A DNA stretch of 62,810 bases, counting the filler, from Rhabdomonas costata (lineage: Eukaryota): NCBI GenBank assembly GCA_019059605.1. It is 34 parts of 34 records of this genome, joined end to end, with 100 filler letters (N's around TTAATTAATTAA, not from the genome) between each part and the next. Parts side by side here need not be neighbours in the genome. Positions count along the whole stretch, not along the records: positions 59,212 to 60,960 come from JAHMHO010009620.1; 33 more parts are not named here. One strand, written 5' to 3'. Both the position numbers and the translations under genes were made by a program. Below, piece by piece: positions 1 to 62,810 of this stretch. The notes below the pieces were generated by a model. That model saw only the letters and a program-made list of their open reading frames with translations. It was not told where the DNA came from and ran no database searches. Every line of letters starts with the position of its first letter. Position 1 is the stretch's first letter.

Positions 1-1758
1 CCATTTTGCGCCAAACAACACTGAAAATGGTAAAAATCGACATTTGGGGGGTTTATCAGAGACGAAATAGCCTAAAATGGCCTAAAATGGCCTAAAAGAG
101 CCTGAAAGAGCCTGAAATAAGACCTAAAGACGAGAAACGAGAGTAAAGCGAACATTAAATTGACATAAACGGGAACAACCAGCCCTAATTATTCACTGTA
201 TTGCGTTTTCTTCCTACCAATAACCGATTGGTCACGATGCCCAAACGATGCCCAAGTCAATTTCCTCGATATCCAGCACGATGCCCGTTATTTTTGACGA
301 TACCCAGTATTGTGTAAAGGGTTATAAATAATTAGACCTTTATAATAATGCTGGGCATCGTCAAAATAACGGGCAACGTGGTGGGCATCGTACAAAATGC
401 GTTGGGCATCGTGCAAAATGAGCTCGGTACCGTGCAAAAACACGCCTAGAATGCCTCACCCATCACACAAACCTGAAAAACCCAACATTTACACCGCTAA
501 AAGGCTTTCGACGCGGTAAAACTTGCCCTGTAACCCGCAGAAAGCCTCAAAACACACCACGAAGGAAACAAAAGTGCACTTTTGCATCCAAAAACAACAC
601 CCCACACCTGAGTAGAGTGCTTTCTCTGGGGTCTAGAGCGTACAGTTTGAAGTGTGCTATGGATGTGGTCGTTTCGATATGCACAAGACTCTTCTCGGTG
701 CTCATTACACTACGCTCCCTCAAGCCGTCACCCAGACGTCTGAAAATGACTTTTTCGCAACGGCGGATTCCCAGCACCTAAACCTCCCGATTTTACCGCC
801 CCCCACAGGGTGGTGACACAGAAGCCTACGGCGTCGCTCCGCTCCGTGCTAAACTATGGCGGAAGCACACAAGTAAGGTTGAAAAGAGAGACAGGCATGG
901 ACTTAAATGGCCATTTTGCGCCAAACAACACTGAAAATGGTAAAAATCGACATTTGGGGGGTTTATCAGAGACGAAATAGCCTAAAATGGCCTAAAATGG
1001 CCTAAAAGAGCCTGAAATAAGACCTAAAGACGAGAAACGAGAGTAAAGCGAACATTAAATTGATATAAACGGGAACAACCAGCCCTAATTATTCACTGTA
1101 TTGCGTTTTCTTCCTACCAATAACCGATTGGTCACGATGCCCAAACGATGCCCAAGTCAATTTCCTCGATATCCAGCACGATGCCGTTATTTTTGACGAT
1201 ACCCAGTATTGTGTAAAGGGTTATAAATAATTAGACCTTTATAATAATGCTGGGCATCGTCAAAATAACGGGCAACGTGGTGGGCATCGTACAAAATGCG
1301 TTGGGCATCGTGCAAAATGAGCTCGGTACCGTACAAAAACAAGCCTAGAATGCCTCACCCATCACACAAACCTGAAAAACCCAACATTTACACCGCTAAA
1401 AGGCTTTCGACGCGGTAAAACTTGCCCTGTAACCCGCAGAAAGCCTCAAAACACACCACGAAGGAAACAAAAGTGCACTTTTGCATCCAAAAACAACACC
1501 CCACACCTGAGTAGAGTGCTTTCTCTGGGGTCTAGAGCGTACAGTTTGAAGTGTGCTATGGATGTGGTCGTTTCGATATGCACAAGACTCTTCTCGGTGC
1601 TCATTACACTACGCTCCCTCAAGCCGTCACCCAGACGTCTGAAAATGACTTTTTCGCAACGGCGGATTCCCAGCACCTAAACCTCCCGATTTTACCGCCC
1701 CCCACAGGGTGGTGACACAGAAGCCTACGGCGTCGCTCCGCTCCGTGCTAAACTATGG
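1..1758. repeat. Head-to-tail tandem repeat, unit about 900-910 bp, 1.9 copies
   Basis: ccattttgcgccaaacaaca starts at 1 and 911; copy 2 lacks one 10-bp subunit (cctgaaagag), has a 1-bp deletion and a few substitutions. Confidence 0.97.
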
Positions 1759-1858
1759 NNNNNNNNNNNNNNNNNNNNNNNNNNNNNNNNNNNNNNNNNN
1801 NNTTAATTAATTAANNNNNNNNNNNNNNNNNNNNNNNNNNNNNNNNNNNNNNNNNNNN
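1759..1858. other. Artificial contig spacer (first of 33; recurs about every 1.85 kb up to 60961-61060)
   Basis: N-run + TTAATTAATTAA (stops in all six frames) + N-run, 100 nt each; separates contigs of near-identical length. Confidence 0.99.
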
Positions 1859-2263
1859 GGGTTTGTGTGAAGGGACCTAACGGCCACTTGACGATGTTGT
1901 TCACAGGGCACTGGCGTTAGGGGTGAGACAACCTGTGTCAGCTATTCTGGCGTATTCTGGGTTAGTGTTAGGTGTTCTGTTTTGTTCGCTCGTTAATCGT
2001 ACATATTGTAGTTTAGAGGGGTTCGAAAAATCGGACAGGTCAACGCTCGCCCCCCTGAACTTTAGTTTTTGCATGGAGGACGTTTGTCGCGCAGTGCACG
2101 AGCGCGCATACACACATACACACGCGTACAATACAATGATCCGTCTGGTTTTCTGCTTTGCTTTCGTGATCGAAGGCAGATCTAGATTCTGTTGTTGTTG
2201 TTTTGAGGGGCTGGATATTCTCTCTTGTGTCTGGTGCGGGTGTGGGCGCGTTGCTCTGTGCAG

Positions 2264-3259
2264 GACTGTCAGGGCAACTCTCCCCTGCGCTGCGCAGCCG
2301 CCCTAAAGGATGCCCCGGAGAAGCTCTTCCAAATCTTGGTCGACGAGGGTGCCTTAGTAAATGCCATTCAGGTGCCCTTTTCTGCCTTTTTTCTCTTGAG
2401 CTGTAAACTGTTGCCATCGGATGTGATCTTTCTTCGTCATTGGGGTTAGGTTTCGTTTTGCAGCCGAATTTGAAGAACACGTGGTGCATCCATGTGTCAT
2501 GGGAATGTCCCCTTACATGCAAATTGTAATAGCGTTTTGGAAGTATTCTGAGGTGCTTTTGTGCCTGTGATTGTGCCTGTGATTGGCTTCTTTGCATTGA
2601 CCTGGAGCTCGGTGTATTTTAGCTCACACAGAGGAGCGCGGAGAGGGCAAGCTCTGCGGGAGAAAAGCGCCTGTTCCTCCTCCCCTCCTGCCGGGATGAT
2701 GTTTTCCCATATGTTTTCTCGGCTGCTTAACAGGTGCAGGGTGCTGGAAATAGTGGCAACCCATCGAAGGCATGCCCTCCTCCAAATGGAGAACAGCCAC
2801 GTGCTTGGATTGCTTTGGTAAACTAGTGTTTGGGCAGGTGCATGGCACCGTGGAACCCAGCCACCCGCCTCACACGTTGCTCCTCAAGGCTGCCGATGCA
2901 TCACAGCATTTCCACTTAGCTTGGGTGTATGCTGGGAACGGAATTGTTACCTTCCATCTTGCGCCGGAAAAAGAAAGAAAAGGCACCTTACCCTCCTTCA
3001 CCAGCTGCCATATTTTGCTGTTGTGGCATTTGTGCTGCAACGTGCTCCTCAGGCCAAGATGGGCGACGGTGTGACTCGAGGACCCGATTGGTGCCAAGGG
3101 GAACAAGACGGGGGTGCGGGCCGCCGTGGGCGTGTTGTGCGGATCAATGGCGACGGCCAGCGCGGAGTGAAGTGGGATGCTGGCGGCGAGGTTAACCACT
3201 GGTGCCATTGCAGTGCTGGCGAATCCTACCTCGACCTTCTTGTGGTGGACATCACAGAG
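2264..3259 (+). CDS. Ankyrin + MIB/HERC2 domain protein fragment (Mind-bomb/HERC2-like ubiquitin ligase family), possibly degenerate
   Basis: AG/GT-bounded exon 2264-2371 DCQGNSPLRCAAA...LVDEGALVNAIQ (ankyrin); exon 3053-3259 GDGVTRGPDWCQGEQDGGAGRRGRV...VKWDAG...LDL matches the MIB/HERC2 RGPDWxxgxQDGG motif. Confidence 0.7.
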
Positions 3260-3967
3260 GTGCTGACAGTGTTGCGCTTCTGCGCGCCGCCAGAACAGAT
3301 GTTAAAACCCTTTGCCATTGGGCTCTGGGAAGTGTAACTTGAATTCGTGCATGGATTACCGAGGTGGGGGCGTCCTAACAATATCTTAACTATGCCAATG
3401 GAAATTTACGGGGAAAGCCTGTTTGTTTTATAGGAAGCCCCACTACCATTGGAAACAGATTCTATATCAACAGCCCAAAATCCGACCGCGGCAAAAAAAG
3501 CCCGTTGTTTAGAAGTTTAGTAGTGTTGCCCATTGTGGAGTGTCCCCCCTTAGGGTCGGTGAAAACCCGCTAATTGATTCTGGGCTGCTATTAGATGAGA
3601 ACAAAACAACNNNNNNNNNNNNNNNNNNNNNNNNNNNNNNNNNNNNNNNNNNNNTTAATTAATTAANNNNNNNNNNNNNNNNNNNNNNNNNNNNNNNNNN
3701 NNNNNNNNNNTTTTTGGTGTGTGCAAAACGTCTCCTTTTGAAACATTCCTCGTTTGAGGTGAAGCGGGAGATATGAAGGGATCACTTTTAAATTCAGCAC
3801 GCGACACGTCTTTCAAGGGTCAGATGGAATGATAGAAAGGTGACAGGAAAATGTGCTTTGTGGTGGAGGGTTAACGTGGTATTTCGTCACATTTCGTTCC
3901 TTCAAATAAATCTGTTGCTTGCTGTATTTTTTAAGGCCACCCGAGCTTTTTTTGGGGAGGGGTGCAC

Positions 3968-5201
3968 CGGTGGCGCGAGAGAGGCTGTCGTTCTGGAACA
4001 ACGCCTGCAAGGGGACGTAGGTGTCGCGCTCCGCGCGGACCTTGTACTGCACCTGCACCGGGGCGGGGCCCTCGAAGGTGGCCGAGGGCTGCACCTCAGT
4101 CTGCAGGGGCCGTTGCACTCTGAGATTGATGGAGAGTGAGAAAGGCAAGGGCGAGGGCAAGGGCATGTCAGCATCACCATTTTCCAAATACCGGCATTTC
4201 AATAGAAGTTTCAATAGAAGAAAACGATTATAGAATTAATACCGCATTCTGGTTAAAGGGCTCATCCTTTGTTGTTGTGGTGTAGTACGCTCGGGGTTTT
4301 TAATTGTTTTTGTTGTTGGGACTTTTTTGGGTGCTGCAAGGTGGAGCCTATATGACATACAAGGGGTTGAGTTGCGGTAACTGAATGTGCACTTCCTGCA
4401 TAAAAAAGCAAAGGAAGAAAAGGAGTTCACTGTATATAGCAAACCTAACATCAAAAAACATTACCAACATCCGTTGAGTATCTGCTCGACAGGAGACCCC
4501 CCGGTGTAACCTTCCTGTGGGAGGAAAGCTAGCCTCATTTTACCATAAATAGGTTCGCTGCAACTGTAAGGGGGGCAAGCAAACATTAGGAGGGAAAGCC
4601 ACAGCACACAGGGATGAAGTCTGAGACCTATTTTACCTCCACAGAAAACACACCCACACACAAGCCTCAGCCACACCTCAACACAGTCAACTCAGCAAAC
4701 TCACTACAGCAAGGCCACAAGAAGCGTTCATTCATGCGTACTCCTCACTTTCACTGTCACTTTCACTTTCATCCCTCCTTTGCCACCCGTGCACTGACTT
4801 GGGCTCCGCAGTGGCCTGCCCAGCTTGTGCGCCAACCCCCGCTTTCTGGACGCGGCCCTGCAGGCAAGCGAGATAAAACAGGGAGGGAGGCACACCTGTG
4901 CCAATACGGGAAGATAGTTGGGTGAAAATGGCTGCAGAATGGGGGGCCTTGCTACTCGGTAGCGAGCTGGTGCTAGCAATCTGAGTCCTGGGTTGGTACA
5001 GAGCTTTACTTTCGGGGCAACACAACACACATGTAAATCAGATAACCATGCAAGAAGTAGTGCGTGGACACCTTTGAGGTCTGAGCCATCGCGGGATGGG
5101 CTTTTTCATCGGAACCCGCGGCAAGGGTCTTCTTCTTGCCTTTCTTTCCCTGCACCTCGGTGAACCCCGCGAGCTGCTCCTCGTCCACAACCCACTGCCT
5201 C
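3968..5201 (-). CDS. Multi-exon gene fragment, unknown product
   Basis: GC3-rich AG/GT-bounded exons 5072-5201 (RQWVVDEEQLAGFTEVQGKKGKKK) and ~3968-4100 (TEVQPSATFEGPAPVQVQYKVRAERD), with candidate micro-exons 4465-4514 and 4361-4395. Confidence 0.5.
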
Positions 5202-5562
5202 CTGGGAGGTAAGGATGCACGCCACCGGTGTATTGTTAATCGTGTGTGTTCGTATGTGCAGGAAGGGGTGAAGAGTGGGGGTTGCGGCGCTCACTCAGGT
5301 CCATCATATTCGCTGTGGTTTACGCTTGATGCATCTGGACATGCAGAGATCTCCCCAGAGTGTACCAAATCAGAATCAACATCGCTGTAAAAATAAAACT
5401 GACGATATGGTGGTGTGCACATAGCACTGAATAAAGCACAACCCCCCCAAACACACCCACAANNNNNNNNNNNNNNNNNNNNNNNNNNNNNNNNNNNNNN
5501 NNNNNNTTAATTAATTAANNNNNNNNNNNNNNNNNNNNNNNNNNNNNNNNNNNNNNNNNNNN

Positions 5563-7120
5563 GTGCGTGGTGAGGCTTAGTTGGCATGGGGCGAGTCATG
5601 CGCGTACCTCACGGGTTGTCACACGTTCATGACCTCATGTATCCAGAGACACAACACCGTACATGCCATGGTAGGAACGTAGGTGCATAGTTTCCCTCTT
5701 AATTCTACTATGTGTGTGTTAGAACCAGGTGTTGGGATAGGCGTAAGGTGAACGTCACCATGGTTATGCTGCCGATGCACAGTGTGGTACGCCATAGTAG
5801 TTGGAACCTGTTACTATCCATTCACTCAGTGGTGGAGGTGGTGGTTGGCATGTCCTACGGTAGCACCTCATGTAGAAGTAGTGTTAGCCTAACGTTGGAT
5901 GTGCTCTACCATACTCTCTCATCCGGTGGTGGTGTAAGGCGGTGGTAGCGTTACTCCTACCCACTCACCTTCCAGTAGTGGTACCGTAGCGTATTCCTTG
6001 TGTGTACGTTGTGTTATCCTATTGGTAGCGTGGTGGTGATGGCGTGATGTCATTGTCGCTTTGATGCCATCGGTGGTCATGGCGTGGTACACTGGTTGTG
6101 GAAATGCCTACCGGGTGATGCCAAGGCCCAATGGAAGGGTTGATGCGTAGTTGAGGTCGCCGAGACCCACATGCATGTTGATGCCCTTCTCTTGATGTCA
6201 TGGTCTCACCTCACCTCATTCCTCACACAACCATTGTCGTCACCACCATCACCCTTCTGTCCACGTGACATGATGGTACGATGATGCTGATGGATGCCAG
6301 GTTCCACGTCATGCTCTGTGTCCATGGCACCACCACACCCAGCGATGTCAGTTTGAAGGTGGGATGGTCCAGCGGAGCCCAGCATGCAACGTGAAATGGT
6401 GAAAGCTACCGACCCTAACCCTGATTTTGTAGAGTGAGGGATGTTGATGCGTAGAGGTATCAAGGCATAAGGCTGATGCTGCATGCTGATTTCGATGATG
6501 TCATGACCCTACGCAACGAAACCAACCCATGGTGTGGTGAAGGAACCCAACGTAGTGGAGTAAGAGAGGCGATACAGTGGTCACTCCCTCCGACACCCTA
6601 ATGTGCCTACGTTCTCTCCAAACTCACTAAGAGAAAGAATAGAGAATGCGTGGTTCATTCCACGACTGACGTCGGTACACTCACATGGTCACACTCGCTC
6701 TTCTCACTGCGTTTGATGTCGCTCCTGTTCCTTGTTGTTGGTCGGTCACACTGGCTCATGATGTTCGCTCCTGTTCTCTCCTGTTGTCATGTTCCTCCAG
6801 TCGACATTCATACTCGCTGCGCTCGTTATCATGTATCCATGTCGTCACTAGTCACTGCGTTCCTTGTTCCTCCTTCTATGCGTTCTTTCGATCACGGTTC
6901 ACACTCGACATTCACTCCGTTCATGTCTACTGTTCACTGGTCGCTGCTTCACATTCACACTCATACTTGCGATGCTCCTGTTTATGTTCCTCCTGACGTC
7001 ATATTCACTCTCAAACTCGCTTCACTTTGTTGCGCTCCTGTTCGTGTTCATGTTCCTCTTTTTAGCCACGGTTATAGGGTTCACACTTGAAACTCACTCG
7101 CGATGGTTGTTCATGTCTCC
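5563..7120 (-). mobile_element. Decayed repeat-family element (copy A) with pseudogenised ORF and hairpin array
   Basis: 6062-6175 aligns by eye with 57526-57640; minus frame HVGLGDLNYA...ITR*A...YHAMTTDGI; degenerate pyrimidine-rich repeats at 6680-7110. Confidence 0.55.
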
Positions 7121-7414
7121 TGCCCAAATTTTCCCACCAAAACATCTCCCACAAGATCACAACCGGGCACCGAGATGGCTGTGACCTAAACTGAGTGATT
7201 CGGACTGATCCGCGGCCCAATCCTCAACAAGGATAAAATCCCACACAATTTGCCAACTGGATGAAGCCGCTATTAAGTAGGAAGGGTAAAAATAAAGGGT
7301 CCACAACAACAACCNNNNNNNNNNNNNNNNNNNNNNNNNNNNNNNNNNNNNNNNNNNNTTAATTAATTAANNNNNNNNNNNNNNNNNNNNNNNNNNNNNN
7401 NNNNNNNNNNNNNN

Positions 7415-8488
7415 GTTTTTGTTGTGCGGGAGCTGACTGGAAGCATGAGCCGAGTAGCGGGAATGCAGCTTGAGGGTGTTGTTCCCTCGTGGTCATCTTT
7501 TGTGGAACTGAATGATCTGCACCAGGCCTTCAGTGCGATGGTGAGGAGCTTGGAGCACTACCGGCATTTTCTTCCCAGAACAGTGACCAATGATTCCGAC
7601 TCACTCAAGTGTGCAAGGGTGGCTTCATCTACCCAATGCACACATAGTCCTACTTGCTGTGGGGTGGTTAGTCCATTGGAGCCTGGCATTGCTATGAGCC
7701 CCCCAGGAAGTCAGGCCAGCTCGTTTGGCCGCTCCGGTGTTCCAAATCCTTTGGATTGCCAACCCTCATCCATCACAGGGGCTTCTATGGAGCTTTTCCC
7801 AGTTGCACCAAGAGTGGTGCATGGCCGACCCTCCTCCCTCGCTCCTTCGGGGGCAGTGGGTGTCATTCCGCAGATCTCCACGACTGTGTGTGTCTCCCAG
7901 ACTGGCGCCTCCGTATTATCGCAGTATGTGCGCTTCTTCTCTCCACTACCCCTTCCCCATCAGGCAAGAAATTTTTCCGGCACCTGACGTGGACCTTTTT
8001 GTGAGAGTGTTCTGTCTGGCGTCCGCAGGAAATTTACAAAGCACGCATACCGTGTGCCGTTTGTTTGTTCAACATTTCTGGCACCTTAACACAGGTGCCT
8101 CACTCCCGCCATGCTTGGCCGAAGAGTGGCCGACATGCTGGCCTTGCTGAAGTCCTGCCTGGGGGAGTCCAGCTCGATGAGCTTCTTTGGGGACCAGCTG
8201 CTTGCGCTGTACCAGAGGCCGGGGCACTGCACGGCTGCGGTGCGTGCGGTATCCGCATTGCTGGCTTCTTCGGGTGCGGGGAGGTTCGGGTTCTGTGTGG
8301 GGATGTCGAGCGGGCGAGTGCTGGCATGCTCGATGGGTTCGTCGGTGTGGCGGTCATGCAACGTGGTTGGAGCTGCGGTGCGGACGGCGAGTGTGTTGTG
8401 CCAGTTGTGTAAGGCTGCGGAGGTTGACGTTCTTGTAGACGAGGAGGTGATGGAGAAGTGCCGATTTGAATATTCCTTTTCTCCGGTG
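7415..8488 (+). CDS. HAMP + degenerate class III nucleotide cyclase (receptor-type pseudo-cyclase) fragment
   Basis: HAMP/helical segment ELNDLHQAFSAMVRSLEHYRHFLP; phase-2 GT-AG intron 7924-8094 joins in frame to SFFGDQLL...GMSSGRVLACSMGS...NVVGAAVRTASVL...VLVDEEV. Confidence 0.7.
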
Positions 8489-9502
8489 TTGTTTACGTTT
8501 TTTTTCCTCTTTACCGGTGTGTGTTTTTGTGTGTTTTTGTGTGGTTTTTGTCCCTCGCCTTGAAGTGTCCCGGCCCACTTGGGTCACAACCTTCGGATCC
8601 GCTGCGATGATAATATGCGATGATAGCGGAAGTCCCGTGGAGCCGTTGTCATAAAACATTGGCCAATGCCCACGGATTCTTCGGTTTACGGCAAGTCTTG
8701 ATTTTGGGAGAGTTGGGTTTACTAATTAGACACGTTGGAACTTGATCGCCAAGGAAAGATCCTTCGGAATGGATACGAGCGGACTCCTTTGGAAATACGG
8801 GGAATTCTATCGGTCGTTGCCCTCCACCTCCATCCAAAGTGTTTCAAAGCGTCGCCCTCCAGCCCCGATAGTTTCTGCCCGAGCTGGGGAAACGGCAGAC
8901 GTGTGTTGACTGCTTTCACAGAGAAAGAAAGGGAAGGGAAGAATTTCCCTTCAGCATTTTTGTGTTGTCAGGTAGCCATGGTTCGAGGCAGCAGATCGGG
9001 CCATGCGCGGAGCTGCCATTGCCTCCGCAGCGCGCTTTCCGCTGAGAGTGTGAACCACAGTGGTATTTTTCCGCCGCTTTTTTTTCACCCGTGTGGTTGC
9101 CAAAAGATGTTGTCCCCCTTTCAATGAAATTCTCGCACTGATCTGGCGTGTTGTAAGCACCACCCCNNNNNNNNNNNNNNNNNNNNNNNNNNNNNNNNNN
9201 NNNNNNNNNNTTAATTAATTAANNNNNNNNNNNNNNNNNNNNNNNNNNNNNNNNNNNNNNNNNNNNGGTGTTTTTTGGTCAACTTTTCCAGACGTTGTTG
9301 TGGGAAAGAGACTTCTCGCGATTCCCGTGGTTTTCTTCTTGGATGCTCCTCGCTGAGGCAAGTGCGCGGAATGCGATGGAAGCGGATGGTGTGACACCGT
9401 TTGCTTTTGGTTTCAAGAGGACATAGGTCGACAAGGTTTTGCTGATCCCGCCGATTCCGTTTGGCTGAAGGGCCCATTTCATAATTCAACCAAAACAAAC
9501 AG

Positions 9503-10940
9503 GGGTGCACACGCTGATGTTCCATCCCTTCAACCCCTTGCTGATCTCCTCGGACTCGATGGACGGTGTGTTGCGGGAAACACTGGGAAGGGAAATGAGC
9601 CACTTTTTTCCCCAAAACAACCGGGGCACTAGCCGTTGTCATCGGTCCCAGGAAAGGATTTTTCCTCACACAGAAAATTCCCAAATTGCTCAAGCTCGAA
9701 ATATGTGACCGTGTGACCATGTGTGCAGGTGTGTTTAGGCGAAAGAGATTCAATGGACACGATTGTTTCATCTTCCCAAGAACGGGTCAATTGTCGTAGC
9801 TTGCCAAGCAGCCGTGGATTCACAGGAAAGAAACTCCAATCCCTCATTTACCCTCCTGATGCGCTTCAACACTGTGTTTTTCTTTGGCATGTCCGCATCG
9901 GTCGCTTTAGTGCCCACAAATGCTTTTCCAGATGTTCACTACCCAACTTTGTGTAAGCATTTGTCCCGCATGATGATTAAAATCTAGACTACTTTTTACT
10001 TCAAAAAATCTGTCGTAAGTTAAAAAGTTTGCGCGTTTTGTCACAAGACCGCGGTCTCGAGAGTGACATATGGATCGCAAAGGTTTTTCTTTTCGTGGCA
10101 CAAGGGGTTCATGCGGTCACAGAGGTTTCCTTTCGTTCCAGGATTGCCAGGATTGGCATGTTTTGGTTTTTATATTGGGATTTGAAATGGGCTGGCGGGG
10201 CAAAGGGATTTACGTGTGGAACCTGGAGGAGCTGCGCGCTGTGAACGCCTTTCGGGCAACTCGAAACCTCGAGAACGACTGGAGGTCCTATCAGCCCGGT
10301 ACACGCACATACATACACAATCACTGAACGGATGTGTGTGGCCACGCGCAAGCCACGGGTCCACGGAGACTTCAGAGGCAGGACGAAGCCACCGTGGGCA
10401 ACAGCTTGTGCGCTATGCGGCCGTTACACGCTGAACGGCTGTGGATCCGTGTCACATCTTAGTCACTACGTGTGGGTGTGCAGGCGGGTAGGGTCAAAAT
10501 GTAACCTTGAAAAAGGTGTTCGGGGCAAAAAGAAACGTTATATTATAACGAAAACTTCCATGGTTGCAAACAACCAGGAAAAAGAAGCGATTCAGAATGT
10601 ATTGAAATGTAAATAAATAATAAAGCTTTCTTTCAATGGTGAACTTAGGTAATAAAATACATTTCGGAAGGGATCCATTCCATTCACTCACGGGGTGAAA
10701 ACCGAAGTTCTGTTGGTCTCGGTAACCAGAACATTGTCCTTTCTTCGCAAAACGTATGTGCATCTCTTCCCCATACCCTTTGGCTGAAATAAAGCTTCAG
10801 CTCTCAATAGGGATGCTCCAGCAACGGGTGTGAACGTGCGTGACTCTGTATGTGTGCATCACTACGTGGGCAGACGGCACGGCGGCGTCGCTGAAGAGCT
10901 TCATCTCCCTCACCCTTGCCAACCCCAGCAAGGAGCCCAG
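9503..10940 (+). CDS. RAPTOR/KOG1-like WD40 region (TORC1 subunit), partial
   Basis: Exons 9503-9565 (HTLMFHPFNPLLISSDSMD), 10206-10298 (GIYVWNLEELRAVNAF) and 10874-10940 (SFISLTLANP) are phase-compatible and follow the RAPTOR FHPFxP...VWN...NxF...I..l..N pattern. Confidence 0.55.
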
Positions 10941-11603
10941 GCATTTCTTTTACCGACGTCGTCACCCCTTGCGGATTTGTTTCCATTGTTCTGACACGTT
11001 CAACGTCAGAAAAAACANNNNNNNNNNNNNNNNNNNNNNNNNNNNNNNNNNNNNNNNNNNNTTAATTAATTAANNNNNNNNNNNNNNNNNNNNNNNNNNN
11101 NNNNNNNNNNNNNNNNNCGGCCGCTCGGCGTTCCCCAGGTCTACCTTCACCTCTCATTCTGTATTAGAGTCAACCTGGCTTTCAAACAGCAGAAAGGTGG
11201 TGTTCGCACCCCCCCATGTTTCATTCGATTCTCCCCCACTCTCTCGCTCGCTCGCTTTCTCTGGTGACCTTGAGGTCACCTCGAGGTGGAAGTTTCCGTG
11301 CTTCCCTGCGCTGTCGGTTGCGCTCCCCTCGGTTGGTGGCTGCGCCGGGGTCGCTGCGAGGGTCCCCCTCACTCTGTGAGAGCAGACGCATATATCTCAG
11401 GTGGTGAAGGTCAGTGAGCAGACGAGCACGCGTGAATTCAGACAACAGCATATGGAATTACATTTTTGTTGTGGAAAGATGCGGATCGAAGGCTTTTGAA
11501 GCCAGTGGAGCGATATGAACGTGGTCTATCCTTCTGTTGTGAGGGAGGAGTTGAAGTGTCCACCTGTTTGTGGGGCCCATTGGACGCTGGCTGCTCTGCG
11601 CAG

Positions 11604-12868
11604 GTGGTTTGCACGGACACCATCAGTGGATTTGAGCTGATGGACGGGAGCATCCGGCTATGGGTCATTGAGGGGTATGTGTTTAGTGCGTGCTACGGCG
11701 CTGCCCGCATGCAACTTCTATGCCAGTGGTAATTAGATACGTGTGGGAAATTCGTATGTGGCCAAGAGATCTTCCACGTGGATTACTCTCGAAATGCCAC
11801 GAGAGCAGTTTTGTGGGTTTGTTGTGGTACACAAGCCTTATTTCCCATTTATCTACAGTGCGGCGTGTACTTCCTTTTTACGACTGTGATGCTAACTGCT
11901 GGAATTAACAGAAAAAAGTTATCGGTTTCATCCACTCCGTCCTTCGTCAGTTGGGTCGATTTTACTTACAAGCTACACACCAGGTCAAATGTTTAGTTCT
12001 CGCCTTCTTAAACCTTGGCCCGGGTCCTTGAGTATTATATCACTTTCCTCCAGATCATAATGCCATCACTTTGCCAAAAAAAAAATCAGGCCTTTTGGAT
12101 TCTAAAGGGGAAAATCGGTAGTGATTGGACAGCGAACGGGTCTTTTCTGCTGGTCTACGTCCTGCTTTCTGAATTAACTCGGGACGCAGCGCGTAGACAC
12201 CCTCCTGTACTGTTTCGTTCTGCTTCGTGTGAATCAGTCTCTTCGGCGTCACCCAAGGTTCTCTGAGACTTGCGTCGCCACGGTTCGTGCCGCTGTGGTG
12301 GCCGCCGTGGAGGACTGGGACCAGGTGCGGATCTTGCTGAACCCCATGCTGCCCTTCGCGCAGAGGCTGTACCTGGGCTGGCCTCGCCTCACCGTCACTG
12401 CCGTGGTGAGCCCGGAGAAGCCCCCGCCAGCGGCGGACCTCCCAGGCATGCACTGTGCTTATCTGAGCTATTCTCCACTGTTGCCCCCCGAGACCTTCAT
12501 CGCAAGATATGTGCACACGAGAAACCCAATACAGAGCCGGTCTGTTGGAAAAGTGGTTTTGTCCCCGCTTGCACAGCGCTCCCGATTCACATCATTCGTC
12601 GCTGCATGTTCAATGTCTAAATCTGTGAACGATGTACCTCCTGCAGTTCCTGTGTCATCTGGGCAACGTTGCTTTGCCTGTGAATAGTCCGAACAGCCCG
12701 TCTCTTATCGTTCTAGTGACCAAATGCACCATGTGTTTGTATGCATGGATGGATGGGTGGGTTGGGTAGCTCCCGTGGAGGAGGTTACCGTACCGCCCAC
12801 CACGGCTGCGGGTAAGGGCAAGCCCCCGAAGACGTCAAAGAAGCCTGGCACGGCCTCCGCGGCCACCG
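11604..12868 (+). CDS. Multi-exon fragment, possibly CFAP92/KIAA1257-like flagellar protein
   Basis: Exons 11604-11674 (DTISGFELMDGSIRLWVIEG), 12258-12445 (VRILLNPMLPFAQRLY) and 12770-12868 join in frame; family call from recalled motifs only. Confidence 0.4.
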
Positions 12869-12974
12869 NNNNNNNNNNNNNNNNNNNNNNNNNNNNNNNN
12901 NNNNNNNNNNNNTTAATTAATTAANNNNNNNNNNNNNNNNNNNNNNNNNNNNNNNNNNNNNNNNNNNNGGGGTG

Positions 12975-13149
12975 TGGGCACTATATGGACCCCCCCTATC
13001 GAGTGCACCTTGTTTTGGGACCCCCCCCCCCAACGCGCAACACACCCTCAATGGATCCATACCTTGGGTATGTAAAATGCACCGTGAATGGAGGGGGCGG
13101 GGGTCCCAAAACAAGGTGCACTCGATAGGGGGGGTCCATATAGTGCCCA
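12975..13149. mobile_element. MITE-like element with ~50-bp terminal inverted repeats
   Basis: tgggcactatatggac(c)ntatcgagtgcaccttgttttgggacccc is mirrored by ggggtcccaaaacaaggtgcactcgata(g)ntccatatagtgccca around a ~65-bp spacer. Confidence 0.8.
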
Positions 13150-13442
13150 TACGCCTCGGGGGTTTCGTACTTAGAATGTGTTCCACTGCATTTTGTCTGC
13201 GCCAGTTTTTTTTAACTCACCTTTTTTGGAGCTTGGGCTTCTGCTCTTCGGATTGGCACGCTGCTGTGCAATAGAATGAAACCACCACGGCCCCACTGAT
13301 TGGCCTGCGAAGGGCACCTGCACAGTGATATGTCGAAGAATCCATTGGAAGGTGTGGAATGTGGAGCATCGTTTTTTTCGGGCATCTTCACAACTTTGCT
13401 CTCGCCAAAAGGATTGGGCATCTTTTCCCCCTTTTCTCAAAG

Positions 13443-13981
13443 CCGGCGTCTGATGGCCGCTGCTGCAGAGAGTTATGTGCTTGGTCTTGCCCAAGATGCG
13501 CTTCGGGTTACCACCGGGAGCGGCGTCTCTTCCCCCGAAGATCCGGCGAAGTCCAAGCCGAAGGTTTTTTTTTTGGGTTGACCTACCAACTTATCCTGTT
13601 CTTTTATTCTTTGTTAAAAGGTAGCCTTGAACTGAACTTGCAGAGTTCTGATTCAAATGCGGCCAGCGCCCTCGTTTATTCCTCTGTTTACGCGATTGCA
13701 TGCCGATCCGCCATTGTTGAATTTTTTTTTGATCTTTTTTGTGAAGTCTTGTGTTTAGCTTGGAACCTTCACTATTTACCTCCGATAGAGGCGTCTCTGC
13801 GAAATTTCGCGAAGCTTACAATCATTCGTGGAATATTTATCCTGCCCCCTCATGTCTGTACACCTTTTCGGACCTTTTCTTCCCCCCCTGCCTTTTTTTT
13901 GGTTTTTTTTTGCAGGTGTTGACTCTAAAAGCTATTTCTGAGGTTTTATCCGAAAGGGGTGTCATCTTTCCTGCACCGTGA
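13443..13981 (+). CDS. TAF10-like histone-fold protein, C-terminal two exons
   Basis: Exon 13443-13563 RRLMAAAAESYVLGLAQDAL and exon 13916-13981 VLTLKAISEVLSERGVIFPAP* resemble TAF10 RLxxLAAQKFISDIAxDAL and TLTMEDLxxALxEYGI; phase-0 GT-AG intron. Confidence 0.5.
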
Positions 13982-15170
13982 GAACTGGTGGCATGACAAC
14001 TGTCCGCCAGGACCGTCTCTGCACCGAGACAGACCACGAGTTGTGCCCAGGAAGTGGATTCGCCGCTTTCCTGGCCTTGCTTGAGTTGGTGTCTGCATGA
14101 AGAGCTGTCCGCAACTGCTGGGCGCAGTTGTGGTTTGAACACTCGTGAAACCTTTGAAGAGCAGTACTTCACTCTTCTTGTACCGGTGATATCGAACTTC
14201 TGTTCTCGAACCACTGGAAGATACTCAGACTCAGGGACTTGCTTAAGAAATGCGTTTCCAGGGGATGTCGTAATATGAGCGAAGGAAGTCATGTTGACGT
14301 GGAAATCGAGCGGCAAAGGCGTGGGCAACATCAATGCATCGTCGAAGAGTGGACTCAATTTAAGTGAATAGCTTCTGATCAGCCACTGACTTGAATGAGC
14401 TTTGTGGCTCACACTACCATAACAAACTTCACACATGCGACACTCTCATTCTTCTGTTGCTTGGATATGATCTTCGTTGAAGGCGAAGAGATGCCAAGAA
14501 GAGTGTCACCTGTTTTTTCGTCACCACAGTTAATTCCAAAACCCATATATCGCAACAGGTGTTCGGGGAACCAATGGTCACTGCACCATACGAAGAGGAA
14601 GAGGAACAGGACGCGGAGCTGGAACCAAGGAGGTTATGATTGTGAGGTTGGTGGTGCAGATAAAATTCTGAACGTCTGAACTTCGAAGTTACTCGACAGT
14701 TTTGTCTGTACCACCAACCNNNNNNNNNNNNNNNNNNNNNNNNNNNNNNNNNNNNNNNNNNNNTTAATTAATTAANNNNNNNNNNNNNNNNNNNNNNNNN
14801 NNNNNNNNNNNNNNNNNNNCAGACATGTCTCTCCCTCTCGACCCGAAGCAATGTGACGCTGAGAAAGCGAAGCCGAAGCAGGCCCGGGGGATTTTTTTAT
14901 ATATTGTGGGCCTCCCGAAATCCTGCATGGTCGGTCGTTTCGCCCTCACGCCAGTACCCACCCAAGGTGGGGAGGCATGCTTGATGTTCACCATTCTGAA
15001 GGTGAACGAAGGTGAACGAAATGGAGTGGTGATGATATGCAATGAGATATGGCTGGAGATGAGGCGACATGAAATGACATGATTGACATGAGATGCGAGG
15101 GATGGGTCCCAACAGACAGATGGGTCCCAACAGCCCCGCCAAAAGCCACAACCCAACAACACCAGCGGAC

Positions 15171-16289
15171 CTTGGCGAAGGCCTCCATGGCGAGGGCTTT
15201 CTTGCCAGGGGTCACCTTGGCCTCTTCCTCGATGGCCCGGGCCATCCGCATCTCGCTGCACCCCGCACCCAGCACCGTCCGCGTCTCCTTGACCGTCTGC
15301 AAGGGTAAAAAAAATAACAGGCAGGGCGATTGTAAGCACAACAACCGGCAAAGATTGCTGCTGTACCTGAGCCAACCGGTGGTTGGTTGATTTAACTCAA
15401 AAGTGTGCGTGACAGCCCAATGGAGTTTGATAGAGGGGCCAGTTCAACTTTGCACCCTACTGGGCTGGGCGCCGTTGCTTTGGCTCGGTGCGGTAGTGCG
15501 GAGTTGAGGCCTATGAAGAGTCCTTTGCTTTCTTCTTTTTTTGGAGGGGGAAGAAAACACCCCGCCCCAATGTCAGGTCGTCCCATGTGGAAAGGCAAGG
15601 GAAGCAAATCAAGGTAAATGGTGGGCCGGTCCTAAACTTGACCGCACAAACGCCTAACACTCATTGCCACCATGTCTGCGTGATCATACACGCCTCCCCA
15701 CGCTAAGACCTCTGAACGTCGCCCTTTGGCGATGTAAAACCGAGGAGCCGAGAAACTGTAACATTGGCGCCTTGCATTTATTCCTTTTACTCTCGCAAAG
15801 CTCAAGTTTCGAGCGTTTTCGTACACAAGCCTGGGGACACGTGGGGCAGGCGGAGGGTCTTGACCCGTTGTCTGGTGAGCCGGCACCCCACGTCTGACAA
15901 CAGAGAAACAGGACCCTCCGTGCGAGCACCCAGGCTGCGCGTATTAGGTTAGGGGCAGCTTTTCTTTTCTTTCCATCATCGCTCTCCTTCACGTGTGTGT
16001 GTGTATGTTGTGTGGGGTTTTTCTTTTCTGTCTTAACATCGCACAAACATACACAAACACGAACAAACAGACACAACTGTCCTTAAATCGAAGAATAAAA
16101 CGTAACTGCGCCGGAAGTCGGAAGAAGGATGCGCTCCGAGGTGTTTGCGTTGGGAGGGAGGGATACCTGGGAAACAATGCACAGCGCGTCGTGCAGGGAG
16201 CGCTCAGCCTCGTCGAGGAAAAACTCCGAGGCCCCGCGCAGCACCACGGTGCAGGCCTCGCCAGCCTTGCACCCGCTGAACCGGATCAG
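15171..16289 (-). CDS. CCT2: Chaperonin CCT/TRiC beta subunit, two exons
   Basis: Exon 16167-16289 [41 protein letters not shown]; exon 15171-15296 [19 protein letters not shown]...[18 protein letters not shown] intron. Confidence 0.93.
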
Positions 16290-17066
16290 CTGAAACGCGT
16301 AGCCACCACACATTTGTCCACCCGACAGATTCGCAATATCACACAAACAATATTTTCACGAGTTTGTTGACGGGGGCTTTTTGGCCCAGGAACGTGAGGC
16401 AAAAAAAATTCGATTTATCGCAAAAAACGTTCACAGGTGATACAGCAAACAATTGTTCGCCGACAAGTGATCACAGCACAGCACAGTAGAAACGCGAGGC
16501 GCAAACAGATCAAAAAGACTGAGAAAATTTAGGGAGCTTTTTTGTTTCACGAAGTCTCACCCCCACCCCCNNNNNNNNNNNNNNNNNNNNNNNNNNNNNN
16601 NNNNNNNNNNNNNNTTAATTAATTAANNNNNNNNNNNNNNNNNNNNNNNNNNNNNNNNNNNNNNNNNNNNTTTTGTGGTTGACCCGCGGGAAGAGGGGGG
16701 CGCTCAGGGCAGAGCGGCAATAGGCAATAGGCACTGACAATGAAGCGGCGACAGGAACCCATGTCGGAACAGGCGAAAGGAACATATGTTGGAAGGCAAA
16801 CATCGAATTTGGCTTGCCGGGCGGCCCCGCGACCTTTCCGTGCTGGTCCCGCAACTCAAACGAGAGAAAGGTTGAAAACAGTCGTCATTTGTTGGTCGGG
16901 AACAGCGCCGTACGGGGCGTTTGCCTCGGACCAGCCTTTGGGTTGTCCGCCCCGACCAAGCACCAGGCATTGGTCAAAATCAAGCGTTGTCTGCGCGCAT
17001 CCCAGCTGGCACCCTTTCTTCCTTCCTTTCGCGAACGGCACTATGTTGTGTTCCTAATGCCTCCTC

Positions 17067-17072
<6 letters not shown>

Positions 17073-17107
<35 letters not shown>
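17073..17107. repeat. (CT)17 microsatellite
   Basis: Perfect dinucleotide run. Confidence 0.95.
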
Positions 17108-17110
<3 letters not shown>

Positions 17111-19523
17111 CCGTTTGGCGACGTGATTTTGCCACCGACACCGCGGGAAACCCAGAATCAGACGTCGCCCGTCTTGCAATTGGACCTTTCCCCAGTTCGG
17201 AAACGAAACGGAAAACGTTGGTATAGCCCGTGCTGGCTCCCGGTTCCCTTTGGCCGCCGGTGTCGGGGGCATTGCGGATGGGTAAGGCTTTGCTTCACCC
17301 CACTTTCTTTGGTGCACACTTTGCGAATTATTGCCTTTGAAGAAATTGTTTTTGTATACCTCACCCACCCAGCCCGCTGGGCGTCGCTCGTAATGTTGAC
17401 TGGCTATGGCACCGTTTTTTTCTTTTTGTTTTTTTGTTTTTTGAAAGCCGGGGTTGGGATAAGAGGGCGGTGGTACGGTAACAAAGAATATGCGTGGTGA
17501 AACTTCAGATCTGATCCCACCACCCTTGCTATGGACGAATAGACGAGACTTTGTGTATTGACTAGACCTTTCGCGGAGCGCGGCCAGCAGTGTCCCAGTT
17601 GAAATATAAGGCAAAGGTTTGGCAGTGTTTCTTTTTTCTCCGGCGTGTTTTTATTCCTGTGATGGAACACATTCGTGATGGACATTTCCAGTAGATCGGT
17701 GTTTTATTTCTGAAAGCGTCGTCGGAGATATTTTAAAATAAGTTTAAAATGGTTAGGGAGACTTAAAACTGGACGGTGACCCGAGGGGAACCTCCGCAAC
17801 TTCCACGGGAACTTATCCTATAAAAAACCCTGCTATACTTATGCCAAATATAAAAATAATTTGATTTTGTTTGGGTGTGCTGATTGTGGTGAGGCTGAGG
17901 GCAACCCCGTGGACGACCGTGCGAAAGAGGGTCCGTAGCATATCCCACTGGTTAAAAAACGGATTTCCATTCCGCTTTCCCCGATCCCAAAGGCGAACGC
18001 GTCAAAAAGAACAAAAGAAAACACACATAACGCGATTGAGTACCACTTCGGATTTCAGTAAAACCGGGAAATGAGAGAAGATAGAGAGAAGCATGTCCTT
18101 GAAAAAGCAAAGTAATCGTGCATGAAAATAATGGCCTAGGTTTTCCGGCCAAATTCGTTACATTTGTGGGGGTGGGAACTTTTGTCTAGTAAATTTGTTT
18201 CAATGTGGTAGCAAATTTCAAAACAAGTGACAAGAAGGTCTGCGAGGAAATGCGCTAAAGTAAGTGCGTTCGTGGTATCAGTGGGTATTTGGCTGTTTTT
18301 CCCTAGTGAGTAAGATGAGCAAACAGCGAGATCTTACGAGCCTGGTAAACTTAGGCGCCAATACCAATACGTATGTAAACGCTATCAACATGTCATTTCC
18401 ATCTTTTTCATTTACCAACAACANNNNNNNNNNNNNNNNNNNNNNNNNNNNNNNNNNNNNNNNNNNNTTAATTAATTAANNNNNNNNNNNNNNNNNNNNN
18501 NNNNNNNNNNNNNNNNNNNNNNNGTGGTGGGGGGCTCAGGAGGAGGGGAGAGAAAGAGGAGAAGCGCCGAAGCCCCGGAGAAGATGGCGAGCGACCGCGC
18601 TGTGTACATACATACATGCTACATATATGTAACACCTTTTGCGCATTCCTCAGTCCAAGTAGAGGAGTCCAGCGAAATCCGGACTGGGCACACGCTCTTT
18701 GAATCGACTTACGAGATGGGAGCCTACGCGCACATGGACCCTCGTGCAGAGGCGACGCGCGCCCCCGGAGACGCACTGGAACACCCCCTGGCGCTTCGCT
18801 TGGGCCCTGCTCAGCATTAACCCACCCACTCTCCACTAAGTTCCTAAACCTTTCCTGGCTGGTGGCCGGTTGCAGGGTGTGCGATCGGGTTCCCCCTGTG
18901 GAGTCATCTCGCTTGGAAGAGCTCCAGGCTTCGCAGAAGAACGGCTTTGTCCTGGTGAAATCACCAGGAGAAAGTTGAAGCAGCCAAACCCCCTAGAATT
19001 TCGCAAATTCCAGAAATTCGTTTCAGATTTGGCGCAAAACCTCAAAGTGTCCCGTTACTAGTAGTAGTCACATTGGCTGCAAGCGGGGGTTAAGGACATC
19101 TGGTTTGTTGCCTCGGTGTTTAAATTTTATATGACGTTTAGGCAAACTCATCAGTGGCGGCTTTGGCGTTTTGAAACGCCTCCCGTTTTTTTTTAATTAT
19201 CCCGTCTCCCTACCTCCATGCCTCGGTTTCGTCTCTTTTCTGCGTTCGCAGGGTTTGTTGTTTTGAACCGAGAAATGCAAGCTTGATATCGCATGCAAAG
19301 AATACTGAGCAGCAGCAACAGAGTTGCTCTCCGGCAAGCAGCGCAGTCTGTCCAGAATTGCAGATACACTTTGGCGCAGTTGGGGGCGGTACATCCTCAA
19401 TTGATCCACCAAATCAGCGTGTCCATACGTGTTTTTCAACCCGCACCCACTCCGAACGCAAGAAAACGCACCAGACGCAGCAATCTTGGCCCAAGACATG
19501 CACTTCTCCCCCCACTCGCACAG

Positions 19524-19687
19524 TCTGGGGTCCAACCTGGCCGCTCTGCCCCCGAACATCGCGCTGATCCCCAGCGGGTACTCCTCCACCTCGTCGTTCT
19601 TCGTCGCGGCGGACTTCAGTGTTTCCTACTGGGCGCACGTCCAGAACATCACCGTTTACGGATACTCTCCATTCGTGAATGACCCGA
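19524..19687 (+). CDS. Internal exon, unknown protein
   Basis: cacag/...A/gtatct-bounded, GC3-rich: LGSNLAALPPNIALIPSGYSSTSSFFVAADFSVSYWAHVQNITVYGYSPFVNDP. Confidence 0.5.
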
Positions 19688-20706
19688 GTATCTCCCTCTC
19701 CCTTGTGCTTCCCAGTTGAAGGGGACTGGGCAAATGCAGCACAGGAGCTTCTATCACTTCGCTCTGGCCCCTCCTGTTGTCCTTTTCAGCGCACATCCTG
19801 TTGTCCTTTTCAGCGAAGCCGCGGCATGCCGCCGTGCCATGTTTCTTTCCATGTTTTATGTTTGACTTAGGGACAGGTTTGTGTTTTTGTTCGCGTTTTT
19901 GTATGATTATGCGATGAAAAGACGGAAAGGGAGCACGCAAAAGTGAAGAAGAGGGGACGGGGGGGGGATTGCCGTTCTGCAGCCAATCCGGAGGTCCCCA
20001 ACCCGGCCAGGCCCGCGAATGTGCGAGTGACGATTTACACGGGGGGCTCCTCGGCGCCCGGCTCCGTATGCCGCTCCTTTCTGAATTTGGTGATTTTTTC
20101 CTTTTGACATCAGGTTGAGAGGACCGAAGCGGGATACAGCAGCATTCCACATGCAGCTAGAAAAACTCCCGTGTATCTCACAGCATATCGTGCTACGTGA
20201 TGCGGTCATGCCGGATCCTTCTCCAACTTGTCACATACGTTTAAATGTCACCTCTCACTCTCTTTGACTGCGACNNNNNNNNNNNNNNNNNNNNNNNNNN
20301 NNNNNNNNNNNNNNNNNNTTAATTAATTAANNNNNNNNNNNNNNNNNNNNNNNNNNNNNNNNNNNNNNNNNNNNGGAGTGAATTACAATAAGCAAAGAGA
20401 AAAGAAAATTTTGTTAATGGTATGAAGGCGCTTTGGGGGATGGGAATGAGAGAGTTCTTGTTCTTAGGCTCCAGAGTAGATGAGCCCAGGTCCTGAGCAC
20501 AGATTCGGGGTTTAAGTGAGTGCAAAAGCATATATACTCGAATCCCAGCGAGTGGACAGCAGCATCGTTTTTGGTGTGGACGGGCAGCATCGTTCAACCC
20601 CTCCTCACTGCTTCACAATTCACAAGGGTCTCAAGTGTACGAAGTGTACGAATGCAAGGTATTCGACGTTTTTCCTCCCCGTCTCTCTCTCCCTTCTGCC
20701 ATGTAC

Positions 20707-21333
20707 CGTTTTCCTCGGCAAACCGCAGGGCTTCCTCGTAGGACACCTCGCGCTTGTCCTCCAGGTCGACTTTGGTGCCTTAGTTGTCGAACACAAAACA
20801 CAGAACAGAGAAGAGAACGGGCCTGAGGTCGTGAAATCTGTCACATCTCTCTAATTATACAGCAGCTCACTTTTCCCCGCCTTTTTTTTCTTGTGTACGT
20901 CAGAAATTGCAGACCAAACAACCAAACAACCAAACCTTTTGTAGTGCTGGGAGAAGAACAGTGTAATATCTCAGGGGGGCATTACACTTTGCTCACACCG
21001 ATTAATGCAATATGGAAAGCCCTTTTTGCAACGACAGCCCCCATCCACACAACCCATTCCATTCCAAGCCACACCACGTGATCTTCTCCATAGCATTCCA
21101 CATTCCATTCCATTCCACCGCAATTTCCCTCCATGCTTCTCCATCCCACTTTCTCCATTCTCCATTCTCCGTTGTGGGAGTTCTAGGTAGCTGTACTGTA
21201 TGGATTTCAGCGGGTTCTGCACAGATGCGTCCACGAGCCACGAGCCACAGCGAGGCGCAAGAAGAGCAGCAACCTACGAGCATCATCACCGTGTTCGGGT
21301 TGGTGAGGTTGCGTGCATCGGTGAGCCATCTCG
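20707..21333 (-). CDS. RAB14: Rab14 small GTPase, two exons
   Basis: Exon ~21274-21333 WLTDARNLTNPNTVMMLV (Rab14 signature); exon 20707-20778 GTKVDLEDKREVSYEEALRFAEENG; phase-1 GT-AG intron. Confidence 0.88.
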
Positions 21334-22222
21334 CTGACAAGCCCAAACACCCTCCATGACAAATTGCGCAAAAGAGCGCCCGTTAGGAAACAGAAAACCA
21401 AAACCGCCCCAACCACCACCCCCTTGCAACCACACTCAGACTCACGCACACACAGGCACACACACACACTAACACACACTGTTACCCACCCTCGCCTTCC
21501 CCCTCATTTGCAACAAACGAGGCTTTGGATCGCACAACGCCAAAAAAAAAAACCAAGGCTGTACGGACTAAAATCCAGCGCCGTAATGGCCTCTCACATG
21601 GCCACATATCAAAATGGAGTCAGGGTCCCGCCGGATTGGATCTGGTAAGATTGAAAAAATAAAAAAAAAGACTCCATTCTGCAGTGCAGGCAGTAAGGCT
21701 TAAGAAAAAGGGCAACACAAGAATTTTATTACATCGTTGGAACTGCTCAGTATCGGTCGTGCTCTATCAGCTCTGACCAAAGAGCCCGGGGTGCGCTCTT
21801 CTATGCTGAAAATCTTCCTGGTGCATGCGTGGGCTCAGTTTGCTTCATCCACGAGACCGTCCAACCCTTCGGAAGCTTTTAAGCTCTCAGCCACCAATGG
21901 AATCTCTTATCAAATTGAGCTCATACCCACCAACCTGGACCCCGCCTTACTAGTTGCATTTATTTGACATTTCAATAAAATTCTAAGACTGAGAGTTTAT
22001 CGGAGCCCCCTCCCCAAAACTCCCAGAGCACTCAAATCCGAAGCACGACTGATGGACGACGGACAAGCGATGACGCACGCACGCACACACACACACACTT
22101 ACATACCTCGCGAAAACCAACCNNNNNNNNNNNNNNNNNNNNNNNNNNNNNNNNNNNNNNNNNNNNTTAATTAATTAANNNNNNNNNNNNNNNNNNNNNN
22201 NNNNNNNNNNNNNNNNNNNNNN

Positions 22223-23120
22223 CTTTGTATGCGTCTTTCCACAGAGCGTGCGTTCCTTGACGGGCACCAGCCACTGGAATGCTGGTGACTGGGACACGGG
22301 TTTCCACTCTCATCTCGTTGATGAGAGTGAAGACTTCTGGGCAATCATCTATAAACACCCCCTTTCCTGCGCTGTTTGCGAACGGCAGCGTTGTTGGACG
22401 CTGAAATCGCTTCGCACAACTTCTCGAGAGGAACGTCCTTATCGCTTTTGAGTAGAAAGGTCGCCGACAACACGCCAAGACCCATATCATCCTAGGTCGC
22501 ACCAGGCCTACAAACCATCCCACTAAGATTCCGAAGCAGCTGCTGACTTCTGCAGGTTTCTAATTTCTAATTCCTAATTGGAGATCGTGGACTCCAAAGA
22601 CTTCAAAATATCCAAACGCGTGCATCGGCGGAAGGCAGGCCCCCTTGATTCAAATGGAAGCACCCAATCACGTGCTGCGGCGTCAAGAGGAGGAGGCAAC
22701 CACAGGGTTTTGCTTGGGAGTGGGATATAGCACGCTACTCGAACCCGCGGAGCAACTCCGACGGAAAGCGAAAGGGTCAACTAAAAAACGATCTGAAAAG
22801 ATGACGGAGGAGAAGAAGAAGAAGATCAACACAAAAGCGAAGTAGGCAATGGAAACAAACTGCGGCAACAGGCATCAGGCATCAGGCAACCCAAACCTTG
22901 CCCTCGGCGGTCGTGCTGTGCTTGCTATTAGTGCAGAATAATCGCCGTGACCGTGGCCTCTTTCCTTTCCTTCTCCTTCCTGTTTGCAGGTGGTGCAGCT
23001 GTTCTCGGGATTGGGGACTCGGACTACATTCCGACTCCGACCTTCGCTAAAAAAGGCTCCTTTGGTGGCGAGCAGGTATTGGACCACACTTACTCCAATG
23101 TTAAGCTTAGCACAATGAAG
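22223..23120 (+). mobile_element. Heavily decayed LTR-retrotransposon integrase-like relic
   Basis: GDWDTGFHS...HPLS...ERQ..TLKSLR resembles the integrase D..F.S...HP.s...ER...TLK..LR core; EQVLDH near 23070 could be a chromodomain start; many stops. Confidence 0.3.
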
Positions 23121-24825
23121 AAAAGTATTTGCTAGCGGTCGATTTCCAACTCACTATGAGAACCACCGAAAATTCCTTTCTGGTTTCCGGGCACCTTCGG
23201 CCCGAAAGCTGTCCTTGTGAGATGGCCACCACAACACGATCATTAAAACCAGATGTAGCAATGGTGTGGAAACAAAAAAGTGCACATCACAGGTGGAAGA
23301 CAGCAAGCACAGGCTTCCCAGAGGCTTCCAGGCAAAGAGTAGAGAGAAAAGCGCAGCCACACAGCCGTGCAAAAGCTCTCTGCTCACTCCTGGCAGCCTC
23401 CTGACAAGGGAGAGTGCCCTAATCCCTAGAAAAGCGCCTTCGCCACGCTCGCACAGAAGCAGAAGGAGAAGGAGCATTCTGCTCAGTTCTGCTTTGGCTT
23501 TCTCTCCCTCCCACCCCCTCTCTCCCAATTCTCTATCGATAGAACTTCCGCTGCAGACGGTTCTACAGCGTGTTCCTAAAGGACATCAACGAGTGGGGGC
23601 TTCTCTACCCGCGACGGAGGACGAATTGCGGCCTCAGCTTCTTTCGTTTTCGCTGTGTGAGCAGAGGAAGGGGGGCAAATGTCAATACAAATGTGTCAAG
23701 CACTCAGCAACTTCAAAAACTTCAAAGGTTCCGTGGGCCACCTGCGACAAGAGCGGCAGATCAGCTACTGTGTGCAGCACACCATCCGAACTCGGGCCCG
23801 TTGGACCGCAGAGCCACAACCCTCAGAAGATCCACCTGAAACTCGAAACCTCAGATGTTATAATAGTAGTCTGGGTTACTATTGTATCGCATATACGGAC
23901 CCCTAGCCACCATTCACGGAACCAAGGTGGCGCGGGCAGTTTATTACCGCTGCGGATTCAAAGCATCAAACCCNNNNNNNNNNNNNNNNNNNNNNNNNNN
24001 NNNNNNNNNNNNNNNNNTTAATTAATTAANNNNNNNNNNNNNNNNNNNNNNNNNNNNNNNNNNNNNNNNNNNNGTGGTTTTTGGTTGTTTGGCTCGCTCA
24101 TTCCAAAAACAGCAAATTCACTCCTCACACCACCACCCGTCCAACAAACTATGTTACCAAACTGGAGACGCAACCTGCTTCTCGTCCAAGTCTCTCCCCT
24201 CCGCAGTGTGCCCTACTTTCACTCTTCGATATCCTCTTTCGATACTTCTAAAATGAAAATTGTATTCGTCAGAAAAACCGACCGACAATAAACCAGGGTG
24301 GAAGGCAAGAAAGGAGGGGCGAAAACCAGGTATAGCTGAATAAGAATCTAGGTGCAAATGTAGGTCGAAGAGGCGGGCAGAGTGATTTCGGAAAAAGTAA
24401 AAAGAAGGAAGGAAGGACGACGACCTGAAAAAACATCACACAACCTTCACTTTCACAATCTTCTGCCCTCTCACGCTGACCCCAGCTTCCTCACCTACTG
24501 CACTCACAATGCAGCCACAATCCCTCGATATCGGCACTTTTGGTTGTACAAATGTTAACGACTGGACACTGGCAAACAAAACTTTCACAACGAAACTGAT
24601 CATTCTTACACGTCAAAACATCAACTTCATAACTGGGACCAGCGGTTCAGTGGATCAAATTACGACATCACAGTGTTGTCAACATGAACACACAAAATTT
24701 ACAGCAAAAGCAAAAACTGAAAAAAAAAAAAGTGAGTGTGTGCAGGCACAAAAGGGGACTGCGAGGCACTCTGTGCGGAAGCGGCGGCAACACACAGATG
24801 GCTGGGGGGTGGGGGTGACGCTTAC

Positions 24826-25407
24826 ATCCGCATTGTCAGCTGCACGAACCTCTGGACATTGTTGTAGTTCTGTCCGGAACTAACTAACGTTGAGAACTTA
24901 CAGAATGGCTTTTTTCACTGTGAAGAGGAAAATGGTTTTCGTAGTCTTGCCTTAAAAATTTCGCTTCAGCCCTCCTTTCGGATTTATTGAGAGGAATCTT
25001 TCGAGAAAAAATGCCCCAAAGAAGGAAGGCAGCAAACCCGCCGAAAGGACATGGCATGGGCATGCTTGCCGTTGCCAGAAGGCAATTCCTGAGCTCTAAT
25101 TTCCAGGTCTCAAGCACAAGGGAGAAGGGCGCGACATACGCTTTAACAGGATGTGCTGAATTTCTTGCCCAGCTTGCTGTTCTGGCGTGATTGCTGAGGT
25201 CTGAAAAAACCTGCGACAAAAAGGACAACAGATATTGACCATTCATTCAGAGATTATTATACGGAGACCGGGAGAGAAATAGGATCCGGAAACCTTCGAG
25301 TGGCCAAAGGCGACATGGACTCAGCGGAATCTGCCAGCTCAAAATCCATCGATAACGCAGAAAGGTTGAAGGTCTTCATGAAGGTGTCTTTCACTTCGGG
25401 AAAGTGC
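24826..25407 (-). CDS. Two phase-compatible exons, unknown protein
   Basis: 25294-25407 (HFPEVKDTFMKTFNLSALSMDFEL) and 24826-24879 (SGQNYNNVQRFVQLTMR, donor GTAAGC). Confidence 0.35.
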
Positions 25408-26246
25408 CTTTCACCGTAACAATACAAAGCACAAGAGGGAAAAGCCGACACAAAAGCTGCCCAGAATAACAAAAACAAAGCATTTGTGAATGTTCGGTAA
25501 CGAAACACGTCTTGTTCCTACTGGGTCACACCGCAATTTCTTTGGTCGTGGGGTTGGAGCGAAGCGGGAGGAGGGGTTAACGCCACGGCACCCCCCCCCC
25601 CCGGATGTCAAATGAAATGAAAGCGCTCAACGCAGGGCTGGGAACAAGAAGCCGACGGTCGCTCAACAGAAACGGGGTCTTTTAGAAGCGACGCGCTCAT
25701 CCACTGTTAGCAGCACAAATCCCTGTTGTCTATCTGTTGCCTGTCCTTGAACAGCGGTCTTCCCCGGAACCGGCCCTACGACTACCGCCATAGGCTCCGA
25801 TGTATGCTCGCATGCCCCCCAACANNNNNNNNNNNNNNNNNNNNNNNNNNNNNNNNNNNNNNNNNNNNTTAATTAATTAANNNNNNNNNNNNNNNNNNNN
25901 NNNNNNNNNNNNNNNNNNNNNNNNGTTTTGGGTGTGCTTGGGGGGGTTGGGTGAAGCATGCGTGGAGATTTTTTCATTGAGTTCATTGGTGCTCCATGGT
26001 GCTCCAGTTCGATCGAGAAGGCCCCAAGGCGTTTTTTGCAGCACTTGATTTGGGTCCGCAATTGCGTGGAGTGCAGTGCATTGCACGTCAAACGAACACC
26101 AAAGTCAAACCAGAATGAAAGCGGTTGAACCTCGTCACCACTTTCTCCCCTGGTTCTACAGTTCAGAAACAGCTTAAAGTATTTCTTCTTCACTACTGCT
26201 GCCGACGGGCTTGCCTGCAATGCCCGAGGCCTTCTCTGCGCGCCCA

Positions 26247-26866
26247 ATGGGCGTGCGTTCTCTCGCCGTTGTGCTGGTGCTTGCGTTGGGAATGACGATT
26301 GGAGTGGGGGCGGCAAAGCCGCTGAAGGGGAAGTGGGTGCAGACCAAGGAGCAGCTCATCGTCTCTCTTCAAGTGATTTGCAAGCCCGAGACCAGGGCAG
26401 TCTCCCTCACCGATGACACCTTCTCCTTCAAATGCACTGCTGCCGCCGACAGCCAGGCATGAGAGCCTCTCCTCTCTCCTCTTTTTTCGGTGCGCTCCCA
26501 GCATCTCAGTGCTTCAACATATGGTGCCCGATTCCCGACCGACCGCCTGTGGATGTGAGCATCTGCACTGCATGGAGGTGTGTTTTTTGTTATGCGTGTC
26601 GTGTGTAAATTTGCCACCTTTGCCACTGATTGAATTGGTTAATTGCACCCACACGTACACATGCCGTTCTGCCATCCCCAACACTCGTATCCCTCACCGC
26701 CCTCCTCCTAACATTAAAGGACTACGAGCTTACTTTTGATCTCCGTGAAGAGATTGATAGTTCGAAGTCCTCCTGCGAGCCCGCTGGGAAGGGCGAAGTG
26801 TGCATCCTGATCAAGCGGGAACCCCATTGGTTCGACCGCCTTTCTGCAGACCCCAATGCGCTGAAG
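26247..26866 (+). CDS. Signal-peptide CS-domain (p23/Sba1-like) co-chaperone, first two exons
   Basis: MGVRSLAVVLVLALGMTIGVGAA then KWVQTKEQLIVSL...FSFKC (26247-26456); GC-AG intron; DYELTFDLREEIDSSKS...CILIKREPHWFDRL (26720-26866), the p23 WaQ...y.....L...I....S...l.K....W..L pattern. Confidence 0.75.
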
Positions 26867-27818
26867 GTGCGGCGGAGCGTCTCTCATTTCTCGTTCCCCT
26901 CTCCCGCTTCACCCATTGCCTTGAACAGACTTTGATTGAATTGTCGGAGGAACGGGTGTCCGGCGAATCATCATTAGGGATCACGTCTCCCCCACACACA
27001 CGTGCCGATGAGACAAAGTGCTTGTGGTTTTGTGTCCCTCAGAACCTTTAGAAGCTGTGCACCAAGCACCTAGAATATTTGGCCGTGGATCGTAATTCAA
27101 CAGGTGGTGGTGTGATAACTGCTCACAAGAACAGCCTGACGGGTAATAATACAAGTTTCTATTGCAAGTGAACAAGCTCGTCACTGCAAGGGTGTAGCTG
27201 TTCGCTTCCTTCACATGCATGGTCCCTAAAAGAATCACCTGTTTCACACCTTCAGCGTCTTTGAAGAACGCTTGCTTCTTGCGCGGCGTCTGAACTAATT
27301 GGACAGAGGCTCCCGAAGCCAGCTCAGCAGCCGCCCCGCGGTCTGACCAAGTGCATTCCAGATGAGATGGATGAGACCTGCACACTTACTCCGGGTTAGG
27401 AGGAAAATGAATGTCCAGGAAGGACCTCCTCGGCAAAAAAAATCATACACGTCCCTCCCTCACCACACACATTCCGCTCATTCTGTTCCGTGTGATTTTG
27501 GAGAGCACTTTTTATAGGTGAGTGGCGAGCGCCATTCACCGTAATCTGGACCGGTGGAACCTTTGCATCACTTTAGAAAGCACACTTGCAAAAAAGGATC
27601 TGGAGATGAAGGATTCTACACCTTGCAATGAAGCTAAACCCCCTCCCTTGCATCTTAGCCCCACANNNNNNNNNNNNNNNNNNNNNNNNNNNNNNNNNNN
27701 NNNNNNNNNTTAATTAATTAANNNNNNNNNNNNNNNNNNNNNNNNNNNNNNNNNNNNNNNNNNNNGGGTGTTGTGCCCCCAAGGGTCGTTTGGTTCTGTT
27801 TTAGTACTTTGTGCCCAG

Positions 27819-29516
27819 GTCATTGTCGCGATGGCCATTGCGGTGTACTTCCGAAGGTTGGAGAGGGCGCGACGTCTATTGGCGGAGGCGCCGACCGGGA
27901 TTGTCGCCATTGTGTTTACTGACATACAGGTGGTGTTGTCCGTGTGGGTGCCTTGGAAAGCAGGATATATGTTATGGTGTGTTTGACAGCGACTGTTCGC
28001 TTTCGAGCCAGGGTGCAGCCTTGGGTCCCAGGCAGCCCCTTGCTTTCCTGTACCGGTATCTGTGCGTGCTTTGAACTGAAAGCCTTCTTCAGTGTGGCTT
28101 TTTTGTGTGAAGGAGTGCTATGTGTGTGTGCAACCCCAGACACCAGTCTCATGTGTGCGTACGTGGCTGTGTGGGACGCAGGGCTCGACGCAGCTGTGGG
28201 ACCAGCACCCTGGGGCTATGTCCAAGGCCCTTGAGCTTCACAACGACTTGATCCGAGAGGAGATGCTGAAGTTTGGGGGCTACGAGGTCAAGACGATCGG
28301 GGACAGCTTTATGGTATATGTCGGCCCCATCTCTCAATCAAACAAAAACGCTTTTTGCACTGGAAAGCTCACCATTTTTCCACCCACACACGCGCCGGAG
28401 ACCGCATGCAGTTGCTGGATCAAAGCCTCCTAGTTCTCGCCCCTTATTTCACCCACCCAACGACACACGTCTCTCCCAAAGTAACTTGCAGTCAGAGAGC
28501 GTCCGTTTAGCAGCTTTAGCAGAAGCTCTTTCAGATCGATGGTCATTGCAATCCAATCGCATATTCGTTTGTTTGAGAGTCAAGACTTCAAGTCAAGCGA
28601 TCGCAGTATTATTTTGGCGCACTTTGGGTCTAATTTTGCATTAGGCTCTTCCATCGGATTAAGGCGCTCCTGCAAGAACCCTTGCTCCGGCTGACATTCT
28701 TTCCCGCGACTTTGTGGGGACTTCATTTCCTGAAGGACTGTTCTTTTCTGCAGATGGCCTTCTCCAACGCGGAGGAGGCAATGTGCTGCTGCGTGAGGAT
28801 TCAGCTTGCTCTGCTGGACTTGCCCTGGCCCGAGGCTTTGCTGCAGACGGAGACGTGCAAGCCTGTGGCCAGGAAGGACGGCTCCTTTCTTTGGCGAGGT
28901 AATCTCCACTTGCTTTGATGGTGGCCTTCCACCCCACCAGTCGCAGTGCAGTGCAGTGCTGGATTTATTTTATTCCGGGAGATTTGATGTTTGTTTGTGT
29001 GCGATTCGACCGCCCACGCTCATTGCATTCTGTGTGAAGGGTCGCCGTCTTCTCGGGTGATTTTCGGGTGGTGGGTGAATTTCAGCGGGCAAGGGGAGTG
29101 ATTTCGTACTGTGGTGTGGATGCACTCTACAGGGCGTCGAAGCAGATGACTCTTGTATTTTGCTGGCGAAGCATCATCCGACGTTGGCTGACTCTCGCAG
29201 TATTAATCGGCCTATTAACTTTTCATGTATCCTGGAAGGTGCAGACCCGATAGCCTATTCTTTGATTATCACACAACCACACACACACACACACACATGG
29301 CGCGTGCCCGTTCTCCGCTGCTTGCTTCGCAAGACCATGTGTTCTGTTGGGTTCTTCTTGCCTTTGTGGTTCATGTCGTCCAGTCGAGGACTTCTGTGAG
29401 CTTTCTCGCTATCCCAGGACTTCGAGTGCGGATGGGGGTGCAAGTCGGGGAGCCCGAGGTAGTGGTGGACCACTCCACGAGCCGGGTGGACTACTTTGGG
29501 CCCGCGGTGAACGAGG
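27819..29516 (+). CDS. Receptor-type adenylate cyclase (class III), TM helix + catalytic domain, four exons
   Basis: Exons 27819-27929, 28182-28313, 28754-28898, 29418-29516 give APTGIVAIVFTDIQGSTQLW...YEVKTIGDSFMMAF...WRGLRVRMG...VDYFGPAVNE; metal Asps and ATP-specifying Lys/Asp intact. Confidence 0.93.
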
Positions 29517-30402
29517 NNNNNNNNNNNNNNNNNNNNNNNNNNNNNNNNNNNNNNNNNNNNTTAATTAATTAANNNNNNNNNNNNNNNNNNNNNNNNNNNN
29601 NNNNNNNNNNNNNNNNGGTTGGGTAGGAAGAGACAGAAACGAATCTGCAGTATTTTCCTGGGACAAGAAGGGGAAGGGGGTGCATACATCTCCTCTAACT
29701 GGTCCATCCAGTGGTTCGGTGGCAGGTAGAGGGATCCAACGGTCCGGTCTATTTTTTGTGGGGGGCATTCCTTGTCTTTCACGTTGGTCAGTATTGGTGG
29801 TAGGAACTCATTCCTTGCTGGGCTCTAGTCACCAAAAGGGATTCGATTAATTAGGGGCGGCGGAAGCCAGCCCGCAGCGGACGTTCCCTGGGGGTAGATT
29901 TCAATAGTTCGTGGCGATACAACTCAAACCGAACTATGTGAACTTAGTGTCTAGGCGGGCCGGTATCCCGGGATTTAGTTTCGTCCCTCGTCGTATAACA
30001 CAGTTATACCGTACAACCGTTATACCGTTTAACGCACACTCCCCCCATCAGACCAGACCCGGGATCCAGGATGCACCTGATCCTGAGGGGGAGGGGAATC
30101 CAGGATACACAAGCGCCTCCAATTTCTAGACCTTCCTTGTTCGTTGCAGTTGAGGTGTGAACATCTGTCGTCTCGAAAACAGCGCTTTACCTGAAATTTT
30201 ATTCTAAAACAAAAACTCACTTTCCAATATTCATCAGGGCGTAGCAACTGCGCGCACAAAAAGGTTTCCTCTCACAATGTTCACAACATAGGCAGAAAAC
30301 AGGAAGCCCGCCCTAGGGACGGCACAGAAGACCTGCACACGTTTTGGCAGAGGATGGGATGTGGAAATGGGAAACGCTGAGGGGCGCTAGTGGTGGTGCA
30401 AC

Positions 30403-31060
30403 CAGCAACGCAGCACTCATCGGGTGTACAGGTAAACGAGGTGCAGCGTCGAGCGACAGGGATCCGCATCAACCCGCAGGATACGTTGGAGTCGGTGCAA
30501 ACTGGAGCTGAAACGCAGAAGCGCAGCGACTGTGCAGTATTTGGCAAGAGTTTGGTGCGTGGAGCACGCTCTACCAATACTTGAACTTCAACACAAATGC
30601 CAACCCTCGGTCTCGTGGATATGTTCTACCGAAGTCAACGCTGGATTCCTGGCATATGTGAGCAGGTGACCGGGCCGCCTAATTTTGCATTTAAGGATCG
30701 TGACAGATTTGGGAGACAGTCCCGAAGCTTGATGTACATATTCTGAACCGTAATACCCCAAAACTCTTCTGAAAGCAGCACTGTTTGCTGCCAGTCTTCA
30801 AACCATGCCCGATGCCTAGAGATTATGTGAAAGGCAATAATTCTTAGCAAAAACAGAAACTTACAGACAGTAAGCATAGAAAAATGGTGAGACTACGAGG
30901 ATCCCTTGATCATAAGTCACAGCAAAACAGTGACCAAAGTACCTACCCTCCACACAGCACTCCTCGGGAGTGCAAGTGAGTAGGCGGCACCTCCGGCTCG
31001 CCGCGTCGGGCATCAACAACTCAGTGGGCCCACACCAATCCAAATCTGCGCATGTCGGAG
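30403..31060 (-). CDS. Cys-rich repeat extracellular protein, two paralogous exons
   Basis: Exons 30947-31060 (PTCADLDWCG...RRCRLLTCTPEECCVE) and 30403-30507 (PVCTDSNVSCG...RRCTSFTCTPDECCVA), six Cys each, both phase 1-1. Confidence 0.75.
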
Positions 31061-31638
31061 CTGAAAAATCACAGCAAAGGACGTACAACACGAAGTACCC
31101 TGCAAAGCTCCAGGACAATGCAAACTACAGCAAAGCAATGTCCCATCTTTTAAAACTTTTGAATACAGAAAAAAGACTCTCGTAGGATTGGCAAAAGCGC
31201 GATTTTCGGACCGGTCCATTGAAAGTGCATTATCGAACAGCAACACTGAGTAAACTCACGCGTTACACAGTTGTAATTTGCGTTCTTGCACGGCGTTTGA
31301 GCATGTGATCCCCTCCAAGATCGGGGGGCTCCTATTACCCACAGGCACCTCCCTAAAACCCACAACCNNNNNNNNNNNNNNNNNNNNNNNNNNNNNNNNN
31401 NNNNNNNNNNNTTAATTAATTAANNNNNNNNNNNNNNNNNNNNNNNNNNNNNNNNNNNNNNNNNNNNGGGGCCTGCCCCTTCTTTCCATTCTTTTCCGTT
31501 TTTGTTTTATTTTCTCTCATCATTCAAGCAGATGTTTGCATTTGCTCTTCCCACTCTTCCAAGTTTATTTTGTGACATGTGCGAGTGCCGTGAAGGAGTC
31601 TGTGGTATCAGGAGATCCTCTTAATTTAATTCTCTGAA

Positions 31639-32681
31639 ATGTACCGCAACCAACCGTACGGAGGACCTGGGCCTTATGGCGGCCCAGGTCCTGGATACGG
31701 TGGTCCTGGATACGGTGGTCCTGGGTATGGTGGACCTGGGCCCTATGGTGGACCTGGGCCCTATGGTGGGCGAGGACGTGGACCACATGGTGGGCCCGGA
31801 CCATATGGTGGTCCTGGTCCTGGTCCTGGTCCTGGGCCCTATGGTGGGCGTGGACCTAACGGTGGTACCGGACCTTATGGGGCCCCACCTCCACTCCAGA
31901 ACCCTCAGTATGCCCCGGGCTTTGCTCCCGGTGCCCAGGTGATAATTGTTGGCACTTCCAATGCGCATTTGCCGCCCCGAGTCGCAGGTGTTGCTGTTGC
32001 TTCTGCTATGTAGGGGCTCCCTCTCTCAGCTCTTTGTCTCTCCCGCTCTTTACCGCAGTGATCAGTCGGTAATACTGCAAGCTGCATGGCGTCGTCTCAT
32101 TTCTGCTACATCCTACGGCTCCTCCGCATCCTTTCAAATGCTTAACAAGTGCCCTTCCATGATGTGTTTTGGGGATGCAATTTCTGGTTATTTCCTCTCT
32201 CTCTCTCTGCCTCCTAATTGTGAGTTTGTGATTCTTAGATAACCTCCACAGGCTTGTCCCTTTGAAGCATTGCCATTCGCACTTTGCCGCATTTGAAAAA
32301 CAATGCCCACTGTTCAGCAGTACAAAGCATGTAAGCTTCCCTAACTTTTTCGATGGATTTGATCGGACTGAGGAGCAGATGCCGCGTGATGAAAACGCCA
32401 CAGTGGGGTATTCTCTGGGTGACCTAATAGTTGGGGTGCCCGTGGGGGCCACCGTGGCTTGGAGCCGCTTCAGCGTGACGGTGACCTGCCCGTCCTGCGG
32501 GCATGCCGGGCCCACGGTGGTGCGGTACGAGCACGGCCGCGGAGCGTGGTTGATGTGTGTGGCGCTGTTCCTTGTGTTCTGGCCTCTGTGCTGGCTGCCG
32601 TTCTGCATGCGGGAGTTCAAGGACAGCGTGCACTTCTGCGAGCGTTGCAACGCGTTCATTGGCAGGCGGTATTTTATATGA
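31639..32681 (+). CDS. LITAF/SIMPLE zinc-ribbon protein with Gly-Pro-Tyr repeat N-terminus
   Basis: First exon from 31639 with GGPGPY/GGPGY repeats; last exon 32431-32681 VTCPSCG...hydrophobic stretch...LCWLPFC...KDSVHFCERC (CxxC...HxCxxC). Confidence 0.88.
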
Positions 32682-33680
32682 GTATCCCCAATGATCGAGG
32701 GCCCCGAGCGGGCCTGTTTTTGCAGGCGAGCGGGCTTTTGCGTGCTATGCGATGTGCTCCTCCTGCCGTGGGAAAGCCGGCTGTGTCTTTGAATGCAATG
32801 CTCTTGGGCGGTTTACTTTTGACTGTATGTTTGTAGGTGCTCCTGAATGATGGGTGGCTCATGTCTGTGCCGTTGCAGTCGCATTATTATCTTTTGCTGT
32901 CGGGTTTGATTTGGATTGAATCTGGCTGCTGCTCTTTGGAACTGCGTCTCGAGCGGTTCGTTAGGTTTATGATATGGCCACAAGCAATGCTTCGAGGTTG
33001 CTGGAGCTCCAGTGTCTTGCGTCGGGCGGCTTGGGGTAGTTCTTTTTAGGTCGATGCTGAAGAACTTCCATTTTCTGACTATTTACCTTTATTCTTCGAA
33101 TACAACTTTTTCAAAGCTTTTTTCGCGTGTGAAGCTTTTTGTGAAGGGGTTTGGAGTCAGCAAAAACCGGTTTGCCACACCCCGCACCCCGACATGGCCG
33201 ACCTGGATCCCAAGCNNNNNNNNNNNNNNNNNNNNNNNNNNNNNNNNNNNNNNNNNNNNTTAATTAATTAANNNNNNNNNNNNNNNNNNNNNNNNNNNNN
33301 NNNNNNNNNNNNNNNGGGTTTTGGGATGGCAAGTTCAGTACGTTGTAAATGGGTCATTGTAAACTCTCATCCGAAACTGGCCTTCAAAAAAAGCCCTCAA
33401 AATGCAAGCAAAATACCTACCAGACATTTGGCCTACACCCTTCCCTTCCCTTCCCTTCCCTTCCCATATCCCATCCTTCTCATCCCATTCCATCCTTCGC
33501 GTCCCATCCAACCCAACCCAACCCAACCCATCCTTCCCTTCCTTCGCTTCGCTCGCTTTCCTTTCTCCTATTCCTCTGGCAAGTTTACAGCTCTTGCGTG
33601 CTATCACCTCTTGCGTCCTTGCCACCTTGCACACAGACATTCTTCCGAGACCCTGCGTCGATTCCTTTTCTTGTCCCCAC

Positions 33681-34867
33681 GGTAGGTGCACTCAATCGTT
33701 ATCAAGCCTGAGCAAGGGCTGAAGAGCAGACCTGCGGCACAGGTGTACCCGGCGCTGCAGTCCAGGCTCTGCGCGGTCCCGTTGACATAAAGGCTGGTCT
33801 GGGTCCCCCCGGTCGAGGTCACCCGGCGCCACACCAGATACAGCCACACCCCTTGGGATAGCGCAGCCGCACCTCGGACCTGTGTGAACATAACCACACA
33901 CACAGCGCGAGCATTGCTCCATCCCTAAGAGGTGGCTGTCACCTATCTACTGTTCCGGATTTTGGTGTGCGGTTGGCTGTCTCGTCCTGAGGGATCGGGA
34001 TTGGGGTTGGAATTGGAGACTGAATTTCTGGAGTTTGTTGTGACTTTTCCGATTTTCGCATGGAAGCTTTGTGCTCAGAGTTCAACACTTCGCCCAAGTT
34101 GAGAGCTAAGCCGAATGGGGTGTCTTCTGCGCTGAACACTGCGTGGACGGTCCTTCGAGTTACAGTTTTCTGACCCTCCGTGGCTTCTTGCCCCATGCAG
34201 AAGACAGAGGAGGGCGTACGACAGCACCCCGCATAGTGTTCACAAATAGCCAACTCACGCGGAACTGGTCCAGACAAACGGCTCATGGACGCATAACGGC
34301 TGACGAGAATCACTCCTGGGGGGAGGGGCTGTGCAAGGTCGTGCGAGCGGCTGCTCCGGGGGGTCCTTACCGCGGTCACAACCGCAAACCAAGGCTGGGA
34401 GTCTCCCGGAAAAGGGTGCATGGTGGTTGGTGCTTGAGCAGAGCTGCACGCTGCACAACAACGACTGCGCCCAGGATGCAAATGCCACCCCCTACCCCCG
34501 ACCCGGCCCACACGTTCCATTAGATAATCAAGCGATCTGCTACATCAATGCCAGATGTGCCTTACTGAACGGATCACTCTTTTCGAACCAAGAGGCCCCA
34601 GTCTTCATGCCTTTGCGGTGACAGTCCCTGTGGAGTCCACCAGAGTGAGCAGTGGGTGGGCCGACGTGTCCAGGCCAATAGTCACGCGGGTCTGCCCGTT
34701 CGTCGCGGTGTAGTTGCTGAGGATGCTGGGGGCCGAAGTGAGAGTGGTGCCCGAGGGGAGGAGGACCCATGCGGAGACAATCACGATGGGCGAGTCCACC
34801 GCGGTGGCCAAGGGCTGCAGCGTGGTCAGCACCGTGGAGCCGTACAGGGAGAGGGCGTACTCCGACC
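33681..34867 (-). CDS. LamG/concanavalin-like jellyroll domain, extracellular protein fragment
   Basis: Exon 34611-34867 IVIVSAWVLL...ILSNY...VTIGLD; exon 33681-33879 LSQGVWLYLVW...TSLYVNG; phase-0 junction. Confidence 0.7.
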
Positions 34868-35922
34868 CTGGGCACGCAATAGGGTCAATGGGACGAGGGT
34901 GGCTTTCTTTTCACTGCATGCCGAGGGTGAAAGTAGGAATGCGAACGTGGGTCAGCGCTGTATACGCTCTGAAAAAAAGATACTAACCTTTGTTGGGAGT
35001 CACCTCGGTCCACCCCGACAAGGAGGTCTCGTGTCCCACGTGCGTTCCCGCCGGTCGCGGTGGACNNNNNNNNNNNNNNNNNNNNNNNNNNNNNNNNNNN
35101 NNNNNNNNNTTAATTAATTAANNNNNNNNNNNNNNNNNNNNNNNNNNNNNNNNNNNNNNNNNNNNGTTGTTTTTGGCACTCTTGTGTCCCATTGGATGCG
35201 TCAATGCTGACCACCTTTTGTTGCCGTCAGACTTACAGCCCCAAATCCGGACAGCAAGCCACAAGGCAAAAAAGGTGGTCAGCATTGACGCATCCAATGG
35301 GACACAAGAGTGCCAGCAACAATGAGCGCACACAACAGCGGCATTTAATTTGCTAAGCATAAAAATCCGCGGACACTGATGTGTCTTGATTCCCGGAACT
35401 AAAAACTTTTTTGAAGACATTCTTCCTGAAAGGGAGGGAACCTCTGTGATTAATCCGGCTAAACATTCATGTGGGAAACTTGTTGAATTCCGGCCTTTTT
35501 CAAAGCGGAAGGACAACTTTTTTTAAATTAAAAGGACACGCATCCGTGCATCGCATAATTCCATAAACACCATGTCGCCAAAAGAAGGAGGAAGCACGAG
35601 CAGCCTGGCGGAAAAAACTAAATTCTGCTCAGTCCTGATCAATTCTGATGTTTTCCAAAAGGAAAGGACATGCTTGCTGAACAAAAGGGGGTCGGAAAAT
35701 AGGCATCCAGTGGGCCACAGCCGTGTCAGCCCGTGAAACCGCACTCCCAGCTCCACAGGGCATTTTATGAAAAGGACCCGACAACACCAGCTTGTTGTGA
35801 GGCGTGAAAATCCATGCGCAATCGAAACTAAGACACTTTTGTTGGTACTCTTAGTTAGGGTGTCGTAGAGTTTGTGCGGTGGGCCCCTCGAAATATGCAC
35901 GGGAGGAGGGAGGCGTCCGCAC

Positions 35923-36118
35923 CCTCGGCCTCCTCTCGGCTGGGCTTCCGGAAGCCCTGAATCACCAGTGTGCTGCCGTCGTTGCTGAGGTCCACGCTGA
36001 TCTCCCGGCGGTCCATGTTCGGGATGTACGCCTGCAGCACAAAGCGGTCGCGCTGCTGAGAGACGCTGAAGTTGGGCTCCAGGCGCAGACCCCGCCAGCT
36101 GTTGTCGTCCAGAAACAG
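35923..36118 (-). CDS. HSP20/alpha-crystallin domain exon
   Basis: PNFSVSQQRDRFVLQAYIPNMDRREISVDLSNDGSTLVIQGFR; AG/GT bounded, GC3-rich. Confidence 0.75.
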
Positions 36119-37013
36119 CTATGGGAGCGAGATACGCGAGGGTAGAAGCGCGACACACCTCCGACAATGGAAGAGACGGGTGGACGGAACACTTAGGAAA
36201 ACACCTTTCCACTCTGCAAAGGAGAATGTTCTTGAAACCCTGGCATGCATAGTACTCAAAAATGAGGCATTGACATAACTAAAGTACGGGAAGAGGGCGA
36301 AGCCGAAGCAGGCCTGCGGTCTTTTGTATGCACAACATAGGCTTCATTTATGCGCAGAGAAAAAAAAGAAAGGTTAAGGTGCAGTCGTCCGCTTCAAAAA
36401 AACCAAAAGAGGGAGGTATTTGGATTCATTTGGGTGGAGAAGTCGAAGTACAGTTCATGAGATTCAGCGGGAGGCATCCCTATCTCAAAGGATACTGCAC
36501 GAACCAACGGGGGCCGGTTTGTCTGCTAACCATTCATATTGAGTTCTCGAACTAAGCACGACGGTTTTAAACTCTATTAGTATGACAGGAAGATCCACCG
36601 CCTTCCCAGCATTCTAATAGAACATCGAAGTGCAACGCGGTGGTTGCAGGGTGGTAGAGTAGAATTGCAGCTTCCCACACAGCTTTTTCAATTGCGAAAC
36701 ATTCCCGGCGGCAAAATGACTTCCACAACAAACCAGTCTCAGCTCCTGTATCTTCGACGAGAGAAGGGACTGCTCACTCTGGCCCACAAGCTCGTCGAAG
36801 TCCATCTGTACATGCAAAACAGCGAGGAACTTTCAGCTCAATGAACAGTCAACGAGAGACTTTATTCTCATCCTGTCACAGGCTGAAAAGCAAAGTTCAA
36901 CTAAATGGGACCTNNNNNNNNNNNNNNNNNNNNNNNNNNNNNNNNNNNNNNNNNNNNTTAATTAATTAANNNNNNNNNNNNNNNNNNNNNNNNNNNNNNN
37001 NNNNNNNNNNNNN

Positions 37014-37148
37014 TGTGGACAAAGATTGACGTTCGGGCACAGCGAGCTAAGGTAGTTCTATTTCCAAAAATCTCCGGAGGGATCGAGGAGTTTTTTGGAA
37101 ATAGAACTACCTTAGCTCGCTGTGCCCGAACGTCAATCTTTGTCCACA
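37014..37148. repeat. Perfect 57-bp inverted repeat with 21-nt spacer (MITE or amplification fold-back)
   Basis: 37014-37070 is the exact reverse complement of 37092-37148. Confidence 0.9.
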
Positions 37149-37503
37149 GGGAAACCAAGGGACCATCCACCGAAATCCTGAAGGCCCTTCTGCGGTTGGG
37201 GAGGTGCGGATTATGTAGCTGTAGGAGCGGGCTGCAAAACCCAAGAGTTGGTTGTGGTCAATCCAAAAGTCCGCCAAAGGTGACTTAAGATTCATCTCTT
37301 TGCTGGGATGCGAGCACCGCCACAAGCGAATGAAAACGGACAACCTCTTTGGAACAAAAGTTGCAAGATACACAAGGAGGCCTGACGACAGCCACAAGCG
37401 CCCTTCGTGTGGGCCTCGAGCTGGCAACAAAAGACAGACTCTTCGATGCAGAGAAGCCTAGGTCACTGCCTAGGTGTGCGCATTGCTGCACGGCACACAA
37501 AAC

Positions 37504-38646
37504 CTTCGGCCACTGACCCGCAGAGGGCCCAGCGGCAAGGGCACGTTGGGGAGTTCCGCAAGTTGATGCAGCTGAGGACGCGGCAGAGCCCTCAAAGGGC
37601 TGAGCCGATGTTCCCGAATTGGAGGCACGGAACCTGCGGACCCTCCGACGGACTCAAACGCCGCCACGGCGTCTTCCACGGATAGTGGAGTCAGCCACAC
37701 GCTGCAGTCGAAAAGAGTTACCCGAGCGATTCTCGGTGCCGCGCCAGCCGTGGGGGAAGGCGGGGGAGGAGGCGGTGGCAGCCCGGCAATCACCTCCTCC
37801 GCAGGCACGAACCCGACCTACCCGAATAGGACACCCATCAATCAAGAGTCCTCCACATGGACAGCGCAACAAAAGAAGAAAGAAGGACACACGAAAAACG
37901 AAGCAGGGGAATTGTACGCGCGCACGTGCAGGCACAGCACGGGCAAGAGAAAGAGGCACAGAAACCAGTTGCAAGGAAAAGCAGAGCCTCCCTCAATGCG
38001 CGATGAAGTCCCCAAACAAGACAACCCGTGCAGAATTGTGCCATCGAGTAAGAAGCCAATAAGAAACCGCAGATTGTGCGAGCTAACTGAACTTTTTTGT
38101 ATACAACAAAAACAAGTGAGGGTCCATCATTGAGGCGGTGGATCCCGGAGGCCTTTTGCTTTTTTTGTCACCAGATCTGAGCCGGTAGCCAGAAGAGCTA
38201 TGTTCTGAGAGCAGAGATAAGACTAAATGAATCCTCTTTATCCCTCGTTCGGCTGCCGACCTGTGCCCTTTCTATTCCACGGATGAGTCCACGTGCCGTC
38301 TCGCCTACTCGACACAAACCTGGAGGCTGCATTGACCCATACCTGCTTTTCGATTGTGACTGCTGCGCAGGACTTTTTTATAGAATGAAATTCGCATTGA
38401 TCTCCTGCCTTCTTGTCACAGCAATGAAGGATAAACCAAACCCACTGCGGAAATTAGCTGAATAGATGCAGAACCACGGTCAGTTTAAGCAGAAGTGCAG
38501 CACACCTGTACTGGAGAGGCAAGACTGATCCTGACTGTGAGCCCGTTGGGCAGCAGCTCCGAAGCCCGCACCACCCGAGCGGCTCTCCACTCGAACCCGA
38601 TCTCCTCAAGGGCGTCCTCCAGAGCCTCCTCCTCTCCCGCCCACGC
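37504..38646 (-). CDS. Two-exon fragment, unknown Pro-rich protein
   Basis: Exon 38506-38646 (AWAGEEEALEDALEEIGFEW...SPVQ) joins in phase 0 to an exon starting at 37817 (VGFVPAEEVIAGLPPPPPPP). Confidence 0.5.
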
Positions 38647-40713
38647 CTGACGTAAAAAACAAATGCGAAAAAAAAAGAGAAAATCGCAGAGGATGTCCCC
38701 TCCCCATAAAAGCCGAAAGCCTGGCCTCACACAGCACAATTCGAGGAAAGTCAACCCAAAAAANNNNNNNNNNNNNNNNNNNNNNNNNNNNNNNNNNNNN
38801 NNNNNNNTTAATTAATTAANNNNNNNNNNNNNNNNNNNNNNNNNNNNNNNNNNNNNNNNNNNNCCGGACCCGGGTTAAAATTTTCGAACCTTCGGGTTTT
38901 GATTTATATCAATCGGGGTGCAACGGAAAGAGGTTTGACACCTCGCCATGTTTTTTCGAGGTATGTTCCTTTCAAGATGCTCCCAAAGCACTGCAACCCA
39001 TTAGGTTGCAATGCAAGGCCGGCTTTCGACGCTGTCTCAGGCCCTCAAGTTGGCTTTGGCGGGCCATTTGCGCCGACCAGCGCTCAAAAAAGGGAGGAAA
39101 ACAAAACCGTTTACAAAAGCCGCAATACGAGGACGTGGTTGAAGTAATCTTGGTCGTGTTTGCATCGGGGGGGGATCGAGGCGATTGGTGGCCAGATTAA
39201 TGGTTAGACGCAGTGGCCTGGAAATTTTGTTCCGAAGAAATGGCTCCAGGGCGGATTCTTGGAGGGGGGGGGCAATTGTGACCCCAACCCAAGGAGCACT
39301 TTTTTAACAGCAGGAGCCACTTTGCGTTCAAGGGGATTCGACACCGGCAGGCTTTGGACGAAGCAAATCTTAAGAGAGGATGGAAAATACAACAAAAGGT
39401 CGGAAGGGGGAAAGGCCCGAATCTAAAAGAGGGAGGCTTTCAGGAGAGGCGCGCGGGCATACGAAGGAAACAGGCGGCAGGAGGCGCAGGGAAGGGCAAA
39501 AAAGGGGGCGAGGCCGCAGGTCTCGCGCCAAGGCGCGGGCAGCCAGAAAAGCCCATCACAGCAACGCACGGGGAGAACACACACAGAAGCCGTAAAGACG
39601 AATCCCAGAAAAACAGGCACGCCAGGGGGGTGCAACAGCTTTTACAAGGGGGGCGCGAAAGCAATGCGCGAGGCGGCCGGAGGCAAAAACAGAAACAGTG
39701 CAGAGAACAAGAGGTGATTTCCAGGTACCACGACTCACACGCAGAATTGGGGGTGTCATTGAGGAGTGGCCATGACGGCCGCCCCATCAAGCGGAGGTGT
39801 GGTTTGATGAGGTCTCAATATTGTCGTTTTCATTTTGGAATTTCGACTCTCGACCGACTGCTCGAGGCTATTCAGCTTCAAAGCTTCAAGGTTCAGCGGA
39901 CAACTGCCCAGTTGCCAATGAGTTCCAAAACGCAGGAGCATATGGTTGAAAGAAGAAGAAGATCCACTTGCAAAAGAGCCCTTTTGCCATTTACATTTAC
40001 ACCTACCCACAATCTACGTTCAACGTGCAAATGCTTACTCCAACACCCAGCTGAATCCAGGTTTCCGCAGTTTTGGAGATCATCAAAATGGGAGTTTCAG
40101 GGCAATCCAATGACCGACCCATTGCAAAAGGTTGACCAACCACTGAAGCGTGGGCTGGAAAGGTCCCGACGACCATTGTGCCAGTGCAACTGCTGTTGTG
40201 ACAAGGAGCAGAACGTGGGAAACAACTGACAGCGGGATGGGTGAATGGGTGGGGGGTGGGGAACAAAAATTGCATACATCAGGAGGGTGCAGACTTCAAC
40301 AAGCAGGCGACAGCCGGCAAAGATCTTCGCAAAAAAGGAGTTGCATTGGGGGGGATCTCATCTGCGGGGAGCTTTTGTTCTGGAGCAGAATCAAACATGC
40401 AATGAAATATCCAGAATAAGCCACATGTGGTCCAGGAGACTCGAAGTGCTCACAGCCGTACACGAACAAAGTGTGGGTAAAGATACAATACATTGAGACA
40501 CTCCTCTTTTCTTTTCTGTCTGTTTACTTGGGCAAGGCTGCTCCCTTTCCCTCCCTCCCTCTTCTCACTCATTCGATCTCTCTGTAATTTCCCGAGCTGT
40601 GAGCGCCAAACCANNNNNNNNNNNNNNNNNNNNNNNNNNNNNNNNNNNNNNNNNNNNTTAATTAATTAANNNNNNNNNNNNNNNNNNNNNNNNNNNNNNN
40701 NNNNNNNNNNNNN

Positions 40714-40745
<32 letters not shown>
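40714..40745. repeat. (TG)16 microsatellite at contig start
   Basis: Perfect dinucleotide run. Confidence 0.9.
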
Positions 40746-40746
<1 letters not shown>

Positions 40747-40906
40747 ACCACACCCTCATGTGCTCATGTGGGTGCCATCAAAGAGGGTGTGGGATGGAAT
40801 GAGGTGGGGGTGAGGGCGGCAAGAATGGAGGCATTCTGAAAGGAATGTGGTGGGCGGATCCCAGCTTCGGATAAATGCAATTTTTTGGTGGGAGGAAAGA
40901 AAGTAC

Positions 40907-41617
40907 CGTTGGGTTTGGCATTCGAAAGCCCGGGAAGGGCTCAACCTTCGAATAATCCATCTGCGCAAGGAGCGACGAAACTTGAAAGTGCGCGTGAGGG
41001 TTTGGGGTCGGGCGAGTGACAAGACACAAAATTAACTACAAAACAAAAAACATACCAAATTATACAAAAAGAACCATCACCTCATTCACCTGTTTTATTT
41101 CTGAGGAAGAGGATTCTGGGTCCGGATCCTAAATGACGTGATTCTCTCCACTGATGGAGGAGAGTTTCCTTTATCCTGTATCTCAACATCTCGATAGCGA
41201 TGGAAGGGCCCCTCTCATTTCACACCTGAGCGGGAAGAAAAAACGTGTCTCCCACCAGGGCGTCCTTCTTGCGGGACATGCCCATCTCAATGTACCCGAC
41301 TTGTCCGCAAAGGCTGTCGGGTTGAGGGAAGGGCAGAACCCGTGGAAAAAACAATCCCCCTTCGTTTCAAACAGGTGCAATTCTGGAGCCTTGTTGATTA
41401 CCATCTTTTGAACTTTGCTGGCTAAGGTAATCATACGGCGGCGAGTTTAGGATTTTAGTTAAGTTTAGTTTAGGATAGCTAAGGTCCATCAAAAAAATAG
41501 CACACATGCGACCGCAGGGGGCATACAGGCGGCCAGTGTTTGTAGGCTCGGGGTGCATGATCCCGATGTTGCTGATGGTGTACTTCTGCTTCGTCGCATA
41601 GGACATCACTACGTCTC
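40907..41617 (-). CDS. GUF1: Organellar translation factor GUF1/LepA (EF-4), three exons
   Basis: Exons 41527-41617 (GDVVMSYATKQKYTISNIGIMHP), 41226-41313 (LCGQVGYIEMGM...ALVGDTF), 40907-40960 (VEPFPGFRMPNPT) match LepA domain II-III motifs GQVGY, GDT, EPLPGF. Confidence 0.88.
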
Positions 41618-42341
41618 CTATGAGTGAATGTGGGAGGAGAGGAGCCCGAAAGCCCAAAATCGTTCCCGTCGCGCTCTTACTGCAGACTTTTCACCTCACC
41701 CCAACAGTTGGAAAAAAAGGTCCCTGTGCAGGGGCAAAGCTGACAGGAAATACTCTCTGAATTAATTACATCAGGATTTTCGGAGGAGTGTGCTTGCGAG
41801 CCCATGTAAGTGACTATTTACAAGGGTGTGTGTGTGGGGAGGGCACGTTATTTTGTGGTGTGGGAAGGCTGAGGGAAAGCAGATCCCGGGGCACAAAGAC
41901 GCATACCTTTGCGAAAAGCTCCCTGTTTCACGCACACCAGCAGCATGATTCCTGCGGTCCGAGAAACAGGACTGATTGGAGAAAGGCTTAACGCACTTGA
42001 TGCATACACGTACGGCAGAAAAAAACTGGGTTCATTCAATCTTGTCAAATATTCAAAATCACTGCGAAACTGCGCCAGGAAACATTTTCTGGGCATCTTT
42101 GTGACACCCATTTTTCTGACCTTTTCTTTTCAGGAGTTTCGATCTCGGTGATGATGATGTTCAAGTCCCATCCATCGTTTCGCATCTTCGCTTTAACCAA
42201 CCGTGTATACAGCTCACCTCCCTCTTGCACTGATTTCACCATCACCATCACCTCCATCAAATTCCTACTTTGCCACTCTCTTCATCTTTTCAGCATTTAA
42301 AGGTCACCTCAGTGCTTGGGGCTGTTAAAATTGAGGAGGCA

Positions 42342-42466
42342 GTGGAACAGTGAACCTAACCCCCTTTTCGCTAAAATAACATCTAGTGAGTTCAGGCACA
42401 GTTAACCGAATCCCGTGCTGAGAAAATGCGCTTTTTAGGAAAAGGGGGTTAGGTTCACTGTTCCAC
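42342..42466. mobile_element. MITE-like element, 28-bp inverted repeats
   Basis: gtggaacagtgaacctaacccccttttc / gaaaagggggttaggttcactgttccac; left end reads CAGTGGAAC, reminiscent of Tc1/mariner termini. Confidence 0.7.
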
Positions 42467-42741
42467 AACCACNNNNNNNNNNNNNNNNNNNNNNNNNNNN
42501 NNNNNNNNNNNNNNNNTTAATTAATTAANNNNNNNNNNNNNNNNNNNNNNNNNNNNNNNNNNNNNNNNNNNNGTGGGGGTTTGGAAAGAGGCCAGAGCGC
42601 AGCGGAGGAAGAGCTCTTGGCACGAGAGGAGCGCGTGTCGGAATAACCGGCTGGCCACAACCGACGGGCACAGAAAGGCAAAGAGAAGAACAGGTGAGAG
42701 ATAACGGGCAAGGTTTTGGGGGTCCATTCCTCAGGAGGCAC

Positions 42742-44290
42742 GCCCGTCAGCAAGGCCAGCGCTCCGCTGGGGAGGTGCAGAGCCGGGACCTGCCCCAGCA
42801 GCAGCAGAACCTGCAGGGCGGCCGCTGTGGCCAGGGCGAGGGGTAACAGAGCCCGCCGTAAGACAGTAGCAACGGCAGGTACGCACAGCAGCCCAAGCAG
42901 CAGCAGGACCGAGCTGAGGATGGAGGGCCACCCCAGGCTGAGTCCGAACAGCCCAAGGACCTGCATCCCAATACCGAAAATGCTCTCGAAAACACCAAGC
43001 TCCACATCTCCGCGATGCATCCACACATACACACGGTGCGAGGTTCTGGATGTATGCGGACGGAGAGGAATGCAAGTGCCATGTGGGTTAGCACTCACAT
43101 ATCACCCGTTTTATCTGAAAGGCTTTTGGCGCCCTTCAACCACTAGCAGCAAAATGTGGGAAATTCTCTGAAGCGTGAATGCTTCTTACCGGGAAAAAAG
43201 CGGCACTCAATCCACCTACTCTTATTTGACGGAAAGTTACAGGTTACAATAATGCAGAAAAAATGAAAATTCCCCTCCCCAAAACCTATTTTTTTTTTGA
43301 AAACATACCCCATTTGGCAAAGATTTTCCTCCTTTTTTTTTTCATCAAACGAGCAATATCGAACGAAAAGGCGGCACGATGACCAGACTTGTGACAGCAA
43401 AAGAAACGGAAGAAGGCTTTCCCCGAGTACGGGGAGCCATTCTGTTGCTACGATGTTCGTGGGTAGTACCACAATTCAGCCCATCGTGCACACCGAGGTC
43501 GCCACTGTGGCCCAATGGAGGTGCCCGCGCGCGCCACTTAGGGCCGCAACAAGTGCAGAGCCCCGCTGGGATGTCCACTGGCGCTCCAGCAGGGGCAGCA
43601 GCAGCACCAGCAGCAACATGGATTCCTGAAAGAGTCCATTCCCCGGGAAACCCTTCCCTTCACAAGCTCACTTCAACCCAGTGCATTAATACGGTTCTGT
43701 TTTGGCGGCACAATTGCAGAAATATTTCAGAAAGACAACCCAATAAAATAATGCAACCCGTTCGTACAATACGGCCCGCTTCTCTTTTAAAAGACACTTT
43801 TAGAATTTCTGACATCCCATCATCAATCGAGAACAGTGTGAAAAGGGGTCGCATTGAGCTTTGAACTTTTTTGTCGGATTGATTTTTGTAGCGGTTCACG
43901 TTGAGCTTCGAATTTTCAGGCAATTTCAAAACTCTTGGCTGACACTGAGTTCAACTTAAAGGATGTTTGACATCTCCACCACGAAGAAAAAATGCATTGA
44001 ATTTGGGGGCAGGTCGGATGATTCATGCAGGATGCGTCACCAAGTCCGAAACGTTTGTGATGAAAAAGGGACGATGCCCATTTCCTCTTGCGGCCCATTC
44101 CCACGCGTGCCTGCCTGGCGAAGTGCAACAGGTCTAGCGCAGGGGCGCCCAGCAGGAGCTGTGCTCCAGGGGCCGCCCTGGTCTCGCGCAGAAGGCTCAG
44201 CTGCAGCACCGCCTGGACTACGGCCAGCGCCGCCGCAAACACCCGCACCGCGGCCAGCCCCCCACGCAGTCCTCCACGGTTTGGGGCCTG
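42742..44290 (-). CDS. Leu/Ala-rich polytopic membrane protein fragment, three exons
   Basis: Exons ~44111-44290, 43494-43625 and ~42742-42960 join in phase 0; several hydrophobic helices (VLGLFGLSLGWPSILSSVLLLLGLL). Confidence 0.55.
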
Positions 44291-45320
44291 CACAGCCTCC
44301 AAGAACCCAACACACCCACCACNNNNNNNNNNNNNNNNNNNNNNNNNNNNNNNNNNNNNNNNNNNNTTAATTAATTAANNNNNNNNNNNNNNNNNNNNNN
44401 NNNNNNNNNNNNNNNNNNNNNNGGGGGGTGGTTTGCGGAATCCGATGTCAGGAACACGTGAGGTTACTTGCGGAGAGCCCTCCACCGTGATTCGGAGACG
44501 GTATGAAAGTCAATTCCTTCTTAGATCAACCAGATTGCTCTCAGAAGCAAGTGCTTCATCAGATGGCATGAGGAGTGCTGTCTGAGGAGGAGGTCTTCAG
44601 AGTGCTCGAGGCATCGGAGTGTCCCCGGACACGAGACATGCGGAGTGTCCCACGTGAGTCCACGCAGCAGCCGACATACTCAGAGAGACCTGGTCTGTGG
44701 AGAACATTGTCTCGCTTTGTTTGCCAATTTTTTCAGCCAGCTTCGCGACATCTTGATGAGAGAATTCGATTCTGAAGACAGTAGGTTGTCCCGTACCAGC
44801 CGATATCAGAGTTTTCATCAGAAAAATCAAAAAATCGATTGCCCATCCATACATCGTCCGGAAACCAGCCCAAGCGGATGATGCAGTATGGCAACCAGCA
44901 CGAGCCCAGCTAAAGCCGAGTGGACACACGTCGCTCACGCGTTGTCTTAGGACACACCAAAAGCACGTCCTTCGTCCACACCGGCAGCTCCGGTGTCTTA
45001 GAGATCAATTGCTCCACATTTGTACCTTTTGTGTGCAGTGGTTGCTGAACCGTCGAAGCATAGGATGGGAAAGGAGCTTATTCGTGTTCCTGTTGCGAAA
45101 GCTATCCGGAGTTCATTATCATCCCTCCCACCATCTCTTTCTCATTCCGAATATGTACATAACCAGCAACTGGAGTTGATTATAGTCCATCCCACCATCT
45201 CTTCCTCCTTCTGAGTATGTACATAACCAGCAACTGAATGCCACTGTGCCCACTCCCAATCATGAGTCAACCCCTCTAGTGCTCGGTACACATCCGGCTG
45301 CTCCGCAGAAGGTTTCTGAG

Positions 45321-45711
45321 GTGAAAACTCTGCTCGTGAAATGTCTCAGCAGCAAGGCTGTTTTGCCACGACGAAGCACCACACTGCCTCAGGTTTTGAC
45401 CTTGCCAGTGCAGAAGATGTGGTTATGGCAGGTGGAGACAATGCACTTATTCCCAGCATGTATGGACGCGTTGCCTCGCGCAGTTGGTCGGACTGGAAGC
45501 ACGACATTTCGGCTGGAGCGGGAGTGACTGATCAAGACTACCGAGGGAATGTGAAGATCTTGCTGTTCATCCACGGAATTAGGATTATCACGTCAAGAAG
45601 GGTGATCGTGTGGCGCAATAGCTGTTGGAGGGCATTGCGGCACCCCCCGTCCGCGTTGTTCCACAACAGCCGGGGAGCGTGCGAGGTGAAGTTGGTTTTG
45701 GATCCTATGGT
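45321..45711 (+). pseudogene. dut: Trimeric dUTPase pseudogene, intronless
   Basis: All five motifs visible: SGFDL, YGRVASRS, GVTDQDYRG, GDRVAQ, RGEVGFGSYG; two frameshifts, an in-frame TAG and a short deletion after ALIP. Confidence 0.9.
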
Positions 45712-47076
45712 ACCCTCGGCCGCTACTGGTGTTTCCAAGCAGCTAACCGCAGAAGCAATCGACCAATCGACACACGGCAATTGGACGTACGGCATGTGTC
45801 GTATTCCATTTTGGCCGCTCGGAATTGGAAAATGCTTCTTCTTGGATAGCTCTAAAGGTTGCCCTTGCGAGCAATTTTGTCTTGCCCAACGGGTTTTCAG
45901 CTAACCTTCGGGAGCTCTTCTCCAGCCAGCACCAAAACCACATGCGGTGTTCCCGCCCAGTTGGATGGAGGAGCCGCTCTCCACCATGTCTGGCTGCTAC
46001 TGTCGGGCAGAGGTGGAACATTCTGATCGGGGAAGGCGGGCGCTTGCCGCCGACACCAAACGGAAGATGGACGAAGCGTTCTGCGCGCAAAGGGGCTGAT
46101 CATGAATATTGATCCAACGCCCTCTTGCCATCCAGGTCAGACAGTACACCCAAAAAGTGCTCAAACCCAACANNNNNNNNNNNNNNNNNNNNNNNNNNNN
46201 NNNNNNNNNNNNNNNNTTAATTAATTAANNNNNNNNNNNNNNNNNNNNNNNNNNNNNNNNNNNNNNNNNNNNTTTTTGGCAGTACGCGGCGGCGTATCTT
46301 TGCTCAGTAAATAGTTTGCCGACAAAGTAGGCCAAGAACGCCGCTCTCCGTCTCCTTCCACTGGTCGGTCCTTTCCTCTTCGCGCCAAAAGTCTGCCGTT
46401 ATTGGCACGGAGGGGTTGCACCTCGATTTTGTCTGTGTTTGCTGGTGGTGTTCGTGTTTGCGTGCCCCTTTGCCGAGCACTGGGGCTTGAGACCGGGCCG
46501 TGTTTGTTTTCTGGGCGGCTCAATGCCAGGAAAAGACATTGAACCGATATGGTTGCGGACGACAGCCGGGTAGGCGGCAACGTTTCCCAATAAGGGACTT
46601 CAAGCGCGGAAGTGGGTACGGCTGCTGATTGACAGGGGATGTTTGCGGGCGGGAACGGCAAGCAAAAAAGCCGACAGAAGAACCGGGAATACCCAAAAAC
46701 CGAAACGGACAAAAGGACTACCAATCCGAAGGCAAGAAACTAAACAAACAAGACAGAGGGGCACAACGCTTTGCTGGAAAACCATCTGCGTCAGAATTGC
46801 CAACTGCTCCAGTTCGTTACTTGAGGCAATGAGAAGAGTGGCCGCAAATTCACGCTGACTATGGAGAATCATGATCCGCTCTTCGCGCCGGCACCGAAGG
46901 GTTTGGTCACATAAGATGTTATCACGCAATTTTTTTTTGTTACCTAGCAATGGAACGAACATACCCAACAGCTTGGACTTAAACCCCTACGTAGAGCCCA
47001 CTAGAAAAATATTGACAGAATGATCCGAAAAGTGCACAAAAACGAGGCAGCTCGCCAGCCACGGTACCAGCAGGCA

Positions 47077-47889
47077 TCACCGTGAGAACCGCACTGCCCA
47101 TTTCTTCACGTGCTCAGCCACCACGGGGTCGTCCAGGACTGCCATTGAGGCAAGCTGCTCCTCTGCTTCATCTGTCCTACCTACCGACGCGAGAAGCTCA
47201 ACCCGCTTCCCCAAAAACTGCACAGCAGCCAGCCGTACTCCGCGGTCGGAAAGGGAAATGAGCTTGTCTCCGGCAACAATACCAAGACTCTCCGAGGAGG
47301 CTAAGAGGTCCTCTGCACCAAAACCAACGCCCTCGCAGTGCAGGAGCAAAGCATAACCCGCGTTCAGAGCAGCTATACTGGTGGGCAGGTCGATCTGCTC
47401 TAGGAGAGCGCAAGCGCATTGTTCCAATAATTTAGAAAGGTCTGACTTCGCTTCGGCCTCAGCCGAGCGGTGAAAGTACGCGCACCGGAAAGCTTCCTCG
47501 GCGCATTTCAGCGATGCGGAGTTCAAGCCCAACCGTCCAGCTACGGATTGTTCATTTGCAATCGGGTCCACTTCCTCCATGGTCATCTGGTCTTCAGAGC
47601 ACTCCACACCCATAGGCTGCCTTGCTAGAACCCTGAGCAGAGAGGATAGGACTGGGCGAAAGGGTAGGTCATCTTGAACTGATGGCGACACCTGAAGATA
47701 CTTGCGCGATGATTGCAGAAGGCGCCGCAGAGCTTGGCACGCAGACTTCCGGTAACTTTCCTGTCCCCGCCCACATTCTTGAAGCACAATGGCGGCGCTG
47801 AGGCCAAGTTTTGGCAAAAGATGAGGAGCGGCCTCCACCGAAGGGAAGCAGCAAGTGTCGAAAAACTTTACTGCGGCGTCCAGCAGGTG
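47077..47889 (-). CDS. Terminal exon of a HEAT/ARM-repeat protein, ECM29-like
   Basis: 270-codon open exon after tttcag; IVLQECGRGQESYRKSACQALRRLL resembles the ECM29 vlkEc.k....Yk..A pattern; RGVRLAAVQFL is HEAT-like. Confidence 0.5.
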   Translation of the reverse strand, partial: HLLDAAVKFFDTCCFPSVEAAPHLLPKLGLSAAIVLQECGRGQESYRKSACQALRRLLQSSRKYLQVSPSVQDDLPFRPVLSSLLRVLARQPMGVECSEDQMTMEEVDPIANEQSVAGRLGLNSASLKCAEEAFRCAYFHRSAEAEAKSDLSKLLEQCACALLEQIDLPTSIAALNAGYALLLHCEGVGFGAEDLLASSESLGIVAGDKLISLSDRGVRLAAVQFLGKRVELLASVGRTDEAEEQLASMAVLDDPVVAEHVKKWAVRFSR

Positions 47890-48554
47890 CTGAAAATGCA
47901 AAATATATCAAATTAGCGCACGAGCGAAAGCAACCCAAAAATGACACAAAATAGGCACAACCCCGCAGGCAACACATGTACGATTCATTCCACCTCCGTA
48001 AAACGCCGATCACCCAACAACNNNNNNNNNNNNNNNNNNNNNNNNNNNNNNNNNNNNNNNNNNNNTTAATTAATTAANNNNNNNNNNNNNNNNNNNNNNN
48101 NNNNNNNNNNNNNNNNNNNNNGGGGGGTGGTGTGAACAAATTGGTGGTTTTCGACCTCTATTGAAACCTCTGAAAGTGGACGGTGGCTCATAACATCTAT
48201 CTCAGCATTTGTTGATCCCCCCAATTGACGGTGTTTGGTGCAGAAGGATAAATCTCCATAAGAGGAAGTGGGACATTTGCCTAAGGTTCGGAAGTGGCCT
48301 GTGAAGCCAGAAAGTTCCACAGAGTTGTGTGAGTGGCGTGTGATGGCGGAAGATCTTTCAGAGGAGATGTCATAGGATTGTGCAGAAACAACGGTCAACA
48401 GTATTTGGAGAGTGGCACGTAATACCCCCGTTCCGTTGTTCGTCTTGCCATTACAGTGGAACTTAAGGGAGGTGATTGAGTTACTTTCAGATCTTCCAGA
48501 CCATCACCACCTCATCCGTTGATGTTCCTTCCGTTGTGGGTTTGGAATAAACAG

Positions 48555-49572
48555 ATAAATGCTCTATTGGATTCATGAACTTCAGATTTGTTTACAAGTC
48601 AATAAGTGGTACGAGATTCCGTTTTTTGCATCAAAGGCAAATGGGTAAGGACTACCTGTGTAATGACTACCCATGTTGTGCGAACTGTTGGAACGTTGTG
48701 TACCATGCCGATTGAGTTGTTTTTGAGAGAGTGATTCAGGCGGCAATTCCAGTTGTACTGGGCTATCCGTTTTTTACGATGCTAAATCCGCAGATTGATT
48801 GGAAGCGTAGGTATGTCAAGGTTTGGAAAGGCGGAAGGATTCACGGCATTCAGGCACTTTCAGCAGTGGATTATTACATAATTACGTGTCCAAACACAGG
48901 GATTATGGTGGCAGATCCGGAGGAAGTTTTTCCAGAGTTTCAACAGATCTGTATGGAAATGGTTGTGCTCCTGTGTTCCATAGTAGCAGTGGAGGATGGA
49001 AGCGACACTCCATATTACCCAGGCATCAACACGGCTAGATGTCGTTTGGGTGCGGAAAGAAGCAATCCTGAAGCGATCCTTGCGGAGTCTCTTCCATAGT
49101 TGATTCCAGATGTTGTTATTTCCACAGTAGAGGTGGAAGAGGTCACTTTGACTAAGCAGTACCAGTGATTCATAGTTATGGCTCAGGAGACTAAGTGGAA
49201 TGTCAAAGGAAGTTGCTAGATTCGCCAAGGAAGTAATTTGGGAAGTTAATCAAGGAGGTGGAACACAGCATTTGTGGCACACCTTTACCAACACCTCCAG
49301 ATATCGGGACGTTAAATCAATAATTTTCTTTCAACTGCCAATAAAACTACCCAGTGCATGAGAAGATGCTAGTTTTAGTGGACACGTTACAAGAATGAAA
49401 GCATTATCCTTTGGGCTCAGATGTAAGAGTTCACGCGGATAACTTAGCGTTAAGCTATTTGCCTTCGCCAATGCATGTGAGTTGGTTGTATAGACTACAG
49501 GGGTATACTTTGAAGATCTACCACATTCACGGAAGTCACAATGTTTCTGCGGATGCCATATCTAGGCACCCA
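48555..49572 (+). mobile_element. Ty3/gypsy pol relic (protease + RNase H, most of RT deleted)
   Basis: INALLDS* (protease), VVLGYPFFTMLNPQIDW, then NYPVHEK...*KHYPLG...HADNLALSYL...IYHIHGSHNVSADAISR (RNase H); stops and frameshifts. Confidence 0.88.
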
Positions 49573-52012
49573 GTGGACAAGGCGAGTCAAGGTTATGCAA
49601 AGATGGAAGTTTTGTAGAGACTGGCGACGTTGAGGTTCAATGGACCCTGTGTGCACCTTAATGATGGCAGCAGCATGTGATCAAGAGGATTGGTGGTCCG
49701 ACTACTGGCTTGACCCAGTAGTGTGGAAGAGGTATTTCAACTTGACCACTGCTAATGTTTTGTACCCTACAAAGTGGCACCATGGAAGAATTTGTGAGCT
49801 GTGGATTTAGATGTGATTTCGCGGTACCACAATTTTCCCGCATCGGGGCATTGTGGTACCGCAAAACCACANNNNNNNNNNNNNNNNNNNNNNNNNNNNN
49901 NNNNNNNNNNNNNNNTTAATTAATTAANNNNNNNNNNNNNNNNNNNNNNNNNNNNNNNNNNNNNNNNNNNNGGTGTGGGGGTTTTGGACAACGGATTTGC
50001 ATGTATGCCGTGGTCTGAGTGTTAAGCTACAGCTGCGGCGCCTGGAAACGTGCCCATTTGACGCAATGTTTGGTTCTTTTCAGAAACCCGCTTGCACAAC
50101 TGATGGCGAAGCCTCGTTGGGTTCGAGAAAAGACCACTTGTAGCGGCGCACCACCCGCTCCGTTCCGTCTCGTGTGTTGATGTATTCGAAATTTGTACCG
50201 CAAATAATTCCACATTCTCATTACGAACGCATTGAACTCAGTCGCCTGGTCCAAAACATTCGCGGCCCAATTGGCCGCTTACCTTTCTCATTCGTTGCTC
50301 CTTCAGAGTCTGCCCAGAGTCAGTCATCGCACGTTGCACCTCGGCTTCTCAGCACTTCCCGAATCCCGCGCTAAGCATTTCCGGACCTTAGCTTCAAATT
50401 TCATCCCTTTAGCAAACCCTTCGCGTCGATGACGCGGCTTTCACGGTGTAGCTGTAATGCTCAGCTTTCGGCACGACACCACAGAACCCGAGCATTTCTG
50501 AAAATGGCCAGAAAATACCAATACTAACCGAATGCCCACCCCCGTATATACCAGTAGGGCTCACCGTCGGCACCAAGGAGCAAATGCAAGAACGACACTT
50601 GCTCACAAGCATGCGCGAGAAGAATTCTGCGAAAGATGAAAATAACACATCACACCCATATATGAATGTGGCGTTCCGCGGGTGACAGGAACACCGATGC
50701 TATTCAGCGACTCAACCCAACAAAACCAAAAACCCAGCATATCATGGGTAATATGAGTTGAGAGGTGATGACAGAGCATGACTCTCGATCGGATATCAAG
50801 GACAAAGGACACCACCGTGTCCCATTACTAGAATGTGTCAGTAGCTACACAGGCGCCAACAAAGCGGAACCCTCATCATCGAGAACACCAACCACTCCCA
50901 ATGAGTACCCTTTTGCAGAATTTATCACAGTCCAAATCTGCAAATAAAAAACCATGCGAAAGTCCTCCTCCGCCTGTCCAACAACAACAGGTGCCGAAAC
51001 CAGTGGAAACTTATTTTTTAATTTCAAAAAGAATAATAAAAACACGTACACCGTCAACCCCAAACCTCGTACTATTCAGCTCCAGACAGGACTTGAGCGA
51101 ATGAAAATAGTCCGACAAAAATTTCAAATTTTTTCATATTATTTCCACCTAAATAGAAGACAAATGTGAAACATTCTCCTCAATAACCACTTTTCTTGAG
51201 GACCACGCAGGGGATGTGCACAGCACTATTTTTCAGAACGCTGTCGCCGAGCTATACACAGAAACTGAAGAAGGAAATGCTCACACGGGCAGCTATATCC
51301 CGCTAAGGCGAGCGGTGTCTGCCACACATAATAGACAGAATACGCCGCAGCCCCGAAACACAAAAAGCTGTACAGCCACAAAACTTTGTTTACGCGCACA
51401 ACTGTGTGGAGTGCTCGCGTGTACAACGCAAGGGGAACGAACGGAAAGTGGTGCGTGGGGGAACCGAAACACAGACAGGCGGGGGACGGGGTGAGCGAAG
51501 GCCCTTCCCTATTGTCCGCCTTTTGATAAAGGCTCCGCTCCCCACTGAGGCGCAACATGGGGGAAGGTGCTTGTCTTGTGAAATGGCTAAAACAAAAACC
51601 GCGGCAACTCGCCGATCTGTACATGGACCTCCCACCGCCCGCAGCGTCACACAAATCAATCCCAAGCAACGCAACAGAACATCACCGATGCGATGAAAAA
51701 AACAAACGAAGAAACACAAACNNNNNNNNNNNNNNNNNNNNNNNNNNNNNNNNNNNNNNNNNNNNTTAATTAATTAANNNNNNNNNNNNNNNNNNNNNNN
51801 NNNNNNNNNNNNNNNNNNNNNTTTTTGTTGGAAGGGGGTTGTTTTTGTGTTTCATATTGCTTTTTCACCACTATTCGACACACTGTGCCCAAACACGTTC
51901 ACAGAGCCGTCAGTGCAGTTGAAGCAACTCACGGACAGAAAAAAAGCACAGAAAGTGGTGGCCTTCCCACAGGTTGCGGTGCAAATTCTGTTCAGGTTTA
52001 AGGGTTGCATTC

Positions 52013-52130
52013 GCCGTTAATGTCCGAAAGTAATATGTGGCACCCAGGCCAAGAGTCGCGGGTTCAACTCCGACACTCCCCAAATCACCTCGTCATGGGA
52101 ATGTCCGAGGTGGGATTCGAATCCAGGGAG
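52013..52130. other. Two convergent tRNA-derived fragments (SINE/pseudo-tRNA)
   Basis: Plus-strand B-box GGTTCAACTCC at ~52061; minus-strand GGATTCGAATCCCACCTCGGACA at ~52102-52124, like a tRNA T-arm/acceptor 3' half; no full cloverleaf. Confidence 0.35.
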
Positions 52131-52732
52131 CCCCATTACTAAGATTGTAATTAATATGTTGTACTTAATACTGAAATTGTACTTAATATGGACGATGCTG
52201 ACGGAATTCGCGTAAAGCGTCTCTATTTTAAACCTGGGGGGTGTTCACGCTAAAGACACATGCAGGAGTCCCTTTCCAAACCCAAATAATAAGGTTGACT
52301 TCGGGGCAGACTTCAGGGCAAACAGGTAAGCACACAGCAGTCGAAGCACCCTACGCCGTCACGCAATGTACCAGTCGTGAGGGAGACACCCCGATTACCT
52401 CCGAAATGGAGGAATGGGAGTGGGCCCCTCAGAACAACAACAACAAAAGCAGCAGCAGCAGCGGCAACCCCAAGAAGAAAGAGTAAGAGGGGTACACTCA
52501 GGTAAGCTACCAACCGTCGCATTAATACCCGACTGTTGGGCGGCTGGGTGGTTGGTTGGGGCACGGAACTTCACATCGTATAGAGGTGGGCACAGATGGA
52601 GTAGTGGGGGTTCTTTCTTTTCAAGGAAGACAGGAACCCCCGTCCACGCCACCGCACGACCACCGCCATGAACAGAAACGAGGTAAGGCAGTGGCAAGCC
52701 GAGCGCAGCCAGCAGCAACACGGGGGGCGAGG

Positions 52733-53004
52733 TTAGAACATCTTCCGCCAGATATTGTCCGGGATGCAGTTGACCAGGGGTCGGATCAGCTTCCAGGGGT
52801 ACGGCGGGAGGATCGCCGAGGGCACCCGCTGCTCAATCGCGTCGGCGATCTGCGGCGCGACCTTCTCCAGGGGCGCCAGGAAGGGGTACTTCTCCATGTT
52901 GTCCATCAGCTCCGTCTTCACGAAGCCCACGTACAGCACCCCCACAGTGATGCCCTTGGGCGCCAGCTCGACCTGGGCCGAGGTGAGGTAGTTCGTGAAC
53001 CCGG
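52733..53004 (-). CDS. Short-chain dehydrogenase/reductase, last exon
   Basis: AGFTNYLTSAQVELAPKGITVGVLYVGFVKTELM...AIEQR...PWKLI...IP..IW*; acceptor ccccacag. Confidence 0.85.
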
Positions 53005-53919
53005 CTGTGGGGGACGGAGAAGCCAGGTGGGGGGCGAGTCATCCACCGTATTCCAGAAAGTGCCCCCACATAAAAACATAAAACATTAAGCAGGGCTGCA
53101 CTGCACACAGACTTGCATTTTGTTTGAAGACAGACAATTACTGCACTGCACTTTGTGAAGTTTCATCGCATTGAATTTTGAATGGAATTGGAATAAAATT
53201 GAATCGGAATTGAATTTGACTTGATTTTTTCCTTGATTTTTTTTTTTGCTACGATCATGACATTGAACTCTGAACTGTTGACATTGAATCGAATTGATCG
53301 GTGTAACCCCGCCAAAATGCCCCCTGACCTCTCGAAAGGACTGGAAAGCAACATCCTTCACGAGGAAAACCAAGGGAGCAGTCAACGGTCAAGGGGGCAG
53401 CAGTCACACGAAGGAAAGACAGGAAACAGAACAGTGCCAAGGGTGCGCATGACGCCTCGAAAACGTGCCCAAGCACAGTTGACACGCGCACCACGTGCAC
53501 AACCCAGTTGACAGTTGCTGTGTGCTGAAGCCCCAGCTGGGGAGCACTTTGTCTTGGAGAAAGTCNNNNNNNNNNNNNNNNNNNNNNNNNNNNNNNNNNN
53601 NNNNNNNNNTTAATTAATTAANNNNNNNNNNNNNNNNNNNNNNNNNNNNNNNNNNNNNNNNNNNNGGGTTACTTCTTTGTCCTGGTTACAATTTTCCTCC
53701 CTCTCCCTCCCACTTCCCGCACTTATCCCGTTTTTTTTTGCCGCACGCTTGCCCGCTCAGTTGAACAATCCCATGGACGTGGTTGCTCAGTGTGGTCGCT
53801 TCTCTTTCAAAAAAAAAAAAACAGAGAGCCCTGAGGCTCAAAGTGGTCACGGATTTCCGCCCCGAGGTGGTGCACTAACCCTCCTCTTCAAAGGCAGAGA
53901 GTGAGAGAGAGAGGCGCAC

Positions 53920-55032
53920 CTTGGAACCGCATTTCCGGATAGCGTACATCAATGGATATACATCATCCTTGTCACGAACATCCAGTTTCGCCTTCAACTC
54001 CAGCAGCTTTGCGAACATTTCGACGCGATCGTACTCAATGGCAAACATCAAAGGGGTCTTCATGTCTTTGTCGCGGCCCTCAATGTCCGCCTTCGCTTGC
54101 AGCAGCCTCTCAAAGATCTCCAGGAAGCCACCGATAATGGCGTAAATCAGGGGCGTCTTTCCAGTCTCGTCTGCCAGATTGACGTCTGGGGATGTCCTGC
54201 CCAGAAGGTTCTCAAGCACCTCCACGACGCCCTTCTCGACGGCAGAGATGATCGGGGTGTGGCCATGGGCATCTTGGACGTTTGGGTCAATTGGGCAGCT
54301 GAGGAGCCGTAGCACTCCACCCTGGTCGCGGTTGCGGAGCATCGTGCTCAGGGTCCTGCCATTGCACTGGGCCTGGTCCTGAACCCAACTGAGGGCATCC
54401 TGTTCCTTGGCCTCGTCCAGCTCAAACACCTTCCATTTTGCAAACCGCGACGGATCAAAAAGAGGAAATGGGAAATGCACACAACTTCTTTTCTGGAATT
54501 TTCCTGTCCATGCCGCCTGCCTACAGCACGGCTTTTACCCTTTTCACCTCATCCCAACAGCAGCCCCCCGCCCCAACCACACACACACACTCCCCCCACT
54601 TTCGCTTTAAGGCCGTGCGCGAAAATACACAAGTGTTGTGCATTTTACTTCCAAGCAGCACCTTTGCGGTGCCTGCGGATACTGTGCTGCCCAGTGGTTT
54701 GTGACGGTTGTCCTACCGCGATGAAAGAAAATTTGGGAGCGAAGCGACGAAACTGTGCTTTTTGTCCCCAGTGTTGCGCCAAGCACTGAGCCGGAATTCT
54801 TTCGCTACGTTCAGCGCTGTACTCCGGTCCCGGCGGTCGGACTGTGGCTCCCCCCGCCTTCCGCTGTGAATGTTCAAGAGTGCAGAGAGGTGCGGGCTTC
54901 GGAAACACATACAACGACACAGACCTCGACGCTGTCCAAGTTGCGGTGCAGTTGGCTTTCCAGGAACTTCTTGCTTGCATGGCCCAGTTGCTGAACCACC
55001 TTGAACCAGGTGTTAAAGCGGAACAGTACCTC
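53920..55032 (-). CDS. Ankyrin-repeat protein, two exons
   Basis: Exon 54925-55032 and exon 53920-54429 with four repeats (GHTPIISA, GKTPLIYA, MKTPLMFA, VYPLMYA). Confidence 0.9.
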
Positions 55033-55930
55033 CTGCAGGCAGAAAGAGACCCAGAGATGATTCGTCACGCGCACGCCAAAAGGATTATTACGTGAGCGTT
55101 TATCAGCACACCAAAACAAGCACGCCAACCGCACCTCGTTTGGTGCACAGAGATCGGGGGGTGGGGTGGTGACTGGAATGCCCTCTTGCTTGGTGGTTTG
55201 ACTCTGCGTCCCGGATTCCGCGGTGTGGATGCCGTCTTTGGATGCATTCCACGAGTTTGGCTGGTTGGCTGTTGAGCTTCTACCCATTCCGAGCAGGTGG
55301 ATAGTCGCCAACTCCGTCACTGCCTCTATTCAGTTCGGCGATTCACTGCGTGCGCTGCAGTGCGGCTTCCTGTGCAACTGGCCGCTGCGTCCTGTTCTGC
55401 TACCACAAACACNNNNNNNNNNNNNNNNNNNNNNNNNNNNNNNNNNNNNNNNNNNNTTAATTAATTAANNNNNNNNNNNNNNNNNNNNNNNNNNNNNNNN
55501 NNNNNNNNNNNNGTGGGGTTTTGGCCCAAGATTCTAGGTGCTTTCATTTTTGGATATGCATGTGTGAATTACAGCGGGTTGGGGGGGGGGTGCAGTAAAG
55601 GGCCCAGGTCTCCTACCTTTGTTTTTGCAACTGAAAAACATTACAGCCGATCTCAGCTCGATCCCTGACTTCTTCCTTCTCAGCTCCCACAGTTTCTAAA
55701 ATAGGAGCTTCTCCAACTCTCCCTGCACACAACAAAGAAAACATGGGTGTAAACGTATCTGAGGGCTCGGCCGGAAGGATCACTCTTGTGGTTACTCTCA
55801 ACACCCGCACTTAAATCTGCTATGGGAGGCACTTGGCTCACTGGAAATGGACCAGAACCATAGTAATGGTTCTGTCTGTTCTTTGCGTGACATCTGCTTG
55901 GACGGACGAAGAGCTTTTTTCTCCTTTCAG

Positions 55931-56619
55931 CAATGGTTTCGAGACCCCTCGCGGCAGCTCGGGAACCCCAACAACGTTGCTGTTCTGAGCCCAGACGACC
56001 GCCTAGTGCTCAGCGATGCCGTGCTGTGGGACGTCCGAGTGGGCACCCGCCCCATCCACAGGGTAGCTCCACACGCAGCCACTTACAGACATACACACGC
56101 ACGCCTTTTAAATCGGTTTTGATCCAGTCGCGTCTCTGCAATGGAAAAGCGCTCACCTCAGAAAGGGCGTGCCCATGAACGCGCCTGCGTGGCATTGTAA
56201 ACGGCCATAGCTCTCTAAGACTTTTGGATGCGGTTTTGGTTTTCACGGAGGTCTTCTTTTTGGCTCTCCTTTCTCTGGAAATCATGTGGGCGCTCAGTTT
56301 GACCTGCTGCACATGCACGGCTGTGGGAGCTTTCATCCCTCGGGCAATGAGGTCATCATTGACCGTGAGGTGTGGGACATCCGCAGCTTCCGGCTGCTGC
56401 TGACCTGCCCCGCCCTCCACAACGCCGCCGTGGCGGTAAGCCCGGCCCGCACTATCCTGTACGCTGTGGCGAATGCCCGGCACCCCGAGAGCTTCGTGGA
56501 TGACGCCGAGCCCCCGGGGCCGGGGAACTGGTTCAAGGTGGTCGACAGCAGCACCTTTGAGCACCTGCACACCGTGGTGTGCGACCACGAGATCTCGGAC
56601 TTCGCCGTGGACCCCGCGG
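55931..56619 (+). CDS. DCAF1: DCAF1/VprBP WD40 region (CUL4-DDB1 substrate receptor), two exons
   Basis: Exons 55931-56062 (SPDDRLVLSDAVLWDVR...IHR) and 56298-56619 (FD...FHPSGNEVIIDREVWDIRSFRLL..PAL); both WDxR motifs present. Confidence 0.88.
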
Positions 56620-57361
56620 GTGCGCTGCCACAGAATGCGAATAAGAGAGAGAAACGGGGGAGACACCCTCTGTATTGACCTCTGGCCCCCTGCGAAGTTT
56701 GCATCCTTCCGCCCCAGCTCGGGGTCATCATTCCCACATCCTCAACTCAAAGAGGGAATGGGAATTGGGTCATTTGGGTCATTTACGTTTCCCAAAAACC
56801 ATGAAAATACACATCATGAGAAGTGGCCAGGAAGCGGGAAGCGGGAAAATATCGAAAGCAAACTGGAGGCAGAAACGAATTCCTCCACTGCAGTGCGTGT
56901 GACGTTTTTTTTTGTATTCACCTCGTGATCACTAAATTTGGCGTAGTCACTCGATGGAGACAAGAAACGGCTTGCATTGCCATGAACTAGCACAATGCTC
57001 CAGTGGAATTTTTCATGCACCCCTTTTGTTATTTTGTAACACACTACCCACCAGGAATTTTTTTGTCCCGTCCCGAGCCCACTATTCTCTATCTGTCACG
57101 TCGGCTGACACGTCTGAGATTGATTTTATGCAAAAGATAGGAATGTACATCTGATAAATGCATACACTCTCTTCCGAGCGTGCCAAAAAACCGAAAACCC
57201 GTTTGCAAAATGTCTCGACTATCACTTTCCCAGAATCGATTTCCGGGTTCGGGGACGGCCCNNNNNNNNNNNNNNNNNNNNNNNNNNNNNNNNNNNNNNN
57301 NNNNNTTAATTAATTAANNNNNNNNNNNNNNNNNNNNNNNNNNNNNNNNNNNNNNNNNNNN

Positions 57362-58390
57362 TAGAGGTGTCACAACCCCGTAAACCCTTCGTCTGTGTAG
57401 TGGTGGTGGTAGTAGTAGCATGGTGTCACATCGTCGCTTCTCACCTGGGTGGTGTCATGGCATCCTCTCTCCTTGGCATCGGTTGTACCCTACCGTGTGA
57501 GTCCAGTGACTGAGAGTGGATGTTGTGATGCCATTGGTGGTCAAGGCGTGACATCCATGGTCGTGTTAGGCTGACCGGGTGATGCGTTGACCCTGCTGTG
57601 GGAGTTACGCGAAGTGGAGGGCGCCGAGCCCGACATGCCACGTTCCCTTCCCCTCACGTTGTCATCCTCACCTCAATGCCTTCCCTACCCATGCTGTTAT
57701 GTCTTGCTCTGTGTCAAGGGCGCATCTCACCCAACCTACCTTCGAGTGTGAAAGTGGTGAAGTGGTGATGGTGCCATGAGGTCAAGACATCAGGCCAATA
57801 CCTGCATGTTCCTACCCTTATGCGTACCTCTACCCTCCCCCTGCATTCCCGAGGCAAGGGTGTGAGATGCTGGCATTCCTGACGCTCCTTCTGATGCAGT
57901 GTAAGGGTAACGCTGATGCAGTGCGTAGGAAGGGTGTGTAGGATGGGTGCCAGGTGAAAGGTGAAAAGTGGGACGTCAGAATTCCACCGCTAACCCAACA
58001 CCGAACCCACCAACATGAAGTGCATTGAGAGTGCATGATGTTGGATGCCAAGGCGTAGAGTGAAGGGCTCCGCAGGAACAGAGGGTGCGATTCAGTCGTC
58101 ACACTCGACTCTCGCGATGCTCGTGTCTCCTGTTCCTCCATGGTCGACTCTCACACTCGTCGCTGCGCTCCTCCTGTTCGTGTCTCCTGTATTGGTCATG
58201 GTCGTATGCTGGTCGTCGTCACTCACTACGTTCGTTCCTCCTCCTAGTCGACATTCATTCTCACTCGCTACGCTCGTTCGTACTCATGTCTCCCTGGTCG
58301 CTTCGTCATTCTCGCTACGCTCGTATTCCTCGCTCCTACTATCCCCACACACTCTCCCTACGGTCGTGTTCGTGGTGCCCGTACAGTTCT
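57362..58390 (-). mobile_element. Decayed repeat-family element (copy B) with pseudogenised ORF and hairpin array
   Basis: Minus frame GTWHVGLGALHFA*...ITRSA*...HALTTNGI, homologous to copy A; hairpin repeats at 58095-58390. Confidence 0.55.
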
Positions 58391-59211
58391 GACCATCTCG
58401 GGCGGCGAAAGCCAGAGGCAAATACAGATGCATCACAGACGGCTGGGTGGCGGGTGGACTTCGACCCCAGACATACGGCGGTGGAGTCTGAAGGTCAATG
58501 CACACGAATAAAAAATAGCACCAACAGCAGGCAAGTGCCCACCTGGGTGAAGCAGGGGGTGGTGGGAGAACATGTACTCCTCAGAACCTTCACTGCAGAC
58601 ACCGTTCTCACCCGACGTGGTGTGCATAGACCCAGAGACTCTTTCTGTCTCAGAAATCCAAGAAAAAGTCAGAAAGTCAGAGATAAAAAAAATTGCCTTG
58701 ACAATGAACTCATATGTGCAAAAAAAAAACATTACGCAAAAAGCATGACAATGAATCGTTCCAAGTGTCATCCCAAGGAAGATCCCATGTTGGAAGCTTA
58801 CGGGGTCGCTCGAGTGGGGCCTTCCTTAGTGGTTCCCAGAATCATAAAGCAGTATAAGCAGCTGCACAATAAGAAGCTGTCAATGGGGAAAAAAAGAGCG
58901 GCACTGAGGCTGATGGGGCCTCACAAGTTAACGTCGTCTATCCAGCAAAGAAACATGTCCGTTTCTCGTCGGGACCATGTGAAGCAAAATAAGGCAGCTT
59001 GGGAAAGCTTGAATTGCCGCAAATAAACCCTACCACAACCACCGCACAACAACACATTACAAAGCCCCTTGGTGACATCAGCGACACACTGCCAAAGCAG
59101 CAAAAACCACANNNNNNNNNNNNNNNNNNNNNNNNNNNNNNNNNNNNNNNNNNNNTTAATTAATTAANNNNNNNNNNNNNNNNNNNNNNNNNNNNNNNNN
59201 NNNNNNNNNNN

Positions 59212-60960
59212 GGCTGCTTTGGTAACCACCCCAGTATGGGCACCGGGGAAGGACCACCTTCGATGGCCTGTTTCAGCCTGGAGAACACAAAAGACTCGTC
59301 TTTTCTGAGTGCAATCATTATTTCGTTTGGGTTCCCCAGGTGCGGATGACTTCTTTGACGACGGCTTTTGCGGTGTCATTCCCGCACTTAAAAAAAAAAG
59401 AAACAAACCAAATATAAATCTAACCTGAACATATGAACGTACTGAACTAACTGAAACCTGTTCTTCTCTTGCTGTCCGTGTGGAGGCTTTATTGCTGCTC
59501 CAATTCTGAGCATTCAGGATGCAGGGGGAGGGGGGGGGGCGAAATTTTGCAACGGGCCGACGCGAAAAATGCGGTGTACAAATAGGCAAAATCCGAATTG
59601 CGTTTCAAGCCAAAATTCCGCCTGGGGTCGAATTTGTCCTCAACATCCCTATTTTTTCATCATCCCTATCAACATTCCTATTTTTTTCCACCTCAGACAT
59701 GAATAAATGCCAAAATTAGATTCAGCAGAAAAACCGGACATCGAATATGTCAAACAAAAACCTGCAAAAAAAAGTTGCAGAAATACGCATTGGACTTTTC
59801 GTCCCCTCTTCCCTCTTCAAGCGCAAACTCCGCAGAAACCAAAAAGCACAAACCAGAGGAAGTGGGTGGGACCGGCAACCTTGTTCAGAATTACACCGGC
59901 CACGTGCACCTCAGGGTCGAAGGTGACAAAACCGTGCAAAACAGCAGCGGCGCTCCTGTACGTGGTAGGGGGAAATACAGGCTGGGGGGGAGGATGACTC
60001 CACTATTTTACTATTTACTAAACAAACTGACACGAACAAAAACGCACGAATCTTCTCCTCAAAACCTTGCCATTGCACCACAATCAATGATAAGAATAAC
60101 GGGTAACTCCAGCCATTTTGCGATTTCAGCGGTGGAACCAACATCGGAACAGCCGTCTCGTCCGTCGAACAGTCCCATGACACCCTCAACCACAGCCAAT
60201 TCCGGGCGACCAAAACGTAGAGCTCGATAGAAAAGAGACCGTACTGTCGATTTTCCACCTGAAGAAGAAGTGCGCCCTGTGTCGAAGTCAAGGATATTGA
60301 CGACCGAAGGGTTGTGATTACTATCACAAATGCACTTTTTCCGTGCAAGTGTGTAGGTGATGCGTTGGCACACTGCGGTGAAAAACACTGCAACCTATGT
60401 CTAAACTTTGAAGCTCGCCGGACTAAGGCCACTATCCCTTGTTGTCTCCTCTCTCACTCCAACACCGTCCAACGATAGTTGTGCCCAGCTTCTGACGTGC
60501 TCAAACCCACCATCCTTTTGCGAATGTGCTGCCGAAACACCGCCGCTACGAAGCCTTAAAGAAAAAAAAGACAAGACAGCGCCCCCAAAACTACCAGCCA
60601 GAAAGCCATCCAAATTCACCGAAGGAGCACCGCAAGCGAGACTGTGGTGCATTCCATCAATGAAATCAGGTCTAAAGGAAAGAGAGAAGAAGGCAAGAAA
60701 GGAATGCAGCCCGCCAGTGCTGACGGCTCTACGTCGTGCAAATTCAGCCCATACAATGCAAACCCTGTAATTGGGACGACCCACCGACAGCAGGGTGTGA
60801 AGTAGCAAACAAAAACAAGCACCACAAACAGGCACAGGCACAAACACCCCACTTTGAAGGGCTGGACAGAATGTCCCCGGCGGCGGAGTGCTGCCATGAG
60901 TCCCGTGGCAACAGACGTTTTTCCCGAGCCACTGCATGGAGCCGCAAGCAAAACACAGAA
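59212..60960 (-). CDS. cbiA: Cobyrinate/hydrogenobyrinate a,c-diamide synthase (CbiA/CobB family), N-terminal half, five exons
   Basis: Exons 60848-60960, 60595-60671, 60066-60258, 59854-59955, 59212-59277 splice in frame via four GT-AG introns: [56 protein letters not shown]. Confidence 0.93.
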
Positions 60961-61060
60961 NNNNNNNNNNNNNNNNNNNNNNNNNNNNNNNNNNNNNNNN
61001 NNNNTTAATTAATTAANNNNNNNNNNNNNNNNNNNNNNNNNNNNNNNNNNNNNNNNNNNN

Positions 61061-62810
61061 GTTGGTTGGTAGTGTAGGTGTAGCAGTAGGTGTAGCAGTA
61101 GGTGTAGCAGTAGGTGTTGTTGTTGGGCTAATCGGGTGTTGTGGGCTAATGCTGTGCTTGTGTCTGGGTTCAGGGCTAATCATGTGCTTGTGTCTGGGTT
61201 CAGGGCTAATCATGTGCTGGTGTCAGGGTTCTGGGCTAATCACGTGCTGGGCTAATCTGTTGTTGTTGTCCTTGTCCTTATGCTTAGTGTTACGCGTTAC
61301 GTTACTGTTAGTGTTCCTGTTTCTGTGCGTAGGGTTTGTGGTAGTGTGGTTGTTGGTGCTTAGCGTGTTGGTTGATGCGTTGATGGTTACGGTGTCAGGG
61401 GCTGTGGTGCGTTGGGTTGATGGCTTGTTGTGTTGAGGCGAAGGGTGTCATGGTCGTAGCGTTGGTTGTAGCGTTGGTGTCACTGTTAGGTCCGAGGGGT
61501 GTGGTGTGATGGCTTGAGGGTTTAGCGTGAGGGTCAGGAGATCAAGAACCCCAACATCTCAGTCCCCCTGTAGCCTCAGCCCTCCCTTGGCATCGACCGT
61601 AGGCAGATGATAAGGAGAGGGATGAGTGGTGAATGCTACGTACCACCTTAGGGTGGGGAGTAGCATGAACCACCACATCTAGGGAGCATCGAGCGTAGCG
61701 AGATGCGACCAGCAAAGAACCCCACTTTACTTGTCGGCCCTCACTTCAGTTCGTGCCTCCCCCTTCTCTTTTTACTCTTTTAACCCATACGTGTCCCCAA
61801 GTCGAGGAGCATCACGTATCGGGTCTATGCATTGGGTCTTGAAGGCATGAAGGCATGAGTCACGCAGTGGGTCATGCCGTAATAGAGAGTAGAAGGCATC
61901 ATCACCCCAAGGGCCACCGGCAGGTAGGTTTAGCCTTTACTCCCTTTTAGCCCGTAACCGTGAAGCGGTGGACCACGCATTTAGGAGCGAGGAACGCAGT
62001 GACGACCGACATCAAGAACATCTTTTATGCCTTAACCCCTCACTTGTCGGGTCTCTCAGTCCTTCGAGCCCCTCCCCTTCACTCTCTACACCTGTCTCTT
62101 CGTTCCACACCCCACCATAAGGTGGTACGTGTCACTCCGACCGGGCGTAGCCACAGGAAGAGAACTCAGGGTAAGGTTGAGGTTTAGGTCTCACTTTAGC
62201 ACGTAGGCATGGTCGGTACGGACATGCCGGAGTAGTGAAGGCACCTGCGGTAGTAAAGGCGTCAGCGAGCCATGCGGAGTAGGAGGCAAGAAACATCCCC
62301 TGGGTCTTTCTCTTACGTGGGCATCTTTCACCCCTCATAGTCATGCTGAGTTACTGCATTCTTCACTCATAGTCATGCTGATACGTTAACCCTCACACCC
62401 TACCTCACGAACCCCTCGAAGCATGAAACCCACACAGAATGCCTAAACCCACAACCTTAGCCCTCAACACGTAAACCCTCTGACACCAACTACCCTACAG
62501 CCATGAACCCACGAAGCAAGAACACAACAAGCGCTAACCCTACGACCCAACGACCCAAGAACACGAAGCCTGAAACCCACGTAGCATGAAACCCTCGTAG
62601 CCTGACACCCTGAAACCTGAGACCGTAGCACCATGACATCCTGAGACCTTACGCACTGACCCTCACCCTCCAACACAAACACTCCCTGAGAGCCTCAAAC
62701 CCACACACCCTTCGCCGAAACACAACAAACCCTCATCCTACGCACAACAACAACAGGAACACTAACGGTAACGCTAAGCACTAACAGGAACACATACAGG
62801 TACAGAGAGC
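61061..62810. repeat. Fold-back-like element: GT-rich left arm, CA-rich right arm, 12-bp and 30-bp tandem repeats
   Basis: gtaggtgtagca x3.5 (61074-61117); 30-bp unit x4 (61143-61255); 61301-61321 matches the reverse complement of 62752-62772 at 20/21. Confidence 0.7.

What the first reader, a model, noticed from the sequence alone, without database searches (positions are those of the whole stretch)
58095..58390. Covarying GA-X-C-GNA-G-X'-GA mini-hairpin shared by four non-genic contigs
Seen: the 11-mer TC-X-CT-N-CG-X'-TC (plus strand) occurs at 58160, 58223, 58265, 58312, 58355; at 6814, 6852, 6912 (6704 with one mismatch); at 834 and 1733; and as the reverse complement at 61691 and 61992. 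X and X' are complementary in every listed copy and use three different pairs (G-C, A-T, C-G) while N varies, so structure is conserved over sequence. Several copies have extra paired flanks (gcatc/gatgc at 61686-61706, gacat/atgtc at 6907-6927). Established: C-GNA-G triloops (GCGAAGC type) and tandem sheared G-A pairs form very stable single-stranded DNA hairpins, used in ssDNA origins and hairpin promoters. Inference: a strand-specific cis signal of a mobile or viral element family with a single-stranded intermediate, clustered near the element end.
Basis: partly seen in the sequence, partly recalled or inferred. Interest (0 to 1): 0.72.

Follow-up and report, generated by a model that had tools for sequence, protein, structure and literature searches.

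The report
Purine-strand hairpin arrays with replication-origin cap
Three related non-coding contigs carry arrays of short imperfect hairpins whose constant 11-base tip also caps hairpins at the replication origin of small bacterial plasmids, which points to a signal read on single-stranded DNA, though its job here is not shown.

Summary
The window is 34 unrelated ~1.75 kb contigs joined by spacers. TCNCTNCGNTC occurs 17 times against 1.3 expected. The real family is three contigs, not four: 5563-7314 and 57362-59111 (homologous over ~1 kb at ~68-70%) and 61061-62810 (opposite orientation). The fourth contig's two hits are one hit duplicated by a 910-bp tandem repeat.

In 13 family copies X/X' is always complementary (6 G-C, 5 A-T, 2 C-G). 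So is the pair just outside the TC/TC dinucleotides. Pairing continues about 16 bases from the loop. The further mismatches are almost always TC/TC again, which reads as tandem G·A on the purine strand. Coding (Ser-Leu-Arg-Ser) is excluded by frame.

The same 11-mer caps variable perfect stems in many phage and metagenome contigs. It also sits beside the nick site of pC194-family rolling-circle plasmids and in the terminal repeat of an archaeal virus.

Best reading (0.45): a strand-specific hairpin signal on single-stranded DNA in a repeat or mobile family. No Rep, polymerase or capsid gene, element end or nick site was found, and nearest-neighbour folding gives no significant stability. An RNA structure or a functionless dyad repeat remain open.

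The parts
58095..58390 (-). Array of six hairpin units in contig 57362-59111. The pyrimidine (TC) form is on +, and the proposed folding purine strand is -.
58112..58122 (-). Cap variant TCGCGATGCTC on +. The stem pairs are kept but the loop is not G-N-A on the purine strand.
   Evidence: 29.4 bits
58160..58170 (-). Cap, X/X' G-C, flanking pair G-C
58223..58233 (-). Cap, X/X' A-T. The outer stem alternates Watson-Crick pairs with TC/TC blocks.
58265..58275 (-). Cap TCGCTACGCTC, whose purine strand is identical to the pC194 cap. The hairpin is about 46 nt with a 5-bp outer stem.
58312..58322 (-). Cap TCGCTACGCTC
58355..58365 (-). Cap, X/X' C-G
6680..7130 (-). Homologous pyrimidine-rich array in contig 5563-7314. 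Caps lie at 6704 (one mismatch), 6814, 6852 and 6912. A GAT-loop variant at 6967-6977 lacks a paired flank.
61587..61613 (+). Hairpin in contig 61061-62810 with the purine form on +. The cap has one mismatch (TG for TC on -), C-G at X/X' and four flanking pairs. It scores only 8.7 bits with the model.
61683..61709 (+). Best-scoring hairpin: cap plus 5 perfect outer pairs, with the purine form on +
   Evidence: (33.9 bits)
61984..62010 (+). Hairpin, X/X' A-T, with the purine form on +
61733..61760 (-). Opposite-orientation relative with a 4-nt loop. It was not in the training set.
   Evidence: 22.2 bits
57526..57691 (.). Conserved block shared with 6062-6229 (68% identity). It shows the two contigs are copies of one element of at least 1 kb.
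61061..61540 (.). G/T-rich arm of short tandem repeats, imperfectly complementary to the A/C-rich arm 62380-62810

Best explanation
Each 40-60-nt unit of these arrays is an imperfect inverted repeat. Its purine-rich strand folds into a hairpin. The tip is a C-G-closed G-N-A triloop on one more Watson-Crick pair. Below it sit a tandem G·A/A·G step and a further stem in which Watson-Crick pairs alternate with more tandem G·A steps. The 11-base tip (GA-X-C-GNA-G-X'-GA) is held constant, the paired positions covary, and the arrays are kept in diverged copies of a non-coding element at least 1 kb long. I read this as a strand-specific cis signal used when that strand is single-stranded DNA. The most likely use is to nucleate a structure that starts or positions complementary-strand synthesis or origin recognition, as hairpins carrying the same cap do next to the nick site of pC194-family plasmids. 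Shown: the motif excess, the covariation, the purine-strand logic of the mismatches, homology of two contigs, and the same cap at known replication origins. Inferred: that the hairpin forms in vivo, that the nucleic acid is DNA rather than RNA, and the function.
For: There are 17 matches against 1.32 expected. X/X' and the flanking pair are each paired in 12 of 12 copies with three pair types each. Covariation score is 0.528 against 0.183 in shuffles (0 of 500 reach it) and 0.02-0.17 in slid registers. A 13th copy (61595) is also paired at both. Pairing at 7-16 bases from the loop centre is 62 of 130 against 20-36 of 130 in 12 shifted registers. Outer tandem mismatches are TC/TC in 19 of 24 blocks, with CT/CT in 0. 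The two homologous contigs carry different pair types at positional counterparts (58223 A-T against 6814 G-C, in register). With RNA parameters, the purine strand's minimum-energy fold contains the proposed hairpins at 58223, 58265 and 58312. The same cap sits on variable perfect stems elsewhere: 68 of 435 and 86 of 625 motif hits in fetched viral and metagenome loci have at least 4 adjacent pairs, against 0-2 in five permuted controls. pC194 has one copy against 0.01 expected, directly 5' of the nick region on the nicked strand in the purine form. Three relatives keep the cap on different stems. The origin fragment that includes this palindrome initiates, while the shorter one had negligible initiation (PMC7072734, passages).
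Against: Nearest-neighbour DNA folding predicts the proposed hairpin as the optimum for only 1 of 13 copies on the purine strand, and no z-score is below -1.4. The whole purine strand folded as RNA has z -0.47. These energy models may lack terms for this loop (my recall, not tested), so the test is weak but not in favour. One copy in each homologous contig has a GAT/ATC loop that fits neither strand's G-N-A rule. There was no replication, integration or capsid protein family on the 11 ORF translations from these three contigs that I scanned. There is no nick-site excess (27 against 34.7 expected) and no RS_B. Outer stems are much weaker than in the plasmid and phage examples. Copies in one array are related by duplication, so the 13 copies are not 13 independent trials.
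Confidence: 0.45

Rival explanations
1. The same hairpins act in RNA. The purine-rich strand is transcribed (spacer, long non-coding RNA or retroelement untranslated region), and the G·A-zippered stem-loops bind a protein or mark processing or packaging.
For: Covariation cannot tell DNA from RNA. Tandem sheared G·A steps are common in RNA (recalled). With RNA parameters the purine strand's optimum holds the proposed hairpins.
Against: No Rfam family matched at gathering score or at E up to 5. The z-score is -0.47. The constant C-GNA-G tip is the DNA mini-hairpin motif (PMC13037366), and the same cap lies at DNA replication origins. In phage-like contig L099, all 10 copies are on one DNA strand across oppositely oriented gene blocks.
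Confidence: 0.2
2. A functionless degenerate minisatellite-like repeat. Its dyad symmetry is kept by mutational processes such as template switching within quasi-palindromes or gene conversion among units, and the apparent covariation reflects a few ancestral unit types copied many times.
For: Units lie head to tail, share TGGTCG-type starts and flank similarity, and A-T copies share flanks, so subfamilies exist. There is no thermodynamic signal and no linked gene.
Against: Templated correction should also have made the TC/TC steps complementary, yet they are constant in 12 of the 13 copies (61595 has TG/TC) and recur in outer stems (19 of 24). The core is nearly invariant while the arrays are ~65% identical between contigs. 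The same cap arose on unrelated stems in plasmids, phages and an archaeal virus.
Confidence: 0.2
3. An artefact of whole-genome amplification or assembly. The contigs begin with G/T runs and end with A/C runs, and several start with palindromes.
For: 21 of 34 contigs start with a G/T run of at least 8, and 21 of 34 end with an A/C run of at least 8, against 1.2% at sampled internal positions. Contigs 8, 20 and 21 begin with 135-187-nt palindromes.
Against: Two contigs that differ at about one base in three share the arrays with different pair types. The hairpins are short, imperfect and internal, and the same cap exists in finished plasmid and virus records.
Confidence: 0.05
4. A protein-coding repeat. 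TCN CTN CGN TC reads Ser-Leu-Arg-Ser, and X, N and X' are the three fourfold-degenerate third positions.
For: In the 320-codon open frame 58064-59026, four of six copies read SLRS. All variable positions are 3 apart.
Against: In contig 5563-7314 the four copies fall in all three frames, and 58312 is out of frame. All three + frames are open there simply because the strand is purine-poor. Synonymous sites would not be complementary to each other, nor would the flanks. There was no Pfam family.
Confidence: 0.02

Closest known systems
Origin-adjacent palindrome of pC194-family rolling-circle plasmids (pC194, pBT469-2, a Mammaliicoccus lentus plasmid, pTB19)
   Same: The 11-base purine-strand cap is identical: GAGCGTAGCGA in pC194, as at 58265, 58312 and 61691. 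It caps a hairpin whose stem differs between plasmids, and it lies on the strand that becomes single-stranded.
   Different: The plasmids have one hairpin with a perfect 7-9-bp stem directly 5' of the CTTGATA nick region and a Rep gene. Here there are arrays of 3-6 weak, G·A-interrupted hairpins with no nick site excess and no Rep. pSTE1 has the GCGGAGC tip without the G·A step.
GNA-triloop DNA mini-hairpins at single-strand initiation sites and hairpin promoters (phage G4 origin, RSF1010 ssiA, phage N4 early promoters)
   Same: The tip is a C-G-closed G-N-A loop on a short G/C stem. The review gives GCGNAGC with Tm about 70-76 C, CCGAAGG in ssiA and GCGGAGC in N4 promoters (PMC13037366, passages).
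   Different: The flanking tandem G·A step is not part of that motif. The G4 complementary-strand origin has a GCGAAAGC tip and no match to the 11-mer near it: the only 2 one-mismatch hits in the genome lie elsewhere, against 4.4 expected. 5 of 13 copies here have A-T as the outer pair.
CS-6 (TAGCGT/A) of ssoA-type single-strand origins of rolling-circle plasmids
   Same: TAGCGA is contained in the cap when N is T, which holds in 3 of 13 copies. CS-6 is described as a conserved sso element (PMC4598088, passage). sso function is orientation-specific and RNA-polymerase primed (PMC5703833, passages).
   Different: RS_B is absent, most copies do not read TAGCGW, and there is no ~160-nt sso fold or plasmid context. 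Placement of CS-6 in the terminal loop is my recall.
Terminal inverted repeat of Methanosarcina spherical virus (protein-primed linear dsDNA)
   Same: The printed repeat contains TCGCTTCGCTC between G-rich and C-rich arms that can pair (PMC10342651, passage).
   Different: There is one copy per terminus, in an archaeal virus, and function is untested. I saw only the quoted repeat.
Single-stranded hairpin plasmids/chromosomes of Cladophorales chloroplasts, and palindromic organelle repeats of Haematococcus and relatives
   Same: These are 1-7 kb molecules or contigs with inverted repeats, many non-coding, GC 51-60%, with conserved 20-35-bp non-coding motifs (10.1101/145037, passages). The organelle repeats are GC-rich hairpin-forming repeats at ~50% GC (PMC7235400, passages). 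Contig 61061-62810 has imperfect inverted arms, and the three contigs are composition outliers.
   Different: No sequence could be compared, because the motif logos are in a figure that is not held and no such DNA is in the searchable collections. All contigs in this window are ~1.75 kb by construction. This is a lead only.
Purine-rich centromeric satellite fold-backs stabilised by tandem G·A pairs (Drosophila dodeca-satellite, human satellite III)
   Same: One strand forms hairpins in which G·A pairs alternate with Watson-Crick pairs (recalled). PMC11014236 on satellite III was seen only in the search listing.
   Different: Those are regular short tandem repeats. Here the spacing is irregular (38-63 nt) and TRF reports no array in 58095-58390 at score 40.

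Membership tests
GNA-triloop DNA mini-hairpin (GCGNAGC type) | G-N-A loop closed by a C-G pair on one strand | tested here: met
   12 of 13 family copies on the purine strand. 58112 has ATC instead.
GNA-triloop DNA mini-hairpin (GCGNAGC type) | Second pair G-C, giving GCGNAGC | tested here: inconclusive
   5 of 13 read GCGNAGC, 5 read ACGNAGT and 2 read CCGNAGG. The review also counts CCGAAGG as a mini-hairpin. A-T variants were not covered in the passages I read.
GNA-triloop DNA mini-hairpin (GCGNAGC type) | Unusually high thermal stability | not testable with these tools
   ViennaRNA DNA parameters give 0 to -4.4 kcal/mol and no significant z. Melting of oligos is needed.
ssoA-type single-strand origin | RS_B sequence | tested here: not met
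   0 matches with up to 3 mismatches to the RS_B printed in PMC4598088.
ssoA-type single-strand origin | CS-6 TAGCGT/A at the hairpin tip | tested here: inconclusive
   TAGCGA is present in 3 of 13 copies (58265, 58312, 61691). The others read CAGCGA, TAGTGA, CAGTGA, GAGTGA, TAGGGA or TAGGCA, and 58112 (GAT loop) reads ATCGCGA.
pC194-family double-strand origin | Hairpin followed by the CTTGATA nick region on the same strand | tested here: not met
   TCTTGATA with up to 1 mismatch gives 27 matches against 34.7 expected. The two near hairpins in contig 34 are on the pyrimidine-form strand.
pC194-family double-strand origin | Rep (HUH) gene on the element | tested here: inconclusive
   No Pfam family on the 11 ORF translations scanned from the three contigs. 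The contigs are only 1.75 kb, so a gene could lie beyond them.
Regular purine-rich satellite | Head-to-tail units of constant period | tested here: not met
   Spacings are 63, 42, 47 and 43, and 38 and 60. There is no TRF row over 58095-58390 or 6680-7130 apart from a 24-nt stretch (6762-6785) of period 10.
Protein-coding Ser-Leu-Arg-Ser repeat | All copies in one open frame | tested here: not met
   Copies occupy three frames in contig 4, and one of six is out of frame in contig 32.
Cladophorales hairpin plasmids | The published conserved non-coding motifs, terminal inverted repeats and chloroplast genes | not testable with these tools
   The motif logos are in a figure that is not held and no comparable DNA is searchable. 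Only contig 34 shows inverted arms.

The most novel reading that the evidence does not exclude
The 11-base cap GA-XC-GNA-GX'-GA is a widespread, so far unnamed single-stranded-DNA structural module. It is used at replication origins from Gram-positive rolling-circle plasmids to phages and an archaeal virus. This eukaryote-associated family is a new kind of replicon or mobile element (hairpin-plasmid-like or rolling-circle) whose non-coding region is built from arrays of G·A-zippered hairpins carrying that module as multiple priming or initiator-loading sites.
Probability: 0.15. Interest if true: 0.85.

Novelty: new variant of a known kind. Interest (0 to 1): 0.6.

Why it matters
If the reading holds, a very small structural element (two Watson-Crick pairs, a G-N-A loop and a tandem G·A step) is reused as a hairpin cap across plasmids, phages, an archaeal virus and an apparently eukaryotic repeat family. 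That would give a sequence-searchable marker for strands that spend time single-stranded. It could flag replication origins or new single-strand-replicating elements in fragmentary assemblies. It also makes a testable point about pC194-type origins: what is annotated as a palindrome, or as the 6-base CS-6, may be part of a folded 11-base module. If the hairpins are only a by-product of repeat turnover, the finding is still a clean natural example of stems in which tandem G·A steps alternate with Watson-Crick pairs.

Tried and rejected
- **Whole genome, sequencing-run look-up and earlier findings.** None was available, so genome-wide counts, copy number and presence in unamplified DNA could not be tested.
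- **Organism identity.** It was not resolved. A dinoflagellate spliced-leader search found nothing, there were no tRNA or Rfam hits, and the atlas look-up of a dehydrogenase-like exon was uninformative. Reading TAA/TAG as Gln gave longer frames that do not look like proteins.
- **Metagenome scan with the conserved 25-mer block.** It returned 0 hits.
- **Two- and three-cap pattern scans.** These covered viral contigs and metagenome contigs. No relative of the three contigs turned up by BLAST, apart from one 30-nt match to L250 that I take as chance. Many hits are tandem or coding repeats.
- **Rfam at permissive threshold on two of the contigs.** Only chance-level hits appeared.
- **Retropepsin guess for contig 48122-49871.** Pfam did not confirm it.
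- **Direct-repeat reading (AGCG-N-AGCG).** It fails for the A-T copies.
- **UNCG tetraloop on the pyrimidine strand.** The sequence fits in only 2 of 13 copies (58355 and 61595, the two with X' = G).
- **Hammerhead stem II and k-turn readings.** I rejected these by eye because the flanks are variable stems without the required constant bases or bulge.
- **Phage G4 origin.** It does not carry the 11-mer.

Full report
**What the window is.** The 62,810 bases are 34 separate contigs of 1,741-1,759 bases, joined by N44-TTAATTAATTAA-N44. 21 of 34 contigs start with a G/T-only run of at least 8 bases, and 21 of 34 end with an A/C-only run of at least 8. Only 1.2% of sampled internal positions show such a run. 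I read this as the remains of G/T-only degenerate amplification primers. That is my recollection of commercial whole-genome and whole-transcriptome amplification kits and was not verified here.

The source looks eukaryotic. An ankyrin exon ends at a GT and lies downstream of AG-ended non-coding sequence. A CbiA-domain gene is split into two pieces, and there is a guanylate-cyclase exon. Most long open frames have no family.

**The observation.** TCNCTNCGNTC matches 17 times against 1.32 expected. Five further exact matches were not listed (19754, 33544, 54737-, 54802, 62095). X/X' is Watson-Crick in 14 of 17.

The family is three contigs:
- Contig 4 (5563-7314) and contig 32 (57362-59111) are homologous. 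A 166-171-nt block is 68% identical, and the pyrimidine-rich arrays align in several registers at 63-68%.
- Contig 34 (61061-62810) carries the motif in the opposite orientation and shares unit features such as TGGTCG-type unit starts, but has no BLAST-level similarity.
- Contig 1's two hits are one site in a 910-bp tandem duplication. They score 10.5 bits with the model, against 22.9-33.9 for family copies.
- These three contigs, and less so contigs 27 and 1, are outliers in trinucleotide composition. Their genomic compartment is therefore uncertain.

**More structure than reported.**
- I aligned 12 copies in fixed register. X/X' is paired in 12 of 12 (G-C 6, A-T 5, C-G 1). The pair immediately outside the two TC dinucleotides is also paired in 12 of 12 (C-G 8, G-C 3, T-A 1).
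- For the seven-pair structure, 75% of cells pair against 54% in shuffles and 19-44% in slid registers. The covariation score is 0.528 against 0.183, reached by 0 of 500 shuffles.
- A 13th copy at 61595 (one mismatch, C-G, four flank pairs) was found by a one-mismatch scan. It scores only 8.7 bits with the model.
- That scan also gives a control. Of 54 one-mismatch matches in the other contigs, 4 have both pairs. Of the 11 exact matches in family contigs, 10 do.
- Pairing continues outward. At 7-16 bases from the loop centre, 62 of 130 cells are Watson-Crick, against 20-36 of 130 in 12 shifted registers.
- The outer mismatches are not random. Of 24 tandem pyrimidine-pyrimidine blocks, 19 are TC opposite TC and none CT opposite CT. 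Ten shifted registers give 0-9 of 21-33.
- On the complementary strand, TC/TC is the 5'-GA/GA-3' arrangement of tandem sheared G·A pairs, and T-N-C is a G-N-A loop. All constant 'unpaired' bases are thus the ones that make non-canonical pairs on the purine strand.
- The outer flanks played no part in choosing the copies.

**What it is not.**
- Coding was a serious rival, because X, N and X' are the third positions of Ser-Leu-Arg codons and four of six copies in contig 32 read SLRS in a 320-codon frame.
- However, the copies in contig 4 fall in all three frames. All + frames are open only because the strand is purine-poor. Synonymous sites would not pair with one another. No family was found.
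- Rfam has nothing.
- An amplification artefact cannot explain two contigs that differ at a third of their bases yet keep the hairpins with different pair types. For example, 58223 A-T sits opposite 6814 G-C, in register. 58312 against 6912 is one base out of register.

**Thermodynamics.** This does not help the case. With DNA parameters, only 1 of 13 purine-strand units has the proposed hairpin as its optimum, and z-scores run from -1.36 to +1.72. The pyrimidine strand behaves similarly. With RNA parameters, the optimum of the purine strand of 58095-58390 contains the proposed hairpins at 58223, 58265 and 58312, including a ~46-nt one with four G·A steps. Its z is only -0.47, and the pyrimidine strand has z +1.49. 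The special stability of C-GNA-G mini-hairpins is experimental knowledge (GCGNAGC, Tm 70-76 C; PMC13037366, passages). I believe it is not captured by these models, but I could not test that.

**The same cap elsewhere.**
- Pattern scans meant to find relatives found none by BLAST. They did bring in many viral and metagenome contigs in which the same 11-mer caps hairpins with perfect stems of different sequence.
- Of 435 motif hits in the viral loci, 68 have at least 4 consecutive adjacent Watson-Crick pairs. For the metagenome loci the figure is 86 of 625. Five permuted control motifs give 0-2.
- These loci were selected for holding two or three motif copies, and some are tandem repeats, so the fractions are not population estimates. 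The stems were not part of the selection.
- In L099, a phage-like contig (beta-helix protein; weak, sub-threshold portal match), ten copies with ten different stems lie at gene boundaries, all on one DNA strand, although the gene blocks point both ways.
- Some viral contigs carry tandem copies at their very ends (L243, L249).

**Known systems with the exact string.**
- A full-text search for the 11-mers found 203 papers, of which 25 were listed and two read as passages. It led to the pC194 origin fragment and to a viral terminal repeat.
- In the pC194 record, the motif occurs once against 0.01 expected. On the strand that carries the nick region it reads AAAGGATTTGAGCGTAGCGAAAAATCCTTT, directly followed by the TCTTTCTTATCTTGATA region.
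- Of four relatives fetched, three keep the cap on different stems at the same place (pBT469-2, a Mammaliicoccus lentus plasmid, pTB19). pSTE1 has a GCGGAGC hairpin without the G·A step.
- The paper states that the 105-bp fragment including this palindrome is the functional origin. A 65-bp fragment lacking its 5' half served as terminator with negligible initiation (PMC7072734, passages).
- The cap contains TAGCGA, the CS-6 element of single-strand origins (PMC4598088 and PMC5703833, passages).
- The terminal inverted repeat of Methanosarcina spherical virus, as printed, contains TCGCTTCGCTC between complementary G- and C-runs (PMC10342651, passage).
- Phage G4's complementary-strand origin has a GCGAAAGC tip and not the 11-mer.

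**Membership.** The family here is not an ssoA origin, because RS_B is absent. It is not a pC194-type origin, because there is no nick-site excess and no Rep. It works like those hairpins only by inference from the shared cap.

Two leads from the literature could not be tested for lack of comparable sequence. One is the single-stranded hairpin plasmids of Cladophorales chloroplasts, with abundant non-coding molecules and conserved non-coding motifs (10.1101/145037, passages; the logos are in a figure not held, and supplements are closed). The other is the hairpin-forming organelle repeats of Haematococcus and relatives (PMC7235400 and PMC6205361, passages). Contig 34's imperfect inverted arms of short tandem repeats fit a fold-back or hairpin-plasmid architecture, but contigs 4 and 32 show nothing similar.

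**Verdict.** The functional part (a single-stranded DNA signal of a mobile or viral family) is plausible by analogy with origins that carry the identical cap, but is unproven. I found no paper that names the 11-base module as such in searches. That is not evidence that none exists.

Noticed in passing
whole window; separators e.g. 1759-1858: The window is 34 contigs of ~1.75 kb joined by N44-TTAATTAATTAA-N44. 21 of 34 start with G/T-only runs of at least 8, and 21 of 34 end with A/C-only runs of at least 8, against 1.2% inside. This looks like remnants of G/T-only degenerate amplification primers (recalled, not verified).
   Followed up: partly
1-1758: Contig 1 is two copies (98.4% identical) of a ~910-bp unit. 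Each has a 172-nt imperfect palindrome, a 10-nt tandem repeat (AAATAGCCTA x5.5) and A-rich composition. It could be a satellite or a small circle read twice. Its two motif hits are one duplicated site.
   Followed up: partly
12969-13155; 35167-35322; 37014-37148: Three contigs begin with 135-187-nt self-complementary stretches (77-93% identity), as expected of inverted chimeras from amplification, or else natural palindromes.
   Followed up: no
61061-61540 and 62380-62810: Contig 34 has a G/T-rich left arm and an A/C-rich right arm made of short tandem repeats (12, 16 and 30 nt). The arms are imperfectly complementary to each other (patches of 70-93%), giving a fold-back-like architecture.
   Followed up: partly
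L099 (viral contig), 628-13922: Ten hairpins with ten different 5-8-bp stems, all capped by TCGCTNCGCTC, lie at gene boundaries on one DNA strand although the gene blocks point both ways. Similar sets occur in L094, L003, L205, L215, L250 and L251.
   Followed up: partly
L243 2-84 and 8066; L249 126-204; L053, L068, L093 near contig ends: Tandem or clustered copies of the cap lie at the very ends of viral contigs, including giant-virus bins. They may be terminal repeats or assembly breakpoints.
   Followed up: no
L237 (pC194) 1011-1038; L238, L240, L241: In pC194-family plasmids the palindrome next to the nick site is capped by the same 11-mer, with compensatory stem changes between genera. 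The 6-base CS-6 string lies inside it.
   Followed up: yes
58401-58415: Directly after the array, the + strand reads CGGCGAAAGCC. The same 11-mer forms the tip of the phage G4 complementary-strand origin hairpin (L257 3966-3976). It is on the opposite strand to the purine-form hairpins and may be coincidence.
   Followed up: no
60062-60958 (-): A CbiA/CobB-type nucleotide-binding domain gene sits in two pieces separated by non-coding sequence, which is unexpected for a eukaryote-like contig.
   Followed up: no
31630-32010: Contig 18 holds a Gly-Pro-Tyr-rich tandem coding-like repeat (GPGYGG type; 15-36-nt periods).
   Followed up: no
6812-6840 vs L250 7869-7897: A 30-nt stretch around the 6814 cap is 93% identical to a viral contig. 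This is probably chance extension of the shared 11-mer.
   Followed up: no
30511-30537 (-): A one-mismatch cap with 4 of 5 outer pairs lies in an otherwise ordinary contig (19.5 bits). It may be a dispersed copy or chance.
   Followed up: partly

Follow-up and report, generated by a model that had tools for sequence, protein, structure and literature searches.

The window analysed here is a stretch of 62,810 nucleotides from Rhabdomonas costata (GenBank assembly GCA_019059605.1), in which 34 contigs, each about 1.75 kb long, are strung together with N/TTAATTAATTAA linkers between them. Positions 59212-60960 carry, on the minus strand, five exons and four predicted introns that give an open frame of 183 residues. 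This is a real eukaryotic gene and an added member of a catalogued but uncharacterised family. Both 59212 and 60960 are contig ends that adjoin linkers (1749-bp contig), and the gene is therefore cut on both sides. Since the contigs are joined by linkers, the rest of the window is not the genomic neighbourhood of the gene. The features are listed from the 5' side of the gene to its 3' side.

60961..61060, no strand: assembly linker of the 44 N + TTAATTAATTAA + 44 N type, closes the contig on the gene's 5' side
60848..60960, minus strand: exon 1, 113 nt, to the contig end; P-loop SGSGKT to FKVG; matched by NF002204, PF01656 and tblastn
60672..60847, minus strand: intron 1, 176 nt, GT..AG; retention would shift the frame (length not a multiple of 3)
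60595..60671, minus strand: exon 2, 77 nt; PDFID to the NLD motif; matched by NF002204 and tblastn
60259..60594, minus strand: intron 2, 336 nt, GT..AG; retention would bring in 2 in-frame stops
60066..60258, minus strand: exon 3, 193 nt; PVILIID strand; matched by NF002204, database proteins and tblastn
59956..60065, minus strand: intron 3, 110 nt, GT..AG; retention would shift the frame and bring in 3 stops
59854..59955, minus strand: exon 4, 102 nt; RSAAA, GVILNKV and H..W; matched by NF002204 and tblastn
59278..59853, minus strand: intron 4, 576 nt, GT..AG; retention would bring in 6 in-frame stops
59212..59277, minus strand: exon 5, 66 nt, truncated at the contig end; L.QAIE and PILG.LPK; weak tblastn matches
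59112..59211, no strand: assembly linker, 44 N + TTAATTAATTAA + 44 N, closes the contig on the gene's 3' side

Exon-intron structure

All four introns start with GT, end with AG and have a pyrimidine-rich tract before the AG. The exon sequence, 551 nt in all, contains neither a stop codon nor a frameshift, and its GC content is 55% compared to 46% in the introns. Intron 1 cuts the Gly codon at the FKVG/PDFID junction after its second base. The CbiA/CobB motifs appear in the expected order in the spliced frame, so that the splice reconstruction over 183 codons reproduces the five exons, four GT-AG introns, open frame and ordered motifs of the original prediction. Exon 1 aligns from family position 3-4, and therefore the start codon should lie just past the contig end; the CbiA module of this gene may stand at the extreme N-terminus, as it does in its relatives. 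At the other end, exon 5 corresponds to about family position 165-187, and the remaining ATPase domain, GATase_3 and any fused domains lie beyond the contig end.

Homology and residue conservation

Comparing the exons individually with NCBIfam gave collinear matches to the CobB model NF002204, with exon 1 on model positions 4-38 (43.5 bits), exon 2 on 40-63 (24.3 bits), exon 3 on 67-125 (61.3 bits) and exon 4 on 127-158 (35.0 bits). Exon 5 alone (21 aa) had no NCBIfam match. The per-exon scores sum to 164 bits over 155 of 420 model positions, a value obtained from pieces only, for a model with a whole-protein cut-off of 254. Exon 1 also passes the cut-off of Pfam CbiA PF01656 (33.3 compared to 25.4 bits). 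Searches with tblastn found all five exons in order when P0003 and P0095 were used as queries, and exons 1-4 with P0108 and P0074. The matches of exon 5 are collinear but weak (E 0.8-2.9), and its conserved Gly and Pro columns are kept. Exon 3 matches 1019 database proteins at E<=0.001, and the joined peptide aligns to P0003 with 214 bits (E 9e-66). The NF002204, P0003 and tblastn matches together bear out the earlier assignment to the CbiA/CobB-type a,c-diamide synthases.

The identity between the window peptide and its best homologues, whether eukaryotic or bacterial-type, is 53-61%, and the best single match in the homologue comparison is Mesostigma P0144 with 203 bits and 56% identity. A near-identical copy was not found in the protein database, where no match exceeded 83% identity and the top values came from partial matches only. 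Likewise, a scan of metagenome contigs for a copy from the same lineage gave nothing above 80% identity among the 80 loci listed, again partial matches only. Of the strongly conserved family columns, defined as at least 85% conserved across 183 homologues, 50 of 53 are kept in the window peptide, and the three altered ones (V>L, D>E, V>I) are all conservative changes. This conservation, together with the lack of stops and frameshifts, upholds the earlier impression of a maintained gene. What the visible exons encode is the N-terminal domain that binds ATP through the P-loop and activates the substrate carboxylates, and the conserved residues of the family are intact in it.

Phylogenetic placement

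The careful tree assigns the window peptide to a 53-row clade made up of 32 PBP-fused and 19 Kelch-fused proteins, P0003 and the window peptide itself. The clade is supported by a bootstrap of 99 and an SH-aLRT of 87 on 178 columns, with a bootstrap correlation of 0.972 that is not fully settled. A quick tree places it in a 56-row eukaryotic clade with an SH-aLRT of 97. The careful tree groups the window peptide with eukaryotic CbiA/CobB-type sequences to the exclusion of bacterial ones (99/87). Its place within the clade is unstable: in the careful tree it is sister to the other 52 clade rows (82/78), and in the quick tree it lies in a polytomy among green-lineage rows. The branch is long, 0.74-0.9 compared to a median of 0.25. 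In the trees, the eukaryotic clade forms one branch among bacterial sequences, in agreement with the bacterial ancestry proposed earlier. As the sampling of bacterial rows is biased by how the searches chose candidates, closer bacterial relatives of this clade may exist. A cluster look-up of the bacterial-type rows next to the clade returned no organism names, and hence no donor is put forward.

Eukaryotic family and domain architecture

The original prediction implied that such a gene would be rare in eukaryotes. Instead, the databases hold a broad eukaryotic family, with the window gene inside its clade, which covers green algae, streptophyte algae, liverworts, mosses, lycophytes, oomycetes, dinoflagellates and Chromera. 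Its genera include Marchantia, Riccia, Physcomitrium, Ceratodon, Selaginella, Diphasiastrum, Tetraselmis, Auxenochlorella, Aphanomyces, Saprolegnia, Prorocentrum, Polarella, Chromera and Mesostigma. Named members are P0140 of Marchantia polymorpha, P0144 of Mesostigma, P0148 of Aphanomyces invadans, P0152 of Prorocentrum cordatum and P0216 of Chromera velia. The domain order of the members is CbiA from residues 2-18 onward, GATase_3 and then Peripla_BP_2, a periplasmic-binding (PBP) domain of the Fe/B12 type, to which the oomycete and dinoflagellate members add Kelch and DUF5522. The ECGG nucleophile motif is seen in P0095, P0068 and P0003. Full-length eukaryotic members score 409-469 bits with NF002204 (P0095, P0144, P0152, P0149 and P0140), and all five exceed the cut-off of 254. 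Judged by its sequence, the contig very probably holds the first five exons of a nuclear gene from this eukaryote-wide CbiA/CobB-type a,c-diamide synthase clade. Going by the full-length clade members, the complete protein would continue with GATase_3 and, after a disordered linker, a class-III PBP domain of the heme/B12-binding type.

AlphaFold predicts the structure of the Marchantia member with confidence at residues 1-505 and 678-1007. The best PDB folds for the C-terminal domain of P0140 are the heme-binding proteins PhuT, ShuT, RhuT and BhuT and the B12-binding BtuF, with TM scores of 0.76-0.84, and 4m7o, an uncharacterised and possibly iron-binding protein, is also among the top folds. 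Named siderophore, metal and molybdate binders and most binders of unnamed ligands are lower (TM 0.56-0.72), apart from the unnamed-ligand binder 5joq with a TM of 0.83. This fold search with the P0140 domain did not separate heme-type from B12-type binders, and by sequence the PBP domain of P0140 matches solved BtuF weakly (E 0.007). A PDB sequence search with P0140 found no solved CbiA/CobB and two weak PBP matches only. The Pfam matches of fused clade members include neither a signal peptide nor an ABC transporter partner domain.

Comparison with known systems

Compared with bacterial and archaeal CbiA/CobB (NF002204, TIGR00379; PF01656 and PF07685), the visible ATPase domain agrees in its motifs and in their order, and its identity to the best bacterial-type matches is 53-61%. 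The window gene differs by its four spliceosomal-type introns and its placement in a eukaryotic clade. The members of this clade differ further by the C-terminal Peripla_BP_2, with or without Kelch and DUF5522, and by occurring in organisms that are not known as B12 producers. The window peptide shares the clade (99/87) with P0140, P0144, P0148, P0152 and P0216, but is only 53-57% identical to them and sits at or near the base on its long branch.

CfbB, the Ni-sirohydrochlorin a,c-diamide synthase (NF033195), shares the fold and the a,c-amidation chemistry of CbiA/CobB but acts on another macrocycle. Its model scores 31.8, 14.1, 56.9 and 34.8 bits on window exons 1-4, compared to 43.5, 24.3, 61.3 and 35.0 bits for CobB. 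The five full-length eukaryotic relatives scored with NF002204 reach 336-397 bits with the CfbB model, far under its cut-off of 560. The solved folds closest to the P0140 C-terminal domain include BtuF (1n2z, 5ysc) and PhuT, ShuT, RhuT and BhuT; in clade members, the PBP domain differs from these binders in being fused to an intracellular-type enzyme, and the sequence similarity is weak. CobQ/CbiP was considered as a further candidate and rejected, as NF001989 and TIGR00313 matched exon 1 only, with 21.3 and 18.4 bits, well under the CobB score.

Previous reports

The literature searches found no functional study of a eukaryotic CbiA/CobB, although some of them were ranked by term number and are weak negatives. 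Among the papers searched, a eukaryotic CobB-like protein is touched on once, in passing, in the available part of PMC4057078. By term search, eukaryotic CbiA/CobB was not mentioned in the available parts of PMC11439496, PMC6731263, PMC12614181 and PMC5023847, nor in those of a diatom HGT preprint (10.1101/2020.01.24.918219) and a 2026 preprint (10.64898/2026.08.07.738727). In the case of PMC11439496, this means that the family is absent, as far as the accessible text goes, from a 13-protein B12 survey of plants and algae. The original prediction had allowed for membership of an already characterised eukaryotic clade; the clade is indeed catalogued, but no sign of its characterisation was found in the literature.

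Proposed function and substrate

The protein most likely uses ATP and glutamine to amidate a tetrapyrrole, probably a corrinoid. The glutaminase domain would free ammonia from glutamine, and the ATP-driven N-terminal domain would activate the a and c acetate side chains of the tetrapyrrole macrocycle, which would be converted to amides, while the tethered binding domain may capture or present the macrocycle. The amidation steps proposed here follow the enzymology of bacterial CbiA/CobB. A corrinoid substrate, which would be taken up from bacteria in an incompletely amidated form and salvaged or completed, comes close to an even chance. The occurrence of the family in mosses and lycophytes (Physcomitrium, Ceratodon, Selaginella, Diphasiastrum) counts against it; in the available part of PMC11439496, METH is reported among land plants only for hornworts, and two accessory proteins for liverworts. 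Possible, but on balance doubtful, is the fuller scenario in which the eukaryote-wide CbiA/CobB-PBP protein is a working enzyme that finishes or repairs incompletely amidated corrinoids released by bacteria and captured by the tethered domain.

Alternatively, the substrate could be a non-corrinoid tetrapyrrole, such as a sirohydrochlorin/siroheme-type or heme-derived macrocycle, with the B12 label inherited from bacterial annotation. This is rather unlikely, but several observations are consistent with it. The paralogue CfbB uses the same fold to amidate a non-corrin macrocycle, and its model is only about 15-20% below the CobB model on the eukaryotic proteins. Heme binders (2r79, 2r7a, RhuT, BhuT) rank level with BtuF as fold matches, and the family occurs in land-plant lineages for which the available part of PMC11439496 gives no detected B12 metabolism. 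On the other hand, all five eukaryotic members examined score above the CobB equivalog cut-off and below that of CfbB, and the four window exons with a match all favour the CobB model. In addition, we know of no amidated siroheme or heme derivative in these eukaryotes, which was counted against a non-corrinoid substrate.

Origin and integrity of the locus

Algae and oomycetes often accompany other samples. The contig might therefore derive from another eukaryote that was sequenced along with the main organism, such as an alga, an oomycete or the like, since it is an unplaced 1.7-kb contig without linkage and the family is widespread in these two groups. This origin is improbable given that the composition of the contig is mid-range among the 34 window contigs (rank 17 of 34 in trinucleotide distance) with a similar CpG o/e (0.83 compared to a median of 0.78), although such a test is weak at 1.7 kb. 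Moreover, the nearest sampled proteins, eukaryotic or bacterial, are only 53-61% identical, and the metagenome loci, with none above 80% identity and partial matches only, therefore do not point to a familiar contaminant.

The long terminal branch and a visible frame of only 183 codons would fit a pseudogene in decay, or a partial copy that lacks the glutaminase half. Such decay is hard to reconcile with 551 nt of exon sequence free of stops and frameshifts, four of four intact splice-site pairs, and 50 of 53 conserved columns kept with three conservative changes, and is quite improbable. That the organism has all or part of a de novo cobalamin pathway with this gene as one step, a partial form of which the original prediction had raised, is at best highly unlikely: the gene is of the true CbiA/CobB type, but it is found in many eukaryotes regarded as unable to make B12, and no other pathway gene was seen in the 62.8 kb of unlinked contigs, in a search that covered the CbiA/CobB family only. 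The window gene does not speak for de novo B12 synthesis. Bacterial contamination or a chance array of open frames, for which nothing speaks beyond the bacterial ancestry of the family, has practically no probability and was rejected, since the exons are collinear on the CobB model with a joined score of 214 bits and the gene is interrupted within conserved motifs by four spliceosomal-type introns, each of which would break the frame if retained, and is therefore not bacterial contamination, as had been stated from the outset.

Significance of the family

The window gene itself is one fragmentary, divergent addition to a family already in public databases. The more interesting object is the family, which is of the true CbiA/CobB type and fused to a heme/B12-type binding domain, with catalytic motifs conserved across green algae, early land plants, oomycetes, dinoflagellates and chromerids. 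If it processes corrinoids, the scoring of B12 dependence and salvage in eukaryotes would change. Should the salvage of corrinoids hold true, a late step of B12 salvage would have been overlooked in many eukaryotes, among them lineages now scored as B12 non-users, and the window would show the gene in a poorly sampled eukaryote that branches deeply. Surveys that use cbiA/cobB as a marker for B12 producers in metagenomes or metatranscriptomes may also catch these eukaryotic genes.

Remainder of the window

Other pieces of the gene were not found in the 62.8-kb window, as none of 617 HSPs from tblastn with 237 family proteins fell outside the contig. An Rfam scan of the whole window gave no matches, and neither did a dinoflagellate spliced-leader motif searched in the window with up to two mismatches. 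For a HEAT-like window ORF, proteins of 484-2000 residues yielded no homologue at E<=0.001, and in the Atlas it fell only into generic eukaryotic HEAT clusters. Among 20 long window ORFs compared with Pfam, only ankyrin and a dUTPase fragment were matched.

Gene structure and coding integrity

The original prediction described a CbiA/CobB-type amidase gene of the vitamin B12 pathway, and its gene model was reproduced exactly, with five exons and four introns on the minus strand of 59212-60960. The introns measure 176, 336, 110 and 576 nt, and all four start with GT and end with an AG preceded by a pyrimidine-rich tract. The spliced frame comprises 183 codons without a stop and contains the predicted motif series in the right order. 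Intron 1 interrupts a Gly codon at the FKVG/PDFID boundary. Retention of introns 1 and 3 causes a frameshift, and retention of introns 2, 3 and 4 introduces two, three and six in-frame stops, respectively. GC content is 55% in exons versus 46% in introns. Aligned against 183 homologues, the window peptide keeps 50 of the 53 columns that are at least 85% conserved (deviations: V>L, D>E, V>I).

The coding sequence is real, intact and interrupted by introns. Bacterial DNA or chance frames were rejected as its source on the basis of the four GT-AG introns, the collinear exons and the conserved columns. Likewise, the claims that the gene is not bacterial contamination and looks maintained hold, given that retained introns would break the reading frame and that the spliced frame is open and conserved.

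Exon-by-exon matches to the curated CobB model NF002204
Exon 1: positions 4-38, 43.5 bits
Exon 2: positions 40-63, 24.3 bits
Exon 3: positions 67-125, 61.3 bits
Exon 4: positions 127-158, 35.0 bits

Exon 5 (21 residues) had no model match when scanned alone. The CfbB model (NF033195) scored below the CobB model on each of exons 1-4, and CobQ matched exon 1 only, weakly. Searching the gene contig with homologous proteins (tblastn) recovered these exons in unchanged order: all five with P0003 and P0095, exon 5 only weakly (E 0.8 and 2.9), and four with P0108 and P0074. The joined peptide matched P0003 with 214 bits (E 9e-66) and shared 53-61% identity with its best matches. The collinear exon matches and this score support a CbiA/CobB-type identity.

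Contig setting

The 62,810 bases do not form a single locus: 33 linkers divide 34 contigs of 1741-1759 bp each, ordered approximately by falling length. Features lying side by side across linkers are not neighbours in the genome.

Examples of linkers (44 N, TTAATTAATTAA, 44 N)
1759-1858
59112-59211
60961-61060

The gene fills one entire contig of 1749 bp. Since 59212 and 60960 are contig ends and not gene ends, the flanking sequence is uninformative on genomic context. The contig ranks 17 among the 34 in trinucleotide distance from the rest and has a CpG o/e of 0.83 against a median of 0.78; composition thus gives no sign of a foreign source, a weak indication drawn from 1.7 kb. No further pieces of the gene were found elsewhere in the window (617 of 617 tblastn HSPs fall within the gene contig), and neither the protein collection nor the metagenome contigs held relatives closer than about 80% identity.

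A eukaryotic family

A search with exon 3 returned 1019 proteins at E<=0.001, mostly bacterial-type CbiA/CobB of 430-490 residues, together with a few far longer ones with eukaryote-like low-complexity linkers. A second search with P0095, one of these longer proteins and a cDNA-type relative, limited to proteins of 767-2442 residues, revealed a large eukaryotic family.

Named members of the family
Green algae: Nannochloris, Micractinium, Auxenochlorella, Prototheca, Trebouxia, Tetraselmis, Chloropicon, Bryopsis, Monoraphidium
Streptophyte algae: Mesostigma, Chlorokybus, Mesotaenium
Liverworts: Marchantia, Riccia
Mosses: Physcomitrium, Ceratodon
Lycophytes: Selaginella, Diphasiastrum
Oomycetes: Aphanomyces, Saprolegnia, Achlya, Thraustotheca
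Dinoflagellates: Prorocentrum, Polarella
Chromerid: Chromera velia

In Pfam terms, CbiA starts at residues 2-18 and is followed by GATase_3 and a periplasmic-binding-protein domain (PBP, Peripla_BP_2); members from oomycetes and dinoflagellates carry a Kelch propeller and DUF5522 as well, and the one from Chromera a PH domain. All five full-length eukaryotic members scanned pass the NF002204 cut-off of 254 (409-469 bits), and all five remain below the CfbB cut-off of 560 (336-397).

For the phylogeny, 183 of 237 fetched proteins covered nearly the whole window peptide; four named eukaryotes (Trebouxia, Physcomitrium, Chloropicon, Ceratodon) were left out for incomplete N-termini. Removing rows at least 80% identical left 113 rows and 178 columns, which were labelled from protein names and Pfam lists, with unnamed rows called eukaryotic by architecture. 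A quick tree placed the window peptide in a 56-row clade (SH-aLRT 97) that held every PBP-fused row (32), every Kelch-fused row (19), four short rows and the peptide itself. A careful tree, whose bootstrap was not fully settled (correlation 0.972), gave a 53-row clade (bootstrap 99, SH-aLRT 87) of the 32 PBP-fused and 19 Kelch-fused rows, P0003 and the window peptide. Membership of the window peptide in the eukaryotic clade is therefore well supported. Inside it, the peptide tentatively appears as sister to the remaining 52 rows (82/78) in the careful tree, and its terminal branch is long (0.74-0.9 versus a median of 0.25). The bacterial rows are biased towards those sharing words with exon 3 or long fusions. 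A cluster look-up returned no organism names, and no donor is proposed.

The original interpretation was upheld in part. The proposed bacterial ancestry was judged to be supported, the eukaryotic clade being a single branch set amid bacterial rows. An isolated acquisition was not borne out, as the P0095 search yielded a eukaryote-wide family and the window peptide falls inside its clade. The window gene adds a new member, divergent and fragmentary, to this CbiA/CobB-PBP family, which is already catalogued. The original caveat of membership in a characterised eukaryotic clade thus applies in part: the family is listed in databases, and no functional study of it was found in searchable full text.

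In two bacterial-type proteins of about 1070 aa (P0208, P0210), TonB-dependent receptor domains (PF07715, PF00593) accompany the CbiA/CobB module, an arrangement that may tie the enzyme to external corrinoid uptake or reflect gene-calling read-through. P0048, an 817-aa read-through gene call from a 57.7-kb Logan contig, joins homologous sequence at 'ADFIDP' where P0095 has 'GPDFIDP'. At the protein level, this suggests that this green-alga-like relative has an intron at most one codon from window intron 1.

Proposed mechanism and substrate

The worthwhile question raised is what this eukaryotic family does. The window contig encodes the N-terminal ATP-binding domain with its conserved residues kept; the remainder of the protein is deduced from its relatives. 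For the Marchantia polymorpha member (P0140), an AlphaFold model based on an alignment of 37 family members was confident at residues 1-505 and 678-1007, which flank a disordered linker. The top solved folds for its C-terminal domain (TM 0.76-0.84) were periplasmic heme binders (2r79, 2r7a, RhuT, BhuT), BtuF (5ysc, 1n2z) and 4m7o, a protein that is uncharacterised and may bind iron. Lower scores (0.56-0.72) came from the named binders of siderophores, metals or molybdate and from most binders whose ligand is not named; 5joq, also without a named ligand, reached 0.83. The enzyme part gave distant matches only (CTP synthase and GatD-type), and a sequence search of the PDB found no solved CbiA/CobB structure. 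In the alignment of 37 eukaryotic members, W871, W934 and G956 (P0140 numbering) are invariant in the binding domain. Its consensus also contains several conserved Cys positions, e.g. a D.C..C stretch.

Bacterial CbiA/CobB spends ATP and draws ammonia from glutamine to amidate two acetate side chains, a and c. By analogy, the tethered binding domain would deliver a macrocycle to the enzyme, which would convert its a and c acetate side chains to amides with ammonia from glutamine and ATP.

A corrinoid is a plausible, though far from assured, substrate and the most economical one, considering that the scores are of the CobB type, that the fold resembles BtuF and that the holders include many lineages requiring B12. 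A one-sided corrinoid reading is countered by the presence of the family in mosses and lycophytes, and the fold search places heme-type and B12-type binders level without separating them. Another tetrapyrrole is rather unlikely. PMC11439496 reports that METH occurs among land plants in hornworts only, and that two accessory proteins occur in liverworts. The terms 'cobyrinic', 'cobB', 'cbiA', 'diamide' and 'periplasmic' are absent from this 13-protein survey of plant and algal B12 metabolism. De novo B12 synthesis is highly improbable, and the window gene provides no evidence for it. PMC4057078 reports that the haptophyte Chrysochromulina brevifilum has a predicted protein resembling CobB and, with other pathway genes lacking, concludes that these algae are unable to make cobalamin; this was the sole relevant statement on a eukaryotic CobB-like protein found in the full text searched.

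Other features of the window

Additional features
53878-54534, minus strand: ankyrin-repeat open frame, 219 aa (Ank_2 72.9 bits; further Ank models, several in number, also match)
45320-45901, plus strand: open frame with partial dUTPase domain (PF00692, 33.7 bits, profile positions 7-88 of 129)
47080-47907, minus strand: coding-looking, HEAT-repeat-like open frame, 276 aa (language-model features, score 0.94, low recognition value)
61074-61248: perfect 12-bp repeats (3.7 copies) and 30-bp repeats (3.5 copies, 92% matches), on the next contig, adjoining the linker
31687-31880: overlapping tandem repeats with units of 15, 18 and 36 bp, in which GGN/CCN codons abound

For the HEAT-repeat-like frame, a search of proteins 484-2000 residues long found no homologue at E<=0.001. 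The source organism could come from a lineage that is sparsely sampled. A 64-bp tandem repeat at 45108-45258 lies just upstream of the dUTPase frame, and this locus could belong to a mobile element. The repeats at 31687-31880 could encode a Gly/Pro/Tyr-rich repeat protein.
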